A stretch of DNA of 64,000 bases from the sequence record PV654397.1; one strand, written 5' to 3'. Shown piece after piece: positions 1-64,000 of the stretch. Made by a program: the position numbers and the translations under genes. The notes under the pieces are model-generated. The model did not search any database and was not told the origin of the DNA. It worked only from the letters and a program-made list of their open reading frames with translations. Position 1 is the stretch's first letter, and every line of letters starts with the position of its first letter.

Positions 1-165
1 GGTTCTTATATGTTTCAGTGTACCCTTCCATCTCGTTGACACACACTACATGATACTTTGGTTTAGCACATACAACAGTACTCAAGAATAGCAGTACTAG
101 TACTAGATATTTCATTTTATTACCTTATAAACAAGAACAGGAATCCTTTTACGGATTCCTATAAT

Positions 166-459
166 TTAGTCCTTTAATGTACCATTGTGTAAACGATTAT
201 ACACATCATTGCGACGCAATTCAACAATATCTTCAGCGTACTTCATTGTAAACGCCCATGCTTGTGGATGCACATTAAGCTTCATACGAATGCGATTCTT
301 CATCAATTCACCGCTTAGGCGAACAAACTCATGAACACCACGACTTCCGTACTCTGAAATCAAATCATTGATGTACATGTTGCGAAGGGTTTCGTCTGTA
401 CATTCTTTGACCATTTCTACGTCTGCCACGATGCTTGCATTTACTGAAGTACTGATCAT
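166..459 (-). CDS. hypothetical protein
   Basis: 97-aa ORF in tightly packed minus-strand run. Confidence 0.75.
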   Translation of the reverse strand: MISTSVNASIVADVEMVKECTDETLRNMYINDLISEYGSRGVHEFVRLSGELMKNRIRMKLNVHPQAWAFTMKYAEDIVELRRNDVYNRLHNGTLKD

Positions 460-470
460 TTTAAGTTACC

Positions 471-737
471 TTATTTGAATTGGACTGTAATTTTATCACC
501 TTCAACTACGAACTTACAGTCGTAGCGACGGGCCATATCCATATACATATGCTCAGAATACCACGGAACATCAATAACTGGATGCTCTGCGTATTGTAGC
601 ACTTCACGGTCACCAACAGTAGTGATGACGAAAGGAATGTTCATCTCTCGCAAAAACAACTCAGCACCTGGTGAACGATTGACAAACTCAGTGTCGTTAC
701 GCAAAGTAAAACCATTGTATTGTAATTTAAGCTTCAT
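471..737 (-). CDS. hypothetical protein
   Basis: 88-aa ORF, SD-like GAGG upstream. Confidence 0.75.
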   Translation of the reverse strand: MKLKLQYNGFTLRNDTEFVNRSPGAELFLREMNIPFVITTVGDREVLQYAEHPVIDVPWYSEHMYMDMARRYDCKFVVEGDKITVQFK

Positions 738-751
738 GATTATCCTCTAAG

Positions 752-1108
752 TTAATACCATTCTTTTAAACCATCAAGTTCGGCTATGTGAGTAATTATA
801 ACACAGATAACACTCAGGTCAAGCATTATTTGCTCATAATTTAATTTTATTCTATCATCATTGTATGCTCGAAAAACAACATCAAAGTCAAAGTAGTTAT
901 CGTTTTCATCATTCATTGGAATGATTCTATATCTACGTCTACCATCATCATTGAATACAGTCAAACACTGTTTGAATTTCTTCATTAACTGTGTAGTCAA
1001 TGCATTGTAATATGCAACATCATATTGTGTACAACGTGGGTCATTGGGTAGATAAAACGATACAAATTTTTTTAATTCTATTTGAGTCTTATCCATATAC
1101 AGCCTCAT
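752..1108 (-). CDS. hypothetical protein
   Basis: 118-aa ORF in packed run. Confidence 0.7.
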   Translation of the reverse strand: MRLYMDKTQIELKKFVSFYLPNDPRCTQYDVAYYNALTTQLMKKFKQCLTVFNDDGRRRYRIIPMNDENDNYFDFDVVFRAYNDDRIKLNYEQIMLDLSVICVIITHIAELDGLKEWY

Positions 1109-1529
1109 GTATTACTCTTTTACTTTGGCGGTACTCATCCTTTGCTTCTCTCACTGACATGATACGAACCAGATTGGCACTACCACAATAGTACTGAACC
1201 TGACTACGACCAATGTCAACATGATTATCAGGAACTTCATATACTGATACAGCAAACCCTGCACGATGTAATTTACCCAAGTCCATAGTAAAGAACTTAA
1301 ACAAATCATTCAAACTCTGACAGCCAAATGCCCAGCCACGTTTGATTGAATAGATTCCATCTTCAGTTGGTTCTGGTTGGAATTGCGAAGGCGTGGTCAT
1401 GCACAAACGGTCAAATCCATTTTTAGTACTGTATCGTGAAGAGTACCGTGCGAACGGCCCTACTGTTTTTGCTGGATCTAAGTTAGGTTCAATATAACTG
1501 AATTTAAGTTCAAAACGATATACGTACAT
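1089..1529 (-). CDS. phage hypothetical protein, possible ADP-ribosyltransferase-like fold
   Basis: 146 aa; YRFE..GPF, PEP..D, FGCQS, YEV..G.SQV pattern; fold call is inference. Confidence 0.6.
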   Translation of the reverse strand: MYVYRFELKFSYIEPNLDPAKTVGPFARYSSRYSTKNGFDRLCMTTPSQFQPEPTEDGIYSIKRGWAFGCQSLNDLFKFFTMDLGKLHRAGFAVSVYEVPDNHVDIGRSQVQYYCGSANLVRIMSVREAKDEYRQSKRVIHEAVYG

Positions 1530-1566
1530 AATTAAAATCCCCAGTAGTTGATGAAATAATTATAAC

Positions 1567-1593
1567 AAAAAAGGTTGACCGAAGTCAACCTTT
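1567..1593 (-). terminator. intrinsic terminator
   Basis: minus strand AAGGTTGAC-TTCG-GTCAACCTT followed by T run. Confidence 0.85.
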
Positions 1594-1806
1594 ATTTTGA
1601 AGTTCTTGAACTAATTGTCGTACTTCTTGGATGTCACGACACTGCTTTACAGTGAAGTAATCATACTTACGACCATAGGTTCTTGGATCATCACCTTCCA
1701 TATACTGCTGCACATCAAAGATTTGTAAGTATGGATGCTGCATAACACGAATGTTATCACATTGATAAATCAACATATGTTTAGTCCTCATATTTACACA
1801 AGCCAC
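1585..1806 (-). CDS. hypothetical protein
   Basis: ORF; true start probably a downstream Met. Confidence 0.6.
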   Translation of the reverse strand: MACVNMRTKHMLIYQCDNIRVMQHPYLQIFDVQQYMEGDDPRTYGRKYDYFTVKQCRDIQEVRQLVQELQNKG

Positions 1807-2131
1807 CGAATGTTGCCTGTTTTGCTGCCTTACGCATCATCACAAGTTTAACATACTGTTCGCCATTACTTTCTTCATATACATCAACTTGAAGAAATGC
1901 AAGCATATTGGGATCAGTATCATTCGAGTACTGCGTAAAACTAATGTCACCTACAGTATGTTCTTTAACAAAATTATACACTTCACCATCGATATAAACG
2001 ATAGTATGGTCATCGCTATCACCTTGGTAAATGTGTTTAATATCACCTTCAGTACAGACTAGTCCAGGTAATGGTTCTGCATAAGACATACCACATATAA
2101 TCATACAAACAAAAAACAAAATTACTTTCAT
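1781..2131 (-). CDS. putative secreted/periplasmic protein
   Basis: N-terminal signal-peptide-like MKVILFFVCMIICGMSYA. Confidence 0.7.
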   Translation of the reverse strand: MKVILFFVCMIICGMSYAEPLPGLVCTEGDIKHIYQGDSDDHTIVYIDGEVYNFVKEHTVGDISFTQYSNDTDPNMLAFLQVDVYEESNGEQYVKLVMMRKAAKQATFGGLCKYED

Positions 2132-2511
2132 GATTTGTTTCCTTTGGATAAAATGGATTTCTTCACTTTGTACTGCTTGTAGTTATTATACCAAACATCG
2201 ATTACATAAATCAAGTACCAAAGTGATGGATATAATGATAGACCAATAAAAACTGAAAAAATACTTGTATTAATAAAACCAATACAGTGCAGTGTAAATG
2301 CAACGATTAGAATACCAATCGTAATCATACTAGCTGAATATGGTACACTATCAGATGCGAACCATGAATCAACCTTACTAATTAAAGTATACTTTCCAGT
2401 ACTAACCGCATAAACAATTGCTACTATACCAAATAATGCCATTGAAATAGTTATTACTGAGTTAATAAGAATCGGAGTAATTAATACATAAAGCATTACA
2501 TCGTTCATCAT
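2128..2511 (-). CDS. putative membrane protein
   Basis: three hydrophobic segments. Confidence 0.7.
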   Translation of the reverse strand: MMNDVMLYVLITPILINSVITISMALFGIVAIVYAVSTGKYTLISKVDSWFASDSVPYSASMITIGILIVAFTLHCIGFINTSIFSVFIGLSLYPSLWYLIYVIDVWYNNYKQYKVKKSILSKGNKS

Positions 2512-2521
2512 TTGTTATACC

Positions 2522-2917
2522 TTAAAGTTCACAATGAATATTCAATTTATCAATATCCTGATCGCGTTTGTTCGACGAATCTTGATAAATGACTATGTAA
2601 ATATCCCCATCCTTTGTCTTGGGGTCCACTATCAATATTACATTTGCTATTATACCAGCATCTGATTTATATGTCGATACCTTTTTATTCCCAATCAAAC
2701 TCTCGGCCCTGAAACGGTAAACCTCATTATCTACGACAATATTGTTTCCATTTTGTGGGTCATTAGAAAGTACATGCCATGTTCCATCGTTTCCCATACA
2801 ATCAAGGTAAGCAGGTACGGCTGTACTGAACCTTGAATAAAGCATGAATACTACAAACACCATTATCATTCTTATATATTTTTTCATTATAACCTCTAAC
2901 GAGCAATACTTCTGCAC
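2522..2917 (-). CDS. putative secreted protein
   Basis: signal-peptide-like MKKYIRMIMVFVVFMLYSRFSTA. Confidence 0.7.
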   Translation of the reverse strand: MQKYCSLEVIMKKYIRMIMVFVVFMLYSRFSTAVPAYLDCMGNDGTWHVLSNDPQNGNNIVVDNEVYRFRAESLIGNKKVSTYKSDAGIIANVILIVDPKTKDGDIYIVIYQDSSNKRDQDIDKLNIHCEL

Positions 2918-2965
2918 ATATTATTTGTACAGAAGTATTTAATACTATTAGAGACTTTTTGAACG

Positions 2966-3292
2966 TTACTTCTTACTAGTTAGTTTATCTTTCAAGATAT
3001 CAAACCAAATGGAAACTTTACCAGCAAACAATGCATTAGTAAACCACACAATACCAACAATGTTCTCAACTAAATTCATAATTGAAACAAATGGTCCAAT
3101 TGGTAATACAAAACTTACTAACCATGACAGTACTGAAATAAGTACTACAACGAAGAAGATTCGTACAATGGGTGAGTCTAACATAAACAACTCACGAAAC
3201 TCATCACGCTCGGTTTCGTCTTTAATGAAGAATTCGAAAACCATAACCCATAACAGAATTAGAGCAGGAATTGAAATTAGAACTGATAACAT
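2966..3292 (-). CDS. putative membrane protein
   Basis: hydrophobic segments; GAGG SD. Confidence 0.7.
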   Translation of the reverse strand: MLSVLISIPALILLWVMVFEFFIKDETERDEFRELFMLDSPIVRIFFVVVLISVLSWLVSFVLPIGPFVSIMNLVENIVGIVWFTNALFAGKVSIWFDILKDKLTSKK

Positions 3293-3339
3293 GTTTTATA
3301 TCCTCAAGTTTAAGTGTTAAGTTTCAGACTACAAGAACC

Positions 3340-3367
3340 ATTATACAGTACTACAAACGTTTGTCAA
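3340..3367 (-). promoter_or_regulatory. sigma70-type promoter with AGTACT abutting the -10
   Basis: TTGACA-aacgtttgtagtactg(16)-TATAAT. Confidence 0.75.
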
Positions 3368-3593
3368 CAGGTTTTTCTTCAATAAGCATAAGATAACTGA
3401 AGACGAATAGTAATACAGATGCCATATCAATAACCGTAAAGCTCACGGGAATGATAATAGACACTAGAACGAGTGCCACGTTTAGCAAGAATACAGTAGT
3501 GATATCCACCAGCTTTCGTTTAGTGGCTACTGCTACTAGTGTAGGGTAGAACATAAACAATAATGCAACTACAAAACTCAATACTAGATACAT
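3351..3593 (-). CDS. putative membrane protein
   Basis: 80 aa, three hydrophobic stretches. Confidence 0.7.
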   Translation of the reverse strand: MYLVLSFVVALLFMFYPTLVAVATKRKLVDITTVFLLNVALVLVSIIIPVSFTVIDMASVLLFVFSYLMLIEEKPVDKRL

Positions 3594-4246
3594 TTCTTTT
3601 TCACCTTAAGAAAATTATAACATAAAACAACCTCAACATCTGGCTCATCATACAAGTACTCAAAGCGTTCTTTACTACGCTTAGTACCGATGTACTCACC
3701 ATTCTTATGCCAACGCCACCCACCACTCTCTGGTTGGTCAGACTTCAGTACTGGATGATAGCACATGACAATTTCTTCTGGACCTTCAATAAGGTTCTTG
3801 TACTTCGTCAAAATCTGTTCAAGCGTATCTGCTACACCATAAGACGAGTGCATAAGATAAGACTCAGGACGTGGACGACCACTTGGTAGAATGTCATCAG
3901 TACTATTAAAGATAGCACGGAAGTCTTCTGACGTGTATAAACTTCCATCTTCATGGATCATTGGATACTCATCTACTACATCATAATCAGTGAAGTGTTC
4001 AATCGCATGTCCTGGTCTGTAACCTGCGAGGATACCTGTATGTTTCGTCTGTACAATAGTCATAACAGATGTACTATTGTTTACATTAGGATCATGAATT
4101 TCAGCCCAAAAAGGATGATGAGGATCAAATTTAGCATTAACTAAAGTACAATCACCAATGTAGTCGAAATTAGTTTCTTTAAAGTTCAAAGAAACACCAC
4201 GCAATGCCCAATCAGGAGAAGTGATGAAATTAAGATTAACTAACAT
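3584..4246 (-). CDS. conserved phage hypothetical protein
   Basis: 220 aa; GGWRWHKNGEYIG motif typical of a myophage hypothetical family. Confidence 0.75.
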   Translation of the reverse strand: MLVNLNFITSPDWALRGVSLNFKETNFDYIGDCTLVNAKFDPHHPFWAEIHDPNVNNSTSVMTIVQTKHTGILAGYRPGHAIEHFTDYDVVDEYPMIHEDGSLYTSEDFRAIFNSTDDILPSGRPRPESYLMHSSYGVADTLEQILTKYKNLIEGPEEIVMCYHPVLKSDQPESGGWRWHKNGEYIGTKRSKERFEYLYDEPDVEVVLCYNFLKVKKKCI

Positions 4247-4280
4247 AGTATCCTCAGTTGCGGTTGTTTTGATACAGTTA

Positions 4281-4493
4281 TTATATCAAAGACGTGTCAA
4301 TTTGTACAACATTTATTGTAACTATTTCGTACATAAAATCAATTGCATTGAACTCTGCATACCACTCTACAATCTCACAAGCAGCATCAACTTGGTTTTT
4401 CGCATTAACACGTCTGGCATAGGTGCTGCTCATTTTGAATCTACCATATTCATAGACATTGTAGACACCATGACACCACCACATCTTAGTCAT
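4281..4493 (-). CDS. hypothetical protein
   Basis: start moved to the ATG next to the upstream stop (MTKMWW...). Confidence 0.6.
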   Translation of the reverse strand: MTKMWWCHGVYNVYEYGRFKMSSTYARRVNAKNQVDAACEIVEWYAEFNAIDFMYEIVTINVVQIDTSLI

Positions 4494-4704
4494 TAATGCT
4501 AGGCCATACAGTGAATTGTAAGTCTTGGTATTCAAATTTACCAATATCATTCTTCTTACGGAATGATTCTTCAACCTGAATTTCTGCGTCGTACTGACCA
4601 TCGGCCTTTACTACGTACTTAAAATATTCTACATGTGAAAAACGATACCCTTCTCCGTCTTGCTTGGATACTTGTACTGACCCTTCAACTAGATATAAAT
4701 TCAT
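4486..4704 (-). CDS. hypothetical protein
   Basis: 72-aa ORF with GGAG SD. Confidence 0.7.
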   Translation of the reverse strand: MNLYLVEGSVQVSKQDGEGYRFSHVEYFKYVVKADGQYDAEIQVEESFRKKNDIGKFEYQDLQFTVWPSIND

Positions 4705-4707
4705 TTG

Positions 4708-4929
4708 TCATTCTCCATCATATTCAGTGAGTATTACACTATGTACTGTTTCAATATAGCGTTGTGTTTTTGGTGTGTTGTACTTAGTTACTTCATCAAA
4801 CAATTTAAATAGTGCATGTGTTGGACTTAATGCACGAACAAATACATCAATCTTCTGTACTTCTTTCTTATAACCACGTACATTATTAAACTCAGATACA
4901 TGCTCATACACAATGTAGTAACGATTCAT
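4708..4929 (-). CDS. hypothetical protein
   Basis: 73-aa ORF, coupled to upstream gene. Confidence 0.7.
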   Translation of the reverse strand: MNRYYIVYEHVSEFNNVRGYKKEVQKIDVFVRALSPTHALFKLFDEVTKYNTPKTQRYIETVHSVILTEYDGE

Positions 4930-5441
4930 ATATTAAGTAGTTCCATAAATTCATCGATCAAGGAAGTTCTAATGCACATAACAAATTCAAAATCAACATC
5001 GATAGTATCGAGTAGTTTGAACAACTTTGGTACATTTGGATCATTCAACTGGAAGTTATGAATCAAGCTCTGTTGAAACACACTTTCTTCAGTACTGTAA
5101 TCAATAACAAAATATTCAGCTACACCTGGAGGTGAATAAACATCATATAATATCTGACGTTTATTGTGTGTTTCTGAACCAGGACAATATATAAGTTCTA
5201 TTTCATACGAACCTGCCGAGGATCTATCATAAAACACAATTTCAGTACTGATTATTTCACTACCATCACTTCGTTCATGAAAACATACATCGGCATATCG
5301 TTTGCCATTTGGCTTCAAAATCTCATGAGTTGTTTTACCATAACATTTATCAGTTTCAATGTGAATTTTGTCTTGATATTCAGAACGTCTTACATCATTT
5401 CCACGATTAAACAATAAGATCAACAACTCATTAATATCCAT
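4926..5441 (-). CDS. TEE-FQ-S paralog family protein
   Basis: C-terminal STEESVFQQSLI motif. Confidence 0.75.
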   Translation of the reverse strand: MDINELLILLFNRGNDVRRSEYQDKIHIETDKCYGKTTHEILKPNGKRYADVCFHERSDGSEIISTEIVFYDRSSAGSYEIELIYCPGSETHNKRQILYDVYSPPGVAEYFVIDYSTEESVFQQSLIHNFQLNDPNVPKLFKLLDTIDVDFEFVMCIRTSLIDEFMELLNI

Positions 5442-5641
5442 TATTTCGCCTCGATAACCTTAAGGTTAACAAAATCACCTTTTACTTTCATGCATTTGAA
5501 TTCAGTGCGAGTTTCATCCCCACTATCGCGAGGCCAATGAGTAGCAGAGTAGCACTGGTCTGGTGTTTTATATACACCTTCACCAATAGTACGAGTGATT
5601 TCACCATTGGTGAGAACTACTGCGAGATATAAAGTAAACAT
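5441..5641 (-). CDS. hypothetical protein
   Basis: start set at MFTLYLAVV. Confidence 0.65.
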   Translation of the reverse strand: MFTLYLAVVLTNGEITRTIGEGVYKTPDQCYSATHWPRDSGDETRTEFKCMKVKGDFVNLKVIEAK

Positions 5642-5794
5642 GATATTCGCCTTAGAATAATTTATTAATAATAATAGCACCCAACGCAAGAACTGCAATA
5701 ATTACAGATACCCACATTACTGCATTCACTGTACCAGTTAGTTCTTTATCAAACTCCCTGCACTTCTTACGGTACTCTTCCCACTCTTTGTTAT

Positions 5795-6010
5795 TCACAC
5801 TGCCGCTCCTAATAGGTCGGTAGCTTTCTTCAGTACTACGTCAATTGTTTCCAGTACTGCACCTTTGTGTTCAATTGATACAATATTATTATAAGTATCA
5901 AGGTCCAAGTACTCCATATATTCAGTTTTGAATACACGAACATCAGTACTAGTGATTTTAATATCACAACCTTTATCCCAAATAACCTGCATCATTTCAT
6001 TGGTAGTCAT
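5795..6010 (-). CDS. hypothetical protein
   Basis: 71-aa ORF. Confidence 0.7.
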   Translation of the reverse strand: MTTNEMMQVIWDKGCDIKITSTDVRVFKTEYMEYLDLDTYNNIVSIEHKGAVLETIDVVLKKATDLLGAAV

Positions 6011-6285
6011 TATTCAACCTTATCATAAACAAGTTTGTGTGTGCTTAGTACTTTGTTGAGATGTCCAGGGCATTCATATACATACAATCTCTCCTGACGT
6101 TTTTCCCAACCACCACAGATACGGCCTGATTGTGTACATACCTCATACTCGTTAATAAAAGACTTACCGGTGAATGTACAATCCTGACGAACTAAGTCTT
6201 TTGCACTAAACCTGCCGTCATCATTACATGCTGTAAGAAACATTGTACAGAATACAAAGACAACTGTCAATAGTTTTTTAATCAT
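6010..6285 (-). CDS. putative lipoprotein
   Basis: lipobox LTAC after hydrophobic leader. Confidence 0.7.
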   Translation of the reverse strand: MIKKLLTVVFVFCTMFLTACNDDGRFSAKDLVRQDCTFTGKSFINEYEVCTQSGRICGGWEKRQERLYVYECPGHLNKVLSTHKLVYDKVE

Positions 6286-6650
6286 TTAACATCACCCCAA
6301 CGGAAACCTTTCATATAATTCAAATTCACCTCAACTAGTTCATGTGTTTTTGTACACCAAATGGAGAGAGTTTTTGTAACATCACCAGGTTCAGATTCAT
6401 AATTTACACAATAACCTTCAATGCGTAGAGTTTTGTTAGTCCAATGTTCCCACTCAATCCAAATTTCATTTGGATAATAAACCATATCTTCTTTGAACGT
6501 ATGGAATTGATCCATTGGTAAATGACCTTTAACTTCAATTACTTCAGCACTTCGTGCCAGTTTTTCAAGCTTGTACTTTATTTCAGCAAGATATTCTTCA
6601 TCATTCAGACGAGTTAATAAATCTGTTGCACGGGTTGTATCAAGGCTCAT
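6282..6650 (-). CDS. hypothetical protein
   Basis: 122-aa ORF, coupled. Confidence 0.7.
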   Translation of the reverse strand: MSLDTTRATDLLTRLNDEEYLAEIKYKLEKLARSAEVIEVKGHLPMDQFHTFKEDMVYYPNEIWIEWEHWTNKTLRIEGYCVNYESEPGDVTKTLSIWCTKTHELVEVNLNYMKGFRWGDVK

Positions 6651-6898
6651 TGTTGTACTCCATTAATCACTGAAGTATTGATTCGTGTTTTACCGCTGCT
6701 GTATCCAGTACTGGTATTTGCATTAGGGCAATAAACTGTATACAAGGTTACGCCAGCACCGTCCTTTTGCATACGATAAATCTTACATCCTGCTTCTTGT
6801 AATTCAATAGGGAGAATAAAATCACTTGTGCGTTCTTTGGTTGAAGCGTCACATGCAGTGAGTAAAAATGCAACGAGTACTGCTACGATATATTTCAT
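6647..6898 (-). CDS. putative lipoprotein
   Basis: lipobox LTAC after hydrophobic leader. Confidence 0.75.
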   Translation of the reverse strand: MKYIVAVLVAFLLTACDASTKERTSDFILPIELQEAGCKIYRMQKDGAGVTLYTVYCPNANTSTGYSSGKTRINTSVINGVQQ

Positions 6899-7206
6899 TA
6901 ACGAACCTCCACTTCTTGAGAAAGAGCATGAGTCAGTGCATTTGAATTCGAACTATTCATTTCACGCTGACATACAAACATAATGGCATCTTGTACTGTA
7001 CCTGCGATTTCATACTCACGGCCTTCAGGATCTGTTACCAGATGTTCAACGATACAACCACCACGCAGTACAGAAGCACCAGTACTTACACTAATCCTGT
7101 AACCTAAAAAATCAAACTGCATACATGCGTCAGTAGGTTTCATCCAATAACCGCTGTTTTGATTCAAATCGATGATTACAAAACCTTGAGTGTTAGTTTG
7201 AAACAT
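6898..7206 (-). CDS. hypothetical protein
   Basis: 102 aa, GAGG SD. Confidence 0.75.
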   Translation of the reverse strand: MFQTNTQGFVIIDLNQNSGYWMKPTDACMQFDFLGYRISVSTGASVLRGGCIVEHLVTDPEGREYEIAGTVQDAIMFVCQREMNSSNSNALTHALSQEVEVR

Positions 7207-7227
7207 AGTTAATTCCTCATTTAATTT

Positions 7228-7291
7228 AAAAGGGCGGGAACGCAGTGACGAGTACGATTATGCTGTCTTTCCTTTCACTGCATTCCCTTTT
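7228..7291 (-). ncRNA. promoter-proximal stem-loop (small RNA or attenuator candidate)
   Basis: 13-bp stem GGGAATGCAGTGA/TCACTGCGTTCCC (one G-U), 26-nt loop, downstream T run. Confidence 0.4.
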
Positions 7292-7300
7292 ATATAAAAC

Positions 7301-7329
7301 ATAATACTGCTATTATTCAGTACTGTCAA
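7301..7329 (-). promoter_or_regulatory. sigma70-type promoter, AGTACT overlapping the -35
   Basis: TTGACA-gtactgaataatagcag(17)-TATTAT. Confidence 0.75.
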
Positions 7330-7619
7330 TCGATATAAGTACCTTTTTTAACATCACAGACTTCTTCCATCCAATGTGGATTTTCGTTTTTATCAGTGAA
7401 GATTTGTTCTGCTTCTTCTTTTGTTTCAGCTAGGACAATACGATCCCCTTCATCCAAATCACGGATACGATACACTTTCAGTTCTTGTTTCTTCTCAAGG
7501 ATATTACACAGTTCACGTGCTTTTTCTTCATCGCACTTCCCTTCATTAGCATAAAACCAAATTGCTTTTTTAATAAGGTCACGTTCTTCTTTAGAAAAAG
7601 ACATAATATTTCCTATCAT
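7326..7619 (-). CDS. hypothetical protein
   Basis: 97-aa ORF. Confidence 0.7.
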   Translation of the reverse strand: MIGNIMSFSKEERDLIKKAIWFYANEGKCDEEKARELCNILEKKQELKVYRIRDLDEGDRIVLAETKEEAEQIFTDKNENPHWMEEVCDVKKGTYID

Positions 7620-7649
7620 TTGTTAAAGTGGATTTCGTTTGATATAAAC

Positions 7650-7677
7650 ATTATACAGTACTGATATCTTATGTCAA
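7650..7677 (-). promoter_or_regulatory. sigma70-type promoter with CAGTACTG abutting the -10
   Basis: TTGACA-taagatatcagtactg(16)-TATAAT. Confidence 0.75.
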
Positions 7678-7773
7678 GTATTAATCACTAAAAATCATCA
7701 GATACCCAAACCAACCCACACAGACGACTAAGCTAACAATACCAAAGACAATCTCTAAAGTCATGTTGTATCC

Positions 7774-7992
7774 TTAATCAACGATTTTATATTCACGATG
7801 ACCATAGAATCCAGCCTCAAGGATGCGATTACCATCAGCATCTTCCAAATCCCACCCACGGGATGTTTCGGCAATAATAGTCATGATGTGACCTCTTGGG
7901 AAAATTCCACTCATGGTGGATACATCTTCAAGTAATTGAACTTTCTTACCAACATTGGAATTCGGTTTAAACATTTTATGGCCCTTATTCAT
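7774..7992 (-). CDS. hypothetical protein
   Basis: 72-aa ORF. Confidence 0.7.
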   Translation of the reverse strand: MNKGHKMFKPNSNVGKKVQLLEDVSTMSGIFPRGHIMTIIAETSRGWDLEDADGNRILEAGFYGHREYKIVD

Positions 7993-8167
7993 TGATCACA
8001 TCAAGTACTTTGTCCAGTTTCTTACCAATACTATCCTTTGGTTTATCACTATTCTGGAATACATTAGTACTGCAATACTCAGGACGGGTATTAGGGAACT
8101 TCTCGTTCATCCAGGAGTGACCATATACACCAAGAATGATACCTACGATAAGAATGATGATTTGCAT
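7985..8167 (-). CDS. small membrane-anchored protein
   Basis: N-terminal hydrophobic helix; GAGG SD. Confidence 0.7.
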   Translation of the reverse strand: MQIIILIVGIILGVYGHSWMNEKFPNTRPEYCSTNVFQNSDKPKDSIGKKLDKVLDVINE

Positions 8168-8181
8168 GATATATCCTCTAA

Positions 8182-8976
8182 TTAAATTACATATGGTTTA
8201 TAGTAATGAATCTCGTTTGCGATTGCAGTGAAAACTTTATTATTAAATCTTTCACCATAATCACGAAGTGATTCACCTTCTTCGCTTTCAATAAAGTAAT
8301 TATATACTGGTAGACGTGCGGTGTCAACACCTATAAATGATTTCATGTAAATTTGTACTAAACGATTCATTCCTTCATTTAAGCATTGCACCTCAAAGTG
8401 CTTGATACCTTTGTCTAAATGTTTGAATGCATTAATGATACCACGTTTAAAATCACGCTGCATAGTACTGAATAGATTCTCAGGGAACACTGTAATAGGT
8501 GACATTGATTTAAGAATGTATGTATCTTTAGCATTCTTAATATACTCAATGAAGCAGTAGTTAACGTCAGGCTCGATAGAACGATCAGCGTTATGATACC
8601 AGTGCTTAAACTCACTGTACTCAGCAAACTTATGCTGGCGTAATGCGTTACAATCCTCACACAATGCAGTCATGTTCTCTTTATCATTACCGCCCTGAAG
8701 ACAGTCCAGTACATTATGGTCTAACGTCATGCGTACAAGACGTTTCCCTTTAAGTACATAAGGTCTGAATTTATAACGGTCTTTAGTACTGTGCTTATGT
8801 AAAGTGAATACCACATTGGATTCACCACAACAATCACATTTAAAGCCATCACGTGACATTACATGAATGAGTTTTCGAGTATTTGGGCCGAACTCAGATT
8901 TAGTAATGTTGCCGACAATTTCTGATGGGTCGTAGTATTTTGAATTCCGGCGAATCAATTCATCTATAGTGCTCAT
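8182..8976 (-). CDS. HNH endonuclease domain protein
   Basis: CDCC...TLDH...GGN...N...LCEDCN HNH/zinc pattern. Confidence 0.7.
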   Translation of the reverse strand: MSTIDELIRRNSKYYDPSEIVGNITKSEFGPNTRKLIHVMSRDGFKCDCCGESNVVFTLHKHSTKDRYKFRPYVLKGKRLVRMTLDHNVLDCLQGGNDKENMTALCEDCNALRQHKFAEYSEFKHWYHNADRSIEPDVNYCFIEYIKNAKDTYILKSMSPITVFPENLFSTMQRDFKRGIINAFKHLDKGIKHFEVQCLNEGMNRLVQIYMKSFIGVDTARLPVYNYFIESEEGESLRDYGERFNNKVFTAIANEIHYYKPYVI

Positions 8977-8977
8977 T

Positions 8978-9208
8978 TTACATTAATCCTTCTATGCTAC
9001 AACCAATAAGTACTTTTTTCACTTCAATAACTCGTACCAAATAGAATCCATTTGAAAAGTTAAAACTATACATTTGTACTAAGGCATCTGCTTCAGATTT
9101 CGCACGGATACATGATAGATATAGTTCTCGTATATCGTCATCCAACGATGCTTGTTTCTCGTCATTGATAACAATAGAACGAATCTCAAAACGAACACCA
9201 TAACTCAT
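8978..9208 (-). CDS. hypothetical protein
   Basis: 76-aa ORF. Confidence 0.65.
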   Translation of the reverse strand: MSYGVRFEIRSIVINDEKQASLDDDIRELYLSCIRAKSEADALVQMYSFNFSNGFYLVRVIEVKKVLIGCSIEGLM

Positions 9209-9414
9209 TCTGTTTGTCCAACAATTAGTTTTTCTTTAGTATTACTATTGTAACACCACATTAATTCTTCACCAACTGTTCTAAGTGAAACGCTGTTTAC
9301 TTGTTCATACGTACTGTCACGTACTGCAATGCATTGATTCATTGAATTCATTGGGGTGATTTGTACACCAGATTGTGGTGAAAGAGCAATAATTAAAAAG
9401 ATTACTGAATTCAT
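9205..9414 (-). CDS. hypothetical protein
   Basis: 69-aa ORF, GAGG SD. Confidence 0.7.
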   Translation of the reverse strand: MNSVIFLIIALSPQSGVQITPMNSMNQCIAVRDSTYEQVNSVSLRTVGEELMWCYNSNTKEKLIVGQTE

Positions 9415-9478
9415 TAGATATTCCTCGATGGTTAATCATCCATCTCTTCGAGATGTCTGTTCGCTTCTAATACTACGT

Positions 9479-9507
9479 ATTCTACGCGAATGAATCATAA
9501 CTGTCAA
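9479..9507 (-). promoter_or_regulatory. sigma70-type promoter
   Basis: TTGACA-17-TAGAAT. Confidence 0.8.
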
Positions 9508-9545
9508 GGACTTTTAATATTGACGGGATTTGAGGAAGGGATTTT

Positions 9546-9971
9546 TCTTCCCCCCGCACGGAGGGAAATTTGACGCTGATGGTATCAGAGCTATTGCATT
9601 GAAGATTACTCATAACGAGTGCGAAAGCGGGTCATCCTGTTTCTCTCTACTTCAGTTTCATATGACGGTCTACACTTTTAAACATAGTGTATCTTCATTA
9701 AGTATCTATGCAATCAAATACTTAATGTGAGTACTCAAATTTTGGACGCAACTTTCCTGTACAAAATTCGATAACTCTCCCTTAGATAATTCGTAAGGTG
9801 TTATCCTTATATGTCTATCGAGGAACCACCAGCTATCCTAACGTGGTTCTTTATACAGCCGCATTGCCGTGAGGGGTTCAAACTATGCCCACATCTAACG
9901 GGTTTCTTTTGCTGTTCGCTACAATGAAAAGCTCATCTATCCTTTACATTTTCAAGTGAAGTAGGGGAAGA
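9546..9971 (+). ncRNA. large structured non-coding RNA candidate (~430 nt), family unassigned
   Basis: ends pair (TCTTCCCC 9546-9553 / GGGGAAGA 9964-9971), nested long-range and many local helices, GNRA loops; G-U pairs favour + strand. Confidence 0.65.
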
Positions 9972-10041
9972 TTGTCAGTACCAGTACTGTCATTGTGATT
10001 GTACATAGATCATTGTATCACCATTAATAAATTTGTCCCAT

Positions 10042-10072
10042 AAAAAAAAGGGCTGACCGAAGTCAACCCTTT
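10042..10072 (-). terminator. intrinsic terminator after sigma gene
   Basis: AGGGTTGAC-TTCG-GTCAGCCCT plus T8. Confidence 0.85.
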
Positions 10073-10076
10073 AATC

Positions 10077-11045
10077 TTAAAAATCTTCGAACTCATAACC
10101 TTTTGTCTTAACCATCTTACGCAGTCGTTCCATTGCTTCAGAGTACTTACGGTGCAATGAAGAACGAGCAGTCATGACCTTACCCTTCTCATCTTCAAAA
10201 CCACTCTCAATGATTTCTCGTAGCGTTTCTGGTTCAGAATAAGAACCAATACCATGTACACGTTCAATCAATTCACGGTCTTTGGCAGATAGGTTACTCA
10301 TCATTTCTGCAATACTTTGTACCAGTGGGGTACTGACAGTTTCTACGCCTAAGTTGTAATCAGGTTCAACTGAAGTAACAATGTCAGATAATGTACTTTC
10401 TGAATCATTACTCATTTTCATATTCAATGCTACATAAGTGTTATTGTAAGTTAGACAATTCTTAACGTGTTGAATCTCAATACCAGTCTCTTTTGACACC
10501 ATCTCAGGAGTTGGGTATTTACCATGTTTCCTTTGATACTCTTCTACACAACGTTTCACATAAATGTTATTAACACTCATATAACGTGGGAAATGCACTA
10601 GATAATTAGCATCTGCACTTTCGTTATAGATTGTCATGTACACAGTTGTTGTTGCATATGTAATGAACTTAACATTTTTGGTAGTGTCGAACGTATGAAT
10701 TGCTCGCATTAAACCTTCAACACCATAAGAAATCTTATCTTCAAATGGGATAAAACATGTACACTTACGTGCAACACTTACTACCATTGGATAGTTGTAG
10801 CGAACCAAAAGGTCAATGTTCTTTTCAACGTCAATACCATCACGCACTGCTTGGATGAGCATTTCATTCGTTATCCCTTTAGGGCGAGTTAAGCTGATAC
10901 CTGTTTTTGGTTTCTCAAACTTGTGACCGTCATGTTCTTCTTCTTCTTCGACGGAATCAAGAGCCTCTAATACGTTGACTTCTTCACTAGCAAAACACTC
11001 ATCCAGTACTTCTTCAGAAATTGCATTTAAATCAAGCTTTTTCAC
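10077..11045 (-). CDS. RNA polymerase sigma70-family factor
   Basis: region 2 LVRYNYPMVVSVARK...EDKISYGVEGLMRAIHTFD...KFITYA; region 3 PTPEMVSKETG; region 4 ETLREI. Confidence 0.9.
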   Translation of the reverse strand: MKKLDLNAISEEVLDECFASEEVNVLEALDSVEEEEEHDGHKFEKPKTGISLTRPKGITNEMLIQAVRDGIDVEKNIDLLVRYNYPMVVSVARKCTCFIPFEDKISYGVEGLMRAIHTFDTTKNVKFITYATTTVYMTIYNESADANYLVHFPRYMSVNNIYVKRCVEEYQRKHGKYPTPEMVSKETGIEIQHVKNCLTYNNTYVALNMKMSNDSESTLSDIVTSVEPDYNLGVETVSTPLVQSIAEMMSNLSAKDRELIERVHGIGSYSEPETLREIIESGFEDEKGKVMTARSSLHRKYSEAMERLRKMVKTKGYEFEDF

Positions 11046-11067
11046 TTACTTCTCCTAATGAATGAAA

Positions 11068-11565
11068 TCAAAAACGGTATACATTAATATTATCATCGGT
11101 ATAGATATCATGGTTATGAACATCCATGAAGGTATCAAATACCTTATCAAGAAGAGTATTATACTCTTCATGTACTGCTGCATCAAGCATGTATTCACCA
11201 CCACTACCCATAAAGAATGTATAATCATTATGGAGATAATCAATCTTCTTGGTAAACTTACCCTTATTAACGATTAAGTGAATGATGTAATCTTTTGACA
11301 CAAGAACACAGTGACAACTCGCCTTGCGGTCTGGTATCACAGTCTCTTGTGAAATCAAGTATCTCAGTACTTTGTTAATTTCACTAACTTCACCGCAAGC
11401 ACTAAACAGTCGGTCGTGTACATACAATGTTTTTTGTGAAACTACACCATAACTAAGTTTTGGTTTCAACGGGAATAGGTTCAAAAATGAACGTTGCTCA
11501 GTTGATGTCACTTTTGAATCAGTAAGTAATACTCCCAAGCGTTTATCAATATAAACAGTTGTCAT
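11068..11565 (-). CDS. Ntn-hydrolase (HslV/proteasome beta-like) protein
   Basis: starts MTT, LTDSKVT, later MGSGG. Confidence 0.6.
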   Translation of the reverse strand: MTTVYIDKRLGVLLTDSKVTSTEQRSFLNLFPLKPKLSYGVVSQKTLYVHDRLFSACGEVSEINKVLRYLISQETVIPDRKASCHCVLVSKDYIIHLIVNKGKFTKKIDYLHNDYTFFMGSGGEYMLDAAVHEEYNTLLDKVFDTFMDVHNHDIYTDDNINVYRF

Positions 11566-11566
11566 A

Positions 11567-11986
11567 TTAAACCTTATCTAAAAATTTATCATAGATATAA
11601 AATTCTTTATCGTTGAATACATTAATTCTAGTATCGAAGCGTTGTAGTGTATTCATGTATAATGAACTTTTTAAATAAAAATACAATGCAACAAATTCAG
11701 ATATATGCATATTCTTTTTATTATTACATAAATTCTTTAGCATTTCAATGCTATCAAAATCATCTTTATCATACCTGTACTGGTAAAAATTATATCTATT
11801 GAACTGACACTCATAGATACGAAGTGCCATTATGTCAATACATGCTTTAGATTTACAGTACTTATTCAATACGTCATAATCACCCACACATAATGCTACA
11901 AAGATTTTATGTGCAAGCGTAGCTTTACCTTCAATAGTATAATAACCAAAGAACTTACTGATTAAGTAATGTATAAATCTAAGCAT
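11567..11986 (-). CDS. hypothetical protein
   Basis: 139-aa ORF. Confidence 0.65.
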   Translation of the reverse strand: MLRFIHYLISKFFGYYTIEGKATLAHKIFVALCVGDYDVLNKYCKSKACIDIMALRIYECQFNRYNFYQYRYDKDDFDSIEMLKNLCNNKKNMHISEFVALYFYLKSSLYMNTLQRFDTRINVFNDKEFYIYDKFLDKV

Positions 11987-11991
11987 TGGAT

Positions 11992-12252
11992 TTAGAATTT
12001 CTCCGAAATTACCAGTGTATCATCATAGTCATCAGCAACGGAGTTCAGTACTTCCAAATTACTTTCACCAGAAATACTTTGTACTTCGTTCAAAAGATAG
12101 TTTAGATCAACAGTTGTTACTTTTTCTGAATCAAACACACAGAAAGTCAATTCAGCGTTTGGACAGATCTTCTTCAGATTATCAGCAACAACTTGTTTGA
12201 AGTTAAAAGATGGGGAAGCAACCAGGTTAACTGCAACGAGAATAGATTTCAT
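11992..12252 (-). CDS. hypothetical protein
   Basis: 86 aa, AGGA SD. Confidence 0.75.
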   Translation of the reverse strand: MKSILVAVNLVASPSFNFKQVVADNLKKICPNAELTFCVFDSEKVTTVDLNYLLNEVQSISGESNLEVLNSVADDYDDTLVISEKF

Positions 12253-12326
12253 AATGTTTTCCTTTTTAGCTGATAATTAAATTAGGAGCACATTGTACTC
12301 CATGTTATTGGTTAAGTCAAATACTT

Positions 12327-12578
12327 TTAGATACCGAGTACTGAATTCAATTCTTTACGCTTGTTATATGAATCAGATTCAAACTTGCTTTTCTTATTGA
12401 AAAGGGATTCGATATCCTTATAGATAGCTTCGATGGATTTAGTTACAACCCATTCGGATTCCTGAAGCATAGCTTGAAGACGTGCGTACTCAACTTTGAT
12501 AGTACTGCGAAGTTCTTCACAAGCTTCTTCGTTCTTAATTAGTGCTTCACTAAGTTCTTTGACCTTATCGATGTTCAT
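12327..12578 (-). CDS. coiled-coil hypothetical protein
   Basis: 83 aa helical, AGGA SD. Confidence 0.75.
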   Translation of the reverse strand: MNIDKVKELSEALIKNEEACEELRSTIKVEYARLQAMLQESEWVVTKSIEAIYKDIESLFNKKSKFESDSYNKRKELNSVLGI

Positions 12579-12637
12579 AAGTTCCTTACCATTTCCCAGT
12601 TTTGATGTAATAATTATATATGACTCAATAACTCACG

Positions 12638-13063
12638 TCAACTGTTTTCCGTACCTTTCTCTGCCATTTTGGTGATGTGCCATTTGAGTACTGATTTGTG
12701 TACCATAAAAAATGTGAATGCAAAGACTGTAATGGCTGCTGAAGTAACACTATTAGATAAAGACCCAAGTTGGATGTTAGTACCTAAAATAACAATAAAT
12801 GGATACAACACAATCAATCTACTGTAAGGTTCGTCTCCAGTATCACGGATAAATCCCAGCCTTTCATGATCAGTATCCATAGTGACAATTGGACAGAACA
12901 TAAGTGCAGACATAACAGCAATACCAATTTGTGCTACATTGGCAATTGTAAACCACAAAGGATTTAAACCATATGAAATGTTGTTTTCAGTACAGTAATA
13001 TCCAAATGTATTGATTGCACAAACTAAAAATACAAAAATACAAATCTTATTGTATCCCCTCAT
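12638..13063 (-). CDS. putative membrane protein
   Basis: four hydrophobic segments. Confidence 0.7.
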   Translation of the reverse strand: MRGYNKICIFVFLVCAINTFGYYCTENNISYGLNPLWFTIANVAQIGIAVMSALMFCPIVTMDTDHERLGFIRDTGDEPYSRLIVLYPFIVILGTNIQLGSLSNSVTSAAITVFAFTFFMVHKSVLKWHITKMAEKGTENS

Positions 13064-13497
13064 TTGTTTAGCTCCGTTAATTTTCGTTTAACTTCAAGAT
13101 CATAATACTCATCAGCATATAAGTTTTGAACAGTTCTTGTATATTCCAACATAACAAACATAGAACCACACACCCACAGATAAGTATAGTAATCAAATAC
13201 AAAAGCATAGATAATACATGGTATTAAAATAAATGTAAACACAAAACTATATCTCTTAGTACCGAATACTTTAACAAAAAGCAGACGGCGGCAATCACGT
13301 GCAAATGTATGAATACATATAGAAAATATAATCAATGAATACCATGAAATGCCCTGGATTACACCTGAAACATTTACAAGTTTATGTCCGTCTGGAAACC
13401 CCAGTGCATTAAGCACTGGAGCCATAACCCAACCAATAATAGCAATAAGAAATAGATACTTTGCATTGCTAAGTGTGAACATTATTTCAGTCCCCAT
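13060..13497 (-). CDS. putative membrane protein
   Basis: four hydrophobic segments. Confidence 0.7.
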   Translation of the reverse strand: MGTEIMFTLSNAKYLFLIAIIGWVMAPVLNALGFPDGHKLVNVSGVIQGISWYSLIIFSICIHTFARDCRRLLFVKVFGTKRYSFVFTFILIPCIIYAFVFDYYTYLWVCGSMFVMLEYTRTVQNLYADEYYDLEVKRKLTELNK

Positions 13498-13940
13498 GCC
13501 TTTTTAATAGCATCCACTGCGTTCTGGTCTACGACTTCCTGTTTAGTAGCACTGGTTTGTAGTTTATCAATTACATAGTTCTTAGCATCTTTTTCAATCA
13601 TAAACTTACCATCAACTAAACACCCAAATACTTTAGAGTTACGTGCTGGGTATGTCCCGATTTCATCAAGAGTACGAACTTTTTTATCAACTACAATTGC
13701 TTTGATGTAACCAGTTTCCAGTACTGTAGTGATGACAGTCATTTCGATTGCAATTGGTGACTCTTCCCAGAATGCAATCCACTTGGTGAAGCTGCGGTCC
13801 GGTGAATCTTTTGTTGGCTTCAGTTTAATTGCACTGTTGAAAATGTACTGCTTGAATCCATCTTCAACCACTTCACTGATACTTAGGTAACCTTCACGTT
13901 CTTCTGCGTTGCGTTTGAATTGAGTAGCTAATACGTCCAT
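13482..13940 (-). CDS. hypothetical protein
   Basis: 152 aa, GAGG SD. Confidence 0.8.
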   Translation of the reverse strand: MDVLATQFKRNAEEREGYLSISEVVEDGFKQYIFNSAIKLKPTKDSPDRSFTKWIAFWEESPIAIEMTVITTVLETGYIKAIVVDKKVRTLDEIGTYPARNSKVFGCLVDGKFMIEKDAKNYVIDKLQTSATKQEVVDQNAVDAIKKAWGLK

Positions 13941-13977
13941 CGTTAAATCCTCTTGTCAGTTATTGCGGTACGAAGCT

Positions 13978-14007
13978 ATTATACTGCCATTTACTATTTG
14001 GAGTCAA
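13978..14007 (-). promoter_or_regulatory. sigma70-type promoter
   Basis: TTGACT-18-TATAAT. Confidence 0.65.
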
Positions 14008-14437
14008 CACATTTCAACAAGTATTTTTCTATGTATCTTATATGTGATGGTGGTAACAGTAAGTTTTCGTATCTAACTCTGTACACACTACAATCGCCTA
14101 GATGAAAGTGACTGGTAGGATACAAGTCACTTCTAATACTAACACGTTTACGATTATCAGTAAAGTTAATTAATGATTTTGGATTGTTATTAGCATGAGT
14201 TCTTACAAAGTATTCAATTTCATTGAGTGCTTTTTCGTCGTATACATACTTGTCAAACACACCTAGTGTAAAGTACCTTGGATGGTACATATATGAGAAT
14301 AACAATGCAGGAATATACTTCTTTATCCCTTCGTGTTTTGCAATAGCTGAAGCATATGCAAAATGTGATGCATCAGAGAAGATGTTAAGAAAAATGAAAT
14401 ATGACACTAATAAACCTAGAATCAGCAAAAGTGTCAT
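13994..14437 (-). CDS. hypothetical protein with N-terminal TM helix
   Basis: 147 aa. Confidence 0.7.
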   Translation of the reverse strand: MTLLLILGLLVSYFIFLNIFSDASHFAYASAIAKHEGIKKYIPALLFSYMYHPRYFTLGVFDKYVYDEKALNEIEYFVRTHANNNPKSLINFTDNRKRVSIRSDLYPTSHFHLGDCSVYRVRYENLLLPPSHIRYIEKYLLKCVDSK

Positions 14438-14898
14438 TCAAAACCTCTGTATTTTTCATATACTTCAACACATTCCATGATCTTGTCATCATCGGTCATG
14501 TCATAACCCTGAAGAAATTCTTCTTTATCAACCTTAGCAGCCATCATGTCATCATCCGAGATCCTCGAATCATAGAATGTGTACATATCTTTATAGTACT
14601 GCTTGTTGTGCTGTTCATCCTTAACCTTAGCATACCCAGCACAAAACGATGGCGATTTGACTACATTCCATTTATGCTTTTTGATAGGCTTATCATTAGC
14701 ATGTTTTTCACGGTATTGCTGGCGGTAACGTTCACGCATCTCAGGCATGTATTCTTCAGCAGTACGTTTTGGTTGGGCTTTCCCTGTTCCAATAGTCTTG
14801 ATTGTTTGACGCTGGTCTTCCGCATGTACTGGTGCAACAAAGCAGGAAGTACTGAATACAACAGCAGTGATTACTAGAAAGTGTTTAAACATAATCAA
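14434..14898 (-). CDS. putative secreted protein
   Basis: signal-peptide-like leader ending VHA. Confidence 0.7.
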   Translation of the reverse strand: MIMFKHFLVITAVVFSTSCFVAPVHAEDQRQTIKTIGTGKAQPKRTAEEYMPEMRERYRQQYREKHANDKPIKKHKWNVVKSPSFCAGYAKVKDEQHNKQYYKDMYTFYDSRISDDDMMAAKVDKEEFLQGYDMTDDDKIMECVEVYEKYRGFE

Positions 14899-15122
14899 AC
14901 CTCTTTTACAATAATGTCGATTTGCACAGGAATAGCAATCTCACTGTTGCATGAATAAACATCTGCACAGTACTCAATATCTAGTACTTCATAGTATTTT
15001 TCAAAGCCACAGATTGTAAGATTCAACGTAGCACCAATAGCTGGCAATACGGGAAAGGATAAAAATGCAATTTTAGAATTAAATTCTTCATTAATATCTT
15101 GATATACAGTTGCCTGAATCAT
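14895..15122 (-). CDS. hypothetical protein
   Basis: 75 aa, coupled. Confidence 0.7.
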   Translation of the reverse strand: MIQATVYQDINEEFNSKIAFLSFPVLPAIGATLNLTICGFEKYYEVLDIEYCADVYSCNSEIAIPVQIDIIVKEV

Positions 15123-15703
15123 AATGGTAACTCCTGAAGTGGTTTAATAATACTCAGTACTGGGTGATTTTCAATCATTGGTCGCCCTGGTACACCTGTT
15201 AGCACAACTGGAATCGAACTAATGTCTTTTACATAGTTGAATCCCTCAAATGTGAATTCTTGCTTTTTCTCATTATACAATACCCACAGAATAACGTCAG
15301 CTTTTTTCTGTATATTTTTCAACTGTCGAGTACTAACACATGGTCCAAAGTCGGTCCACGATTTGTACTTGATACCTTTCACTTCAATTCTTAAGTTGTT
15401 TACTTTGATATCACATTCCCCATCACGTCCATCACTTTGGAACGCTGGATCGATGTTAAGTGCAATACCTGAATAGTTTTCAATTTCATTAAAAAGTACA
15501 AATGACGCATGTTCACATACCATCCCCACAAAATGACTGTGAGCGTGATTAAATCCATACGGCGATTTACTTGCAGGTGCAAGAATCTTATATCGTTCAG
15601 ATTTCTCAATTGCTTTAGCCATAAAAGAATCAGCTTCATCTTTGTATAGCTTAACAGTCATTTTACCATTTTTCAGTACTAAACGTTTTTCTACAACACT
15701 CAT
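15119..15703 (-). CDS. putative PD-(D/E)XK nuclease-fold protein
   Basis: GMVCEHA...DG.CDIKVNNLRIEVKG pattern. Confidence 0.55.
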   Translation of the reverse strand: MSVVEKRLVLKNGKMTVKLYKDEADSFMAKAIEKSERYKILAPASKSPYGFNHAHSHFVGMVCEHASFVLFNEIENYSGIALNIDPAFQSDGRDGECDIKVNNLRIEVKGIKYKSWTDFGPCVSTRQLKNIQKKADVILWVLYNEKKQEFTFEGFNYVKDISSIPVVLTGVPGRPMIENHPVLSIIKPLQELPL

Positions 15704-15730
15704 AAAATCCCCTTATTGATATTCCATTTA

Positions 15731-15759
15731 AGTATACGTCAAAAACACAACTCAGTCAA
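15731..15759 (-). promoter_or_regulatory. sigma70-type promoter (divergent)
   Basis: TTGACT-17-TATACT. Confidence 0.75.
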
Positions 15760-15780
15760 GGTGCTTTTTTACCTATCTAG

Positions 15781-15788
15781 AATAAATA
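15781..15788 (+). promoter_or_regulatory. T4 late-promoter-like element
   Basis: AATAAATA (cf. TATAAATA) ~30 nt before the only clear + strand gene. Confidence 0.5.
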
Positions 15789-15819
15789 CGTTATAATAAT
15801 TATACCAATGGAGGGGTGA

Positions 15820-16977
15820 ATGTCAAGATCGATTGCTGCTGCTGGACGATATAAGTTCGGTGAATGTGGTTATATAGTCGATGGTGCAATTCTCAACGAT
15901 GGGACTAAACTCAAAAATGTTCGAATCTATCGTCAGAGAAGCCATAGATTATATGATTTACTTGATCCTGTAAGTAATGTAATTTATCGTAAAGTACAAA
16001 TTACAACAAAGGATATACAAGGATATCAATTAAACTACAACAAAACTAATGACCAAATCCTAAGTGAAATAAGAAAGAACTCTTTTTTCGTAAGAGGATA
16101 CTCAGATGCTAAACTTGAATCAGATCCTACTGGGTTTGTTTATAAGTTTCTTTTGCACAAAACAATTCTAGGTAGTTCACAAACACTATATAATATGTAC
16201 ACCCCTGAATGCGGGATTATAGATAGAGATATAGACAACATCCTTATGTTCCCAACGTTCGTAGGTGATGATTTGGTAGGTGGTCGCCTATTCAACGCAG
16301 GTTCAGCCATTGATACAACTGGAATGCGTATTACCGTTATACTTCCTGACGGAACCGAGTACTTCACAACTGAAATAATTGATGATGTTTTTAGTATTCC
16401 AGTTGATCCAATTACTCAATCCGGTAAAGGAACCATCATACTCACTTCTGACATATATAATACCAAAACTATTGAATTTGATATACTAGAAAACGGCGAA
16501 GATATTGACTTCGTTACTTCAGTACTTCTATCTCAGTTTGAGTACACGTCCGATGGTATGTACATGGCAACTGTACCAGCTACTGTGCATGAGCGTGGTG
16601 AGTATCTTGCTCTACAAGCATACAGTGGTGATTTATTCCAAATTGGAGTAGACCTCATTGTAGATCCTAGCGGTAATATTACTGTGTACCAAACTGATGA
16701 TGCTCCAATCTCATTGAGTATTATTGGTAAAACCTTACACACCACTCCATATCACAACACGTATACTGATAGTGATTGGGTAGATGATGGTGATTCTATG
16801 TACACACTGTCCATTCCTGCCAGTGAACATGGTAAAATCCTCCCACAAGTTCAAGTCTATGCTGAAGACAATCACGTTGTACTAAGTGAAGTTGAACTAG
16901 ATGCCGATGATAATGTTGTATTAAAAGTTGTTGAACCATTTGGCTGTACTGTAGTCATTGTTGGTTATAACGCATAA
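15820..16977 (+). CDS. putative virion structural protein with two C-terminal beta-rich repeats
   Basis: 385 aa, GGAGG SD, repeats YMATVPATVHE.../YTLSIPASEHG...; late-like promoter. Confidence 0.75.
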   Translation: MSRSIAAAGRYKFGECGYIVDGAILNDGTKLKNVRIYRQRSHRLYDLLDPVSNVIYRKVQITTKDIQGYQLNYNKTNDQILSEIRKNSFFVRGYSDAKLESDPTGFVYKFLLHKTILGSSQTLYNMYTPECGIIDRDIDNILMFPTFVGDDLVGGRLFNAGSAIDTTGMRITVILPDGTEYFTTEIIDDVFSIPVDPITQSGKGTIILTSDIYNTKTIEFDILENGEDIDFVTSVLLSQFEYTSDGMYMATVPATVHERGEYLALQAYSGDLFQIGVDLIVDPSGNITVYQTDDAPISLSIIGKTLHTTPYHNTYTDSDWVDDGDSMYTLSIPASEHGKILPQVQVYAEDNHVVLSEVELDADDNVVLKVVEPFGCTVVIVGYNA

Positions 16978-16978
16978 C

Positions 16979-17010
16979 AAAAAAGCCACTACATTGTAGT
17001 GGCTTTTCTT
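16979..17010. terminator. bidirectional intrinsic terminator
   Basis: AAAAGCCACTAC-ATT-GTAGTGGCTTTT between convergent genes. Confidence 0.85.
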
Positions 17011-17021
17011 TTATCTATATC

Positions 17022-17837
17022 TTATTTGAAGTTTTTACGTAGAACTTCTTCCAGTGTTTGTTCTGGATTAGCAATTGCAACAGTGTAAATCAAATCTTTG
17101 AATGCCTGTACTGCTTGCTCAGTTGCTTCTTTACCGAAGTTTGCTGAAATACTGCTAAACATATTTTCAGCACGTTCAGAACTAATTAGTTCATTAACAA
17201 AGGTATCAATCTCTTTTTTGAGTTGTCCAGTTGTCATGTCACCAATTAGCATTTCATCAACTTCTGGCTTTTCATCAGTACTAACACGTACATTTGTAAA
17301 GCCAAATACATCATCCAGTGAACCAAAACTATGTTTAACTTTAGTAACAATAGATGGCTTAGTGCGTTCTACTGGTTCTTCTTGTTTCTCGTCAGAATCA
17401 GTACTTGATTCGTATGGCTTGGTGAACATATGAGTGAGAACGTCATCAATGTTTTTAATCATACCTTCAACACGTTCTTCAGTTTTCTTAGTAACTTCTT
17501 TGAATGCTTGCTCAAGTAGACGATCTTGAACTGTAGTACGTACATCACCAACAACACCACGTAATTTTTCATTACACTGGTCTAGAATTGATAATAGTTC
17601 ACCACTTTTAATTTTGTCAACCAATAAATCAAGGTCAGATTTAACTTCAGGTTTCTTCTCAATACCATTTAGTAAGCTGTTAAGCTCTTGAGCACCCTCA
17701 ATCGCTTCTTGATGACTGGTAAATTGAACAGGCACATCAACACCATCTAGAACGATATTGAGTACTTTACCATCTACATAAGCGTAAGAGTAAGATTCTT
17801 TTTTGAAGGAAATGGTTTTGAAGAAAATGTTGCTCAT
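17022..17837 (-). CDS. hypothetical protein
   Basis: 271 aa, GGAG SD. Confidence 0.8.
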   Translation of the reverse strand: MSNIFFKTISFKKESYSYAYVDGKVLNIVLDGVDVPVQFTSHQEAIEGAQELNSLLNGIEKKPEVKSDLDLLVDKIKSGELLSILDQCNEKLRGVVGDVRTTVQDRLLEQAFKEVTKKTEERVEGMIKNIDDVLTHMFTKPYESSTDSDEKQEEPVERTKPSIVTKVKHSFGSLDDVFGFTNVRVSTDEKPEVDEMLIGDMTTGQLKKEIDTFVNELISSERAENMFSSISANFGKEATEQAVQAFKDLIYTVAIANPEQTLEEVLRKNFK

Positions 17838-17848
17838 ATTGTTACTCC

Positions 17849-18190
17849 TTATTTCCCAGATGCTGGGTATGTTTTAAACATATAGTGACATTGTACTAAA
17901 TCATTGAATTTCAATCCAAAATCTTTAGTACCCATCAGTGTGTGATAAAAATAATGTGAAATCTCATTGGTTTCTGCATCTTTAATATAGATACCGAACT
18001 CGGTACAGCAGAACTGAACGACTTCATTATAACCTACTAATTTCGAAACAACAAGTACTTGATCATAAGAATTTGCATCAAAACGAATGATATACATATC
18101 TTCAGTTTCAGGATGCACAATCATACCACCACGTGAAATGATTTTGACAAAATTCTCGCTCAAGTACTGAATTGTTGAACTCATGTCCAT
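17849..18190 (-). CDS. hypothetical protein
   Basis: 113 aa. Confidence 0.7.
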   Translation of the reverse strand: MDMSSTIQYLSENFVKIISRGGMIVHPETEDMYIIRFDANSYDQVLVVSKLVGYNEVVQFCCTEFGIYIKDAETNEISHYFYHTLMGTKDFGLKFNDLVQCHYMFKTYPASGK

Positions 18191-18400
18191 CTACGACTCC
18201 TTGCGTATAACACGTCCTGTTAAGTGCTCGTCTGCACAGAACTTCATTATAAATGCCTTAAGATAGAAGTTGTCTAAGATGCGGTATGCTTGCTTCTTCA
18301 TAACAACTTCCTTCTTTTCTACATCTACAATTATATCATGTTCTTCATGAAGTTCCTGGATCATTTTGTAAGTTTGGAAATTTAGTACGCTCATAACCAC
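18191..18400 (-). CDS. hypothetical protein
   Basis: 69 aa. Confidence 0.65.
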   Translation of the reverse strand: MVMSVLNFQTYKMIQELHEEHDIIVDVEKKEVVMKKQAYRILDNFYLKAFIMKFCADEHLTGRVIRKES

Positions 18401-18710
18401 CTATATCCTCCATTTCCCATAAAATTCCAATCGCAACTGAAAGATCATGGTGAATTTGAAAATAGCCATTTGCAGCAGTGTAGATATAACCATGCTTGGT
18501 TATTGCATAACCCCACTTCTTACTCTCCGAATGCATCTCACGCTTCAATGCATATGGTGAGCGGGGTAGCTTCTCTGGCTCTGGCTCACGGTTTTCGTTG
18601 TAAATCTCTTGTTCGATTCTCAACGCTTTATGATATGAGTATACATGAATTAGACGACAAAGTACAATAGTAATACAACAAATAATTGTAAAATATATCA
18701 GATTAATCAT
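18345..18710 (-). CDS. hypothetical protein with N-terminal TM helix
   Basis: 121 aa. Confidence 0.65.
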   Translation of the reverse strand: MINLIYFTIICCITIVLCRLIHVYSYHKALRIEQEIYNENREPEPEKLPRSPYALKREMHSESKKWGYAITKHGYIYTAANGYFQIHHDLSVAIGILWEMEDIGGYERTKFPNLQNDPGTS

Positions 18711-19126
18711 TTCAACCTCTGCATAGAAACGTACTCGTTGATTGCATCAACTAAATCATATCCAGACATCACCGTATCATTGATGGTCACATTGTACTTT
18801 TTATGAACTTGTGTACCATCTGTTTTACTGTATAGTGATCCATCTGGTTGAATTGTTAAAGTATTGTTTAGAATAAAATCAAACATTTCTTCTTTTGATA
18901 GATTTACAGTACAGGTGTCAATATGATCAGTACTTACCAATTCACGAGTATGTTTAACACCGTACTCGGTGTGTTCACCTACACTACGATGCAATACCTT
19001 TAACTGCTCCGCTGCTGTCTCTTCGTCATAGACATGAATAGTTTCAGTACTGTATAAAATATCTTGAATATTACCAGTACTTACTTCTGTCCACGTGTCT
19101 TTGAAATGTGTTTTGATTGTTTTCAT
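18707..19126 (-). CDS. hypothetical protein
   Basis: 139 aa. Confidence 0.7.
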   Translation of the reverse strand: MKTIKTHFKDTWTEVSTGNIQDILYSTETIHVYDEETAAEQLKVLHRSVGEHTEYGVKHTRELVSTDHIDTCTVNLSKEEMFDFILNNTLTIQPDGSLYSKTDGTQVHKKYNVTINDTVMSGYDLVDAINEYVSMQRLK

Positions 19127-19137
19127 AGAAGCTAGTA

Positions 19138-19590
19138 TTAGTTATATGAAGTGAATAGATCGATACTTTCATCATCTACACTGATTAATTTACCAGTTGA
19201 ACTAACAAACACAATATTACCACCAGGGGTGAGTTGAACACGCTGGTTTACTGAATATTGATCACTAAGGTTATAATTAGCCCATTCAACTACATAACGC
19301 TGTTCAACACCATTAGTATCATAAAGATAAACGTGTGTAACATCACGCATTTTTAAACGTTCTAGCAGTGTTGAGTTATCCATGAAATCCGATGGTGTAT
19401 CACTACGCAATGCAACACCGAACTCACCAATACCAGTACTAATAGTTAGACCGTTGGAAAAACGACTACAAAGAGTTTTCTCGTCAGCAATATGCATCCA
19501 TAAAACATTCTTTACATCAATCTCAATGAACTCACAATTTTCAAAAACTAAACCTACTTTAGAAACCTTACCATTAAATTGCATCATCAA
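19138..19590 (-). CDS. hypothetical protein
   Basis: 150 aa. Confidence 0.7.
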   Translation of the reverse strand: MMMQFNGKVSKVGLVFENCEFIEIDVKNVLWMHIADEKTLCSRFSNGLTISTGIGEFGVALRSDTPSDFMDNSTLLERLKMRDVTHVYLYDTNGVEQRYVVEWANYNLSDQYSVNQRVQLTPGGNIVFVSSTGKLISVDDESIDLFTSYN

Positions 19591-20023
19591 CTCCTATTTT
19601 TTTGTATTTTAAAATAAAATCTCTTGCAGCTTTCATAAGTTTAAATGGAATAGCTAATTCTTTGACAGTACTATCCATGAAATGTTCTTCTTCTGTTTTA
19701 TAGAATGTTGACATGAAATGGTCACAATCATCAATTCTATCCCAGAAATCAGAATTACTTGGTTTGTTGGCAATAACAGTGATTGTTTTAGTATAGGAAG
19801 CATGTATCGTTAATCCAATATCACCCTTTTCAACACGAATTATAAATGAACTATCAGATGTATAGTTCAGCCAACAATCTTTACCGAAGTATACAGTACT
19901 GTGTTTCTTCTCAAATGTATTACTGTTTTCAAGTACATCAATGACAATATCAACTGCATTGTCACTTAAAATTTTGACCATATCATCTTCCTCGTAGGGT
20001 TCTGGCAATTTCAAATATACCAT
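19574..20023 (-). CDS. TEE-FQ-S paralog family protein
   Basis: KTEEEHFMDSTV. Confidence 0.75.
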   Translation of the reverse strand: MVYLKLPEPYEEDDMVKILSDNAVDIVIDVLENSNTFEKKHSTVYFGKDCWLNYTSDSSFIIRVEKGDIGLTIHASYTKTITVIANKPSNSDFWDRIDDCDHFMSTFYKTEEEHFMDSTVKELAIPFKLMKAARDFILKYKKIGVDDAI

Positions 20024-20387
20024 TTATGTTGTCAACTGACAATCCACACATATCGTATAATGTAGATAGCTGAAAGAACATATCTTCATCTATAGTAACA
20101 TGTTCAATCTGCATTTGCAAGAGCACTTCACCAAGAAAATGATCGTATGTTTGTATCTTAAAAGAATCATAATATATATCAATGAAGAATTTTGGCACAC
20201 CATAGAACGAAACGACAAGTACAATGTTGTCAGAAGCTTCACATGGAACACTCAATGTATTTTTAAATGAACGGTATTCAAATGTGTACGGGTCTACGTC
20301 ACATGTATAGAATGAATTACACCCTTCAGAAAATATTACACCATTTTCAATTAGCATAGATAGTGTATGTGGTGGAATTTTCAACAT
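19983..20387 (-). CDS. TEE-FQ-S paralog family protein
   Basis: IDEDMFFQLSTLYD. Confidence 0.75.
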   Translation of the reverse strand: MLKIPPHTLSMLIENGVIFSEGCNSFYTCDVDPYTFEYRSFKNTLSVPCEASDNIVLVVSFYGVPKFFIDIYYDSFKIQTYDHFLGEVLLQMQIEHVTIDEDMFFQLSTLYDMCGLSVDNINGIFEIARTLRGR

Positions 20388-20395
20388 TTAAATGT

Positions 20396-20812
20396 TTATC
20401 CTTTATTTTGTTGTACGTTTTTATGTAGTACACCACAAATATAAAATAATTTACTTAGATTAGAATAACTTATGTTAGTTAGATCGTATACGAAATTTAG
20501 TTGCATGTACATATCTTCAGTTAAATCATACAACGATTCATCCACATCAATTACGATTTTGTGCGTGGTATCAATCTCTACTTTATTAGGCCACATATCA
20601 ATAACATAATCATTACCATGTTTTTCAGATATGGAAATGAACACATTATCGCTTTGTTCTAAAAACTCCATGTATCCGTTAAGAAATGATCCAGTTATTA
20701 TCTCATATTCACCAGAATAATACGTTGTTCTGGACTCAAATGCATTAAAAAATATAAAACGATATGTTTGGTTGATATACTCATCCATTAAACTAATAAC
20801 TTCTTTATTCAT
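20396..20812 (-). CDS. TEE-FQ-S paralog family protein
   Basis: LTEDMYMQLNFVYD; start set at MNKEV. Confidence 0.7.
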   Translation of the reverse strand: MNKEVISLMDEYINQTYRFIFFNAFESRTTYYSGEYEIITGSFLNGYMEFLEQSDNVFISISEKHGNDYVIDMWPNKVEIDTTHKIVIDVDESLYDLTEDMYMQLNFVYDLTNISYSNLSKLFYICGVLHKNVQQNKG

Positions 20813-20830
20813 TACATTAATCCCCACAAG

Positions 20831-20861
20831 AAAAAAGGCCGATTCATTATGAATCAGCCTT
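20831..20861 (-). terminator. intrinsic terminator
   Basis: AAGGCTGATTCAT-A-ATGAATCGGCCTTTTTT. Confidence 0.75.
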
Positions 20862-20902
20862 AAGTATAACACAGTAGAAGTAAAAATGTCAACTTCTAAA
20901 AT

Positions 20903-21038
20903 ACAGTATCAAAGAGGAATAAAAAGATACTGTTAGAGGGTAACGAATATAATGAACCATGAGGGTGATATCATTATACTTTAAAAGAGTGATAGCTTCT
21001 AGACAAAAGGAGGAATTCAGTACCGACTAGAAGCTATC
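20903..21038. ncRNA. array of three hairpins with purine-rich SD/GGA-like loops (+) or anti-SD loops (-)
   Basis: 8-, 8- and 12-bp stems; + strand loops AAAGAGGAAT, ATGAGGGTGAT, AAAAGGAGGAATT. Confidence 0.5.
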
Positions 21039-21051
21039 CGGTTAAACGATT

Positions 21052-21336
21052 TCAGTACTGAATGTTTAGTTTAGGATGAGTATGTCCATCTTCGATTTGC
21101 TTTAGAATCGAGTCGCGGATCTCCACTGCACCCTGATAACTGTATTTATCGTTCGGAACTACCCATGTATATTCACCATCAGTGGTTTTAAAATCAATAC
21201 ATGGATTGTCTCTGTATTCAGATGCAATGATTGAAATAACATGCAATGAATTCAATGAATGATTTATATAAGGATAATTGTTATTGTCTCGGAACGTGAA
21301 TGTTTTTAGTTCATCAGGTGCAACAATAAATTCCAT
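21052..21336 (-). CDS. hypothetical protein
   Basis: 94 aa. Confidence 0.7.
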   Translation of the reverse strand: MEFIVAPDELKTFTFRDNNNYPYINHSLNSLHVISIIASEYRDNPCIDFKTTDGEYTWVVPNDKYSYQGAVEIRDSILKQIEDGHTHPKLNIQY

Positions 21337-21527
21337 TATTCATCCTCGTACTTCTTGAATGGTTGAACATCTCCATTGAAGTCTTTGCACATCTTAGTTA
21401 CACGAACTTCAGTGTTGTTGTGGTAATTTTTCTTAAATTCATAAGAAACATAATTACGAATACCAGGTGTATGAATAATAGCAAGAACCAATGTACGACC
21501 AAATAAGCATAACAAATTCAAAAACAT
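21336..21527 (-). CDS. hypothetical protein
   Basis: 63 aa. Confidence 0.6.
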   Translation of the reverse strand: MFLNLLCLFGRTLVLAIIHTPGIRNYVSYEFKKNYHNNTEVRVTKMCKDFNGDVQPFKKYEDE

Positions 21528-21540
21528 ATTAAGCTCCGAG

Positions 21541-21900
21541 TTATGGATTAATCAAACGACACATACCAACTATAACATTTATCTCTTCTAATGTCAAGTC
21601 ACCAATGTCATTTATCATTGAGTACTGGAATAATGACTCTTCTGTGTACTCAAAATCATGTACTGCTATAAAAAATGGCTCCTTAGAAACATCTAATGTT
21701 ATCTTAGCCATTGTACTATATAAATCAAATTGATACAAAATATTAGGAGAAGTATATGCTATGTATATATTATTAGATTCAGATGGGTGTACCAGTGTGA
21801 ATACATCATAACATAATATTTTTATGTTAGGATCATCAAAATTACCAGTATAAAGATTCTTACGAACATCTTGCATTATACGAGTTATTAAACTAGTCAT
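21541..21900 (-). CDS. TEE-FQ-S paralog family protein
   Basis: YTEESLFQYSMIND. Confidence 0.75.
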   Translation of the reverse strand: MTSLITRIMQDVRKNLYTGNFDDPNIKILCYDVFTLVHPSESNNIYIAYTSPNILYQFDLYSTMAKITLDVSKEPFFIAVHDFEYTEESLFQYSMINDIGDLTLEEINVIVGMCRLINP

Positions 21901-22309
21901 TAAACGGATTTGGAACCTCTTCTGGAATCAATCTTTTAACTTTAAGGATAGCACTAATGTCCTCAAATGTCAATCCATTTAGATCGTTTACGAGACAGTA
22001 CTGAAAGAATTTTTCTTCAGTATCAATATCGTCAAAATTCAATTCAATTCCAGTGTCATAATAATCACTATTTACATTAGCAATTCTGATTTTAACTCGT
22101 TCAAAATACACATCAAATGAATAAAAATGATCATTGATTTCATAACCAAGAAAAATATTAAAACATTTACTCAAATCAGTGGTTTCGTTCAAATCGTCAT
22201 CATAGCAAAAAACTCTAACTTCACCAATATCTTCTAATTGTACATCATGCAGTGACCATGCGTTGTTTTTTAATACGTAGTTCACCATTTTAACAATGTT
22301 GTATGTCAT
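21893..22309 (-). CDS. TEE-FQ-S paralog family protein
   Basis: DTEEKFFQYCLVND. Confidence 0.75.
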   Translation of the reverse strand: MTYNIVKMVNYVLKNNAWSLHDVQLEDIGEVRVFCYDDDLNETTDLSKCFNIFLGYEINDHFYSFDVYFERVKIRIANVNSDYYDTGIELNFDDIDTEEKFFQYCLVNDLNGLTFEDISAILKVKRLIPEEVPNPFND

Positions 22310-22325
22310 AGTTTACCTTAAAAAT

Positions 22326-22721
22326 TTATTTACGATTCCTTGCGGAGTTCTTGTTCCTTGCTCTGAATGTCGGTGTCATTGAATGACAATTGGGGCAAAG
22401 AATTTTTAAATTTGGTAGGTCATTATTGGTAGCATCACCATCAATGTGCTCAACTTCTGTCAGTACTGCACCATCTGTTGGGTGACGTTTATCCCATCCA
22501 CATTCTTCACATGCAGTTCCGCGTGTTTCATGTAGATATCTTCTCACAAATGGACATAACTGTATAGTAATACCTTTATATCCTGGATGTTCACCGTTAA
22601 GCCATTTATCAACTTTCTGTTGATATTGTAGCTCTTGTTGACATGCAACACTACAATATTTTGTTTGGCCCTTTCGAACTAATTCAATTTTACAACATGC
22701 ACAATAACGTTTTTCTTTCAT
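22326..22721 (-). CDS. HNH homing endonuclease
   Basis: CACC/CSVAC N-terminus; CEECG...EVEHIDGDATNNDLPNLKILCPNCH; start set at MKEKRY (GGAG SD). Confidence 0.85.
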   Translation of the reverse strand: MKEKRYCACCKIELVRKGQTKYCSVACQQELQYQQKVDKWLNGEHPGYKGITIQLCPFVRRYLHETRGTACEECGWDKRHPTDGAVLTEVEHIDGDATNNDLPNLKILCPNCHSMTPTFRARNKNSARNRK

Positions 22722-22727
22722 ATAGTT

Positions 22728-22752
22728 CTCCATATATTATGGAGTATTTATA
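22728..22752 (-). promoter_or_regulatory. T4-type late promoter plus RBS-sequestering hairpin
   Basis: TATAAATA at 22745-22752 followed by 7-bp hairpin CTCCATA/TATGGAG covering the SD. Confidence 0.7.
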
Positions 22753-22786
22753 TGTAAGAAAAATATCATTTTTAATCGTAGATTTG

Positions 22787-22858
22787 AGGTCAATATCAGA
22801 ATTGCACTGATTATTCAGACTTACAAGGTCCGTGTTATACTCTTTTAACTAATCGACC
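22787..22858 (-). tRNA. trnT: tRNA-Thr(UGU), atypical T-loop, no encoded CCA
   Basis: acceptor GGTCGAT/ATTGACC; anticodon arm CGGAC-CTTGTAA-GTCTG; T arm ATCAG-TGCAATT-CTGAT. Confidence 0.7.
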
Positions 22859-22864
22859 TGAGAA

Positions 22865-22919
22865 GTAAGATAACCAACAAGTCTCCATACTCTTTCGCAT
22901 TGAGGGGAGGCCATCTTAC
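22865..22919 (-). ncRNA. small structured element just upstream of tRNA-Thr
   Basis: 11-bp stem GTAAGATGGCC/GGTTATCTTAC (two G-U) enclosing an inner hairpin. Confidence 0.35.
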
Positions 22920-22920
22920 G

Positions 22921-22972
<52 letters not shown>

Positions 22973-23087
22973 GCCAAGAGTCGGCATAGGTGCAGCACTA
23001 CAAAGTTCTTCAAGCTGCTTGGTAGTTTCTTTACTTACTTTCATATTGACCTCGTTAGGTTAAAAACCCCAGTTTTCTTCTTGAACC

Positions 23088-23828
<741 letters not shown>

Positions 23829-23839
23829 TTAAATACACT

Positions 23840-24241
23840 CTAGTAGTTTAAGTCAGCGGCGTTGAAGACACCAAGTGAAGTCTTACCACGTAGTTTAGGT
23901 GAAATGACATATTTTGTCAATTTCTTTTTACCGTACCAGTGATTGAATTCGTCTTCAGTAACATGTGGGTTCTGGAAATCGTATTCACGTTTCTTATGAA
24001 GTTTTTTAGCTTGTTCTGCAATCTTAGTTCGTTGATCTTCTGGAATGTCGAATGTATTGTTACGTTTGCACCATTCGTGCACTAATGCTTCCAGAAGGAA
24101 CTGTTCAGTTTCTTTGACTAGAGTGATTTTAGTCAAGCCTTTTTCGATGTTCATATAATCATCGACATATCCATTCCAAATAACAATCTCTGGATTGCCG
24201 TCAATCTCTTGAAGCATTTTGATCAAGTCATTCTTTTTCAT
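23840..24241 (-). CDS. conserved phage hypothetical protein
   Basis: 133 aa, AGGA SD. Confidence 0.75.
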   Translation of the reverse strand: MKKNDLIKMLQEIDGNPEIVIWNGYVDDYMNIEKGLTKITLVKETEQFLLEALVHEWCKRNNTFDIPEDQRTKIAEQAKKLHKKREYDFQNPHVTEDEFNHWYGKKKLTKYVISPKLRGKTSLGVFNAADLNY

Positions 24242-24249
24242 TTAAATTC

Positions 24250-24519
<270 letters not shown>

Positions 24520-24522
24520 AAA

Positions 24523-25065
24523 TTATTGTCGTTCATCATCATGAATCTCACGATGACAATTTGCACAAACCATAATACATTTATCCAGTTCTATTTTAAT
24601 TTTTTCAAAAGAACGAGTTGCACCTTCTTGACTAATTGAATAATCTTTCTGTGAAGGATCAACATGATGGAATTCTAATGCGGCAATGCATTTATCATAT
24701 CCACACTTTTCACAACAACCGCCTTTGTATTCAACGGCTAGTATTTTTAATTTTCTACGTCTATCAGAAACACGTTGACTGTCACATTTTAAACATTTCC
24801 ATTTACCTTGTGAATTTAATTCATAATTCTTATTGTGTATTTCACAAAATCGCATTTCATTGGTTGATTTTGGTCGTTTAACACCATGTGATTCAACGAT
24901 ATCATTTATTCTTGATCTATTACACTTATATTCTTTGGCTAAACCGTAAATTGGCATACCATTTAAATATTTTTGAATTATTTCATTCTCTGGTAATTTA
25001 GAACTTTTAGCCTTTAATGATTCAGCTATTTTTTTACGTGTTTCTTCTGATTGTTTTCGTCCCAT
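24523..25065 (-). CDS. HNH homing endonuclease with NUMOD3-like N-terminus
   Basis: MGRKQSEETRKKIAESLK; YKGGCCEKCGY...LEFHHVDP...ELDKCIMVCANCHREIH. Confidence 0.85.
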   Translation of the reverse strand: MGRKQSEETRKKIAESLKAKSSKLPENEIIQKYLNGMPIYGLAKEYKCNRSRINDIVESHGVKRPKSTNEMRFCEIHNKNYELNSQGKWKCLKCDSQRVSDRRRKLKILAVEYKGGCCEKCGYDKCIAALEFHHVDPSQKDYSISQEGATRSFEKIKIELDKCIMVCANCHREIHDDERQ

Positions 25066-25121
25066 GAACCTTAGACCTCATAATATCCTGTATGATATTA
25101 TTTATTGTTCCGAGGTTCATG
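25063..25121 (-). promoter_or_regulatory. start-codon-sequestering hairpin enclosing a late-promoter-like AATAAATA
   Basis: 9-bp CATGAACCT/AGGTTCATG stem (25063-71 / 25113-21); AATAAATA at 25099-25106. Confidence 0.65.
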
Positions 25122-25130
25122 ATTGTTTTG

Positions 25131-25214
25131 CTGGTAGTACTGGAGTCGAACCAGTCTTGTCATTTCTGACACGGATTAACAGTCCGTTGCATAAGGCCGA
25201 TATGCTAACTACCA
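25131..25214 (-). tRNA. trnN: tRNA-Asn(GUU) with long variable arm, no encoded CCA
   Basis: acceptor TGGTAGT/ACTACCA, G73; ACGGA-CTGTTAA-TCCGT; variable stem GTCA-GAAA-TGAC; ACTGG-TTCGACT-CCAGT. Confidence 0.85.
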
Positions 25215-25223
25215 TTTGTTTTA

Positions 25224-25305
<82 letters not shown>

Positions 25306-25314
25306 GAATTTTGA

Positions 25315-25558
<244 letters not shown>

Positions 25559-25574
25559 ATATCAATACTTAATA

Positions 25575-25952
<378 letters not shown>

Positions 25953-25967
25953 ATCACCAACTTTAAT

Positions 25968-26310
25968 TAAAAAAAATGGATGGTGACGCTTTTAAACGCC
26001 GCTGTTAATTCAGCTTTATAACCACCCGTTTTAACTTGCCTTTCGGCTACCTTGACGTGGGGCGTACAGGCTACTAAAAGCAACTACTGTAAACATATTT
26101 CCACGCCTTACCCTTTTAAATAAAAATCCATCCGGTTTTCCAGTTTGGTGAAGGATAGTCACCTCTAGTTTAAACCTGCTAGTCAAGTAATAATTGCCTA
26201 TCGTCCAATTATCAAACCCGTCTAGGTTAACATTCACCACTTCCTAGAGTACCAGAGATCTTGTTCTGGATTGCATCGACGTAACTTACACCATATACGT
26301 CTGATTGTGG
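25968..26310 (-). ncRNA. stand-alone structured non-coding RNA candidate (~340 nt)
   Basis: own consensus promoter upstream, GC stem plus T8 at 3' end, at least 8 helices, GCC-GAAA-GGC loop; G-U pairs favour - strand. Confidence 0.65.
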
Positions 26311-26315
26311 AATTC

Positions 26316-26340
26316 ATTATATCAGTACTGAACTATTTAG

Positions 26341-26344
<4 letters not shown>
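26316..26344 (-). promoter_or_regulatory. sigma70-type promoter with CAGTACTG in spacer
   Basis: TTGACT-aaatagttcagtactga(17)-TATAAT. Confidence 0.8.
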
Positions 26345-26936
<592 letters not shown>

Positions 26937-26940
<4 letters not shown>

Positions 26941-27097
26941 ATTCGTACCAGTAGTTCAATTAAGTACATTTCATATGCTGGATCGTTGATAAGTTTATCA
27001 TACAGATGTGGCTCTGAAATGAATTCCCAATGATACTTTAGCCATTTACCGATACCCGAATATCTAAAATTAATGTCATTCATCCATTCTTCATGTG

Positions 27098-27101
<4 letters not shown>
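26937..27101 (-). CDS. MTHEEW-family small protein (54 aa)
   Basis: MTHEEWMNDINFRYSGIGKWLKYHWEFISEPHLYDKLINDPAYEMYLIELLVRI. Confidence 0.75.
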
Positions 27102-27262
<161 letters not shown>

Positions 27263-27279
27263 GGTTTAACCTTTAATTG

Positions 27280-27365
<86 letters not shown>

Positions 27366-27371
27366 ATATTT

Positions 27372-27776
27372 TTAATATAATTTTCTAATATATTTCTTAC
27401 GTTCTTCAGTTAATGTAAATGCTGAATGTGCATCAATGTCATCAATTGGGATGATATATATGTCATTATTATCACACAACACAAACAGTATGTCACACGA
27501 TGTTTTATCAAAGTTTCGTATAACACTCTTACCACTAGAACCACCACTATTTTTTAGTTGGACATTATAATTTCCAGATGGTGCTTTGTATGATGTTGTT
27601 TTTACGGATACTCTATACAATTTAATATTATCATCAACAACCAAGTCATATGATTGTGTGTCATTCATCGGTATCGACACTGAATAACCATTCGTGACAT
27701 AGTAATCTATTGCACGAGCAACTCCAATATTTCCTTGTTTTGATTTATATTCGTTTCCCCACATTTTACGTTCCAT
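27372..27776 (-). CDS. PD-(D/E)XK homing endonuclease (I-Ssp6803I-like)
   Basis: GNIGVARA...GYSVSIP....SYDLVVD....RVSVKT. Confidence 0.8.
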   Translation of the reverse strand: MERKMWGNEYKSKQGNIGVARAIDYYVTNGYSVSIPMNDTQSYDLVVDDNIKLYRVSVKTTSYKAPSGNYNVQLKNSGGSSGKSVIRNFDKTSCDILFVLCDNNDIYIIPIDDIDAHSAFTLTEERKKYIRKLY

Positions 27777-27832
27777 GTATTTTTGTTATCATGTTAATAA
27801 TTATATCACATCTTTATAGTCTGTTCCAATAT

Positions 27833-28123
27833 TTATGATTCGGTTTCGGGATTAAATTTTATAAATTCATCTTTATGTTCATCTTCAATCGCAATATCTT
27901 CTACGTGTTCAGGCCAGATTGTGGTGTCCCCTTGGTAGAAGCGATAGTTATCGAATTCTGCACTACGTGTTCTTCCCTGTTCCCAACCAATAGTACAGTC
28001 ATGATATACATCACCACTACGTGTACGAATGCTTATTGAGTCTTGTGTTTCATAAAGAACGTCAATGCGTGTGTTACGATTTGTATTGAATTTTTCAAAA
28101 TGCATAGTAATCCCCAATAACAA
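27833..28123 (-). CDS. hypothetical protein
   Basis: ORF; true start probably MHFEK. Confidence 0.65.
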   Translation of the reverse strand: MLLGITMHFEKFNTNRNTRIDVLYETQDSISIRTRSGDVYHDCTIGWEQGRTRSAEFDNYRFYQGDTTIWPEHVEDIAIEDEHKDEFIKFNPETES

Positions 28124-28126
28124 TTG

Positions 28127-28345
28127 TTATTCTTGTGGTTTAGTTACACCAACACCAATAATACTTTTAATATCAATATGGATATTAGCAAGTTCATTAC
28201 TGTCAAACGGGTTAGTTTCAGTTACAACAACAGTGGTGTCATTAACTAAAACTACTGAACCTTTTACACGGTATCCCTGAAGGAGTACTTGTACATTGTC
28301 GCCAGCGTTTAATGAGTTAATAACTTCTAATAGAGTAGATTCCAT
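28127..28345 (-). CDS. hypothetical protein
   Basis: 72 aa, AGGA SD. Confidence 0.75.
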   Translation of the reverse strand: MESTLLEVINSLNAGDNVQVLLQGYRVKGSVVLVNDTTVVVTETNPFDSNELANIHIDIKSIIGVGVTKPQE

Positions 28346-28355
28346 TTTATTTTCC

Positions 28356-28553
28356 TTACGGTTTACTATTTTTACGTTTTTCTGATTCGGGTATAGTTTT
28401 CATTTCACCAATACATAGTTCCATGATGAGCACACCTTTGTCATTATAACGTACTACATCTTCAATGTCAAAATGTCTCGCACTATGAACAACTTCAATA
28501 CATGCATCATCGGGATATGATTCCAATAATGCTACAAGTTCTGCTTTAGTCAC
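28356..28553 (-). CDS. hypothetical protein
   Basis: 65 aa, GAGG SD. Confidence 0.7.
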   Translation of the reverse strand: MTKAELVALLESYPDDACIEVVHSARHFDIEDVVRYNDKGVLIMELCIGEMKTIPESEKRKNSKP

Positions 28554-28566
28554 TTTGGATTCCTCG

Positions 28567-28915
<349 letters not shown>

Positions 28916-28925
28916 AATATATCTT

Positions 28926-29096
28926 CTATTCCCTAAATACAAGCTCATATATGAACCATCGATTTCCATCCTCATCTAGTACATATAAATCGAACTGATG
29001 TTTGTCTCGTAAAATATCGTAATGACCATCACGAAATCCATTCCCAAACAGATCATATCGTTCTTTCATAATAGACATCCATTCTTCATGTGTCAT
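28926..29096 (-). CDS. MTHEEW-family small protein (56 aa)
   Basis: MTHEEWMSIMKERYDLFGNGFRDGHYDILRDKHQFDLYVLDEDGNRWFIYELVFRE. Confidence 0.75.
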   Translation of the reverse strand: MTHEEWMSIMKERYDLFGNGFRDGHYDILRDKHQFDLYVLDEDGNRWFIYELVFRE

Positions 29097-29596
29097 TTAC
29101 GTTGCATCCAATGTGAACCAGTCCAGACTTTTTTCTTTTCACGTTCTATCTGTCGTTGTTTTAATTCTTCATCCCACAGAATATTGTCGTTTAAGAAATA
29201 GTTATATAGTTCTTTTAACTTCAAATTATCTGAAAATGCGGGAAAGTACTTATTATCACATACCAAACTCTCTTGAAAATGTACATCTTCATCGGTGATG
29301 TATTGATATGTGAAAATTCTATTCGGGTTTGGATAGATACCATTTGTTTCAGAGAAACATTTTCTAAGTAGTCTTTTACCAAAATCACAGATAATAGTAT
29401 CTTTACGAATAAAATTCCAGCGAGTAACCATTTTAATTGTTAGAGTTTGATAATTCTGATCTAAGCTTATTTGATGTTCACCATCTTTGTGCTTATAGTG
29501 ATAAGTACCTTGTTTTCGAACTGTTCGTTCAAATTCATTAACATTAATTTTACTTAAAATCTCAGTAATACTTTCCGGTACATGCGTAATGAGCAT
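29093..29596 (-). CDS. TEE-FQ-S paralog family protein
   Basis: TDEDVHFQESLV. Confidence 0.75.
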   Translation of the reverse strand: MLITHVPESITEILSKINVNEFERTVRKQGTYHYKHKDGEHQISLDQNYQTLTIKMVTRWNFIRKDTIICDFGKRLLRKCFSETNGIYPNPNRIFTYQYITDEDVHFQESLVCDNKYFPAFSDNLKLKELYNYFLNDNILWDEELKQRQIEREKKKVWTGSHWMQRK

Positions 29597-29641
29597 TATT
29601 GTTCTCCTGTTTAAAACAAAACAATAGCATATATATCAGTA

Positions 29642-29824
29642 CTAGTCAATTTTTTTGTCTCTAACCGCAAGCTCATAGATGAACCAGTGATTACTATCCT
29701 CATCAAGTACAAATGATTTGAAAAGTTGTTTATCTTTTAACACATCATAATGACCTTGGCGTATACCAAAACAAAAAGGATTATGTTTAAATTTTAGTTC
29801 ATCTAACCATTCTTTGTGTGTCAT
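29642..29824 (-). CDS. MTHEEW-family small protein (60 aa)
   Basis: MTHKEWL...GHYDVLKDK...VLDEDSNHWFIYELAVR, aligned to 28926-29096. Confidence 0.75.
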   Translation of the reverse strand: MTHKEWLDELKFKHNPFCFGIRQGHYDVLKDKQLFKSFVLDEDSNHWFIYELAVRDKKID

Positions 29825-30006
29825 CTTATTTTGTCCATGACTGCTATACTAAAATATGTACCAAAATCATCACAATTGATGATGTTGTTATAGTACTCGA
29901 TTGGGTTACGCAATGATATATACAATTCAAGCTTAAAATAGTATATATCTGCTGCATTTATATTATAGTGTAGATTAAACCACTCATCAAATGTCTTAGG
30001 CTGCAT
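29821..30006 (-). CDS. hypothetical protein, possible distant MTHEEW relative
   Basis: KTFDEWF...FSIAVMDK. Confidence 0.6.
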   Translation of the reverse strand: MQPKTFDEWFNLHYNINAADIYYFKLELYISLRNPIEYYNNIINCDDFGTYFSIAVMDKIR

Positions 30007-30400
30007 TATATTTATCTTTATAAAAATCCATGATTTTAGTCAACAGTACTGCAATCGTATAATCTAAATCAGGATAAAGTAAATTGTACTGAAATTCTTC
30101 CTCTACACTATAGTTTGTGGTGCAGTACTGATAGTCTTTATAACCAATGGAAAAATGGTTAGGATACAATGTACAACGAAAACGATATGCTTCATCTGTC
30201 ATATAATCATTGTATTCAACACAGAAGTATAGTGATTTGGCATTTAATTCAATAAGCTCAACGAAACCATCAGGTAATGAATGGTTATAAATTACTGAAT
30301 CTTCATTAAACCATTCATAGTATTTTTCCAAAAAATCACTAATGGATACATCCAGACTTTGTATAGGTGGAGTTATGATAATTTGAACTTCTTTATTCAT
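29996..30400 (-). CDS. TEE-FQ-S paralog family protein
   Basis: SVEEEFQYNLLY. Confidence 0.7.
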   Translation of the reverse strand: MNKEVQIIITPPIQSLDVSISDFLEKYYEWFNEDSVIYNHSLPDGFVELIELNAKSLYFCVEYNDYMTDEAYRFRCTLYPNHFSIGYKDYQYCTTNYSVEEEFQYNLLYPDLDYTIAVLLTKIMDFYKDKYNAA

Positions 30401-30903
30401 TTCGACCCCTTACTATATTTCACGTATGGGCTATCATACAGATCATAACTTTTTTGTGCACGTTCTTTTCGGCGTTCATACATGATTCTATCATAATCTT
30501 TGGCTTTCTGATTTGCTTCATTATACAATTTTAAAATTAGCAAAAAAGCATCAAGGTCGGGGTAGTTTGCTGGATTGATAGTACTCAGCATAAATCGTTC
30601 TTCTTCAGTTCTAGCTAAGTCAAACTCGTACTTAATAGTTTTATATCCACTCCATTTATATGTATGTGTTACTTTATTAGTAAGTACATTGTATCCAACG
30701 AAATCAGTACTACCATCAAGTACGCGAGTAATCATAATAGATGTACCAATGACAATCTGCACAGAACTCATTTCTGAAGTTTTAAAGTAATATATATTAC
30801 CACGTCGCAGATTAACTTCTCGATCTCCAATGCGAACATGCTTAATAACTTCCATTAATGGTTCTGGTACACCACGAATCGGCATGTTAGTATTCCTCAA
30901 CAA
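30397..30903 (-). CDS. TEE-FQ-S paralog family protein
   Basis: RTEEERFMLSTIN. Confidence 0.75.
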   Translation of the reverse strand: MLRNTNMPIRGVPEPLMEVIKHVRIGDREVNLRRGNIYYFKTSEMSSVQIVIGTSIMITRVLDGSTDFVGYNVLTNKVTHTYKWSGYKTIKYEFDLARTEEERFMLSTINPANYPDLDAFLLILKLYNEANQKAKDYDRIMYERRKERAQKSYDLYDSPYVKYSKGSK

Positions 30904-31456
30904 CGGTTAGGAATCTATCCCAACCAGTATAAGTGAAATGATCAAAGTATTGTTTTTCGCCACCTACCATATATACTTCAATTAAACCGTGGTCGAAATA
31001 ATTTTTTGGTTTTTTAACTTCAGTTACAATTGCTTTATGTCTGAAACCATTATAATCAGTATATGTTACAATATCGTGAATTTTGATATTATCAGGTGTA
31101 TAAGTGTTGGCGTTATTATTGAGAACATGAAGATGATGGTCTACGATTTCTTTACTGGAAATTACCCCAAATATGTTACCAGAAAATACTTTATTACCAT
31201 TACAGGTCAATGCCCAGCCATCACCAACTTCAATAGATTCAAATACATAATGTGTGCAAATTTTAGATACATCTGACGTATCCCAGTAATCACCATCAAG
31301 ATTGGTGAATTTATAAACAGTTTTGAGTTTTTCGCCATCAAATGAAAGCAATGATACTCCGATAACAACCGTTCCGTCTTTAAGAATAATATTAAATTTA
31401 TTATTTGTATTAAAGTATGCTTCTGACTCAGATGAGTTGAATTTAATAAAGTTCAT
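30887..31456 (-). CDS. hypothetical protein
   Basis: 189 aa, AGGAG SD. Confidence 0.75.
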   Translation of the reverse strand: MNFIKFNSSESEAYFNTNNKFNIILKDGTVVIGVSLLSFDGEKLKTVYKFTNLDGDYWDTSDVSKICTHYVFESIEVGDGWALTCNGNKVFSGNIFGVISSKEIVDHHLHVLNNNANTYTPDNIKIHDIVTYTDYNGFRHKAIVTEVKKPKNYFDHGLIEVYMVGGEKQYFDHFTYTGWDRFLTVVEEY

Positions 31457-31503
31457 ATGTTCTCCTTAGTAAGTCATAGTATTATATCAGAGTTTCATTG
31501 CAC

Positions 31504-31896
31504 TTACCAGCATGTTTTCATAACTTCTGTGATGTAAATCATTTTATCTTTTAGTTCATAAGGGATGCAAATTTCACCTGGGCTTAACGTTGTGTTCTTT
31601 TGAAACTCATCCTCTTCGGAATCAGCCAGGTAAAATGGGTGCGTCACAAAGTTATCATCAACTGGACGATTATGTGGTTTCATTAATGCATCATGATTGA
31701 CAAAATAATAAGCATCAATATCAGGACGGAAATACAAACAATCAACCTTAATGCACGGGTGTAACCATAAGGACAAAGAATATGTTATTTGGTTACCAAT
31801 TTGTCTTGGACCAGATGCAATTGTATTGATGTTATTTTTATCTTGTACCATTTCATAAATGAAATCTATCATTTCACGTAGTTCAGATTCAGTCAT
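31504..31896 (-). CDS. TEE-FQ-S paralog family protein
   Basis: DSEEDEFQKNTTL. Confidence 0.7.
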   Translation of the reverse strand: MTESELREMIDFIYEMVQDKNNINTIASGPRQIGNQITYSLSLWLHPCIKVDCLYFRPDIDAYYFVNHDALMKPHNRPVDDNFVTHPFYLADSEEDEFQKNTTLSPGEICIPYELKDKMIYITEVMKTCW

Positions 31897-31946
31897 TTTA
31901 TTTCCTTAAAAAAATACCCAGTACTAGACTGGGTATAAAGTAATGT

Positions 31947-32096
31947 TCAATCAGATTTCTTTTCGTAATCTGCAAAAACAGTCAGGATTGTTGCACACAG
32001 TGAATCAACTGCTGCTGCACGTTTTTCATCAAGGGATTTCGCTAGTTCTTGAATCTCTTGAAGTTTTACTACTAAGTCAATTTTTTGATTACTCAT
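31947..32096 (-). CDS. small hypothetical protein
   Basis: start set at MSNQK (AGGAG SD). Confidence 0.65.
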   Translation of the reverse strand: MSNQKIDLVVKLQEIQELAKSLDEKRAAAVDSLCATILTVFADYEKKSD

Positions 32097-32118
32097 TACT
32101 TCTCCTATTGAATGTATT

Positions 32119-32424
32119 TTAGATGTTAATTTTGATACCAGATAGATCCAGTACTTTACGTATAGGAGGTTCTGGTTCAGGCTGAACAACCTCTTCAGGC
32201 TCTTGTGCTGGAATCTTTGTGTTAATATTTAGACCATCTTGAAGAATTTCAGGGATAATTCCATGCTGCACATCATTGTACATAGACACAACCGTTTCTG
32301 CACAAGATAACATTTCACGAACTTTAAACTGATATCCTTGTGGTAAATCTTTGATGATTTCCATAACATCTAATAACTTCGTTTGTACATCAATAAGAAT
32401 ACTGTTTGATTTATCTGCGTCCAT
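32119..32424 (-). CDS. hypothetical protein
   Basis: 101 aa. Confidence 0.7.
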   Translation of the reverse strand: MDADKSNSILIDVQTKLLDVMEIIKDLPQGYQFKVREMLSCAETVVSMYNDVQHGIIPEILQDGLNINTKIPAQEPEEVVQPEPEPPIRKVLDLSGIKINI

Positions 32425-32930
32425 TAATCCAACTCCACTACGTTATTTTTTTTCTTTGTATTTACTACAGTGGGTGAATCATTTTTTGTCACATCACCTC
32501 GTAGTTTCTTTTCTAGTGCGATGATACGCTTTAATGTCTTAATTGACGGTCGTTTCTTTGTTAGCTCGGCTTTTGCTTCAGTATAATACTTTCGGATATA
32601 TCCATATGCATAATACTTAGAACCAATAAAAATTTCAGCAACGGCTGGCTGGTAACTCATTTCGTACCCATTAATGTCCACGGGTGATGCATAAAATACA
32701 ATATTTGTATTACACGAAGAAATTTTAGCAACCAGTAAGTTAGCTTCAAGTTTATTCAAAATCAATGTAGTGGTTTCTTCTGCCTCGTCACTGTACTGCA
32801 TAGCTGACATTAGAAGTTGAAAGGACTTGAAGTAATTACTACCACTGATTACCGTATTGAAGATTAAGCCCAATGTAATCAGTACTAGTGTACCAAGACA
32901 TATAAACAAAAACCAATATTCAACACTCAT
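32424..32930 (-). CDS. hypothetical protein with N-terminal TM helix
   Basis: start set at MSVEYW (GAGG SD). Confidence 0.7.
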   Translation of the reverse strand: MSVEYWFLFICLGTLVLITLGLIFNTVISGSNYFKSFQLLMSAMQYSDEAEETTTLILNKLEANLLVAKISSCNTNIVFYASPVDINGYEMSYQPAVAEIFIGSKYYAYGYIRKYYTEAKAELTKKRPSIKTLKRIIALEKKLRGDVTKNDSPTVVNTKKKNNVVELD

Positions 32931-32996
32931 TAATATATCCTCAGTTTGTATTTTATTAAAAAAAGCCCCATCAACATTGATGAGGCGGGAAATCAA

Positions 32997-33206
32997 TTAC
33001 TTACGGTTTGCTTTACGCAGTTCAGAAAGTTCTTCTTGTAGACTTTTCTTCCATGCAATTAGATGAGCAAAACGGATTGGCCTTGCACCAGTACCGTGGA
33101 ATACTGCGAGAGCTTCTTCAGCTTGATGAATCTGGAACTGAATGTAGTTCACAGTGCGGTCGAAGTCGGTGATATCTAGTACTTGTGCGTTAGTTTCTTT
33201 AGCCAT
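32997..33206 (-). CDS. hypothetical protein
   Basis: 69 aa. Confidence 0.75.
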   Translation of the reverse strand: MAKETNAQVLDITDFDRTVNYIQFQIHQAEEALAVFHGTGARPIRFAHLIAWKKSLQEELSELRKANRK

Positions 33207-33323
33207 TTTTAATACCCTTTTATTTCTTTTTTATGAAAAACCCTCATCATTGAGGAATGGTTTGCATTTTTACATCTGCCGATAATATACATTATATCAT
33301 GCTTTTCAGCGTTGTCCCAAAAA

Positions 33324-33683
33324 TTAATTATTTTTTAGAACAAATTTCACGACTGGTAACTCTGTTTCGTTTGATTCGGATTCATTATATCCGTTCTTCG
33401 TGAGAACGTCAATAACTTTTTTAGAATCGATTGTAAATTTATCAAGTTCAGTATAACGATAATAACCAATGGTCTGACTGAACTCATACTCACCTGGACG
33501 CTGACGGCAACATGTTTGTGTTTCTGACATAATTGCATTGATTAGATAATAAGATTCAGTACTATCATTGTTTGGTACATAAATCTTACCATCAAAATGA
33601 ATCACTTCATGTTTATTCATACAGTGAGTTGATCTCCACTTGAAGAATTGAAATAATTTCCTTTTGAAGACCTGTAATTTCAC
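33324..33683 (-). CDS. hypothetical protein
   Basis: 119 aa; start uncertain. Confidence 0.65.
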   Translation of the reverse strand: MKLQVFKRKLFQFFKWRSTHCMNKHEVIHFDGKIYVPNNDSTESYYLINAIMSETQTCCRQRPGEYEFSQTIGYYRYTELDKFTIDSKKVIDVLTKNGYNESESNETELPVVKFVLKNN

Positions 33684-33882
33684 TATTCAGTGAAGATAAA
33701 CGTTTGGTCAATGCCATAAACTGTTTAGCGTCTTCTTTGGAACGGTCATTGCGAACTTTATCGGAACTCCAGTTAGCATATGATTGCTCATCTTTTTTGT
33801 TAAGAATGTCCCAGTCCAAACGGACTAGTTTTCGTTCTTTCTTAAGTTCGCTTAGGCGAGATTTCATTTCTTCTTTAGTCAT
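33613..33882 (-). CDS. coiled-coil hypothetical protein
   Basis: 89 aa. Confidence 0.65.
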   Translation of the reverse strand: MTKEEMKSRLSELKKERKLVRLDWDILNKKDEQSYANWSSDKVRNDRSKEDAKQFMALTKRLSSLNSEITGLQKEIISILQVEINSLYE

Positions 33883-34172
33883 TACAATGTTCCTTTCATA
33901 AAGTCAGGGATAACGATTACGATAGAAGGATTATACTCCACATATCCATTCTTTGTCAATAGACTTTTGATATCAGAAATAACATTATCATGTTGTTCCA
34001 TATCTTTATCGCAGTGAATTTCCAATTCTTTTAGGAAAGGTTGTTTAACTGAAATTGATTGGGTCAGTGTTTGAATACGCTGCATCATATCAATTGGGTC
34101 AGGACTGAACTCATTACCAACATAAAGAGTGCCGGATGCATCCTTTTCAAGTAAGACTTCTAAAATTTTCAT
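33882..34172 (-). CDS. hypothetical protein
   Basis: 96 aa. Confidence 0.7.
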   Translation of the reverse strand: MKILEVLLEKDASGTLYVGNEFSPDPIDMMQRIQTLTQSISVKQPFLKELEIHCDKDMEQHDNVISDIKSLLTKNGYVEYNPSIVIVIPDFMKGTL

Positions 34173-35005
34173 TTTGTACCCTTTAATGTACCAAAATTAC
34201 GTAGAGTAAATCCAGGAACTGGGAAATATACATCACAGTCAATGTCAGGATTAATTGTCACTACCTCATTACACATTATATCACGAATTCCACTTCCGTC
34301 TACGATTTTTTGCATTAAATCGTTCCATTCTTTTCGTTCAATAACATATGTGTTAATCAAACACAAGTCATGACCACGTTTCGAAATATAACCAAGTACT
34401 ACATCATTGTGGACAACACGTATAGTAACTTTTCCAATTCGAGTTCCTCGTACTGCATTAGTACTAGTATCGTCGTAAATCAGTTCTATCCTAAGTGAAC
34501 CATTAGATATAAGAGTTGTGGTATATTTTGAAACCATATTCTCAATTTCTTGAGTTAAATCGTCTCGGTTAAGGTACTCAAACACCGAATATGTCAACTC
34601 ATTTGCATCCAAATATTGGACTGTTGGAAGCTGGGCAACCATATCCAAAGATACAGGTTCTATGTATATTTTTTCAATATCAGATGTTTTGACGAATAGA
34701 TACCCTTCTAGCGTCATTGAACTAACAATTTCCGCATAATAAGAGTACAGATAAAAAACATTCGTCTCATTCGAATCAGTTTCAACCCAAACCTCTGGCT
34801 GTTTCATCTCATATTGTTGTAGAATTCGTTGTGTAAACCCAATGTAAAATCCAAGATTAACATCGGATTGAGTTTCAAATGGATTAAACATCAAATATGG
34901 ATATTTGTCAAGATACTCATTAAACTTACGCTGGGTATCTCTATCACAATCAATGATGTACTTTCGGAATTCAGAAATAATTACTTTTTCCAATGACATA
35001 ATCAA
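34169..35005 (-). CDS. hypothetical protein
   Basis: 278 aa. Confidence 0.8.
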   Translation of the reverse strand: MIMSLEKVIISEFRKYIIDCDRDTQRKFNEYLDKYPYLMFNPFETQSDVNLGFYIGFTQRILQQYEMKQPEVWVETDSNETNVFYLYSYYAEIVSSMTLEGYLFVKTSDIEKIYIEPVSLDMVAQLPTVQYLDANELTYSVFEYLNRDDLTQEIENMVSKYTTTLISNGSLRIELIYDDTSTNAVRGTRIGKVTIRVVHNDVVLGYISKRGHDLCLINTYVIERKEWNDLMQKIVDGSGIRDIMCNEVVTINPDIDCDVYFPVPGFTLRNFGTLKGTK

Positions 35006-35199
35006 TCCTCACGATGCATATAGTACATAAACATCGCCAACCATATGCAGAATCCCACGCAACGAAGAAACAGATCAACTGTTGGGTCTGTACCACCATT
35101 AACTTGGTAAACGATTACTGGGATTAAAGCAATAGCAATAGATACAGCACATAAGATGAATACAACAAACACCTCAAACATAAACTTAATCGTTTCCAT
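35002..35199 (-). CDS. small membrane protein
   Basis: two hydrophobic helices. Confidence 0.7.
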   Translation of the reverse strand: METIKFMFEVFVVFILCAVSIAIALIPVIVYQVNGGTDPTVDLFLRCVGFCIWLAMFMYYMHRED

Positions 35200-35773
35200 T
35201 ATTATCCTTCAATGTGTAGTGTAGTACATTTAAAAAGTTATACATTGATTCATTACGCATAACCTTGATTGTTAAATTACCACAACCCAACATACGTTTG
35301 AGGCGACGCTTCACCGCAGTTAAATCATGTGTACTGTTCGTATACAGACCATTAACCTGACCTGGAACAGTAGGAACATGAAGAATGTAATCATAATTCA
35401 TTAGTAAGCGTTGATTATATTTCTTTAATGCTTGCTTGTATTCTGAAATATTTTCAAAGAATGTACAATAACGGTCGTAACGATTCATTTTATTCAAAAT
35501 TGAAATACGAAAAGCGTTACCACTATTCCAATCATCTTCAGTTGGGTTTGGGTTGATATGTGCCATGTTAGCTGTACTATACCCACCACTTGTGAAAACT
35601 TCAGAATATCCATTCTCAAAAACATACAATGTTGCTTTGTGTCCTCGGAATTCTTTACGGTACTTTGACAGAACTTGAATGTGATTACGCTTGGACTTGT
35701 ACATTTCGTAACCTTCATAATCGCCACTGAATTCACAAATTTTATCAACACCAGCCATTTCGTATATCCTCAT
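35186..35773 (-). CDS. hypothetical protein
   Basis: 195 aa. Confidence 0.75.
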   Translation of the reverse strand: MRIYEMAGVDKICEFSGDYEGYEMYKSKRNHIQVLSKYRKEFRGHKATLYVFENGYSEVFTSGGYSTANMAHINPNPTEDDWNSGNAFRISILNKMNRYDRYCTFFENISEYKQALKKYNQRLLMNYDYILHVPTVPGQVNGLYTNSTHDLTAVKRRLKRMLGCGNLTIKVMRNESMYNFLNVLHYTLKDNNGND

Positions 35774-35790
35774 TTGATTAATATAGGAGT

Positions 35791-35819
35791 ATTATACATA
35801 CTCCATTTTCATGTGTCAA
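35791..35819 (-). promoter_or_regulatory. sigma70-type promoter
   Basis: perfect TTGACA-17-TATAAT; overlapping GGAGTAT/ATACTCC inverted repeat. Confidence 0.85.
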
Positions 35820-36293
35820 GCTTTATAATACGGAAGACTTTTCACTAAAGATTCTGACGTATTATTTTTTACCCATGTACTACCGTTGTCATTGGATACA
35901 TATCCAATACCATTAACAAACTTACGCATAATACCAGTAAAAATATTAGTATACACCATTACTCAGTATCCTTTGGTTTAGAATGTAAACCATACTTTTC
36001 ATCATAACGATCATAGGTAGTGCCATTAGTACTAGCTTTGATGCTTTCGGTGCGATTGATTGGTTCGATTTTGACACCACGATAACCAATCTCTTCTTTA
36101 AATTGTTCCCATGATTCACGTAGACTCATTTTAGTCCCCTTTTTGTTATTTCATACACTCACGTAGGTCAATCTTTTCAACTGAACCACCGAGTACTAGA
36201 TAGTGAAAATTAGAATCTTTGTTTGCCATATTCAAAAGATCTGCTTTCTGTTGAAGCGTAAAGCGTGAAGTACTGTTACGTACTGGCATAGTG

Positions 36294-36737
36294 TTACTCC
36301 TTAAAGTAGATATCACGAATTTGCTTAATCATCTCTAACTCTTGAAGTCCTATCATACCGAAGTTTTCTTGTACTGTCAACTGTTGGAAGTACATTTCCT
36401 CTAAATTATTATAAGGAATATCCACTAATGATAAAGGTACTCGTTCTTCACTGAATGCCAGATCTTCAACTAAATGTTTTATAATCATAACAGTAAATGA
36501 ATCTTTTTGTATATGAAATTTGTAAAACGTTTGGTTAGTAGTGAACATTGTGTTTGATGGATGGAAACCCATTTCAACAAATACTGTATCTTTATCATTA
36601 TGTGTGCAATATGTACATCTTGAATTCGCAAGAACTTTAGATTTTGGGTAATAAAAATCACCCAGCAACTTCTGTCGTTTCCAGTCCTCATATACAACTG
36701 GATGCTTAACCTTCTTCAATCGGTGCAGTACTGTCAT
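36294..36737 (-). CDS. TEE-FQ-S paralog family protein
   Basis: NLEEMYFQQLTVQE. Confidence 0.75.
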   Translation of the reverse strand: MTVLHRLKKVKHPVVYEDWKRQKLLGDFYYPKSKVLANSRCTYCTHNDKDTVFVEMGFHPSNTMFTTNQTFYKFHIQKDSFTVMIIKHLVEDLAFSEERVPLSLVDIPYNNLEEMYFQQLTVQENFGMIGLQELEMIKQIRDIYFKE

Positions 36738-37117
36738 AGTTTTTTCCAGTCCAATGAATCGAAATCGATTTGTTCAGGGTTATCAACAGCGACAACTCGT
36801 GCATTATGAAGAGTTTCAAAGTAGCCGTTCCACGGTGTTCGTAATGGAACAGTCACATCGCCAACTTTAACCAAGAATGAATATTCTGGTGATATTGGGT
36901 CAAACCACTCTTTTTGTTTAGCATTTTCCATGATCGTTTCGTGTTCTTTTGTATAGCAATTATCTTGCTTCATATAAAACACCCAATGCTCTTTTAGGCA
37001 CTGTAAAGCAGCAACTGCTTCCTCTTTAGAAGACCATTGAATATCAATTGTATTAAGAACGTCATAACAATTTTCAGTATCACCTGTAGTGTAATGTACT
37101 TCAATGCAGTATTTCAT
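36734..37117 (-). CDS. conserved phage hypothetical protein
   Basis: 127 aa, YTTGDT...W...EEA pattern. Confidence 0.75.
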   Translation of the reverse strand: MKYCIEVHYTTGDTENCYDVLNTIDIQWSSKEEAVAALQCLKEHWVFYMKQDNCYTKEHETIMENAKQKEWFDPISPEYSFLVKVGDVTVPLRTPWNGYFETLHNARVVAVDNPEQIDFDSLDWKKL

Positions 37118-37572
37118 TATTCAACACCTTTTAGTAATTTACAAATTTCAATCATATGATAATAACATGTATTCCAAAATTGCCCAGTAGTACTACCAAC
37201 ATCATGCACAGTACTTTGTTGGAAAACATATTCATCATTGAACAACTTTTTAATGTCATCAATGTAAAATTCTGGTTTTGAATCATTATTGTATTCAATA
37301 CTCGTTTCACCATCTGGATCAAGTGAAATTGATGATATGTCGTGAATTCCTATCGGATTTGTTGGATAAATTCTCAACGTAAGAGGATAGAAGTCTGGAT
37401 CGGTTTCATATGTATATTCGATTATGTAATTACCATCTCCAGTGATTGAGTTATATTTAAATGTAGGTTCAAATACATTATGGACATTATAACCTAGTTT
37501 ATTCATCTCGTTAAGATGTAATAATATTTTATGTAAAGTCCCTAAGACATGAATCAAATTATCAATTTTCAT
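37117..37572 (-). CDS. TEE-FQ-S paralog family protein
   Basis: FNDEYVFQQSTVHD. Confidence 0.75.
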   Translation of the reverse strand: MKIDNLIHVLGTLHKILLHLNEMNKLGYNVHNVFEPTFKYNSITGDGNYIIEYTYETDPDFYPLTLRIYPTNPIGIHDISSISLDPDGETSIEYNNDSKPEFYIDDIKKLFNDEYVFQQSTVHDVGSTTGQFWNTCYYHMIEICKLLKGVE

Positions 37573-38111
37573 TTACGATCCTTTGAAAAGTTCAGTTTAA
37601 AAGATTTACCAAATTCCATTGTAGCTTTACCCAGATTGTTAATATTTTCTTTCAACATTTCTTGCATCTTTCTTACACTTTCATTCCAGGCTTCCTCTTC
37701 TTTACGGAGGATTGGTCGCAATCGTTCCTGAATATCGTTGAAACGTGTATTGAGTTCAACCAATGATTCATATGTGAAATCTTTCATATCGATGATAGTA
37801 CTACGTTGAAAGAATTCTTCTTCGGATAAATTACTCAAAATGATTTTATCACTACCAATAGATAATGTCAATTCATCATCTTGATTTTTTTTAATTACAA
37901 TACGTACAGGTGATTTTATAGTAATGTGAACATCATGATTATTAAAAGTTTCAGTTTTGTTTGACGTTCTGAATTGTAGTCTTCCGGTTAGTGCGTGTAC
38001 TGGCATTGGGTTCTTTTTACCAGTAATAACATCTTCCCACGAATCAAGGATATTATTAATAATTTTAACATAAGGAACTGTCATATATGCACCTATGAAA
38101 AATCCACGCAT
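37569..38111 (-). CDS. TEE-FQ-S paralog family protein
   Basis: LSEEEFFQRSTIID; start probably MTVPY. Confidence 0.75.
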   Translation of the reverse strand: MRGFFIGAYMTVPYVKIINNILDSWEDVITGKKNPMPVHALTGRLQFRTSNKTETFNNHDVHITIKSPVRIVIKKNQDDELTLSIGSDKIILSNLSEEEFFQRSTIIDMKDFTYESLVELNTRFNDIQERLRPILRKEEEAWNESVRKMQEMLKENINNLGKATMEFGKSFKLNFSKDRK

Positions 38112-38126
38112 AGCGTGGATCTGTAA

Positions 38127-38657
38127 TTAATCGAGTATAGTAACTTCAATCAAACGAATTTCGATGAATTCGTTTTCAGTTTCCCATGATGAACCTAATT
38201 TCTTATTAAGTTCAGTTTTAACATCACTTTTAAATTTTCCCATAGTATTAGGAATAATTTGTTTGGTTAGTTTGTCATAACCACAATAAAACATAGGTTT
38301 CTCCCTTCGAGATATTAGCTCAACAAAATCCTTTGGATATGCAGGTATATTATGCATCACTTCATGAATGCACTCAGTACTTGAATCTTGTACTTTGTAC
38401 ATTACATTAAGTTTACCTTTGAAAGTGCGAATCATATCAACAATAATACCTTTACCGGATTTAAGTAAAGTTCCATTCTTTGTATGAGAACAATAGAATA
38501 CCTCATCACCAATATTAGGATAGTACAAATTAAATTCTAATTCTTCCTTTGATGACTGACGTTGAAATTTCATTACACGTTCAGTATAGGTGGGGTAGTT
38601 CTTCATGTTCAAAAGAATATCTCTCTTAGTAAGTGTGATATAACTGGCATAGTCCAT
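38127..38657 (-). CDS. hypothetical protein
   Basis: 176 aa. Confidence 0.7.
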   Translation of the reverse strand: MDYASYITLTKRDILLNMKNYPTYTERVMKFQRQSSKEELEFNLYYPNIGDEVFYCSHTKNGTLLKSGKGIIVDMIRTFKGKLNVMYKVQDSSTECIHEVMHNIPAYPKDFVELISRREKPMFYCGYDKLTKQIIPNTMGKFKSDVKTELNKKLGSSWETENEFIEIRLIEVTILD

Positions 38658-39469
38658 CCATTCCCAAGCATTTTGTATGCTTGTGTCTTACTAGACACTT
38701 TAAAGAAATCTACAGGAATACCCTGTAATTTACAACATTCTACTACACTTAAGTGTCTATAGTCAATATTTCTTTTACCATTCTCCAATAGATATTGACG
38801 ATTAATCGTTGGGTCACGAAACACCAACTGTCGTCTTGATTTATTAAAGTACTGGTTACAATCACCACCCTTAAAATAGTTAGCATCTATACAGTACGAA
38901 GCGGTTCTGTCAGTGTACCAACCATCTTCAATGATATCTTGAAGTTTAGGGGCATTTGATAATGCAGGTGGTATAAAAAGCTTATCAGTACTGCACCAGT
39001 AGTATCTCTGCCTGAAGTGAGGCGTATAATGCTGGGAATTTATCAGTACTGGTGTGATTCCTAAAATACTATTAATGTATTCTTTGAAATCTTCCTTCAT
39101 TTTAACATTCTCGAACAGAAATTGCAAGTTTGGATTTACACTTTTGATGTGCTCAAAAATATCAACCATAACCAAAAATAACTGTCCACGTATATCATTC
39201 AAGCCACCTTGCTTACCAGCAACAGACCAGGCTTGACATGGGAATCCTCCCATGAGTAAATCTATCTTATCCCACTCAATATCCCATTCTTTCCACTTAG
39301 TCACATCACCTAACTGGATAATATCAGGAAAATTCTCGGAAGATTCAGCAATTGCGTACTTGTCAATTTCAGATGAGTAATATTTTTCAACTGGAATACC
39401 TGCATCTGCCAATGCCATATATCCAACGCTCATTCCATTAAAAAGTGACAGTACTCTGATAGGTTTCAT
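38609..39469 (-). CDS. DNA (cytosine-5)-methyltransferase
   Basis: motif I VLSLFNG, IV GGFPCQ, VI ENV, VIII RQRYYW, X LGNGW. Confidence 0.9.
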   Translation of the reverse strand: MKPIRVLSLFNGMSVGYMALADAGIPVEKYYSSEIDKYAIAESSENFPDIIQLGDVTKWKEWDIEWDKIDLLMGGFPCQAWSVAGKQGGLNDIRGQLFLVMVDIFEHIKSVNPNLQFLFENVKMKEDFKEYINSILGITPVLINSQHYTPHFRQRYYWCSTDKLFIPPALSNAPKLQDIIEDGWYTDRTASYCIDANYFKGGDCNQYFNKSRRQLVFRDPTINRQYLLENGKRNIDYRHLSVVECCKLQGIPVDFFKVSSKTQAYKMLGNGWTMPVISHLLREIFF

Positions 39470-39521
39470 ATAAAATCCTTTTTATATTGTTAAGGTACTA
39501 TAATACATTATAGCATCTTAT

Positions 39522-39812
39522 TTAGAAATCTTCCAGACTTTTTTCATCGCACCATCGAGAAGTACAGATGATCGCAGATGCAAGAATTGAAGCACTGGCT
39601 CGACCACCACCAAGTAAGTACTGGCTAATGACACCAATCATATTGAAGACTTTATCATACTCAGCAAGGAGTTCGAAATCCTTCTTCCAACATTGATATT
39701 CTTCTTCAGTAACATTAAACTCATCACCAAGTTCATTTAAAATCTTTTTAAGTACTGCACGATGTTCACTCATCTGATTCCCCATATCGTTCGTCGTAAA
39801 AATCATCATCAC
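39522..39812 (-). CDS. hypothetical protein
   Basis: 96 aa. Confidence 0.65.
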   Translation of the reverse strand: MMMIFTTNDMGNQMSEHRAVLKKILNELGDEFNVTEEEYQCWKKDFELLAEYDKVFNMIGVISQYLLGGGRASASILASAIICTSRWCDEKSLEDF

Positions 39813-39851
39813 GGTCCAACGGTTCTTTTGGTTTTTCTGCCATATATTTCC

Positions 39852-40112
39852 TCACATGGTAAATGTATTATCACCATCCATATCTTCATCTGTAGCTTCA
39901 GCTAAGGTCTTAATCGTTAGCAATTCACGCTTCACGTACAACATGAAGACCTTTTCATAATTACCGAACATCATCTCAGGTGACATGTAATTCTCCGTTA
40001 CAATGACGATTGGACGGCCCTGTGACAGCATACGAAACATAGTACGGTATTTGTCAAAGGTGCGAAATTCATCCATGTTCATCATGTGGCGTTTACGAAC
40101 TACTTTAGTCAT
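39852..40112 (-). CDS. hypothetical protein
   Basis: 86 aa. Confidence 0.7.
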   Translation of the reverse strand: MTKVVRKRHMMNMDEFRTFDKYRTMFRMLSQGRPIVIVTENYMSPEMMFGNYEKVFMLYVKRELLTIKTLAEATDEDMDGDNTFTM

Positions 40113-40126
40113 TTTGATACCTTTAG

Positions 40127-40582
40127 TTATTTGAACTCGATTTCTGGATAATGATTATAGAACATCTCACGTACTGCGTCAAGCTGTTCTTTAAATTTCT
40201 CAATGTCATCAAGAGTTAGTACAGTGTCACTAACAGTACTCAACTGAAAAAGTGCCTCTTCAGTACTGTTTTCTGATAAATCAAATGTACATGATGAATC
40301 ATCTGTTATAATATTATCACATATTTCAAATGTGTCAATATGAACATCATTGAGTAGATCACCACTATAATCATTATATATGAACACAAAAATGTATGAT
40401 GGTTTTTTTATCTCAGTTTCTGACTCATAGGCTACCAAATCATATGTTACGTAACATTTAAAGTCAGGTGAATCGTATTCCATAGATACAATTCCTATAT
40501 CACGATATTGATTCGCTTCACTGATTAAATCCGGTATAGGTGTAATACTAAGTAAATGGAAAAACTGTCCTGGATTTAGCAT
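40127..40582 (-). CDS. TEE-FQ-S paralog family protein
   Basis: STEEALFQLSTVSD. Confidence 0.75.
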   Translation of the reverse strand: MLNPGQFFHLLSITPIPDLISEANQYRDIGIVSMEYDSPDFKCYVTYDLVAYESETEIKKPSYIFVFIYNDYSGDLLNDVHIDTFEICDNIITDDSSCTFDLSENSTEEALFQLSTVSDTVLTLDDIEKFKEQLDAVREMFYNHYPEIEFK

Positions 40583-41031
40583 TTGATTACCTTCGGGTTT
40601 TGCTCTGTGATATCAAACATAGATAGAACGAAATCATTTAGCTTTTCAACACAATTGATTATAGTGCTTAAATCAGAATAACTAACTGTTAAATTTTTAA
40701 CAAGAGATTCCTGAAAGTATCCTTCTTCAGTTGAACAATAACTCACATTTGATATAGTCTCATAATGTACATCTTTGATTGTTTTACATGTTATAATTTC
40801 TATTAAATCCGATGTTGTGTTATATAATAATATAAATGTTGTTGTTCGTGAATTCTTATTGTAAAATGCGAGTTCCGTACTGTCATATGTTTTCTCAATA
40901 AGAACATTGTACTCTTCCGAAAACGATGTGGAAATTCTAATTATCTCTTCTGGATCAGGAACATAAGAGCCATCAAATTTACAAGACAATGCAATTTCAA
41001 AATGATTTTTTATTTCATCAATTTCCATCAT
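40576..41031 (-). CDS. TEE-FQ-S paralog family protein
   Basis: STEEGYFQESLV. Confidence 0.75.
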   Translation of the reverse strand: MMEIDEIKNHFEIALSCKFDGSYVPDPEEIIRISTSFSEEYNVLIEKTYDSTELAFYNKNSRTTTFILLYNTTSDLIEIITCKTIKDVHYETISNVSYCSTEEGYFQESLVKNLTVSYSDLSTIINCVEKLNDFVLSMFDITEQNPKVIKC

Positions 41032-41423
41032 AGCTCACCATTAATTTTTATATTTGTATAGTCTAATGCTTTTTTAACAATATCAATTTCTGTAATTCCT
41101 ATTACATTTTCCTCAATCAATGACAATTGGAATAGTTCCTCTTCCTCAATATCAATACTATGGGTTCTTGACCAATAATCTTTGAAGTCATATGCATATC
41201 GTATTGTATTTTCTTTAATATCAAGTACCAATATAACCATACCATCGTGTAGGTATGTCAGTGTTTTTGCGTATCTATTAAAAATTAACCTATCTGGTGA
41301 ACCTATTGGTAGTTGAAATAAATTTCTAGTATCTTGAACAATAACAAAATCATTATCTATATTTTTATTCAAGTCACCTAAAATGTCATATATAGTAGTC
41401 ATGTTAATCTTGACCCTCAGCAT
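41028..41423 (-). CDS. TEE-FQ-S paralog family protein
   Basis: IEEEELFQLSLI. Confidence 0.75.
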   Translation of the reverse strand: MLRVKINMTTIYDILGDLNKNIDNDFVIVQDTRNLFQLPIGSPDRLIFNRYAKTLTYLHDGMVILVLDIKENTIRYAYDFKDYWSRTHSIDIEEEELFQLSLIEENVIGITEIDIVKKALDYTNIKINGEL

Positions 41424-41823
41424 TTCTGATGATTCGCATTACTTCTCTGGATACGTTGTATACTTTTTTATAGTACTCAAATGTAACTGAACCAAAATCA
41501 TTAACAGTACTATCCATGAAGAACGATTCTTCGGTGCAATACACACCTGTAATTGAAACATGCTCATGATGGAATTTAGCATCTTTCCAGTAACGGAATT
41601 CGAAAATAAATTGCCCGTCATGACCAACCCTACAACACTCAGCACGGTCACTGTCTACGCAGCTAATCACAATATCCCTTTCGGAGTCATACCAGATATT
41701 TCCAATATTTGTTTCAATAACTGCATAATCAATTTTTGTAGAATTGGGAATTACACCTTTTTTTACCAGTACTAGACTGGTATTATCAATATCAAGTAAA
41801 CTTACCATATCAACTCCCCACAA
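41404..41823 (-). CDS. TEE-FQ-S paralog family protein
   Basis: CTEESFFMDSTVND. Confidence 0.75.
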   Translation of the reverse strand: MWGVDMVSLLDIDNTSLVLVKKGVIPNSTKIDYAVIETNIGNIWYDSERDIVISCVDSDRAECCRVGHDGQFIFEFRYWKDAKFHHEHVSITGVYCTEESFFMDSTVNDFGSVTFEYYKKVYNVSREVMRIIRNAEGQD

Positions 41824-42220
41824 TTACTGTGTTTTTAATTTCTAACAATTCACTATACATCTTCTTCAATTGTACAATATCTTCATATAAAATACCACCC
41901 ATATCATCAATCAAAGAACGTTGGAATAGTGATTCATCTGACTGTATCGTGTCCAAATCAGAAATTTTCAATACGGTAACTGGGTTTAGGGTGTTTACAA
42001 TAAGTTTGTTTGTGTATGGGATGTATGTGATCTTGATATTCATTTCCGAATCAAGGGCATACAACCTCAAAACAGACAAATCACCACAAAGTTGGATTTT
42101 TGGTTCATCAAACTCATCAGACCACCACATAGTACTAGTCATATAATTGACGTGTTGGTTCAAATGTGATATATCCAAATCGAAATAATATTTTAGTTCA
42201 TTGTGTAAATCTAAACTCAT
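41810..42220 (-). CDS. TEE-FQ-S paralog family protein
   Basis: QSDESLFQRSLIDD. Confidence 0.75.
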   Translation of the reverse strand: MSLDLHNELKYYFDLDISHLNQHVNYMTSTMWWSDEFDEPKIQLCGDLSVLRLYALDSEMNIKITYIPYTNKLIVNTLNPVTVLKISDLDTIQSDESLFQRSLIDDMGGILYEDIVQLKKMYSELLEIKNTVIVGS

Positions 42221-42250
42221 AAATTTATCCTCTATGTATCATTATCTTAC

Positions 42251-42279
42251 ATTGTAGGATAAACCCACGATAATGTCAA
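42251..42279 (-). promoter_or_regulatory. sigma70-type promoter
   Basis: TTGACA-17-TACAAT. Confidence 0.8.
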
Positions 42280-42671
42280 GATGTGAATTGCTTATACCAG
42301 TGATACAGTTCTTTCAATTCTTCAGTACTGAATAGAACATCTTCAATCGTTGTTTGTTGGAAGTGGTAATCTTCATTTAAGTACATTGAAATATTTTTAT
42401 ATACTTTTCGATTACATTTCCCAAGAAATGATGTTCTTTTGGATGTATATTCAATAAATGTTAACTTATCTAATTCTACATCCAATGACAATTTCATACA
42501 GTATTCAGTATCATCTACGTACATAAGTTTATTTGAATAACAATCAACTGTGATATATTCTTTATGTGAGAATTGGTATATACCATTAAATTTTTTACCA
42601 TTTGTACTTCTGAATTTTTCAAGGTAATAAGAGAGTGGTTTAGATATTGTACTACCAATAGTATTATTCAT
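42276..42671 (-). CDS. TEE-FQ-S paralog family protein
   Basis: LNEDYHFQQTTIED. Confidence 0.75.
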   Translation of the reverse strand: MNNTIGSTISKPLSYYLEKFRSTNGKKFNGIYQFSHKEYITVDCYSNKLMYVDDTEYCMKLSLDVELDKLTFIEYTSKRTSFLGKCNRKVYKNISMYLNEDYHFQQTTIEDVLFSTEELKELYHWYKQFTS

Positions 42672-42693
42672 AGAACCTCAAAATTTAGACAAG

Positions 42694-42718
42694 AAAAATG
42701 CCCCGAAGGTCGGGGCAG
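42694..42718 (-). terminator. intrinsic terminator
   Basis: TGCCCCGAC-CT-TCGGGGCA plus T run. Confidence 0.75.
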
Positions 42719-42728
42719 TACGAAAAAG

Positions 42729-42809
42729 ATTTTGTACGAAAAAGGGGAATAATACAATAAAATAATAACGCATCATTATTATGTAAGGGAGGAAAGTAAC
42801 ATGATAATG
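42729..42809. ncRNA. two hairpins with SD/GGA-like (+) or anti-SD (-) loops
   Basis: + strand loops CGAAAAAGGGGAATAA and AAGGGAGGAAAGTA; 11-bp stem 42774-84 / 42799-809. Confidence 0.45.
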
Positions 42810-42828
42810 TTAACCATTACTGGTATAA

Positions 42829-43380
42829 TTATTTATCATTTAATTCTTTTAATTGAGCTTGTATATCACCAGAAAGTTTACGGATTTTCTTGAAACAGTA
42901 CACGCTATCATCAAGTTCAAGTTCTAGGCCGTGTGTGATTGCATAAAGCATTTCAGCAAGTACTAGATCCTGACGCATCCAGTTACCATTTTTATAGGTT
43001 GTCATTACACAATAAGGACAGTGGCTGTTTCCGGTTTGTTTACCCAGGAACACAGATTGGATTGTATCATGCTTGAAACCCACAAAAGATTGGTTGATCT
43101 TGTTGATTTCAGCTACTACGTCCATTTGTGCACCAGTGTTGATTGCAAACACTTGGTCACCGTTCTCGGTTTTGTTAATGTTTAGTTCAATATCACTACC
43201 AAGTTTACGAACAGCCAATGTATAAAGTAGGATTTCATACATATCATAATTGGTTGTTTCGCCATTTGGTGCAGTTACATCGAGACTAACACCATGCATT
43301 TTAACTTCAGTACTGAATCCATCTTTATCTGCTAGAAAATCAGTGATTTGTTCAGTTAGGATTTTAATTTGGTCAATCAT
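42829..43380 (-). CDS. hypothetical protein
   Basis: 183 aa. Confidence 0.8.
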   Translation of the reverse strand: MIDQIKILTEQITDFLADKDGFSTEVKMHGVSLDVTAPNGETTNYDMYEILLYTLAVRKLGSDIELNINKTENGDQVFAINTGAQMDVVAEINKINQSFVGFKHDTIQSVFLGKQTGNSHCPYCVMTTYKNGNWMRQDLVLAEMLYAITHGLELELDDSVYCFKKIRKLSGDIQAQLKELNDK

Positions 43381-43400
43381 TATTCATATCCTTATGTTGG

Positions 43401-43425
43401 AAAAGCCCCCATTACGGAGGCTTTT
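43401..43425 (-). terminator. intrinsic terminator
   Basis: AAAAGCCTCC-GTAAT-GGGGGCTTTT. Confidence 0.7.
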
Positions 43426-43435
43426 GTTAATCTAA

Positions 43436-43864
43436 TTATAGGGAAGCTTCGTATTCAGCTACAATGTCAACCATCTCATTGACAAAGTTGATGTGGTCAT
43501 GAGTTACAGTACGGAAATCATAAACCAGTGATTGTTGGAAGAATACGTCTTCAGCCAGATTACCTTCAAAGTTCAGGTCGATGTTTTCTTCATCGTTGGT
43601 TGGAGCAACTTTGATATTTAGTTGATTTTCATCAACGACCAATTTCACTACACAACCCAATGCAATCGCCAGTACATAGGCAGGTTTCTTAGCTGCTTCA
43701 GAACGGAATGGAGCACGTAGTGCACAAATGGTGCTGCTAATCTCATCATTCAGTTCTTTATATTTAACGTTAATCATCAGTTCTTCAATTTTGACGCTCT
43801 CGATTACACGACCAGTTTCAGCAGCGAAGAAAGAGTGGTTACGGATAGTTTGTTCGATATTCAT
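43436..43864 (-). CDS. TEE-FQ-S paralog family protein
   Basis: LAEDVFFQQSLVYD. Confidence 0.75.
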   Translation of the reverse strand: MNIEQTIRNHSFFAAETGRVIESVKIEELMINVKYKELNDEISSTICALRAPFRSEAAKKPAYVLAIALGCVVKLVVDENQLNIKVAPTNDEENIDLNFEGNLAEDVFFQQSLVYDFRTVTHDHINFVNEMVDIVAEYEASL

Positions 43865-43867
43865 GTG

Positions 43868-44062
43868 TTATTCCTTATATAGATTGCTAAAGTTACGAAG
43901 ATTACGGTTTGCTTTAAACTGTTTTAAATCACCAAATCTATCATCAACGATAAAAGTGGCAGCCTGTTTTGATTGGCATATTGTACAAATCAACATACCC
44001 TGTATTGTATACTCGGTTGAACAATTTGTACAGTACTTTTTTTCATAAAGTTCAGTACTCAT
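43868..44062 (-). CDS. small zinc-ribbon protein
   Basis: CTNC...CTIC. Confidence 0.65.
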   Translation of the reverse strand: MSTELYEKKYCTNCSTEYTIQGMLICTICQSKQAATFIVDDRFGDLKQFKANRNLRNFSNLYKE

Positions 44063-44394
44063 AAAACCTTCACATCAGTACGTTTATCTCTTTCTTCTTT
44101 CTTTACCTCATCGGAGCGGGTATCTTCTAATTGTAACACAACTTCTTTCAGAATGTCAACATCAATCATTGCTTCTTTGTATTGAAAGTCGTTTACGCCG
44201 AAAATATACTTCAATGCAACCCATACACGTTTGTACCATTTTAAGAAAGGATTCAAACGCATACTCACCAGACATTGACCAAGTTTATCATCTCCATGTT
44301 CTTGTGTCAAGTCAAATTGTGAAATGTGAACACAATGTTCCGTATTATCGCCACAACTACAACGTACTATAAATTCTTTGCTGTCTTTGCTCAT
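44059..44394 (-). CDS. hypothetical protein
   Basis: 111 aa. Confidence 0.75.
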   Translation of the reverse strand: MSKDSKEFIVRCSCGDNTEHCVHISQFDLTQEHGDDKLGQCLVSMRLNPFLKWYKRVWVALKYIFGVNDFQYKEAMIDVDILKEVVLQLEDTRSDEVKKEERDKRTDVKVL

Positions 44395-44813
44395 ACTGGA
44401 TAAGCCTTCATAAATTGTTTTAGAACTCCAAACTTAGAAGCACTGTAATCATACTGATAACTTAGCTCACGTTTATCATTCATTCGATAAACCATATGAT
44501 TGTTTGGATAACCTATTCTAACAGGTTTGTTAGGATTTGCAAGCAAAATTGCCCATTCTTTTACAGGAAAAACGTTTTCAGATAACATCTTCACATCTTT
44601 ACTGTAATACTTCATTGCTTGGGTACAGTGCTTGTAATCTTCTGCACTCAGTTCTTCACACACAACACTGTGCGTTTCAGTACTGGATACCCATGACTCT
44701 TCTTCATAATATAAGTCAATTACATCTTCTACGGTATAGCTATCAGGTAAATCATAATATACCCAATTACTAAAACCAGAGCTTACACCAACTCGAATTC
44801 GATAGTACTTCAT
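44391..44813 (-). CDS. hypothetical protein
   Basis: 140 aa. Confidence 0.7.
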   Translation of the reverse strand: MKYYRIRVGVSSGFSNWVYYDLPDSYTVEDVIDLYYEEESWVSSTETHSVVCEELSAEDYKHCTQAMKYYSKDVKMLSENVFPVKEWAILLANPNKPVRIGYPNNHMVYRMNDKRELSYQYDYSASKFGVLKQFMKAYPV

Positions 44814-44977
44814 ATTTTTTTATCATCCGATTTTACATAATAGTAACATACAATGCAGTGAATTACAAGAAGAATAATTTCTACTACATTCAGTGCCACA
44901 ACATGCCCTTGCGGGACCGTAAGGGACAATAACAACATTATAGTAGGTATTACGAATATTGTCAATGTTTTTTTCAT
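44810..44977 (-). CDS. small membrane protein (55 aa)
   Basis: MKKTLTIFVIPTIMLLLSLTVPQG...; AAGGA SD; start lies in the duplicated block. Confidence 0.65.
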   Translation of the reverse strand: MKKTLTIFVIPTIMLLLSLTVPQGHVVALNVVEIILLVIHCIVCYYYVKSDDKKI

Positions 44978-45065
44978 TTTATTTCCTTGTGGGACCGTAA
45001 GTGACAATAACAACATTATAGTAGGTATTACGAATATTGTCCATGTTTTTTCATTTTATTTCCTT
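44907..45065. repeat. 77-78 bp tandem duplication of an RBS and gene 5' end
   Basis: two near-identical copies starting at 44907 and 44985; upstream copy has a 1-nt shorter A run. Confidence 0.9.
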
Positions 45066-45287
45066 AATGTAGGCAAATGGTAAAAATACAACCTCTACCC
45101 CAGGAAATGCAGTTGCGAGTGCATCAACTATAGATTTGTTTTTATTACATTGCCATACTTTTGTAACTTTGTGCTGGAATACCTTGCCATCTTTTACTAA
45201 CCAATACATTTGCATTTTAACAGTACTGTTATCAGATGGTATTAGTAAATCTTCCATATCATATGAATTAAAGATTCTCTCGTTCAT
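45051..45287 (-). CDS. hypothetical protein
   Basis: 78 aa. Confidence 0.7.
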   Translation of the reverse strand: MNERIFNSYDMEDLLIPSDNSTVKMQMYWLVKDGKVFQHKVTKVWQCNKNKSIVDALATAFPGVEVVFLPFAYIKEIK

Positions 45288-45546
45288 ATAATCTCCTAGT
45301 GAAAAAAGCCAGATTCTTTCTTATATATTCGGCGACACAATCAGTAGTTTGTGTATTTGTGAATGCAACAACTTCATTCGATACACCATTCCCATTACAC
45401 AATGGACAAATCCCCATATACTTAGGTGTTGGAACTGTATCTAGTTTATATTTCCCTGAAGATATCATGTATTGTTGTGGTAATACATCCAAAGAAATAA
45501 TATAATCTTCATCGAATTGCTTACAACATACCCAACATTTACTCAT
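45268..45546 (-). CDS. hypothetical protein, possible zinc binding
   Basis: CWVC and CPLC. Confidence 0.7.
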   Translation of the reverse strand: MSKCWVCCKQFDEDYIISLDVLPQQYMISSGKYKLDTVPTPKYMGICPLCNGNGVSNEVVAFTNTQTTDCVAEYIRKNLAFFTRRLYERENL

Positions 45547-46030
45547 TGTGGTTCTCCTTCAAAACAATTCTTATATCTTCGAATGTTTTAACAAACCAGT
45601 CATGTTCATCAGATACATCAACCACCTTCCCACCATAAACATAGTAATGATAGAAGGGTAACTTACTTTTCCTCAATCGTTCAGCAAGTTCTGGGTTTTG
45701 AAATATCTTAGCACATATTGCATCCTGGATACGAGAAATGCATTCGGGTGTCATTTCAATACGGTCGTGCATATACTTGTTCGCCGCTGCTTTTGCAGCA
45801 GCACCCGACACTTTTCTAAGATCATCATGTTTCTGGCCTGTTAAAAACCAAAAATAAAAAGTTTCTACCGATGGGAACCAACCATATGGTTCTAAGGTAA
45901 AACTATGTGAAGAAAAGTTAGATAGATCCCTACCTAACTTAGTCTTAGCTTTACTATAGATATTAATATGTCTGTATCCATCATCAGTAGGGTCAATATA
46001 GTTAAATGACTCTTCAGGAAATTCAAACAT
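45539..46030 (-). CDS. NADAR-like (T4 gp30.3-like) protein
   Basis: INIYSK...LGRDLSNFS...FPSVETFY...KIFQNPELAERL. Confidence 0.5.
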   Translation of the reverse strand: MFEFPEESFNYIDPTDDGYRHINIYSKAKTKLGRDLSNFSSHSFTLEPYGWFPSVETFYFWFLTGQKHDDLRKVSGAAAKAAANKYMHDRIEMTPECISRIQDAICAKIFQNPELAERLRKSKLPFYHYYVYGGKVVDVSDEHDWFVKTFEDIRIVLKENHNE

Positions 46031-46032
46031 AA

Positions 46033-46386
46033 TTACTCTTCTTCACCAGATGGTGTGCCACGCAGTTTATCAAAATCAACCCAAATACCATGCTGGTTTT
46101 TGAAGCGACATTTCTCATAGTACCAGCTATAGTCGGTTTCAACACCCTGGGAAATTGAACGAACACTACAGTCATACATATTGTATAAATGTGTACGTAC
46201 AATGAATGTTCCTATAAGAAGAACAAACACAACAATCCCAGTACAGATCTTTGGATGATCCATTATTAGGTCCAACACAGAACTGGTTTCAGTACTATCA
46301 ATTTTACTACGACCGATAGCAACAACTTTCAGTACTGCTAATGATACCAGTAATGAAATAACAAGAACACTCAAATAAATTAGCAT
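46033..46386 (-). CDS. putative membrane protein
   Basis: two TM helices. Confidence 0.7.
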   Translation of the reverse strand: MLIYLSVLVISLLVSLAVLKVVAIGRSKIDSTETSSVLDLIMDHPKICTGIVVFVLLIGTFIVRTHLYNMYDCSVRSISQGVETDYSWYYEKCRFKNQHGIWVDFDKLRGTPSGEEE

Positions 46387-46388
46387 AT

Positions 46389-46973
46389 TTAGACTCCTAC
46401 CCCAAAACGTAAAAGGATGTTATTAACAAACACAAAATCAAATGGAGACTTTGGTTCAGATACCGAGTACTGAAAAGTTTCAGTGGCAAAATTTTCCCTA
46501 TTATGCCATGTTGATGAATCGATTAGTAATTGTTTATCACCAATTGACGTTGAATGTAATGGGACGTGTGCTGATGAATTTATAGAATACGCATTTAGTT
46601 TTCCTTGTTCATCAAATGTAACACAAAGGTAATATCTCTTCTTAACATCAGGAGAACGCTCTTTAATATACGAATATATTGATTCATTCAAATCATCATC
46701 ATTCCTTGTCTTAGCACCGAGAACTTGAGCAAAAGACAAATTACGTTTCGGTTGGATCGTTCCTGGTCTTTTTAGAATGAATTCTTTTGTTAAGTAAAAG
46801 TTATTGTGTTTTACCTCAATATTAACAGTTTTAAAGTTTGTGATTTTATCATATACGTTCCTAAAAACTGTTATATCCCATGAACTAATTTCTTGCATCG
46901 TTACCGTAACTAGTTCTTCTAGTTCTTGGATAAATGGCAAATCGTCTTGATCAAATCTAATCACAGTTTTCAT
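46389..46973 (-). CDS. hypothetical protein
   Basis: 194 aa. Confidence 0.75.
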   Translation of the reverse strand: MKTVIRFDQDDLPFIQELEELVTVTMQEISSWDITVFRNVYDKITNFKTVNIEVKHNNFYLTKEFILKRPGTIQPKRNLSFAQVLGAKTRNDDDLNESIYSYIKERSPDVKKRYYLCVTFDEQGKLNAYSINSSAHVPLHSTSIGDKQLLIDSSTWHNRENFATETFQYSVSEPKSPFDFVFVNNILLRFGVGV

Positions 46974-47544
46974 ATACCTTTTTTAAATTCATAATTTCAA
47001 GAAGACTATATTCTTTTTCACTAATCAAATCTTCAGTTAGTGCTTCTGGTTCGGTGTTACAATACAACTTCCCATTAATGATAACATAACCATTGCTAAG
47101 ATACAACGCACTCATTATCTGTTGTCCTTCTTTTGCATTGACTGCTATACCAGAATTTGTTACAACAAGCCCATTGTTTGCAAATGCTGATGTTAGTTCC
47201 GACCATTCAACTGATATTAAATCACGATAGTCTTTTGATACTTTTATAGTAACAATACAAGCAACTCTTGTAATAGATGGAGTACTAATCGTATACATCT
47301 GTGGGTGTTGGTAGTTTGAGTTATATGTTTGTGGTGTATTAACAGCAGTTCCTGAATTCGGAGTTGTTGGCATAATTACTTGATCCATATTTGGAACAGC
47401 CGTTCTTAGTGATGCAATACGCCCAGTTTCATCCAATTTCAAAACTAAACGATGAGTTTTATCCTCAGAGTGATACGGGAATAGACCACCGGAATTCATA
47501 TTTTGAAGCATTTTAATTAATTCATAAGTATTTTTTAAAAACAT
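46957..47544 (-). CDS. hypothetical protein
   Basis: 195 aa. Confidence 0.75.
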   Translation of the reverse strand: MFLKNTYELIKMLQNMNSGGLFPYHSEDKTHRLVLKLDETGRIASLRTAVPNMDQVIMPTTPNSGTAVNTPQTYNSNYQHPQMYTISTPSITRVACIVTIKVSKDYRDLISVEWSELTSAFANNGLVVTNSGIAVNAKEGQQIMSALYLSNGYVIINGKLYCNTEPEALTEDLISEKEYSLLEIMNLKKVYENCD

Positions 47545-47591
47545 AATAAATCCTATAGAAAATGGGAGTACAATGTACTCCCAGATTTAGA

Positions 47592-48146
47592 TTATAGTTT
47601 AATTACTTCTTGGATACCAGTATCCATTGCTTTCTTAGTGCGTGTATCAGAAACTACTGTACATAAATGTTCAATATTTTCACTTGGGAATGTGTTAGTA
47701 TCAAGAATTTTGGAGTTCCAGAAACCTTTACGGAACTTAGCATAATCAGTACACTGGTCAATTTTCATTTTCTGAAGATTGTTGAACTGTGTACGTCCTG
47801 ACTCGATAGTTACCATAAGTTCTTGATAAATCTTAGGATCGAGATTAGGAACCTGTTGTTGAATCTGTGACATCACAAACTTCTGGTCAACACCTTCACG
47901 ACCTTTAAAGTATGTTTCGATGGTTTCTTTCAATGCATCCTTATACTTATCAGAAACTTGTACTTTTTCTTGAATGACAAGAGTGTATTTACTTAGTTGA
48001 CTTTCTGATGCATCATAGTACTTTTTAATATTACCTTCAAATTCAACAGCACGGTCATGTGCATCTACATACATACTAACTGAACCAATTGCCATAAGAC
48101 CGAATACAACAACAACACCAATCAATGCAATAATTTTACCATTCAT
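47592..48146 (-). CDS. membrane-anchored helical protein (LemA-like topology)
   Basis: N-terminal TM helix followed by a coiled-coil-like domain. Confidence 0.7.
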   Translation of the reverse strand: MNGKIIALIGVVVVFGLMAIGSVSMYVDAHDRAVEFEGNIKKYYDASESQLSKYTLVIQEKVQVSDKYKDALKETIETYFKGREGVDQKFVMSQIQQQVPNLDPKIYQELMVTIESGRTQFNNLQKMKIDQCTDYAKFRKGFWNSKILDTNTFPSENIEHLCTVVSDTRTKKAMDTGIQEVIKL

Positions 48147-49237
48147 AACTTGTTATCCCTCATATAAAGGCCAATGAAAATAGATACAATCAGTAACAAA
48201 ATAGAAGCACCGATGAGAACATCTTTACGTGGTTCCATTTTTACAGACAAGTACTCGAACTCTTTATTAGAGAGTCTTTCAAACTTTGTGTCAATATTAT
48301 GCACTTCTTTGCTCAACAAGTCAAGAGTTAATTTTTCATTTAATGCATCCATTCGCATCTTAGCATGTAGTTCTTCGTTCTTCATGCCTTGTGCAAAGGA
48401 AGTGCTATCAAATTTAACAATCTTCCCATCATTATCAATTCCAAAGAACATAATAACATCATTCTTCTTACCACCACGCCACGAAGCGAGTGTTGCCTCA
48501 ACAAAATCTACGTTTTTATAATCATAAACCAAAACTTGGATGTTGACTTGTTTACGTGCACCCATAGTTTTTAGTTCTTCACGCAGATACTCATCATAAC
48601 CATCTACATTATAATTAGTAGTGTTGATTACATGGTGTGTTTTATAATAGTCTACCACACTTGGGTATTCTGGTAAAGTACTAAGATATTTCTCATCATA
48701 CATTTCATGTAATTCATCAGGACTGAACAATGAGTTTTTATCAGCGAACAGATAGTTAATATAAGAACTTTCTGCGGCAGCATAATCCCCAATGTTAACC
48801 TGTTGCCAGCGTGGAGGGGTCATTGTACCCTGACGGTTTACTCGCTCAATCTCAAACTTCCCTACAGTACTTTTTACATACCAGTCAACTTCGTATGAAT
48901 AATCAAATACCTTATAGGACTCACATTCACGATGGGATTTCCCCTTACTATCATAACGAGTTCTGCATTTCTCGTGCCACGTGTAATGCTTACATGAGCT
49001 TGATTGTGTACAAAACTCCTTGTGATTATATTTGGATGTTACCTGCCCATTTAGAATCTCTACATCGTACAATTGACTGTAGTTGATTGCATATGAGATA
49101 CCAAGCACAAGAGCAGCACCAACTATACAACAACCAATATGAATCAACAGTTCTTTAGTACTGATATGCTTATCATACATGTATTTCATAACAAATACAA
49201 CGATAAGTGAAGGAATCAACAGAATAATAAAATTCAT
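48143..49237 (-). CDS. membrane protein with large periplasmic domain
   Basis: two N-terminal and one C-terminal TM helices; WRGGKKNDVIMFFG. Confidence 0.75.
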   Translation of the reverse strand: MNFIILLIPSLIVVFVMKYMYDKHISTKELLIHIGCCIVGAALVLGISYAINYSQLYDVEILNGQVTSKYNHKEFCTQSSSCKHYTWHEKCRTRYDSKGKSHRECESYKVFDYSYEVDWYVKSTVGKFEIERVNRQGTMTPPRWQQVNIGDYAAAESSYINYLFADKNSLFSPDELHEMYDEKYLSTLPEYPSVVDYYKTHHVINTTNYNVDGYDEYLREELKTMGARKQVNIQVLVYDYKNVDFVEATLASWRGGKKNDVIMFFGIDNDGKIVKFDSTSFAQGMKNEELHAKMRMDALNEKLTLDLLSKEVHNIDTKFERLSNKEFEYLSVKMEPRKDVLIGASILLLIVSIFIGLYMRDNKL

Positions 49238-49240
49238 GTA

Positions 49241-49930
49241 TTAGTCCAGTTTAAGTTTATTGAGACAATAGGAGATTTGGATAGCTTCACGTGCTGCATC
49301 ATACAGAGGGTGATGTAATTCCAAACCATCAATACCACATTTTTCTACATACTTCACGAATTTAGCTAACTGCACTGACACAATCTCATCCATTTCGGTA
49401 CGAGCTTCTTCATTCAATAAACGCTTCAGGGTTCGTGCGTTTTCAGGAGCATCATATTTCCACAAATCACCAACATTTAATAGTTTTAAGTGATTAGCTT
49501 GTAAAATACTACAGTCGAAGTTGCAGCCATTTCCCCAAATTGAATGTTCAACCTCGTTACCATAACAATCAAAACGGATATCTTTCCAGAAATCGACAAT
49601 ACCATTAGAAGTAAAGATTTGTTTGGATTTACCATTAGGACCGTACAATTCTGGTGCAACAAGTGCCATAGTACTGGCAACTTCAGCATATGCATTAGGA
49701 TATTCCTTCTGACATGTATTCATCCAGAAATCCATTGCACCTGCATCTGATTTCAGCCCAGCGTTGACTTGTGCTTGGTATGGTAACTTAACATATACAA
49801 ATTGTCTGATATCATGTTCAGGTTTACTTGGAACAACTACTGCTGCATAATTTGGAATAATAATATCATAACCAGAGTTTTCAGGAGTTCCGAGAGCTTC
49901 AATATCAACACTAACATGACGACGTTTCAT
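49241..49930 (-). CDS. 3'-5' exonuclease, DnaQ/DexA-like
   Basis: ExoI SVDIEALG, ExoII WGNGCNFDCSIL, ExoIII HHPLYDA. Confidence 0.8.
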   Translation of the reverse strand: MKRRHVSVDIEALGTPENSGYDIIIPNYAAVVVPSKPEHDIRQFVYVKLPYQAQVNAGLKSDAGAMDFWMNTCQKEYPNAYAEVASTMALVAPELYGPNGKSKQIFTSNGIVDFWKDIRFDCYGNEVEHSIWGNGCNFDCSILQANHLKLLNVGDLWKYDAPENARTLKRLLNEEARTEMDEIVSVQLAKFVKYVEKCGIDGLELHHPLYDAAREAIQISYCLNKLKLD

Positions 49931-49953
49931 ATTTCGTTCCTTATCAGTATATT

Positions 49954-50008
49954 AAAAAAGAGTGCGTTTCAATAAGAACATTATATTGAAAACGCACTCT
50001 TGTGTCAA
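49954..50008 (-). promoter_or_regulatory. sigma70 promoter embedded in a long inverted repeat/terminator
   Basis: TTGACA(50003-08)-17-TATAAT(49980-85); arms AAGAGTGCGTTTTCAAT / ATTGAAACGCACTCTT then T run. Confidence 0.75.
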
Positions 50009-50011
50009 CTA

Positions 50012-51154
50012 TTACTTGTTAGCTTTTTCAGCAATTTCACGAAGAGTATCTTCAAGTTCATGAGAGAGTTTTGCGATTTCAATCTTAGCACGCTCACGCT
50101 CTTCTTTACCTTTCTTCTCTTCAATCAGTACTGCTTCGATGCTATCGATCATTGTTTTGTGTACATTACGCAATGTTTTAATATCCACGATACCACGATT
50201 ATTTGCTTTAGCAGCATCCAACATGTTAGTTGCTACCATTTTAGAGTTTACTTCGAGTAAACGGTTAGTTTCATTGTCAATCAGATTACCCAACTCATTG
50301 TCTTTACGTTGACGTTCGGAAATCAACTGTTCAGCCAATTGTGATTTCCATGCTGGAATAACAACTGATTTCAAATCCTCAAACTTAGAAACAGTGTTGA
50401 GGTTTACTTTCTTCATACTCATCAGGCGAGGACCGCTCAGTTCACACATCATGATAAGACGACGAATCTTATCTTCCTGTTTAGAAAGAGCTTCACAAAT
50501 CATCTTTTGCTCCTGGATTGCAAAAGAATCAACGTCAGGGTTCGCTTGCATTGCTACCAATTCAGCATCTTGTGCTTTGGTAACTTCTTCCAACTCAACT
50601 AACGTATCACGCAGTTCAAAGAGATAGTTTTTGTTTTCGTTGTAAGCAGTGTCTAGCCATGCACATTCCCCATGCTGGCGGTTAATACCAACCTGAAGAG
50701 TGTTCATGATTTCATCAATTTGTTCTTTACTGTTTTTGTACTGATCGCCAACTTTCTGTTTAGCATTAACAAAAAGTTTTTTGACCCAGCCTACGATTGA
50801 TTTATCATCCTGTAGACTATCAATATCAACTGCACGAGTCAATGTCAAGATAGTAGTAATAGACTTACCGAATTCGGTATTATCATCAGTGACGTTAACT
50901 TTTGACATGATTTCATCAGCCAAACGTCCTACACCTGCCCCAGCAGTGGTTCCGATGGTATTAATATTCTGCACAGTTAAAGCCATACTGTTGCCTTTAG
51001 TATCTTTCAGTACTGGAAGTGACTTGGACTGTTGTTCGAAGATATCAGTTGCGTCAATTGTGTGTGCTGCTGTTTTGGTAGTACGTTTGGCAGTTTTGGT
51101 TGCTTTGGCTTGTTTAACTGTTGCTTTTTTCGGATTGATTTCTTTCTCGGACAT
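50012..51154 (-). CDS. telA: toxic anion resistance protein TelA family
   Basis: long helical protein; QQIDEI...L, N..YL.EL, ALSKQ..K, L.KV...F...VIPAWKSQLA; start set at MSEKE. Confidence 0.75.
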   Translation of the reverse strand: MSEKEINPKKATVKQAKATKTAKRTTKTAAHTIDATDIFEQQSKSLPVLKDTKGNSMALTVQNINTIGTTAGAGVGRLADEIMSKVNVTDDNTEFGKSITTILTLTRAVDIDSLQDDKSIVGWVKKLFVNAKQKVGDQYKNSKEQIDEIMNTLQVGINRQHGECAWLDTAYNENKNYLFELRDTLVELEEVTKAQDAELVAMQANPDVDSFAIQEQKMICEALSKQEDKIRRLIMMCELSGPRLMSMKKVNLNTVSKFEDLKSVVIPAWKSQLAEQLISERQRKDNELGNLIDNETNRLLEVNSKMVATNMLDAAKANNRGIVDIKTLRNVHKTMIDSIEAVLIEEKKGKEERERAKIEIAKLSHELEDTLREIAEKANK

Positions 51155-51200
51155 TGTGTATTCCTCAGTTAATTTAAGATAGTGTTGCTCAGTGATAAAC

Positions 51201-51229
51201 ATTCTACAGGCAACACTCAGTACTGTCAA
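51201..51229 (-). promoter_or_regulatory. sigma70-type promoter, AGTACT overlapping the -35
   Basis: TTGACA-gtactgagtgttgcctg(17)-TAGAAT. Confidence 0.8.
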
Positions 51230-51237
51230 CTACTTTT

Positions 51238-52365
51238 TTACTCTTTATTTCCATACGCTAGGTTGCGAATGATATTGGCAGTATCTTCATCGACTGCTTT
51301 ACCAGTTTGAGCTTGTAAACGACCTATAATCAATGGGATAGTGATAGTTTGAATATCAATCATTCGGCTCATATCAATCTGATACTGCTTACTAACACCA
51401 ACAATACTAGTTTCAGTCATTGCTGTTGAAATACCCATTTTCATAATACGTTCAAGCGTTAGTTCATATTCAAATGGATCTTCCAAACGACGAATTGCAT
51501 ATTCACACCCAATCTTACCATACTCAAGTTCATTTTTGATTTCACGAACTTCATCACGAATTTCAGTGAATAAAGACGTAATACCACTAAACTTGTTAGT
51601 ATCGTACTTCACGGCCTCATTCAATGCTTTCATTACTTTTGGTAAATCAGATGGTTGAACTTTGATATCTGCTTTCCCAAACAACTTCTGTGCAAAGGTA
51701 GGCTTCAACGGGAATAACTTTTCCAGTGCTGTTGTAAGGTTACCCATTAATAAACGGATATAATCACTGTGTTGTTGTAGTGCTGCGTTCAAATCCAATT
51801 GTCGCTCAGAGATCTTCTGAATCTTCATACCAACTTCTTGTGCACATACTGGGAGGTTAACATACCAATCCAGTACTTTTACCGAATCTTTTTTAATTGT
51901 ATCTGGGAATTCCATCCAACGTTCAATGTCAGCAACCATCTCACATTCAGGGTCGATAGGTTTCTTCTTAAGAACAATAGGAGCCGGAACTTCTGGTGAA
52001 GTAGCTACTGCTGCCATGTTTGGACGAAGTTTGCCTTCCTTCCAGTCTCGGTACTCCTTCTCTAACGGAGGAATTGGGAGATCTGGAACGATTCTCACAT
52101 TTGAGAAATGAATTTTATCTTTCATCAAATCCATTACCTTCAAACGGCGATTATCAAAATAGATCTCGTCGAGTGAAAGTGAACGGGTGTCGAAATGTGG
52201 ATTTCCCAATGAATCGTATGTTCTGTCCACAACAATGGTATACATATATTTTCGATTCGATGAACGATCATACTGTTTTAACAGTGAGTTAAGAACGTAG
52301 TTGAAGTTAAATTCTTTGATTTCAACTTCTTTGCCGTTGTCAATGAAAAAATATTTTCCTTTCAT
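51238..52365 (-). CDS. hypothetical protein with helical C-terminal domain
   Basis: 375 aa, GAGG SD; C-terminal half weakly TelA-like. Confidence 0.75.
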   Translation of the reverse strand: MKGKYFFIDNGKEVEIKEFNFNYVLNSLLKQYDRSSNRKYMYTIVVDRTYDSLGNPHFDTRSLSLDEIYFDNRRLKVMDLMKDKIHFSNVRIVPDLPIPPLEKEYRDWKEGKLRPNMAAVATSPEVPAPIVLKKKPIDPECEMVADIERWMEFPDTIKKDSVKVLDWYVNLPVCAQEVGMKIQKISERQLDLNAALQQHSDYIRLLMGNLTTALEKLFPLKPTFAQKLFGKADIKVQPSDLPKVMKALNEAVKYDTNKFSGITSLFTEIRDEVREIKNELEYGKIGCEYAIRRLEDPFEYELTLERIMKMGISTAMTETSIVGVSKQYQIDMSRMIDIQTITIPLIIGRLQAQTGKAVDEDTANIIRNLAYGNKE

Positions 52366-52405
52366 TACTAACCTCTTAATTAATTAAAATTGATACGATA
52401 CGTAC

Positions 52406-52434
52406 ATTCTACATACACACGATGTATTTGTCAA
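52406..52434 (-). promoter_or_regulatory. sigma70-type promoter
   Basis: TTGACA-17-TAGAAT. Confidence 0.8.
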
Positions 52435-52464
52435 ACCATTTTTTAAAGAAAAAAAGGACGCACC

Positions 52465-53283
52465 TTAGTGCATCCTTTTGTTACTCTTGTCCTTGTACCA
52501 CACAAATGTTTTTACTGGTGGGTACTTTTCATTCTTTGGTGGTTCCGGCATATCATACACAGTTGCATTTCTGAATTTTAAAATGTATGAATCCATTAAA
52601 CGAATTATACAATAGTTCATGCACTTTTGTGCACGTTCTTTCCAAAAATGTTTATATGGTTCTGGACACCCAAGATAATCCAATTTGTACATACCCATAG
52701 CAGCTTGCATAAAGCGTTGGGCAGAGAACTTACGCTTGTCTACCTTACTAGCTCGATGCTGGTCACATGTCCAACTAGAGATACCAGGGAGATGACAGAA
52801 TAAATCAAAACTCACCATACTATCAAAGTACTTGTTATGACCGTTCAACTCTCCATAAAATACCGCTTCGGAAACAGTTTCATATAGTGAGTAATTTGTA
52901 TGTATATGTTCATTGTCAAATATAGCTTTTAGATCTTTGTAAGTTTCTGGTACTGGTGGCTCTGGTAACACTTCACCGAACGTCTCTAAGCACCAAATCT
53001 TCCACAAGCCTTTCGTAAATTTTACTTCAAGTTCTTTATCGCTGTCAATATAAAAAGTTTTCTCATTGATAAAAACTTTTCGTGCCATGTATGCTTTGAA
53101 TACCGCATCAGGGTCGATATCTTCACGTTTGATATCGTCCCATCCTTTACCGATTCGAGAAATTTCGAATCGTCTCATATACATTCTACATGCCAAATCT
53201 TTAGTTGTACTACGATGATACTTGTCGTCTTGGTGAAGTTTGGTAGTCTCATGGAGAGATTTAAGCATGTTTAAAATTCTCAT
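52465..53283 (-). CDS. hypothetical protein
   Basis: 272 aa. Confidence 0.75.
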   Translation of the reverse strand: MRILNMLKSLHETTKLHQDDKYHRSTTKDLACRMYMRRFEISRIGKGWDDIKREDIDPDAVFKAYMARKVFINEKTFYIDSDKELEVKFTKGLWKIWCLETFGEVLPEPPVPETYKDLKAIFDNEHIHTNYSLYETVSEAVFYGELNGHNKYFDSMVSFDLFCHLPGISSWTCDQHRASKVDKRKFSAQRFMQAAMGMYKLDYLGCPEPYKHFWKERAQKCMNYCIIRLMDSYILKFRNATVYDMPEPPKNEKYPPVKTFVWYKDKSNKRMH

Positions 53284-53960
53284 CGTAACACCAAATACTT
53301 CCCATCTTTACCTACTACATACTGATTACCGCTACGTAGGACGCTATAACTTTCACCTAGTACCGAACTTAAGCGAGATGTATCTACCTGCGTATCGTTC
53401 GATAGAAGCTGTTTTACGTATGCTTCTGACACAAAGCCACTACCAGTACTGTAATGTAGTTTACCATATGCAGTGTTTAGTGCAAGCATGTGACCTTCTT
53501 TAACAACAGATACACCAGCAAAGTCTAAAAATTCACTGATGGATTTAGGAATACCCAAATCGATACGTTGTTGAATTTCATCAAAATCAACATCAATCGG
53601 ATCATTCACACCATAAAGCTGAATCTTCCAGCCAGGATTTGGGCAAATGTTTTCAATAGTTTTGATAAGACGAAGTAGGTTTTCTGGAAATTCCGCATCA
53701 CGTTCCATTTCAACGAATACCTGATAACGACCATCCAGGTTAGGTGTTTCAGCAGCTTCAGTATCAACTGCATCAATTGGAGACTTCTCAATAAAAGATG
53801 ACAGGTCATATGCAGCATCAAAGTTGTTTAGTACTTGAAACATAACAACGATATTACTATCTTCAATCTTAGGAGTATATTCATCTACACTAATAATAGG
53901 ATGAATCAAATCCTTTAGTACTTGTGGACGTAAACCTTGTTCATTTAGTTTCTTTTTCAT
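53280..53960 (-). CDS. conserved jumbo-phage hypothetical protein
   Basis: 226 aa, ISVDEYTPKI...F.V motif. Confidence 0.8.
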   Translation of the reverse strand: MKKKLNEQGLRPQVLKDLIHPIISVDEYTPKIEDSNIVVMFQVLNNFDAAYDLSSFIEKSPIDAVDTEAAETPNLDGRYQVFVEMERDAEFPENLLRLIKTIENICPNPGWKIQLYGVNDPIDVDFDEIQQRIDLGIPKSISEFLDFAGVSVVKEGHMLALNTAYGKLHYSTGSGFVSEAYVKQLLSNDTQVDTSRLSSVLGESYSVLRSGNQYVVGKDGKYLVLR

Positions 53961-54523
53961 TGCATACCACCTTGTTGTACATCATCAGATACTTCTACAT
54001 CTAAATCAACATCTTCACCAGTAATTGGCTCATCTGATGGTTCTTGTGCATTCATAGGATTACTATTGAACTCGGAAGCCATTAGTTTGTATTCATCAAA
54101 ACTTTCAGGGTTGATTAGGTTTCTAGGAATTTGTACACGAACCAATAGAACTGGAATTCGTTCATTTTTTGGAATACGAACAGAACCAGATTGCGTTGCC
54201 ACACTCTTCATATCAGCCTGACGGTTAGGATCTTGAATAGGTGTAATTTCATAATCTGCTTTCACATATACCTTAGTCCCGTGCTTCTCAAGAATTGAGA
54301 ATGCAGTAGGATCAGGGAAATTCTCACGATAGTATTTGAATGTCACAGTACACCAGTACTTACTAACAATCGGACCTTCAACGAGTTCACCTTCGATGAT
54401 ACCATGATATGCGTACAAATCATTATCATCAAAATATTTTTCAACAGCCAGAAGTATATCTAGCATACCGCTGTTATCATACAACTGCTGGACTGCATTA
54501 TCTGTATAATCTAAATCATCCAT
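53957..54523 (-). CDS. conserved jumbo-phage hypothetical protein
   Basis: 188 aa, W..GELVEGP.VSKYW pattern. Confidence 0.8.
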   Translation of the reverse strand: MDDLDYTDNAVQQLYDNSGMLDILLAVEKYFDDNDLYAYHGIIEGELVEGPIVSKYWCTVTFKYYRENFPDPTAFSILEKHGTKVYVKADYEITPIQDPNRQADMKSVATQSGSVRIPKNERIPVLLVRVQIPRNLINPESFDEYKLMASEFNSNPMNAQEPSDEPITGEDVDLDVEVSDDVQQGGMQ

Positions 54524-54622
54524 GTTTTATATTATCCTTAAAAAACTAGCACATATAATACTATTTACTACTTTTAAAAAACAATAAAAGGGGATTAAAT
54601 AATCCCCATTGTTTTTACTATA

Positions 54623-55249
54623 TTATTGGTAATATTTCGACAGTACTGAATAGATTTTTAAACGTAGTTCATCCCAGTTGTTAACATAGTCATACCCATA
54701 ACCATTTTTATACATATGATTGTGGGACGCTCGCATCATAACTGATGGGATACCCAATTCCATTGATGTTTCAATATTATTGATATAATCATCAATCATC
54801 AGTTTTACGTCATATCGTTCTTTTAATTCTACTAGTGCTTCATGCTTAGATTCATTCATTTCAACAATGATGATTTCATCAAAACATGTCTCACCAAATA
54901 CATGCATAAGATTAGTATTGCGAAGTACCTCGCTATAACCTTTCTTACCACACTTAGTCAGTACTATGAATTTTTCCTTGTAAAAACGATCACGCAGTTC
55001 ATGCATAATACTTACAGTGTTAGTTTCTACAGGTTTTAGTAATCCAAACATATACGAACGTTGATTGAATTCAGTAATGATCTCTTGAACTTTTTCTCGT
55101 GAAACACCAAACCATTCAGATAAATCGTATGCGAGTGGGTATGGTGTTGTTGGGTTGATATCATATTGGAGTTTTGCGTATTCTCCTAATGAACCAATGT
55201 GATCTAGTAGTACTTCATCACAGTCGAATACAATACAACGGTCTTTCAT
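54623..55249 (-). CDS. HAD-family 5'(3')-deoxyribonucleotidase-like
   Basis: motif I FDCDEVLLD, motif IV MIDD..NN. Confidence 0.75.
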   Translation of the reverse strand: MKDRCIVFDCDEVLLDHIGSLGEYAKLQYDINPTTPYPLAYDLSEWFGVSREKVQEIITEFNQRSYMFGLLKPVETNTVSIMHELRDRFYKEKFIVLTKCGKKGYSEVLRNTNLMHVFGETCFDEIIIVEMNESKHEALVELKERYDVKLMIDDYINNIETSMELGIPSVMMRASHNHMYKNGYGYDYVNNWDELRLKIYSVLSKYYQ

Positions 55250-56202
55250 TACATGTTCCCCGAACAGATTAGGTCAATCTCACACAGTAATGCACTGAGA
55301 TTCATTTCACGGTCAGACACGGTAGCTTGTTTAACAACAGCGTCACGAATCTTAACCTTAATTTTCATTAGAGTAATTTCATCAGTACTGAACATTTCTG
55401 CATTACGATACAGATAAGAGAAGAATGCATCCATCTCATCATCAGGAATGTTTTGCACGATCTGCTCACGCATTTGACGAATGTTACCAGCTTTTAGTGC
55501 ATCAATAATGGCAGTACGATACCCAGCAGAGTTCTCAATACTGTCTTCAAGCTTTACAAGTTTACCATCGACTACTGAACTTTGCAATACGTTTAGCGTT
55601 TTGCGGAAATCAGGATATGAAGCATTGATGTATTTTTGTACTTGTTCAATACTTTCATCAGTACTTAGATCTACTCCTTCTGCCAATAGTACGTTGTAGA
55701 TGCGTGACATGAATTGTTCCATATCATGCTTCTCAATGGTGATGACCTGAACACGAGAGATAATAGGTTTCTGAATCTTATGTGGTTCATTACTGGTAAG
55801 AATGAAACGAGCATTTTCATGGTAATCTTCCATGACACGTTTCAAGCTACCCTGTGCTTTGTGGTTCATTTGTTCCATTTCTTCCAGAACAAATACACGA
55901 TAACGACCAAAACATGATAGTTTTGCTGCTGCATCAATTTTGTCACGAACAGCATCGATACCTTCATCTGACATATTCAGTGTTGTTACATCACTAGGGT
56001 CAAGGTGTCCGTTAGCTTCCAGACCATTCAGTAGTACTTTGATTGCTGAAGTTTTTCCTGTCCCTGCTGGTCCAAAAAATCCAATATGTGGGATATCACC
56101 AGTACGAATCCATTCTTCCATCTTCTGACGTAGGGCTTCGTTCTTAGATACATAATCTTCCATAGTTTGTGGGCGGTATTTTTCAGTCCATAATGTAGTC
56201 AT
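55249..56202 (-). CDS. sliding clamp loader ATPase (gp44/RFC-like)
   Basis: WTEKYRP, Walker A GPAGTGKTS, Walker B VLEEME, ISR motif. Confidence 0.92.
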   Translation of the reverse strand: MTTLWTEKYRPQTMEDYVSKNEALRQKMEEWIRTGDIPHIGFFGPAGTGKTSAIKVLLNGLEANGHLDPSDVTTLNMSDEGIDAVRDKIDAAAKLSCFGRYRVFVLEEMEQMNHKAQGSLKRVMEDYHENARFILTSNEPHKIQKPIISRVQVITIEKHDMEQFMSRIYNVLLAEGVDLSTDESIEQVQKYINASYPDFRKTLNVLQSSVVDGKLVKLEDSIENSAGYRTAIIDALKAGNIRQMREQIVQNIPDDEMDAFFSYLYRNAEMFSTDEITLMKIKVKIRDAVVKQATVSDREMNLSALLCEIDLICSGNM

Positions 56203-56228
56203 GTTTTATTTCCTTGTATATTAGGTGT

Positions 56229-56498
56229 TTATGAAATCCAATCTGCATAATCATACAACAATGCAGTGAATAAGTCTTCTGTCATTTCAAGTTGATTAAA
56301 CAAAAAATTAAATGAGTTTGCTTTGTTCTTCACACCCATTGCTTCGGCCTGGGCTGATACGATAAGTAAGTACTTAAACATATCATGAGAAACTTCATAT
56401 ACGTACTTCGTGTTAGTTCTATCTTCAAACATAAATCGTCCATTTTTAGAAACTAACGTAACGTCAGAAAAACTATATTTTCCATCATCAGTTATCAT
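56229..56498 (-). CDS. hypothetical protein
   Basis: 89 aa. Confidence 0.7.
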   Translation of the reverse strand: MITDDGKYSFSDVTLVSKNGRFMFEDRTNTKYVYEVSHDMFKYLLIVSAQAEAMGVKNKANSFNFLFNQLEMTEDLFTALLYDYADWIS

Positions 56499-56554
56499 GT
56501 ATTTTCATCCAAATAAAAAGCCCAGATAATATATCCGAGCTTTAGATTTATGTT

Positions 56555-56881
56555 TTAACGACCAAATGTTTGAGCAGAGATGCGTGGATCAGTGTCAGAT
56601 ACCAAACTTACTGCTGCTGGATAATCAACGAGATTCATTTTAATACCATCAATCTCAATAGTTCTCGACCAACGACCGTGGTCAATTAGAATCCATTGTC
56701 CTTCTTTGATATCGGTAATGTCTTCACCAACAGAATATACTTTAGCCCAACGACAACGAATACCACGTATCTTACCATCATCACTTGTCAGTACAATACC
56801 ACCTGCGGTTTTACGCTCACCATGTTCTAGTTCAGTTACAATAACTTTACCTTTACAAGCTGTCATTACTTTATTGGTCAT
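56555..56881 (-). CDS. groES: GroES/Cpn10-like co-chaperonin
   Basis: KTAGGIVL mobile loop; VYSVG; IKEGQWIL. Confidence 0.85.
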   Translation of the reverse strand: MTNKVMTACKGKVIVTELEHGERKTAGGIVLTSDDGKIRGIRCRWAKVYSVGEDITDIKEGQWILIDHGRWSRTIEIDGIKMNLVDYPAAVSLVSDTDPRISAQTFGR

Positions 56882-56884
56882 GAA

Positions 56885-57229
56885 TTACTCCTGATCTTTA
56901 GTTTTTGCTCGGCGTGGAGCTTTCTTCTCTTCAGATACTTCAACTTCTGGTTCTTGTGGTTGAACTTCAAAGCTTTCATCATCCCATACTTCTTCAGTAC
57001 TATATTCAGCACTGTGAAGTTGGTGTTCAGGAATGAAATCAGGAATTTGCATTTCACGTTCTTTTTCTTGGATTAGTTCTTCACGGGTTTTAATGACCGT
57101 ACCACCCGAACCAATCTTATCACCACGAGCATTTAGGTTTGCATTACCTAGTGCTACTTTGTGCTGGTTTTGATACTTTAGCATATCCATATCAATGGTG
57201 GTTCCACGATAAGTTGTGTGTTTTGACAT
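56885..57229 (-). CDS. conserved jumbo-phage hypothetical protein
   Basis: RGTTIDMD...ALGNANLNARGDKIG.GG. Confidence 0.8.
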   Translation of the reverse strand: MSKHTTYRGTTIDMDMLKYQNQHKVALGNANLNARGDKIGSGGTVIKTREELIQEKEREMQIPDFIPEHQLHSAEYSTEEVWDDESFEVQPQEPEVEVSEEKKAPRRAKTKDQE

Positions 57230-57292
57230 ATAAAAATCCTTTTTCTATGTGAGTGATATAACGCCTCAAACAACATTATATCACATGTTTTT

Positions 57293-57811
57293 CTACCATT
57301 TCAAAAATTCATTTACATCTAGTTTATACTTCAAAGAATCAACCATATGCAAATCAATCAGGAACAAACAATACGAAGCCACTGAACTACCACGCCCAAG
57401 ACCCCAAAAAATATTGTGCTCTTCCATATAATCAACTAACCAGATCATACATCTTAAAAGCTTAGTCATGTTGTAATGTTCAAACAAATCAATCTCATAC
57501 ATTACACGTTCACGGGCTTCATCCGATGTACATTTCTGTAAAAAGTACTCACGCAAGTTGATGTTATCGTACACTGGATCATAACGCCATAGTTCATGGT
57601 TTTTATCATGTTCTATTGTATAATCCAGCATACGCTGTTCTAAACCAAATTTTTTACAATTATCGTTAAATTTCAATCGTTCCGGTTCATCAATCTCCTG
57701 TAGCTGTAAGTACTGAATATCTGCACCACAGTTGATTGCATACACGACTGCATTAAGGTTACATTTTACATCACCATTGGGACTTATAAATCTGTTTCCT
57801 TGTACTTTCAT
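57293..57811 (-). CDS. DNA polymerase III alpha (DnaE) fragment
   Basis: RVMYEIDL...DYM..HNIFWGLGRGSSVASYCLFLIDLH.VD..KY.L. Confidence 0.8.
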   Translation of the reverse strand: MKVQGNRFISPNGDVKCNLNAVVYAINCGADIQYLQLQEIDEPERLKFNDNCKKFGLEQRMLDYTIEHDKNHELWRYDPVYDNINLREYFLQKCTSDEARERVMYEIDLFEHYNMTKLLRCMIWLVDYMEEHNIFWGLGRGSSVASYCLFLIDLHMVDSLKYKLDVNEFLKW

Positions 57812-58082
57812 TTTTCTTCTTCTGATCCTCTTCGTTATCCGTTAAGTAAGAGTTCATGTCAAATATGCATGGGTCTTGCTCATCATAGGAGGTTTTTTCT
57901 TTTTGTCCCTGACGAATCTCTAATTCAGCATAGCACTGATTCAGAACGGTTTGCATGTTACCAACAATCATATCACTCATACCTGCTGCACGAGCAGACG
58001 TAATACGCATCGATTGTTCGTTAATTTTCAATTGTAACTCTTTCTCGGTCATGGTTGATGGATCAAAAAATGGATTGAACAT
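57771..58082 (-). CDS. hypothetical protein
   Basis: 103 aa, GGAGG SD. Confidence 0.75.
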   Translation of the reverse strand: MFNPFFDPSTMTEKELQLKINEQSMRITSARAAGMSDMIVGNMQTVLNQCYAELEIRQGQKEKTSYDEQDPCIFDMNSYLTDNEEDQKKKNESTRKQIYKSQW

Positions 58083-58083
58083 A

Positions 58084-60480
58084 TCATCCTCCTAAATTGC
58101 TGTTTTGTAATGAAATCAAAAATGTATCATGAACGTAGTTTTCGAATTCATGTGCAAAGAATCCAAATTCAACTCCTGTGATTTCAAACTCAACACCAAC
58201 CATCTTACCATGTTCATTGTTCTGAAGTAAAGTGTTAAAGAATGCTTCACCCTTTCCTGGTGCACAGTATGCAACTGGAATGATTGGCATGAATTTCTTT
58301 TTAACTCCATCTTCTTCGTATGGGTGATTCATGAAGCGAGGAACAGTATCTAGCATCTCATCAGAAATTCCAGGTATAGCATCTACATACAAACCACGGT
58401 TCTGTAAATCAGTTGGGTCTTTCACAAGGTTAGTTGTGTCTTCGCCAATTGCTGCAAAAATATTTTGACGCAAGCCAAATATTTCACCGAGTGTTCCGTT
58501 ATCAATTTGCGTGTAACTTCTTGGATTCTTAGAAACTGACACCAATGAACCTGCTGGTAAAACTTCACGGTATAATATATCATACTGCAAGTTACCTTGG
58601 TTGTCAAGTGCTGACATTACTTTATAGTTTCCCATTACCATTCTAAATTTTCCATCAGGTATAGTTGCACCAGTTTGGTTTATGATATTTTCCCTAAGTA
58701 CTTTTTTAATATCACTCAACGTAGTGTAAGTATAGTTCTGACTCAAAAAGTTTTCTTTTAATAAAATACGTGGTACTTTTTGTAACCCGTATCTATCATC
58801 TGATTGGCGATGGAAAGCTTGATTTGTAAATGATGGTGTACTAATACACTTAAACCATTCACGTTCAAAATAAACAGAAGGTACAATATGTGCACTTAAG
58901 TAGTTTTGTCCAAAACCACGTACAATTTTAAGTTTAAATAACTTGGACGCAACACCACCTTCAGTGTCATATGCTTTGATGTTGAATTCTAAATTTATAT
59001 CATCATTTGCACTGAAATCTAAACTTTTTGCATATGCCGTCCCGACCAAGAACCCATCTGCGGTGAGGTCCAAACCATATTTGCGAATATCATCAGGTCC
59101 ACCATCTAATACATAAGATACCTGATTAGTACTGGTAGTTTGTATTTGTGGATAAGTACTGTGACCGAAATATTCACCCACATGAATACTACCTAAATCA
59201 CTATCAGTTGTGAAGTCTATTGAGTTTCCTTCTTCTGCGTTCACTAGAACACGGAACATCTTCTCTTCACCTATAATATTCTCACCTAAGCTTGAATCAT
59301 AATATCCTAAATCAATCCAATCTGAACTTTTAAACACTGGCTTTGTTTCACCTAGATCATATTCACCAGAGATTACATATGGATATACAACGTTATCTTT
59401 CAACTGATACAAATGATTAGGTAAAGGTTTATCACCATCAGCGTATATACCATCTACATTGTCTGGACATACCCACATTTGATATGCTTTGAAACGTTGG
59501 TTTATAGCGAAGCGGTCAGTGTCATAACTATATGTACTCAAAATATCAACAATTTCAACTTTGAAATATGCATCACATGCATCAGAGTCATATAGGAATG
59601 TTTGCAGAAATTGTCCATTTGGGTTGAAAACCAATCCTGAATCTAGTAACTCCCCAGAGCTAGTTTGAATATTAACCTTAATTTCTTTATTAATACCAAA
59701 TACAGGCCATATATTATCAATAGGACGTAGGATTGCATAATCATCAGTAATGTGGCGAGCAGGAACTTCTGCTGGGGTCATATCGAGTAGACGATACGCT
59801 GGATAAAATACTCTAGGAGATAGGTCAGTTGATGTATCAGTTCCTAAAATAAATGGGCGACGGCGACCAAATCCCTGTACAAATAAAGTACTGTTGGAAC
59901 CGTATTCAATATCACCAATACAATATAATTTGTCATCATCACCGATTTCGATTCCAGGAGTAACCCACACTTCCTGACTATCATATTCAATTGTTACTTC
60001 ATTTGAACCAATTTCACCACTAGGGGAAATGTTACCATAGTACATAACATTTACTGCTTGAAGATAGAAGTTAATCTGTTCAGAGTTGTTAAATGTACCA
60101 TCATCTTTACAATGCAATTTAATAAAATAAACATCTTCGGTATTAGTGCTTGCCGATAGATCAAATTGAGTTTTATCAATTTTACATTTGTGCTTACCAT
60201 TAATCAACTTGTTACCAGTAATACCTGATGATATAGGTGTGAGATTAGATTCATCATTACCAACATACACTGCGTAGTGATCTTCTGGTTGAAATACTGC
60301 ATCAGAACTGTCCAAACCCTGAATAGTTAGAATCATCTCTAAGTATTCGTTTTCATTAAGTATATAACTATCATCCGTTGTGGTTTCTTTGTTGATACTC
60401 AAACGCACAAGAATGTCTTGTCCTTCTTGTATATATCGAGCATCGGCTTTTATATCCCATCTAGGGGTAAAAGTTGTCAT
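58084..60480 (-). CDS. large putative virion structural protein
   Basis: ~798 aa acidic, beta-rich; start set at MTTFTP (GGAG SD); preceded by TATAAATA. Confidence 0.75.
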   Translation of the reverse strand: MTTFTPRWDIKADARYIQEGQDILVRLSINKETTTDDSYILNENEYLEMILTIQGLDSSDAVFQPEDHYAVYVGNDESNLTPISSGITGNKLINGKHKCKIDKTQFDLSASTNTEDVYFIKLHCKDDGTFNNSEQINFYLQAVNVMYYGNISPSGEIGSNEVTIEYDSQEVWVTPGIEIGDDDKLYCIGDIEYGSNSTLFVQGFGRRRPFILGTDTSTDLSPRVFYPAYRLLDMTPAEVPARHITDDYAILRPIDNIWPVFGINKEIKVNIQTSSGELLDSGLVFNPNGQFLQTFLYDSDACDAYFKVEIVDILSTYSYDTDRFAINQRFKAYQMWVCPDNVDGIYADGDKPLPNHLYQLKDNVVYPYVISGEYDLGETKPVFKSSDWIDLGYYDSSLGENIIGEEKMFRVLVNAEEGNSIDFTTDSDLGSIHVGEYFGHSTYPQIQTTSTNQVSYVLDGGPDDIRKYGLDLTADGFLVGTAYAKSLDFSANDDINLEFNIKAYDTEGGVASKLFKLKIVRGFGQNYLSAHIVPSVYFEREWFKCISTPSFTNQAFHRQSDDRYGLQKVPRILLKENFLSQNYTYTTLSDIKKVLRENIINQTGATIPDGKFRMVMGNYKVMSALDNQGNLQYDILYREVLPAGSLVSVSKNPRSYTQIDNGTLGEIFGLRQNIFAAIGEDTTNLVKDPTDLQNRGLYVDAIPGISDEMLDTVPRFMNHPYEEDGVKKKFMPIIPVAYCAPGKGEAFFNTLLQNNEHGKMVGVEFEITGVEFGFFAHEFENYVHDTFLISLQNSNLGG

Positions 60481-60518
60481 TATAATTCTCCATAGCCAAG
60501 CTACCATTATCTATAGAT

Positions 60519-60526
60519 TATTTATA
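60519..60526 (-). promoter_or_regulatory. T4-type late promoter
   Basis: exact TATAAATA. Confidence 0.7.
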
Positions 60527-60534
60527 TAAAGGAC

Positions 60535-60560
60535 AAGGAAGACCCATAAAGGTCTTCCCT
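60535..60560 (-). terminator. putative terminator hairpin after topoisomerase
   Basis: GGAAGACC/GGTCTTCC stem. Confidence 0.65.
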
Positions 60561-60568
60561 GTTTATAA

Positions 60569-61981
60569 TCAATCTTCAGTTTTTGGCGTGAAGTCAATCT
60601 TACGTAGTTCTTTCAACTCATCTTTATAGATGTTCCAAATCAAATCATGATTCGACAGGAGATTGTTATATTCATCCATTAAATCCAAGTTATGTTGAAT
60701 ATCAGCTAGTACTGATTGATAATTGTCTTGGGTCCAACGATATGATGGGAAGTTTACGATGCTTTGAATATTCTCATCGGTTGCTTCGATTTCAGTGTTT
60801 AATGATTTAACAAACTCAACCATTTCTGAACGGTTAGCAAAACCCTTAACCTTAGCAATCATATCATTATCAAAACATTCTTTGATTAGAATCTTATAAC
60901 GTACTTCAGCAGCACAATCATCAAGTTTCTTCTCATAGCGTTTCACATAGTATTTGAAACGGAATTCAACAAAGTCCTTAATCAAATCCATTGTGTTATC
61001 ATAGACTTTAACCTTACCATTCTCACCTAGAACAGTTAGGATTTGTGTCATCTTCTTATGAATGCCAAAGTATTCAATTACATCTTTCTCCACCCATTTA
61101 GCAGATGTTCCGCGTGGCAATTTGATTGTAATATCAATAACATCAGTACTATCATTATCATAATCACGAATATCACCATCATCGCTCATCTTAATGAGTT
61201 TCTCGATGAATTTCTCAATACTGTAGTTTGGTGGTAGACCTGTCACTTTAACAGTACTGGCATCAATTACTTGTGCTTTACCATAGAACTCATATTTGTT
61301 TTCATCAAGCTTAGTTACGATATCACTTGCACCACATGAAACATAGTATGGAGTCATTTCTTTTAATGGTTTTTTATCAATAGCACGAATACAGTTATCA
61401 ATAACATCTTCAATCTTATGTGGTAGAATTGTACTCTTATAACCTACTGACATACTATCGTTACCAAACAAAGATAGTGGGATGATAGGTAAAAAGAAAC
61501 TTGGTTCCATTGTAGTACCATCATAGTTCTCTTTCATTGGAATAATGTCAGCGTCACGTAGCACTAACATTTCAGTACTTTTATTCTTTTTAACATAAGT
61601 ATAACGAGCAGAAGCTGGAGTACTGTTTACTTGTGTACCAAAACCACCACGTTTACCAATGAGTGGGTAGTTGTTTACCACTGGTGATGCTAGGTTCTGG
61701 AGAGTTCCAGATGCAGATGTATCACCGTGTAGATAGATACCATCACTAATCATTTTACCAGCACATGATACAGTTTTGATTTCACCACTAACTTTTGAGA
61801 GGGTGAAGATTGCTTTACGTTGTGAACTCTTAAGGCCATCAATCCCAGGGATTGCACGGTCTAGTGTGTACATTGAATATTCTAGTGATGTGGTATTCAC
61901 ATAATCAGAACTGTTATAATCTAGTAGAGTTAGTGTTTGGTTATCGATGCTTTGATTTTCGGTTTTTTTACTTTTAGCCAT
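60569..61981 (-). CDS. type II DNA topoisomerase, GyrA/ParC-like subunit (T4 gp52-like)
   Basis: RAIPGIDGLKSSQRK, YLHGD, catalytic ASARYT. Confidence 0.95.
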   Translation of the reverse strand: MAKSKKTENQSIDNQTLTLLDYNSSDYVNTTSLEYSMYTLDRAIPGIDGLKSSQRKAIFTLSKVSGEIKTVSCAGKMISDGIYLHGDTSASGTLQNLASPVVNNYPLIGKRGGFGTQVNSTPASARYTYVKKNKSTEMLVLRDADIIPMKENYDGTTMEPSFFLPIIPLSLFGNDSMSVGYKSTILPHKIEDVIDNCIRAIDKKPLKEMTPYYVSCGASDIVTKLDENKYEFYGKAQVIDASTVKVTGLPPNYSIEKFIEKLIKMSDDGDIRDYDNDSTDVIDITIKLPRGTSAKWVEKDVIEYFGIHKKMTQILTVLGENGKVKVYDNTMDLIKDFVEFRFKYYVKRYEKKLDDCAAEVRYKILIKECFDNDMIAKVKGFANRSEMVEFVKSLNTEIEATDENIQSIVNFPSYRWTQDNYQSVLADIQHNLDLMDEYNNLLSNHDLIWNIYKDELKELRKIDFTPKTED

Positions 61982-61997
61982 TCCATTGTCTCTTTGT

Positions 61998-62020
61998 AAA
62001 AGGGGAACACCATGTTCCCC
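61998..62020 (-). terminator. hairpin between the topoisomerase genes
   Basis: GGGGAACA/TGTTCCCC stem plus T run. Confidence 0.6.
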
Positions 62021-62031
62021 ATTAATCTATA

Positions 62032-63996
62032 TTATTCCATCCAGTTCTTACGATCATCAGCACGTTTCTTGTTGAAAATCAAATCAAGAGTTTCACCAAG
62101 GCGACCATCATCTGTAATCGCTACTGCAACACTGTTAGTGAATGCATCACGGAAGTTTGCTTTTTCTAACGTACCCAATCCTTTCGCACGGGTTGCTTTC
62201 CAACCTTTCCAATCATCTGGGTTGTATTCATGTACATCATGACCATAGTAGTACTTGGATTCCTTACCTTTCTCTAGAATGATGAATGGTGTTTTGAATA
62301 TATACACAAATGGATTCTCTGGGTCTTGGAATAGTTCAGGCCAGAATTTGTATAGGAAGTTACATACTAAAGCACCAATGTTCTTTCCATCCTCATCTTC
62401 GTCGGCACAGATATAAAGCTTACCATAGTTAAGGTCTGCTCTTTCCGCTTTTACACCAGGAATCAGGTTGATACTCGCCATTATATCATGCAATGCCATT
62501 GAATCCATTAATTCTTTGGTTTTCTCATTACCACTGACGTTCATAATTTTACCACGCAATGGTAGAATACCATGAACTTTAGGATCACGAGCACTCGCCA
62601 TGTTGGAAATAGCAGAATCACCCTCAGCAATTAGTAGGATGCATTTGGAACGATCCGTACCTGTACTGTCCAATAGTTTTGCAACTTTACCTTTCAGTAG
62701 TTTTTTAGCTAGACGGCGATCTTCTTCTGCATCTTTCTTGTTTGTACGAGCAGCACAGCGTTCAAAAATCTCATCAATCCACTCTTTGTTCTTCTTGACT
62801 AATTCATCAAACCACTCGGAATTCATCGCTTGTTGAATTGGACGAATAACGTTTTCGTTAGTTAGTTTGGATTTAATCTGTGAGTTGAATGATGGTGCTT
62901 TCATCGTTGTTACGTTATAAATCAACAAACCTTCTTCAATATCAGAGCGGTTAGGTTTCATCTTGCGTTTCTTTGATTCTTTCTCTAGAGCAGTTCCTAC
63001 TCCTAATGAGAAGAATTTCTTGAATGTATCAAGATGTGTACCACCATCAAATGCTGGGGCATTGTTAACCAAACCATGCATATGGAAGTTAGTGTTCATA
63101 CCCGATACTGCATTAGGAACAATGTAGAAAGTACTGTTAAAGTTGAATGATTCATCTTTAACATTCAATTGCATCAGTTTAGATGCGTTGAATAGTGCTT
63201 TTTCTGTAGTTCCTTTAATTGCAATACGCTTACCGTTAAGGAAAATCTTATAGGTAGGGTTAGCAGCAGACATTTCTTTCAAAATACTGTATAACAATTC
63301 GGTTGGCAGTTTACGGTTAGGAAATACCTCAGAACTCAGAGTGAAGCGAATTGTTGTTCCAGTCTTATCTGCTTGAACCTTACGAATAGTTGGTTCATGT
63401 ACATGAAGTTCAGGAAACATAATAGTTCCTTCTTCGAACTTCTGATTGAACTTATAAAAACCGTCATATCCGTCATTGCTACTTTGTGTTTTATACGGGC
63501 GACCTTGGCGATGGATTTCAAGTTCAGCTTTAGAACTTACAATCATTGCAACTGAACCACCCAATCCATTCTGACCGATTGTTTCATCACGCTTCGAGTC
63601 ATCAAAGTTGCGACCAGTTTTAGTTTCAGTCATTACCATTGTACATAGATTTTTCTGATACTCAGGAACATAGTCAATTGGAATACCACGACCATTATCA
63701 CTGATCTCAAAGGATAACTCTTCTTCATTGAAATCAACTTTGAGTACTGGTTCTTTTGTGCCAGCTTTTTTAAATTCATCTAAGCTGTTATCGATAATTT
63801 CACGAGTAGCAGTTAGAATTGCAGGAACCCACTCAACGTTTTTAACTTCATATCCAGACTCACCAAAGATCAGTACTTGACTTTCGTGAACAGAACGTGA
63901 ACCCAGATACATCTCAGTACGTAAGCGAGCATGTTGATAATCGTTTAGACGTTGTACATCATGTTCCTGAAGAACAGCACTTTCTTTCTTAGCCAT
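62032..63996 (-). CDS. type II DNA topoisomerase, GyrB/ParE-like subunit (T4 gp39+60-like)
   Basis: EIIDNSLDE, DNGRGIP, GQNGLG, AEGDSA, PLRGKIMN, DEDEDG, KGLG. Confidence 0.95.
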   Translation of the reverse strand: MAKKESAVLQEHDVQRLNDYQHARLRTEMYLGSRSVHESQVLIFGESGYEVKNVEWVPAILTATREIIDNSLDEFKKAGTKEPVLKVDFNEEELSFEISDNGRGIPIDYVPEYQKNLCTMVMTETKTGRNFDDSKRDETIGQNGLGGSVAMIVSSKAELEIHRQGRPYKTQSSNDGYDGFYKFNQKFEEGTIMFPELHVHEPTIRKVQADKTGTTIRFTLSSEVFPNRKLPTELLYSILKEMSAANPTYKIFLNGKRIAIKGTTEKALFNASKLMQLNVKDESFNFNSTFYIVPNAVSGMNTNFHMHGLVNNAPAFDGGTHLDTFKKFFSLGVGTALEKESKKRKMKPNRSDIEEGLLIYNVTTMKAPSFNSQIKSKLTNENVIRPIQQAMNSEWFDELVKKNKEWIDEIFERCAARTNKKDAEEDRRLAKKLLKGKVAKLLDSTGTDRSKCILLIAEGDSAISNMASARDPKVHGILPLRGKIMNVSGNEKTKELMDSMALHDIMASINLIPGVKAERADLNYGKLYICADEDEDGKNIGALVCNFLYKFWPELFQDPENPFVYIFKTPFIILEKGKESKYYYGHDVHEYNPDDWKGWKATRAKGLGTLEKANFRDAFTNSVAVAITDDGRLGETLDLIFNKKRADDRKNWME

Positions 63997-64000
63997 TTGA

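What the first reader, a model, noticed from the sequence alone, without database searches (positions are those of the whole stretch)
20903..21038. Array of three hairpins presenting SD/GGA loops (+) or anti-Shine-Dalgarno loops (-)
SEEN: stems ACAGTATC/GATACTGT (20903-33), TATAATGA/TCATTATA (20948-78) and GATAGCTTCTAG/CTAGAAGCTATC (20991-21038). Loops on the + strand read AAAGAGGAATAAAAA, ACCATGAGGGTGATA and ACAAAAGGAGGAATTCAGTACCGA. On the transcribed minus strand they read TTCCTCTTT, TATCACCCTCAT (compare the 16S 3' end GAUCACCUCCUUA) and TTCCTCCTTTT. The array lies between a stop codon and a terminator. KNOWN: CsrB/RsmZ sponges show repeated GGA loops, and RNAIII-type sRNAs use C-rich loops to block RBSs. 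INFERENCE: a phage sRNA that either titrates CsrA/RsmA or occludes ribosome-binding sites.
Basis: partly seen in the sequence, partly recalled or inferred. Interest (0 to 1): 0.66.

Follow-up and report, generated by a model that had tools for sequence, protein, structure and literature searches.

The report
Structured phage 3'UTR with anti-SD loops
Between two early genes of a jumbo E. coli phage lies a conserved run of RNA hairpins whose open loops carry ribosome-binding-site-complementary CCUC motifs; it probably tunes translation or RNA fate, but no separate small RNA has been shown.

Summary
The window is an Asteriusvirus jumbo coliphage, 100% identical to phage WPEC5. The three hairpins exist exactly as described and are non-random. 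All local genes are on the minus strand. The array follows the TGA stop of a 94-aa ORF. The folding strand is the minus strand: one-sided stem changes in relatives give G-U pairs there, and a few changes are compensatory.

CCUC is rare on this strand, with 255 copies in 381 kb. Four lie in this array, the densest cluster in the genome. They are predicted unpaired and persist in diverged relatives. Two relatives have lost some or all of them.

Hairpin 3 is the conserved core and is single-copy per genome. Its loop also holds a copy of a genome-wide palindrome that can pair with a second copy at the stop codon.

My best reading is a structured 3'UTR of an early operon that presents anti-SD loops. 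A CsrA sponge on the plus strand is not supported. A discrete sRNA is not shown. RNA-library contigs join the array to the upstream ORFs.

The parts
21569..21597 (-). Upstream sigma70-type early promoter (TTGACA, 17-nt spacer, TATAGT). It probably drives the 63-aa and 94-aa ORFs and the hairpin array.
   Evidence: Consensus scan, 11 of 12 matches. Its role as the source of the array transcript is inferred.
21052..21336 (-). 94-aa ORF of unknown function (phrog_30132). Its TGA stop at 21054-21052 lies inside palindrome copy M1.
   Evidence: No Pfam match. The ORF is absent from phage JNE01, which still has the spacer.
21051..21062 (.). M1, a copy of the genome-wide palindrome TTCAGTACTGAA. It is invariant in all relatives. 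It can pair over 10-12 bp with M2 in the hairpin 3 loop.
   Evidence: The M1:M2 helix is 96.6% paired in 5 lineages, with one compensatory change (A-U to G-C) and two G-U changes.
20991..21038 (-). Hairpin 3, with a 12-bp stem and 24-nt loop. It is the conserved core of the array. The loop holds M2 (21015-21026, CGGTACTGAA here, CAGTACTG in relatives) and the anti-SD-like UCCUCCUU (21007-21014).
   Evidence: The stem is 95% paired, with one compensatory and several G-U changes. A covariance model scores 85-100 bits only at the orthologous locus in three genomes; the next hit scores 25 bits or less.
20948..20978 (-). Hairpin 2, with an 8-bp stem that extends to 10-14 pairs in the fold and includes two G-U pairs. 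The loop reads AUCACCCUCAU.
   Evidence: It is lost in ph0011 and reduced to a weak 5-bp stem in JNE01. The loop motif is lost in UE-S1.
20934..20947 (-). Single-stranded linker carrying a fourth CCUC motif (UUACCCUCUAAC).
   Evidence: Unpaired probability is 0.89-0.99. In UE-S1 it reads ACCCUCCUAA.
20903..20933 (-). Hairpin 1, with an 8-bp stem. The loop reads UUUUUAUUCCUCUUU.
   Evidence: One compensatory change (C-G to A-U in JNE01) and G-U changes. The stem is rewritten in A4 while the loop stays C-rich.
20876..20897 (-). Hairpin 4, which encloses the -35 box. Its layout resembles a PeSL (promoter-early stem-loop), a composite cassette known from T4-like phages.
   Evidence: A4 has a different stem sequence at the same place (GGTATTGAC...CAATGCC).
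20863..20892 (-). Sigma70-type promoter for the downstream ORF (-35 TTGACA, -10 TATACT). The -10 box is invariant in all relatives.
20826..20861 (-). Intrinsic terminator: a 12-pair stem with 5 G-C pairs, a 3-nt loop and a U run. It is nearly invariant. The expected start site of the promoter above falls inside its 5' arm.
   Evidence: G17 and UE-S1 annotate a terminator here. The start-site position is inferred.
20396..20812 (-). Downstream 138-aa ORF of unknown function (phrog_35192). PBECO4-type relatives carry DNA here that megablast does not match.

Best explanation
The array is an RNA-level element in the structured 3' untranslated part of an early minus-strand operon. The order on that strand is: promoter near 21597, the 63-aa ORF, the 94-aa ORF, hairpins 3, 2 and 1, and the terminator at 20835. 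It sits directly upstream of a composite promoter/terminator junction that starts the next transcription unit.

The stems hold four pyrimidine motifs single-stranded: UUCCUCCUU, CACCCUC, UACCCUC and AUUCCUC. These are complementary to GAGG/GGAGG-type Shine-Dalgarno sequences. I think the most likely action is occlusion of ribosome-binding sites by base pairing. This could act on the mRNA that carries the array, or in trans after the 3'UTR is trimmed to a stable fragment ending in the terminator hairpin and U tail.

Shown: the hairpins, their conservation, the folding strand, the rarity of CCUC and its clustering, the predicted accessibility, and the flanking promoter and terminator sequences.

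Inferred: transcription as a 3'UTR, any processing, and pairing with ribosome-binding sites.
For: - Fold z = -6.9 on the minus strand, and all local genes are on the minus strand.
- The element is present in all 36 Asteriusvirus records found.
- It stays in place although the flanking genes vary. The downstream gene has no megablast match in the PBECO4 type. The upstream ORF is absent from JNE01.
- 94.7% of stem cells are paired across 12 distinct sequences. In the well-aligned hairpin 3 region there are 5 G-U pairs and no A-C mismatch.
- CCTC occurs 40 times in 64 kb and 255 times in 381 kb on this strand. Four lie here, the top cluster genome-wide.
- The motifs are predicted unpaired in the window, G17, 121Q, UE-S1, JNE01 and A4.
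- Contigs from RNA libraries cover 20875-21668 and 20937-21792 in one piece with the upstream ORFs, at higher depth than the downstream gene. None spans 20840-20874.
- The hairpin 3 loop UUCCUCCUUU is a perfect 10-nt complement of the AAAGGAGGAA ribosome-binding sites used by the phage's RCC1-like (beta-propeller repeat protein) paralogue cluster.
Against: - No strand-specific or end-resolved RNA data exist. Contigs cannot show strand, ends or a single transcript.
- No promoter dedicated to the array was found.
- UE-S1 lost the motif in two loops. ph0011 lacks hairpin 2 and most of hairpin 3 and is still a viable phage, so the element is dispensable.
- Overall the spacer diverges at about the rate of third codon positions.
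- Covariation is thin because diversity is low: 2 double changes in 53 pairs.
- A search for complementarity longer than the SD core gave no specific target. Any anti-SD sequence matches strong SD sequences by construction.
- In E. coli this kind of multi-loop C-rich regulator has no established precedent that I know of.
Confidence: 0.38

Rival explanations
1. This is a passive structural 3'UTR module. The hairpins protect the upstream mRNA from 3' exonucleases or act as weak tandem terminators that shield the downstream promoter. The loop sequences have no partner.
For: - The array sits just upstream of a terminator/promoter junction.
- Hairpins 3 and 1 are each followed by four U residues.
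- The stems are kept while two loops drift in UE-S1.
- The element is dispensable in ph0011.
- Other composite hairpin/promoter junctions occur in the window at 1588, 50008 and 52434.
- T4-like phages have PeSL cassettes of this general kind (PMC2839356).
Against: This does not explain why four of the genome's 255 CCUC motifs lie here, all unpaired, and persist in A4 and JNE01 despite 64-71% identity. The 15-24-nt loops and the offset U runs are poor terminator features.
Confidence: 0.3
2. The C-rich, G-poor untranslated stretch is a loading site for a protein that prefers pyrimidines. One candidate is a Rho utilisation (rut) site backing up the intrinsic terminator. Another is a site for a phage or host RNA-binding protein.
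For: The array has 30 C against 17 G, the 99th percentile of C minus G on this strand. It begins right after a stop codon. CCUC provides YC dimers. That Rho prefers YC-rich RNA is general knowledge.
Against: About 55% of the region is predicted base-paired, whereas rut sites are typically unstructured. A strong intrinsic terminator already follows. Seven other 136-nt stretches in the window are as C-rich or more so. No candidate protein was identified.
Confidence: 0.1
3. This is a DNA-level element. The palindromes and the GAGG repeats on the plus strand are binding sites for a phage or host DNA-binding protein that regulates the adjacent promoter or marks a recombination junction.
For: - The palindrome CAGTACTG occurs 252 times in the genome, 62 times more than expected. 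It is found in all reading frames and repeatedly inside promoter spacers.
- Two copies flank the 5' arm of hairpin 3.
- In JNE01, homology resumes at M1.
Against: - One-sided stem changes give G-U pairs on one strand, which points to folding of a single strand rather than duplex recognition.
- M2 is mutated to CGGTACTG in the WPEC5 clade yet still pairs with M1 through a G-U pair.
- The CCUC motifs sit in hairpin loops, which dsDNA sites do not require.
- The palindromes lie 120-170 bp upstream of the -35 box.
Confidence: 0.1
4. The plus-strand transcript is a CsrA/RsmA sponge that presents GGA/SD-like loops.
For: On the plus strand, the hairpin 1 loop has one GGA and the hairpin 3 loop has two.
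Against: - No plus-strand promoter scoring 9 of 12 or better lies nearby, and the terminator works only on the minus strand.
- The plus-strand fold is weaker, and G-U pairs become C-A mismatches.
- The hairpin 2 loop and the linker lack GGA. UE-S1 has no GGA in hairpins 1 and 2.
- No CsrB/CsrC/Rsm Rfam match appears even at E = 10.
Confidence: 0.03
5. The spacer encodes a micro-protein. A 35-aa and a 25-aa ORF are annotated here in 121Q and G17, and a plus-strand ORF in SD-1_S14.
For: These annotations appear.
Against: - The G17 ORF (25 aa) reads only 13 codons in the window because of a 1-nt indel.
- Several 1-2-nt indels separate close relatives.
- There is no SD before the ATG.
- The plus-strand ORFs are equally frame-broken.
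Confidence: 0.02

Closest known systems
C-rich-loop riboregulators of Firmicutes: SprX (encoded by S. aureus converting phages) and RoxS/FsrA/RsaE
   Same: Hairpins present C-rich motifs in accessible loops that pair with Shine-Dalgarno sequences and block ribosome loading (PMC4005690; PMC8216469). SprX is also phage-borne.
   Different: Those are discrete sRNAs with their own promoters, use UCCC/CCC motifs and act in Gram-positive hosts. This element is in a virulent jumbo coliphage and has CCUC(C) motifs. It has no promoter of its own, looks like a 3'UTR, and has no demonstrated target. No Rfam match was found.
PeSL (promoter-early stem-loop) cassettes of T4-like phages
   Same: Both are a strong sigma70-type promoter combined with a stem-loop/terminator between small variable early ORFs. 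In PeSLs the stem-loop lies between the -35 and -10 boxes or over the -10 box (PMC2839356; PMC4122927). Hairpin 4, the promoter and the terminator at 20897-20826 have this layout. Gene content differs between relatives on both sides.
   Different: The three hairpins of the finding lie upstream of that cassette and are not part of the PeSL definition. The cassette sequence is single-copy in the window, not a dispersed repeat family. The phage is not a T4-like virus.
3'UTR-derived, terminator-sharing sRNAs of enterobacteria (CpxQ/SroC type; general knowledge)
   Same: The element lies between a stop codon and the operon's intrinsic terminator, which has a U run of six. RNA-library contigs are continuous with the upstream ORFs.
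   Different: No processing site, Hfq binding or discrete species has been shown. A promoter for the next gene is embedded between the array and the terminator.
CsrB/RsmZ protein sponges
   Same: Both have several hairpins with short conserved loop motifs.
   Different: The strand is wrong and the conserved core is wrong (GAGG/CCUC, not GGA). There is no promoter on that strand and no model match.

Membership tests
CsrB/CsrC/RsmX-Z sponge RNAs | Match to a curated covariance model | tested here: not met
   There were no hits at gathering score across the whole window, nor at E up to 10 on 20780-21120.
CsrB/CsrC/RsmX-Z sponge RNAs | Many GGA motifs in hairpin loops of the transcribed strand, conserved in relatives | tested here: not met
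   GGA is present in the plus-strand loops of hairpins 1 and 3 only. It is absent from hairpin 2 and the linker, and lost in UE-S1 hairpins 1 and 2. The shared core is GAGG.
CsrB/CsrC/RsmX-Z sponge RNAs | Own promoter and terminator on the motif-bearing strand | tested here: not met
   No plus-strand promoter-like site lies near 20800-20900. The terminator has a U run only on the minus strand.
C-rich-loop anti-SD sRNAs (SprX/RsaE/RoxS type) | C-rich motifs held unpaired in loops | tested here: met
   Unpaired probability is 0.69-1.0 in the window and about 0.5-1.0 in five other lineages, against a mean of 0.40-0.48.
C-rich-loop anti-SD sRNAs (SprX/RsaE/RoxS type) | Discrete transcript with its own promoter | tested here: not met
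   No minus-strand promoter scoring 9 of 12 or better lies between 21336 and 21040. RNA-library contigs are continuous with the upstream ORFs. This rests on a consensus scan and contigs only.
C-rich-loop anti-SD sRNAs (SprX/RsaE/RoxS type) | Demonstrated pairing with a ribosome-binding site and translational repression | not testable with these tools
   Only complementarity could be computed. The best case is 10 nt to AAAGGAGGAA ribosome-binding sites.
C-rich-loop anti-SD sRNAs (SprX/RsaE/RoxS type) | Sequence or structure homology to a known family | tested here: not met
   There is no Rfam match.
PeSL composite promoter/terminator cassettes | Sigma70-type early promoter with a stem-loop between or over the -35 and -10 boxes, between small ORFs | tested here: met
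   This is met for 20897-20826 only: hairpin 4 over the -35 box, the TATACT -10 box, and the terminator whose 5' arm begins 1 nt after the -10 box. The definition comes from PMC2839356.
PeSL composite promoter/terminator cassettes | Conserved cassette sequence repeated at many junctions | tested here: not met
   The 19-nt core occurs once in the window even with 3 mismatches allowed. A blast of the spacer against the whole genome finds only the palindrome elsewhere.
PeSL composite promoter/terminator cassettes | The three hairpins of the finding belong to the cassette | tested here: not met
   They lie 10-145 nt upstream of the -35 box, outside the defined cassette.
3'UTR-derived terminator-sharing sRNA | Lies between the stop codon and the intrinsic terminator of the same strand | tested here: met
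   The stop is at 21054-21052 and the terminator at 20861-20835 with a U run.
3'UTR-derived terminator-sharing sRNA | Stable processed species, with Hfq or ProQ association | not testable with these tools
   Only contigs were available. The raw-read RNA run held no reads of this phage.
Type III toxin-antitoxin antitoxin RNA (ToxI-like) | Tandem direct repeats upstream of a terminator and a toxin gene | tested here: not met
   No tandem repeat was found at score 30 or above. The downstream protein has no Pfam match and only a PHROG of unknown function. The PADLOC defence library was not scanned.
Rho utilisation (rut) site | C-rich, G-poor and largely unstructured RNA after a stop codon | tested here: inconclusive
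   C exceeds G at the 99th percentile, but the region is strongly structured.

The most novel reading that the evidence does not exclude
Asteriusvirus jumbo phages make a multivalent anti-Shine-Dalgarno RNA. It is the 3'UTR of an early operon, possibly trimmed to a stable fragment, and its four exposed CCUC(C) motifs clamp strong GAGG/AAGGAGG ribosome-binding sites. Targets could be the phage's own RCC1-like paralogue cluster or host mRNAs. A translation-sensitive pseudoknot between the stop-codon palindrome and the hairpin 3 loop would gate its activity.
Probability: 0.2. Interest if true: 0.75.

Novelty: new variant of a known kind. Interest (0 to 1): 0.45.

Why it matters
Almost nothing is known about post-transcriptional control in Rak2/121Q-type jumbo coliphages, where most early genes have no known function. 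A conserved RNA element that mimics the ribosome's anti-SD tail at several exposed sites would be a simple way for a virulent phage to re-programme translation. It would carry the C-rich-loop mechanism, so far known mainly from Gram-positive bacteria, into a coliphage.

It is also easy to test. Natural variants already lack parts of it: ph0011 lacks hairpin 2 and most of hairpin 3, and UE-S1 lacks the motif in the loops of hairpins 1 and 2.

If instead it is only a structural 3'UTR, it still marks a transcription-unit boundary that helps annotate these genomes.

Tried and rejected
- **Rfam:** no family matched at gathering or E-value thresholds. The sub-threshold hits all sit on the terminator.
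- **tRNA or tRNA remnant:** ARAGORN finds nothing in the spacer.
- **Coding:** the annotated micro-ORFs are frame-broken between close relatives.
- **Tandem repeats or a ToxI-like array:** none found.
- **Dispersed repeat family:** the hairpin 3 covariance model finds one copy per genome. Weaker hits are driven by the palindrome. A blast of the spacer against the whole WPEC5 genome finds only the palindrome and one marginal 14-mer.
- **More relatives:** the IMG/VR scan returned only 121Q. The metagenome scan gave 35 loci, of which one was a real relative, identical to the G17 type.
- **Own-genome search:** I rebuilt the WPEC5 genome from record stretches instead.
- **Specific targets:** searches for complementarity of 9-12 nt gave nothing beyond generic SD matches.
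- **Cis pairing with the downstream gene's SD:** the SD differs between relatives without matching loop changes.
- **Vestigial promoters after hairpins 3 and 2:** a perfect TATAAT lies at 20978-20973 but has no usable -35 box (reading; scan).
- **SlmA hijack through the AGTACT core:** the palindrome fails two of SlmA's required positions.
- **Raw-read RNA run X21:** it held no reads of the phage, so it gives no test.
- **Literature:** no Asteriusvirus transcriptome was found.
- **Second CCUCC-bearing non-coding region (WPEC5 20737-21329):** its motifs are mostly paired, so it is not the same design.

Full report
**Identity and setting.** The window is a piece of an Asteriusvirus jumbo coliphage. 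Positions 20300-21700 are 100% identical to Escherichia phage WPEC5 (PV654397) at 82300-83700. 34 related records match, all from Escherichia or Salmonella phages. Around the finding every credible gene is on the minus strand and is small with unknown function. The region also has tRNA genes and many sigma70-type promoters on the minus strand. This matches the early regions described for related Rak2-like jumbo phages (PMC5259590).

**The observation.** The 241-nt spacer folds far better than shuffles on both strands, and better on the minus strand: -63.3 kcal/mol (z = -6.9) against -58.0 (z = -5.1). Three such hairpins within 140 nt arose in 2 of 150 shuffles of the whole window.

**Order of features on the minus strand:**
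- the TGA stop of a 94-aa ORF (21054-21052);
- hairpin 3 (21038-20991);
- hairpin 2 (20978-20948);
- a linker;
- hairpin 1 (20933-20903);
- a fourth hairpin (20897-20876) that encloses the -35 box of a strong promoter (TTGACA, 18-nt spacer, TATACT, 11 of 12 matches);
- an intrinsic terminator (20861-20835 plus a U run);
- the start of the next ORF at 20812.

**Comparative evidence.** The spacer is present in all 36 Asteriusvirus records found, at identities from 100% down to about 71%. I aligned 15 versions.

- The -10 box and the terminator are almost invariant.
- Hairpin 3 and the palindrome just upstream of it are the next best conserved.
- Hairpins 1 and 2 vary more.
- ph0011 lacks hairpin 2 and most of hairpin 3. 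JNE01 lacks the upstream 94-aa ORF but keeps the spacer.
- In PBECO4-type phages megablast similarity stops just past the terminator, at window 20828, so the downstream gene there is unmatched.

So the spacer is a stable junction between variable genes. Scans of IMG/VR and metagenomes added no new variants.

**Which strand folds.** Across 12 distinct sequences, 94.7% of stem positions pair. Diversity is low: only two pairs show double changes. In the well-aligned hairpin 3 region, five cells are G-U on the minus strand and none is A-C. The window's own stems contain three G-U pairs. On the plus strand these would be C-A mismatches. A4 rewrites the stems of hairpins 1 and 4 while keeping the hairpins in place, and it has one A-U to G-C swap in hairpin 3. 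Together with gene orientation, this points to a minus-sense RNA as the folded molecule.

**The loop motifs.** CCTC is rare on the minus strand: 40 copies in the window and 255 in the 381-kb WPEC5 genome, or about 0.09 per 136 nt. Four lie in this array, which is the densest cluster in the whole genome. Among 43 long same-strand spacers, no other has more than two on the transcribed strand.

In the partition function the motifs are unpaired with probability 0.69-1.0 in the window and about 0.5-1.0 in G17, 121Q, UE-S1, JNE01 and A4. The mean over each spacer is 0.40-0.48. They persist in A4 and JNE01, whose spacers are only 64-71% identical to the window.

The motifs are not universal. UE-S1 has AU-rich loops in hairpins 1 and 2, though it gained CCUCC in the linker and CCCUC upstream of hairpin 3. 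ph0011 has none. Overall the spacer diverges at roughly the rate of third codon positions. Constraint is therefore local.

**Hairpin 3 and the palindrome.** A covariance model of hairpin 3 with its upstream flank scores 85-100 bits only at the orthologous site in WPEC5, JNE01 and A4. The element is single-copy.

Its loop contains a copy (M2) of the palindrome CAGTACTG. A second copy (M1, TTCAGTACTGAA) overlaps the stop codon. M1 and M2 can form a 10-12-bp helix that is topologically compatible with the hairpin 3 stem, giving a pseudoknot with the two helices abutting. In five lineages this helix is 96.6% paired. It has one compensatory change (A-U to G-C in JNE01) and two G-U changes. One of those is the CAG-to-CGG change that breaks the palindrome in the WPEC5 clade but keeps the pairing. 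This is suggestive, not proven. A ribosome terminating at the stop codon would cover M1, but a gating role is my inference only.

**RNA evidence.** No Asteriusvirus transcriptome was found in the literature. Public RNA-library runs hold related phages only as contigs.

- Contigs cover 20875-21668 (depth 18.5) and 20937-21792 (depth 12.7). Both are continuous with the upstream ORFs.
- The downstream gene is covered at lower depth: 4.0 in one of these runs and none in the other.
- No contig spans 20840-20874.

This fits a transcript boundary at the promoter/terminator junction, with the array belonging to the upstream transcript. Contigs cannot show strand, ends or a single molecule, and DNA carry-over is not excluded. 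The one raw-read run had no phage reads.

**Interpretation.** The plus-strand CsrA-sponge idea fails on strand, promoter, motif core and model match. Coding is excluded by frame-breaking indels. There is no tandem repeat, tRNA or Rfam family.

What remains is a minus-sense structured 3'UTR whose loops display sequences complementary to GAGG/GGAGG. The simplest function that explains the selected, exposed CCUC motifs is pairing with Shine-Dalgarno sequences. This is the way phage-borne SprX and the RoxS/RsaE group work in Firmicutes. I give this about 0.38.

A purely structural stabiliser or insulator role gets 0.30. It explains the position and the dispensability but not the motif cluster. Protein loading such as Rho gets 0.10, since the region is C-rich but highly structured. 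A DNA-level role linked to the palindrome also gets 0.10.

No specific target emerged. The best lead is the 10-nt match of the hairpin 3 loop to the AAAGGAGGAA ribosome-binding sites of the RCC1-like paralogue cluster. That cluster holds 8 of the genome's 15 AAGGAGG sites. Such a match is partly expected for any anti-SD mimic.

**Comparison with known systems.** The part from hairpin 4 to the terminator has the layout of the PeSL promoter/stem-loop cassettes of T4-like phages. Its sequence, however, is not a dispersed repeat. The three hairpins lie outside that cassette. The element is not a member of any curated RNA family. I rate it a new variant of a known kind (C-rich-loop, 3'UTR-type riboregulatory element), with function unproven.

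Noticed in passing
Whole window, e.g. 21053-21060, 23240-23247, 23361-23368, 7656-7663, 26323-26330, 26744-26751; also the whole WPEC5 genome: The palindrome CAGTACTG is hugely over-represented. It occurs 40 times in the window against about 0.9 expected, and 252 times in the genome against 4 expected (62-fold). The next-best 8-mer palindrome is enriched only 6.8-fold. AGTACT occurs 1122 times against 128 expected. The 12-mer TTCAGTACTGAA occurs 28, 17 and 23 times in WPEC5, JNE01 and A4. The motif is found in all reading frames, is 2.3-fold enriched in intergenic DNA, and is densest in the terminal-repeat region. Its function is unknown, and I found no paper describing it.
   Followed up: partly
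Window 7656-7677, 26744-26765, 26323-26344, 3350-3367, 15155-15174, 7318-7329, 51218-51229: The same palindrome repeatedly sits inside sigma70-type promoters. It often abuts the -10 box (CAGTACTGTATAAT) or the -35 box (TTGACAGTACTG). These are operator-like positions.
   Followed up: partly
WPEC5 record 21107-21140 and about 21270-21330 (outside the window; L075 1608-1641 and about 1771-1830): Pairs of palindrome copies form hairpin stems. One is a 14-bp terminator-like hairpin followed by AUUUUAAU. Another encloses the -35 box of a promoter.
   Followed up: partly
WPEC5 record 20737-21329 (outside the window, near the start of the direct terminal repeat): A stretch of about 590 nt carries no annotated gene. 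It has a minus-strand sigma70-type promoter and a structured RNA unit of about 160 nt (fold z = -4.2). It is 79-99% conserved in nearly all Asteriusvirus records found. It contains CCUCC motifs, but most are paired. The related phage PA5oct has highly expressed non-coding RNAs in its terminal repeat.
   Followed up: partly
The palindrome compared with the E. coli SlmA site: The motif shares the AGTACT core of the SlmA-binding sequence GTGAGTACTCAC. It lacks the required G at position 1 and the purine at position 3, so it is not a good SlmA site by the published specificity (PMC3020112).
   Followed up: yes
Window about 1570-1593, 49958-50001 and about 52450-52480: There are other compact terminator/promoter composites. 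At 1588 the terminator hairpin contains the -35 box. At 50008 the hairpin spans the -10 box, so transcripts starting there would lack its 5' arm. At 52434 a classical terminator directly precedes a promoter.
   Followed up: no
WPEC5 record 26672-43008 (outside the window): A cluster of about 14 plus-strand paralogues is annotated as RCC1-like 'chromosome condensation regulator' proteins. Most use the same strong ribosome-binding site AUAAAGGAGGRAA.
   Followed up: no
Window 23290-23370, minus strand: Another spacer carries two copies of ATTCAGTACTGAAT 121 nt apart. The first is followed by a hairpin whose loop carries GGGGAGG, then a GTG start and a 19-codon ORF.
   Followed up: no
Window 20033-20376 and 23044-23109: Related phages in the RNA-library contigs differ here. 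They skip 342 nt at the first site and replace 64 nt with 121 other letters at the second. These are strain-level indels in the early region.
   Followed up: no
Window 10077-11045, 38609-39469, and 8182-8976 / 22326-22721 / 24523-25065: The WPEC5 record annotates an RNA polymerase sigma factor, a DNA methyltransferase and three HNH endonucleases among the small early ORFs.
   Followed up: no

Follow-up and report, generated by a model that had tools for sequence, protein, structure and literature searches.

An unannotated stretch lies between the tRNA genes of an E. coli jumbo phage, and the question that it raises is whether it encodes a small protein, a single structured RNA or something else. 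The stretch (positions 25,968 to 26,344) is part of the 64,000-nt DNA from sequence record PV654397.1, which was analysed as a whole and is called the window here. The window is from an Asteriusvirus (121Q/PBECO4-like) jumbo phage and is 100% identical to phage WPEC5 over the locus. A preliminary description, made from the sequence alone, had claimed that a consensus promoter is followed by about 340 nt of structured RNA ending in a GC-rich branched stem plus T8, that the only ORF (69 aa) is incidental, and that the locus is an undescribed phage ncRNA gene. We confirmed what had been observed in the sequence. The interpretation was only partly supported, because the comparative data argue against a single RNA gene.

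A structured, non-coding locus on the minus strand

Initially, we examined the elements on the minus strand (Table 1). The promoter is near-consensus, scores 11/12 and occurs once in the window. The 343-nt minus strand folds better than shuffled sequences (z = -2.40), whereas the plus strand does not (z = -0.96). Four helices of the preliminary description, CCAGA/UCUGG (26252-69), CUAGG/CCUAG (26222-47), AUAAUUG/CAAUUAU (26190-212) and GGUGA/UCACC (26147-63), are exactly where they had been placed and are kept by compensatory changes in other phages. UACAG/CUGUA and the GCC-GAAA-GGC hairpin are also present and are conserved in RaK2; 121Q has GCC/GGU in the latter. However, two further pairings require comment. 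GGCGU/ACGCC competes with CGUGG/CCACG, which the energy minimum prefers, and a Kuravirus homologue is compatible with both. The proposed long-range CUUGAC/GUCAAG pairing is not supported: ACUUG pairs locally with CAGGU with covariation, a promoter separates the two halves in RaK2, and most homologues lack the second half altogether.

Table 1. Coordinates of the elements at the locus (all on the minus strand).
Element	Positions	Description
Sigma-70-type promoter	26316..26344	-35 TTGACT (26344-26339), 17-nt spacer, TG-extended -10 TATAAT (26321-26316); predicted start about 26310-26308, at the first pseudoknot strand (inferred, not measured)
Module A	26125..26310	~186-nt non-coding RNA, eight hairpins and three pseudoknots
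Module A, 5' domain	26221..26310	PK1 to P4
PK1	26310-26307 / 26240-26237	5'-CCAC with GUGG in the loop of P4
P2	26305-26297 / 26282-26275	AUC-A-GACGU / ACGUC-GAU; conserved loop motif YGGYGUA
P3	26269-26265 / 26256-26252	CCAGA/UCUGG
P4	26248-26243 / 26226-26221	UCUAGG/CCUAGA
Module A, 3' domain	26125..26220	junction to PK3
Junction	26220-26213	CGGGNUUG
P5	26213-26206 / 26196-26189	invariant GACGAUA in the loop (26205-26199)
P6	26188-26184 / 26178-26174	ACUUG/CAGGU
PK2	26182-26179 / 26168-26165	loop CUAG with CUAG; H-type with an A-rich third loop
P7	26163-26159 / 26151-26147	GGUGA/UCACC
PK3	26157-26153 / 26129-26125	loop UAUCC with the 3'-terminal GGAUU
P8	26143-26140 / 26135-26132	CUGG/CCGG
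Module B	26054..26107	long interrupted hairpin; outer stem GGCGUGG/CCACGUC (or alternatively GGCGU/ACGCC), middle stem UACAG/CUGUA (26091-26087 / 26069-26065), apical stem GUUGCU/AGUAGC
Tetraloop hairpin	26038..26047	GCC-GAAA-GGC, between Modules B and C
Module C	25969..26027	three-way junction; outer stem GGGUGGU/ACCAUCC (26027-26021 / 25984-25978), hairpins GCUG/CAGC and GGCGU/GCGUC, then U8 (25976-25969); likely intrinsic terminator of the unit
69-aa ORF	26031..26240	GTG start; not a gene

Translation and conservation of the 69-aa ORF, without conservation of the stems, had been put forward in advance as the outcome that would count against a non-coding RNA. We compared the ORF among homologues. 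It is annotated as a hypothetical protein in WPEC5, and a different 27-aa ORF is annotated in 121Q. However, the 69-aa ORF carries stops or frameshifts in 8 of 10 homologues, namely RaK2, Pm5461, PM2, Mm5, KP13-16, Aeromonas phage 65 and two metagenomic copies. Its GTG start lies inside a conserved hairpin loop, no frame on either strand is open in all lineages, and substitutions are compensatory in the helices. Thus, a small protein gene is already refuted by the comparative data.

Modules and the conserved fold of Module A

We next tested whether the ~340 nt behave as one unit. They do not: the comparative data show at least two or three independently inherited units, and the locus is a cassette of small non-coding RNA genes. 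Module A alone recurs, in unannotated gaps between tRNA genes. It was found in T4-like phages of Proteus, Morganella and Aeromonas, T5-like Proteus phages, a Stephanstirmvirinae Klebsiella phage and RaK2-like jumbo phages; homologues occur in six phage lineages. Copies 82-97% identical occur in jumbo myoviruses (Asteriusvirus, Alcyoneusvirus), T4-like Bragavirus and T5-like Novosibvirus, and copies about 56% identical occur in a Stephanstirmvirinae phage and in Aeromonas T4-like phages. In all of these, it lies in tRNA clusters and in the tRNA orientation. In Pm5461, PM2, Mm5 and Proteus phage 1, homology is confined to the ~190-nt gap between tRNAs. In KP13-16, AP1, avDM6 and L087 (a locus from a metagenome scan), Module A starts 2-5 nt after a tRNA CCA; such a start was seen in five lineages. 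No flanking protein is shared between lineages. Thus, Module A is an independent, horizontally exchanged gene.

Modules B and C are separate add-ons, a hairpin RNA and a three-way-junction terminator. They have their own promoter in RaK2, and in the metagenomic locus L028 they are replaced by a different RNA cassette. Module B (fold z = -2.8) is found in 121Q-like and RaK2-like phages, and a 54-nt match in Kuraviruses carries compensatory changes in the outer stem, although few independent sequences are available. In Module C, 98.8% of cells pair and 5 of 16 pairs have compensatory changes, but only 5 sequences were compared. A second copy of Module C lies upstream of Module A in RaK2.

Covariation across related phages had also been named beforehand as a check on the structure. 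To perform this, we used an alignment of Module A (A3) and a covariance model (R1), which scores the copy in the window at 235.8 bits. Over 59 pairs, 96.5% of 1006 cells pair, against 27-41% when partners are slid, and 31 of the 59 pairs show changes on both sides. No shuffle out of 500 reaches the observed values. In the 5' domain (helices 1-4), 100% of cells pair and 2/4, 6/10, 3/6 and 7/8 pairs covary. This half was fitted by hand to the proposed structure, whereas the 3' half was aligned by Infernal. In the 3' domain (helices 5-10), PK2 covaries at 2/4 pairs and PK3 at 3/5. All three pseudoknots covary; P8 is weak, with 83.6% pairing and no covariation. It should be mentioned that the sequences form three deep clades plus sub-clades, so the independent events are far fewer than the cell counts. 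The first four nucleotides pair into the loop of P4 and the last five into the loop of P7, and both termini are therefore buried in structure. About 55 positions are invariant across clades that are only 56% identical. Many of these are unpaired: GACGAUA in the P5 loop, CGGG.U.G in the junction and GU in the P2 loop. These invariant positions speak for a specific tertiary fold or binding surface.

Other pairings examined by eye were not retained. A long-range GGUUUG/CAAACU pairing is broken in RaK2, Mm5, Proteus phage 1, KP13-16 and the Aeromonas copies, and pairing of the P2 loop GGUGU with UCACC shows no covariation. Anticodon-loop mimicry by P7 or by the apex of Module B fails, because the loops vary or do not fit a 5-bp stem with a 7-nt loop. 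A CsrA-sponge role through GGA motifs also fails: the conserved element is GACGAUA, not GGA, and the GGA of the tail is paired in PK3.

We also looked for more members of the family. Pattern scans of IMG/VR returned only the already sequenced isolates. A metagenome scan returned four close copies, L087, and L060 as a doubtful fragment at a contig end. A GTDB scan returned nothing real (best hit, 14.5 bits). The covariance model was applied to individual loci rather than to whole databases. Among 5,426 E. coli genomes and 72,556 plasmids (PLSDB), there was no match; Module A is not a copy of a host RNA. The sister phage Sharanji, which was isolated on K-12 MG1655, carries a clean deletion: it keeps the promoter plus ~36 nt and has lost the rest, and four more Asteriusviruses give the same hit pattern. 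Module A is thus dispensable on K-12.

Comparison with described RNAs

An Infernal search of Rfam had been suggested as a check. Against Rfam 15 (4227 models, including tRNA, tmRNA, RNase P, 6S, riboswitches, ribozymes and GOLLD/ROOL), only tRNAs were found in the window at gathering thresholds. In 25500-26800 at E<=10, nothing was better than E=4.4 and Module A had no hit. Only tRNA-clan hits appeared in seven homologous loci. ARAGORN and the Rfam tRNA-clan models found nothing in 25968-26344; Module A has no GUUCRANYC T-loop and no CCA end. No RNase P model matches, and the 5' and 3' ends pair into the P4 and P7 loops, not with each other. Public records leave the locus blank or call it a hypothetical protein, and sequence and keyword searches of the literature found nothing. 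Thus, the RNA is undescribed as far as we could test.

Stable non-tRNA RNAs in phage tRNA clusters have been known since the 1970s, and none has a function. The analogy with those of T4 and T5, drawn in the preliminary description, is apt as a category, but homology was not found. T4 rnaC and rnaD (species 1 and 2) are non-coding, stable and dispensable in the laboratory, and, like Module A, they lie inside a tRNA cluster, in the tRNA orientation and directly abutting tRNAs; a stable processed transcript is a further feature of the T4 RNAs, and no RNA-seq or northern data for the phages that carry Module A were found. R1 gave no hit on the T4 tRNA region with default filters, and with filters off the best score was 11 bits, elsewhere in the locus. 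rnaC and rnaD are shorter (139 and 119 nt) and from their sequence partly tRNA-like: rnaC has a GGUUCGAAUCC T-arm and rnaD ends in CCA. The T5 stable RNAs (rnaI, rnaIII, rnaIV, rna1, rna2, rna2H, rna3 and rnaX) are annotated as stable RNAs with unknown functions, in a tRNA region rich in HNH endonucleases. R1 with filters off over T5 27.5-42 kb gave a best score of 12.4 bits, in an AT-rich stretch, and BLAST found no T5 match, although the T5-like genus Novosibvirus carries Module A.

PA5oct, a jumbo phage related to 121Q and RaK2, has two ORF-less loci, ncRNA001 and ncRNA002, which were shown by RNA-seq to give 2-5% of phage reads (PMC7318152). This is a precedent that such phages express abundant stand-alone ncRNAs. 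However, these loci lie in the terminal repeat, not in a tRNA cluster, and R1 with filters off gave only noise on them and on the Kuravirus gap. GOLLD and ROOL are large, highly structured RNAs of unknown function, frequently next to tRNA genes in phages and prophages. They are 3-4 times longer than Module A and occur in other bacterial groups. A cryo-EM preprint is also available (10.1101/2024.12.08.627333).

Phage RNA decoys against defence, such as pseudo-ToxI of phage PhiTE and RNA anti-CRISPRs, are small structured RNAs that neutralise a host defence protein. The analogy is functional only: those RNAs mimic a host or defence RNA and are repeats. Type III antitoxins consist of tandem ~34-45-nt repeats, each folding into a pseudoknot; reviews of type III toxin-antitoxin systems were found in the literature search. 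Module A has no tandem repeats and no E. coli or plasmid counterpart, and its only similarity to ToxI (sequence from PMC5772629) is the hexamer AGGUGA, which is here the 5' strand of the covarying P7 helix.

Inferred biogenesis and function

The non-coding, modular and pseudoknotted character of Module A and its spread between phage families are what the analysis itself shows, and we hold this identity with high confidence. The transcript ends and the route of biogenesis are inferred from sequence context only, the latter with moderate confidence, and the function is a tentative inference; taken together, the explanation has moderate confidence. In this phage, Module A would be transcribed early by host RNA polymerase from its own strong promoter, starting at PK1, and transcription would run through Modules B and C to the U8 terminator. 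No expression, end-mapping or binding data exist. In T4-like and T5-like phages, it would be co-transcribed with tRNAs and released by the tRNA-processing nucleases, by a cut in the 2-5-nt A/U spacer after the upstream CCA and by RNase P at the downstream tRNA. Exonucleases would then be stopped by the terminal pseudoknots.

The function of Module A is not known. Our best guess, at low confidence, is that the mature RNA accumulates as a stable, trans-acting accessory RNA, which binds and titrates or redirects a host protein. The most plausible target is an RNA- or tRNA-directed enzyme or defence nuclease, and in this view the RNA would complement the neighbouring phage tRNAs in host take-over or counter-defence. 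However, no partner protein is indicated, no gene co-occurs with the RNA across lineages, and the decoy idea rests only on analogy, on the early promoter and on accessory status. The complexity and the conserved unpaired nucleotides would fit a ribozyme or a ligand-binding RNA equally well.

A self-processing ribozyme, which would cleave at or near its own 5' end and thereby free the 3' end of the upstream tRNA and release itself, is unlikely in our view. In favour of it are the start shortly after a tRNA CCA, the multi-pseudoknot architecture with a paired 5' end and the many invariant unpaired nucleotides; small HDV-like "theta" ribozymes are reported to act in this way downstream of phage tRNAs. 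However, no ribozyme family of Rfam matches even at E<=10, and the topology (5' strand into the loop of the third hairpin) is not that of HDV-like or hatchet ribozymes. Catalysis was not assayed, and these observations leave membership of the HDV-like or hatchet ribozymes undecided. In Asteriusvirus, in L028 and probably in RaK2, the RNA begins at a promoter, so there is nothing to cleave off. Furthermore, at 186 nt it is far larger than self-cleaving motifs used for trimming.

An RNA subunit or scaffold of a phage-encoded ribonucleoprotein, for example in tRNA repair, modification or processing, is also doubtful, although slightly less so. The large rigid fold with conserved unpaired nucleotides and the constant location among tRNA genes would fit. 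The carriers are all large virulent phages with many RNA-metabolism genes, and the Morganella phage cluster carries a "cyclic-phosphate processing" protein. However, no protein gene is shared in the neighbourhoods of the six lineages, where the only cross-lineage hit is an HNH endonuclease. Movement between unrelated phage families as a bare ~190-nt cassette is hard to reconcile with dependence on a phage-specific partner, unless the partner is widespread.

A purely cis-acting element, a structured spacer which would stabilise tRNA-cluster transcripts or organise their processing and have no function once released, is similarly unlikely. It would fit the position between tRNAs and structured ends that would block exonucleases. 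However, in the window, in 121Q and in L028, Module A is a stand-alone transcription unit with its own promoter and is not adjacent to a tRNA. Sequence conservation (82-97% across unrelated families, with invariant loops) far exceeds what a spacer needs, and the Sharanji deletion leaves the downstream tRNAs intact.

A riboswitch-like or attenuator leader, in which the promoter, structured RNA and terminator would control read-through into the downstream ORF and tRNAs, is very unlikely. In the window, the U8 terminator is followed 16 nt later by the start of a 125-aa ORF and then by three tRNAs (tRNA-Ser/Met/Asn), Module B has two mutually exclusive outer pairings, and GGGUGGU in Module C resembles the T-box motif. 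However, the T-box and all riboswitch models of Rfam give no match. Module A occurs without any terminator or ORF in most lineages, where it is followed directly by a tRNA and Module C is absent, and RaK2 has a promoter between Modules A and B.

A bolder possibility, which we regard as tentative, is that Module A founds a new class of complex functional RNA, either a decoy that disarms a host tRNA- or RNA-directed defence enzyme or a new ribozyme, which travels as a bare cassette between the tRNA islands of unrelated virulent phages (jumbo myoviruses, T4-like, T5-like and phi92-like). The tRNA islands of these phages would then be more generally arrays of promoter-ncRNA cassettes that current annotation misses. 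If the RNA proves to be a counter-defence decoy or a ribozyme, it would add an RNA-based layer to phage-host conflict around tRNAs. Because the family has a well-supported and unusually intricate fold, a cross-family distribution that implies selection and horizontal transfer, its own strong early promoter, and natural deletion variants in otherwise near-identical phages that grow on E. coli K-12, it makes the old question of stable RNAs in phage tRNA clusters testable.

The locus is currently blank or mislabelled as a hypothetical protein in about 90 public phage genomes, and jumbo-phage tRNA islands appear to hold several more unannotated RNA cassettes. In the window, we checked the region 28100-28640, which has two perfect promoters, as another possible RNA gene; it is filled by short ORFs. 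The promoter cassette of Module A is duplicated in 121Q, and the same cassette drives tRNA-Gly in the sister phage BAU.Micro_ELP-22.

Architecture of the locus and distribution of its modules

The window comes from an Asteriusvirus, a 121Q/PBECO4-like E. coli jumbo phage. Over the locus it is 100% identical to phage WPEC5 and 97-99% identical to about 30 relatives. Initially, we tested whether the elements named in the preliminary description, a promoter followed by about 340 nt of structured RNA that ends in a branched stem and a T-tract, are present. On the minus strand, the TTGACT-17-TATAAT promoter scores 11/12, has an extended -10 TG and is unique in the window. It is followed by about 340 nt of sequence and by the branched stem GGGUGGU/ACCAUCC with U8. 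The minus strand folds better than its shuffles (z = -2.40), whereas the plus strand does not (z = -0.96). ARAGORN and Rfam find tRNA-Ser, tRNA-Met and tRNA-Asn just downstream and further tRNAs on both sides, but nothing inside the locus. Thus, the observation itself is real. The coordinates of the features are collected in the table.

Table. Coordinates of the features in the window and in the loci compared with it
Feature	Sequence	Coordinates	Strand
Promoter TTGACT-17-TATAAT with extended -10 TG	window	26344-26316	minus
Module A	window	26310-26125	minus
69-aa GTG ORF	window	26240-26031	minus
Module B	window	26107-26054	minus
Module C (followed by U8)	window	26027-25978	minus
U8	window	25976-25969	minus
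HNH endonuclease ORF, 180 aa	window	24523-25065	minus
tRNA-Asn, 85 nt	window	25130-25214	minus
Spacer between tRNA-Ser and tRNA-Met, 154 nt	window	25306-25459	minus
Three tandem paralogous 54-aa ORFs	window	26776-27262	minus
Weak tRNA (Rfam only)	window	27287-27365	minus
Deletion locus; corresponds to window about 26344-26275, then about 25965	phage Sharanji (L151)	910-975	
Reused promoter cassette	phage BAU.Micro_ELP-22 (L150)	307-419 and 615-725	
Reused promoter cassette	121Q (L002)	1575-1690	
tRNA, unannotated in the record	RaK2 (L003)	1258-1330	
Unannotated structured stretch	RaK2 (L003)	1335-1496	
Second promoter, unrelated RNA and third promoter	metagenome contig JACCDR011713278.1 (L028)	about 560-790	minus
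Gap without annotated genes	Kuravirus XT18 (L011)	1014-1802	
Module-B-like hairpin	Kuravirus XT18 (L011)	1501-1560	
tRNA-like remnant	KP13-16 (L008)	1631-1680	
tRNA-like remnant	metagenomic contig L087	about 225-290	minus

BLAST against 50,697 phage records showed that only the 5' ~190 nt of the locus (module A) is widely conserved. Module A occurs alone in T4-like Bragavirus (Proteus phages Pm5461 and PM2 and Morganella phage Mm5, at 90-93% identity), in T5-like Novosibvirus (Proteus phages 1, 2 and M4H10_20, at 84.5%), in Klebsiella phage KP13-16 (Stephanstirmvirinae, at 72% over the core) and in about 20 Aeromonas Emmerichvirinae phages. In each of these records, the match fills an unannotated gap in a tRNA cluster, in the tRNA orientation. 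For example, in Pm5461 it fills exactly the gap between tRNA-Gly and tRNA-Asp. In PM2, Proteus phage 1, KP13-16, the metagenomic contig L087, AP1 and avDM6, it begins 2-5 A/U-rich nucleotides after the CCA of a tRNA. In KP13-16 and L087, a tRNA-like remnant (a T-arm and an ACCA end) that is not called as a tRNA lies directly after module A.

In contrast, modules B and C are found only in 121Q-like and RaK2-like phages, apart from a 54-nt match of module B in Kuraviruses. Two further observations show that modules B and C are separate from module A. RaK2 and a metagenomic relative place a TG-extended promoter between modules A and B. In another relative (metagenome contig L028), module A is under its own promoter and is followed by a second strong promoter, an unrelated ~165-nt RNA closed by a 14-bp hairpin stem (GGUGAGUAACAUUG/CAAUGUUACUCACC), and then a third promoter. 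This arrangement looks like an array of promoter-ncRNA cassettes. Therefore, the 340-nt "gene" proposed in the preliminary description is a string of separately inherited RNA cassettes.

The 69-aa GTG ORF is annotated as a hypothetical protein in WPEC5. We compared this ORF among the homologues. The ORF is hit by stops or frameshifts in RaK2, Pm5461, PM2, Mm5, KP13-16, Aeromonas phage 65 and two metagenomic copies. Moreover, no frame on either strand stays open across lineages. The locus is not protein-coding, and we consider a small protein gene extremely unlikely.

Predicted fold of module A and structures of modules B and C

Covariation across related phages had also been suggested as a test of the RNA. 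To perform it, we built a covariance model (R1) from ten sequences and used it to collect and align 19 copies of module A. The 3' half aligned unambiguously. However, the 5' half of the two divergent clades had to be aligned by hand, helix by helix, and the counts for that half therefore lean towards the structure. The resulting alignment (A3) contains 59 pairs in 10 helices, and 96.5% of cells form a standard pair. When the 3' partners were slid by 1-3 columns, this value was 27-41%. Thirty-one pairs have changes on both sides, and 0 of 500 column shuffles reached the observed values. It should be mentioned that the independent evidence comes from three deep clades plus sub-clades, not from 19 separate lineages. 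About 55 columns are invariant across clades that share only ~56% identity, and many of these columns are unpaired.

The fold from 5' to 3' is as follows. In PK1, 5'-CCAC pairs with GUGG in the loop of P4, and the variants are CCUC/GAGG and GCAC/GUGC. P2 is a hairpin of up to 10 bp with the conserved loop motif YGGYGUA, and P3 is a hairpin with a variable loop. In P4, 7 of the 8 pairs covary. The junction CGGGNUUG is followed by P5, which has the invariant GACGAUA in its loop. P6 and PK2 form an H-type pseudoknot, in which loop CUAG pairs with a downstream CUAG (variants CUGG/CCAG and CAAG/CUUG) and the third loop is A-rich. In P7 and PK3, loop UAUCC pairs with the 3'-terminal GGAUU, and the variants are AGUCC/GGACU, ACCC/GGGU and GCCC/GGGC. 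P8 is a weak mini-hairpin. Thus, both RNA ends are locked in pseudoknots. The long-range CUUGAC/GUCAAG helix of the preliminary description is not supported: ACUUG belongs to the covarying P6, and most homologues have no partner sequence.

Module B is a long interrupted hairpin (fold z = -2.8). Its outer stem has two mutually exclusive registers, and both are compatible with the Kuravirus copy, which carries compensatory changes. A GCC-GAAA-GGC hairpin follows module B. Module C is a three-way junction: across five copies, 98.8% of cells pair and 5 of 16 pairs show compensatory changes. In RaK2, an unannotated structured stretch between a tRNA and module A ends in a second copy of the module C three-way junction, just upstream of module A. 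Its DNA reads TTGACA-17-TATTAT, which would start transcription at the 5' end of module A. Few sequences support this point. In Kuravirus XT18, the module-B-like hairpin lies in a ~790-nt gap and is followed by GGACGAUA and CAGAUGGA, two motifs that are also conserved in module A.

Relationship to other RNAs, dispensability and possible function

A search against Rfam had been named as a further check of whether the RNA is undescribed. Apart from tRNAs, no Rfam 15 family matches the window or seven homologous loci. Model R1, with filters off, finds nothing in the T4 tRNA region with rnaC/rnaD, in the T5 tRNA region with its eight annotated stable RNAs, in the PA5oct ncRNA loci or in the Kuravirus gap. 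There is no copy in 5,426 complete E. coli genomes or 72,556 plasmids, and module A is therefore not a captured or mimicked host RNA at the sequence level. Pattern scans of IMG/VR, JGI/ENA metagenomes and GTDB genomes, filtered with R1, added only four close copies and one KP13-16-like copy. The family is rare and, so far, confined to virulent phages of Enterobacterales and Aeromonas. Literature searches by keyword and by sequence string found no description, although the motif could still be among the 10,006 unnamed candidates of PMC10690425, which were not examined. The closest known RNAs are the T4 and T5 tRNA-cluster stable RNAs, which share the genomic niche and the unknown function, but module A is not homologous to them. 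Thus, the interpretation as an undescribed phage ncRNA is partly supported: it is right in kind but wrong in the unit. We regard module A as a new family among such tRNA-cluster RNAs, with a fold complex enough to deserve experimental study.

Copies of module A in Asteriusvirus, Alcyoneusvirus, Bragavirus and Novosibvirus are 82-97% identical. The homology stops at the ends of the RNA, and no neighboring protein is shared. This indicates recent horizontal transfer of the bare cassette. HNH homing endonucleases sit in these tRNA islands. In the window, an HNH endonuclease ORF next to the tRNAs is 54% identical over 95 aa to an HNH gene in the tRNA region of Aeromonas phage ZPAH1, which also carries module A. 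This offers a plausible vehicle for cassette transfer, but it is inference only.

Phage Sharanji, an Asteriusvirus isolated on K-12 MG1655, has a natural ~310-bp deletion. It retains the promoter and the first ~36 nt of module A and then runs straight into the downstream ORF, and the rest of module A and modules B and C are gone. Four other Asteriusviruses (phages G17, phAPEC6, EC22.5-2 and ECO103 4-12-1) give the same BLAST pattern. Therefore, the locus is dispensable on a laboratory host, as accessory host-interaction genes usually are.

Our analysis shows that module A is a conserved, non-coding, triple-pseudoknotted RNA gene that lives in phage tRNA islands and moves between phage families. 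Its biogenesis, in contrast, is inferred. Transcription would be early and by host RNA polymerase. The near-consensus promoter is of the same cassette that drives tRNA-Gly in a sister phage. In T4-like and T5-like phages, the RNA would be co-transcribed with tRNAs and released by tRNA-processing nucleases, and the pseudoknotted ends would protect the mature RNA. As to function, we tentatively propose that module A is a stable trans-acting RNA that binds a host RNA- or tRNA-directed protein as part of take-over or counter-defence. The sequence data, without experiments, do not choose between this idea and its alternatives. A subunit of a phage ribonucleoprotein seems unlikely, a self-processing ribozyme and a purely cis-acting processing spacer seem somewhat less likely still, and an attenuator leader seems very unlikely.

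Other features of the tRNA islands

The promoter cassette TTGACTAAATA(A/G)TTCAGTACTG..TATAAT is reused in phage BAU.Micro_ELP-22 and in 121Q. One copy drives a tRNA-Gly gene, and degenerate copies and an intact copy precede module A. A small ORF and the 70-nt insert seen in many 121Q-like phages lie between the copies. The three tandem paralogous ORFs (MTHEEWM...) just upstream of the locus in the window are also present in 121Q and Sharanji. Among the tRNAs of the window, a weak tRNA is seen by Rfam (32.6 bits) but not by ARAGORN, and the tRNA-Asn has an unusually long extra arm. Where the window has a 154-nt spacer between tRNA-Ser and tRNA-Met, 121Q has 7 nt. The layout of the tRNA island differs between close relatives.
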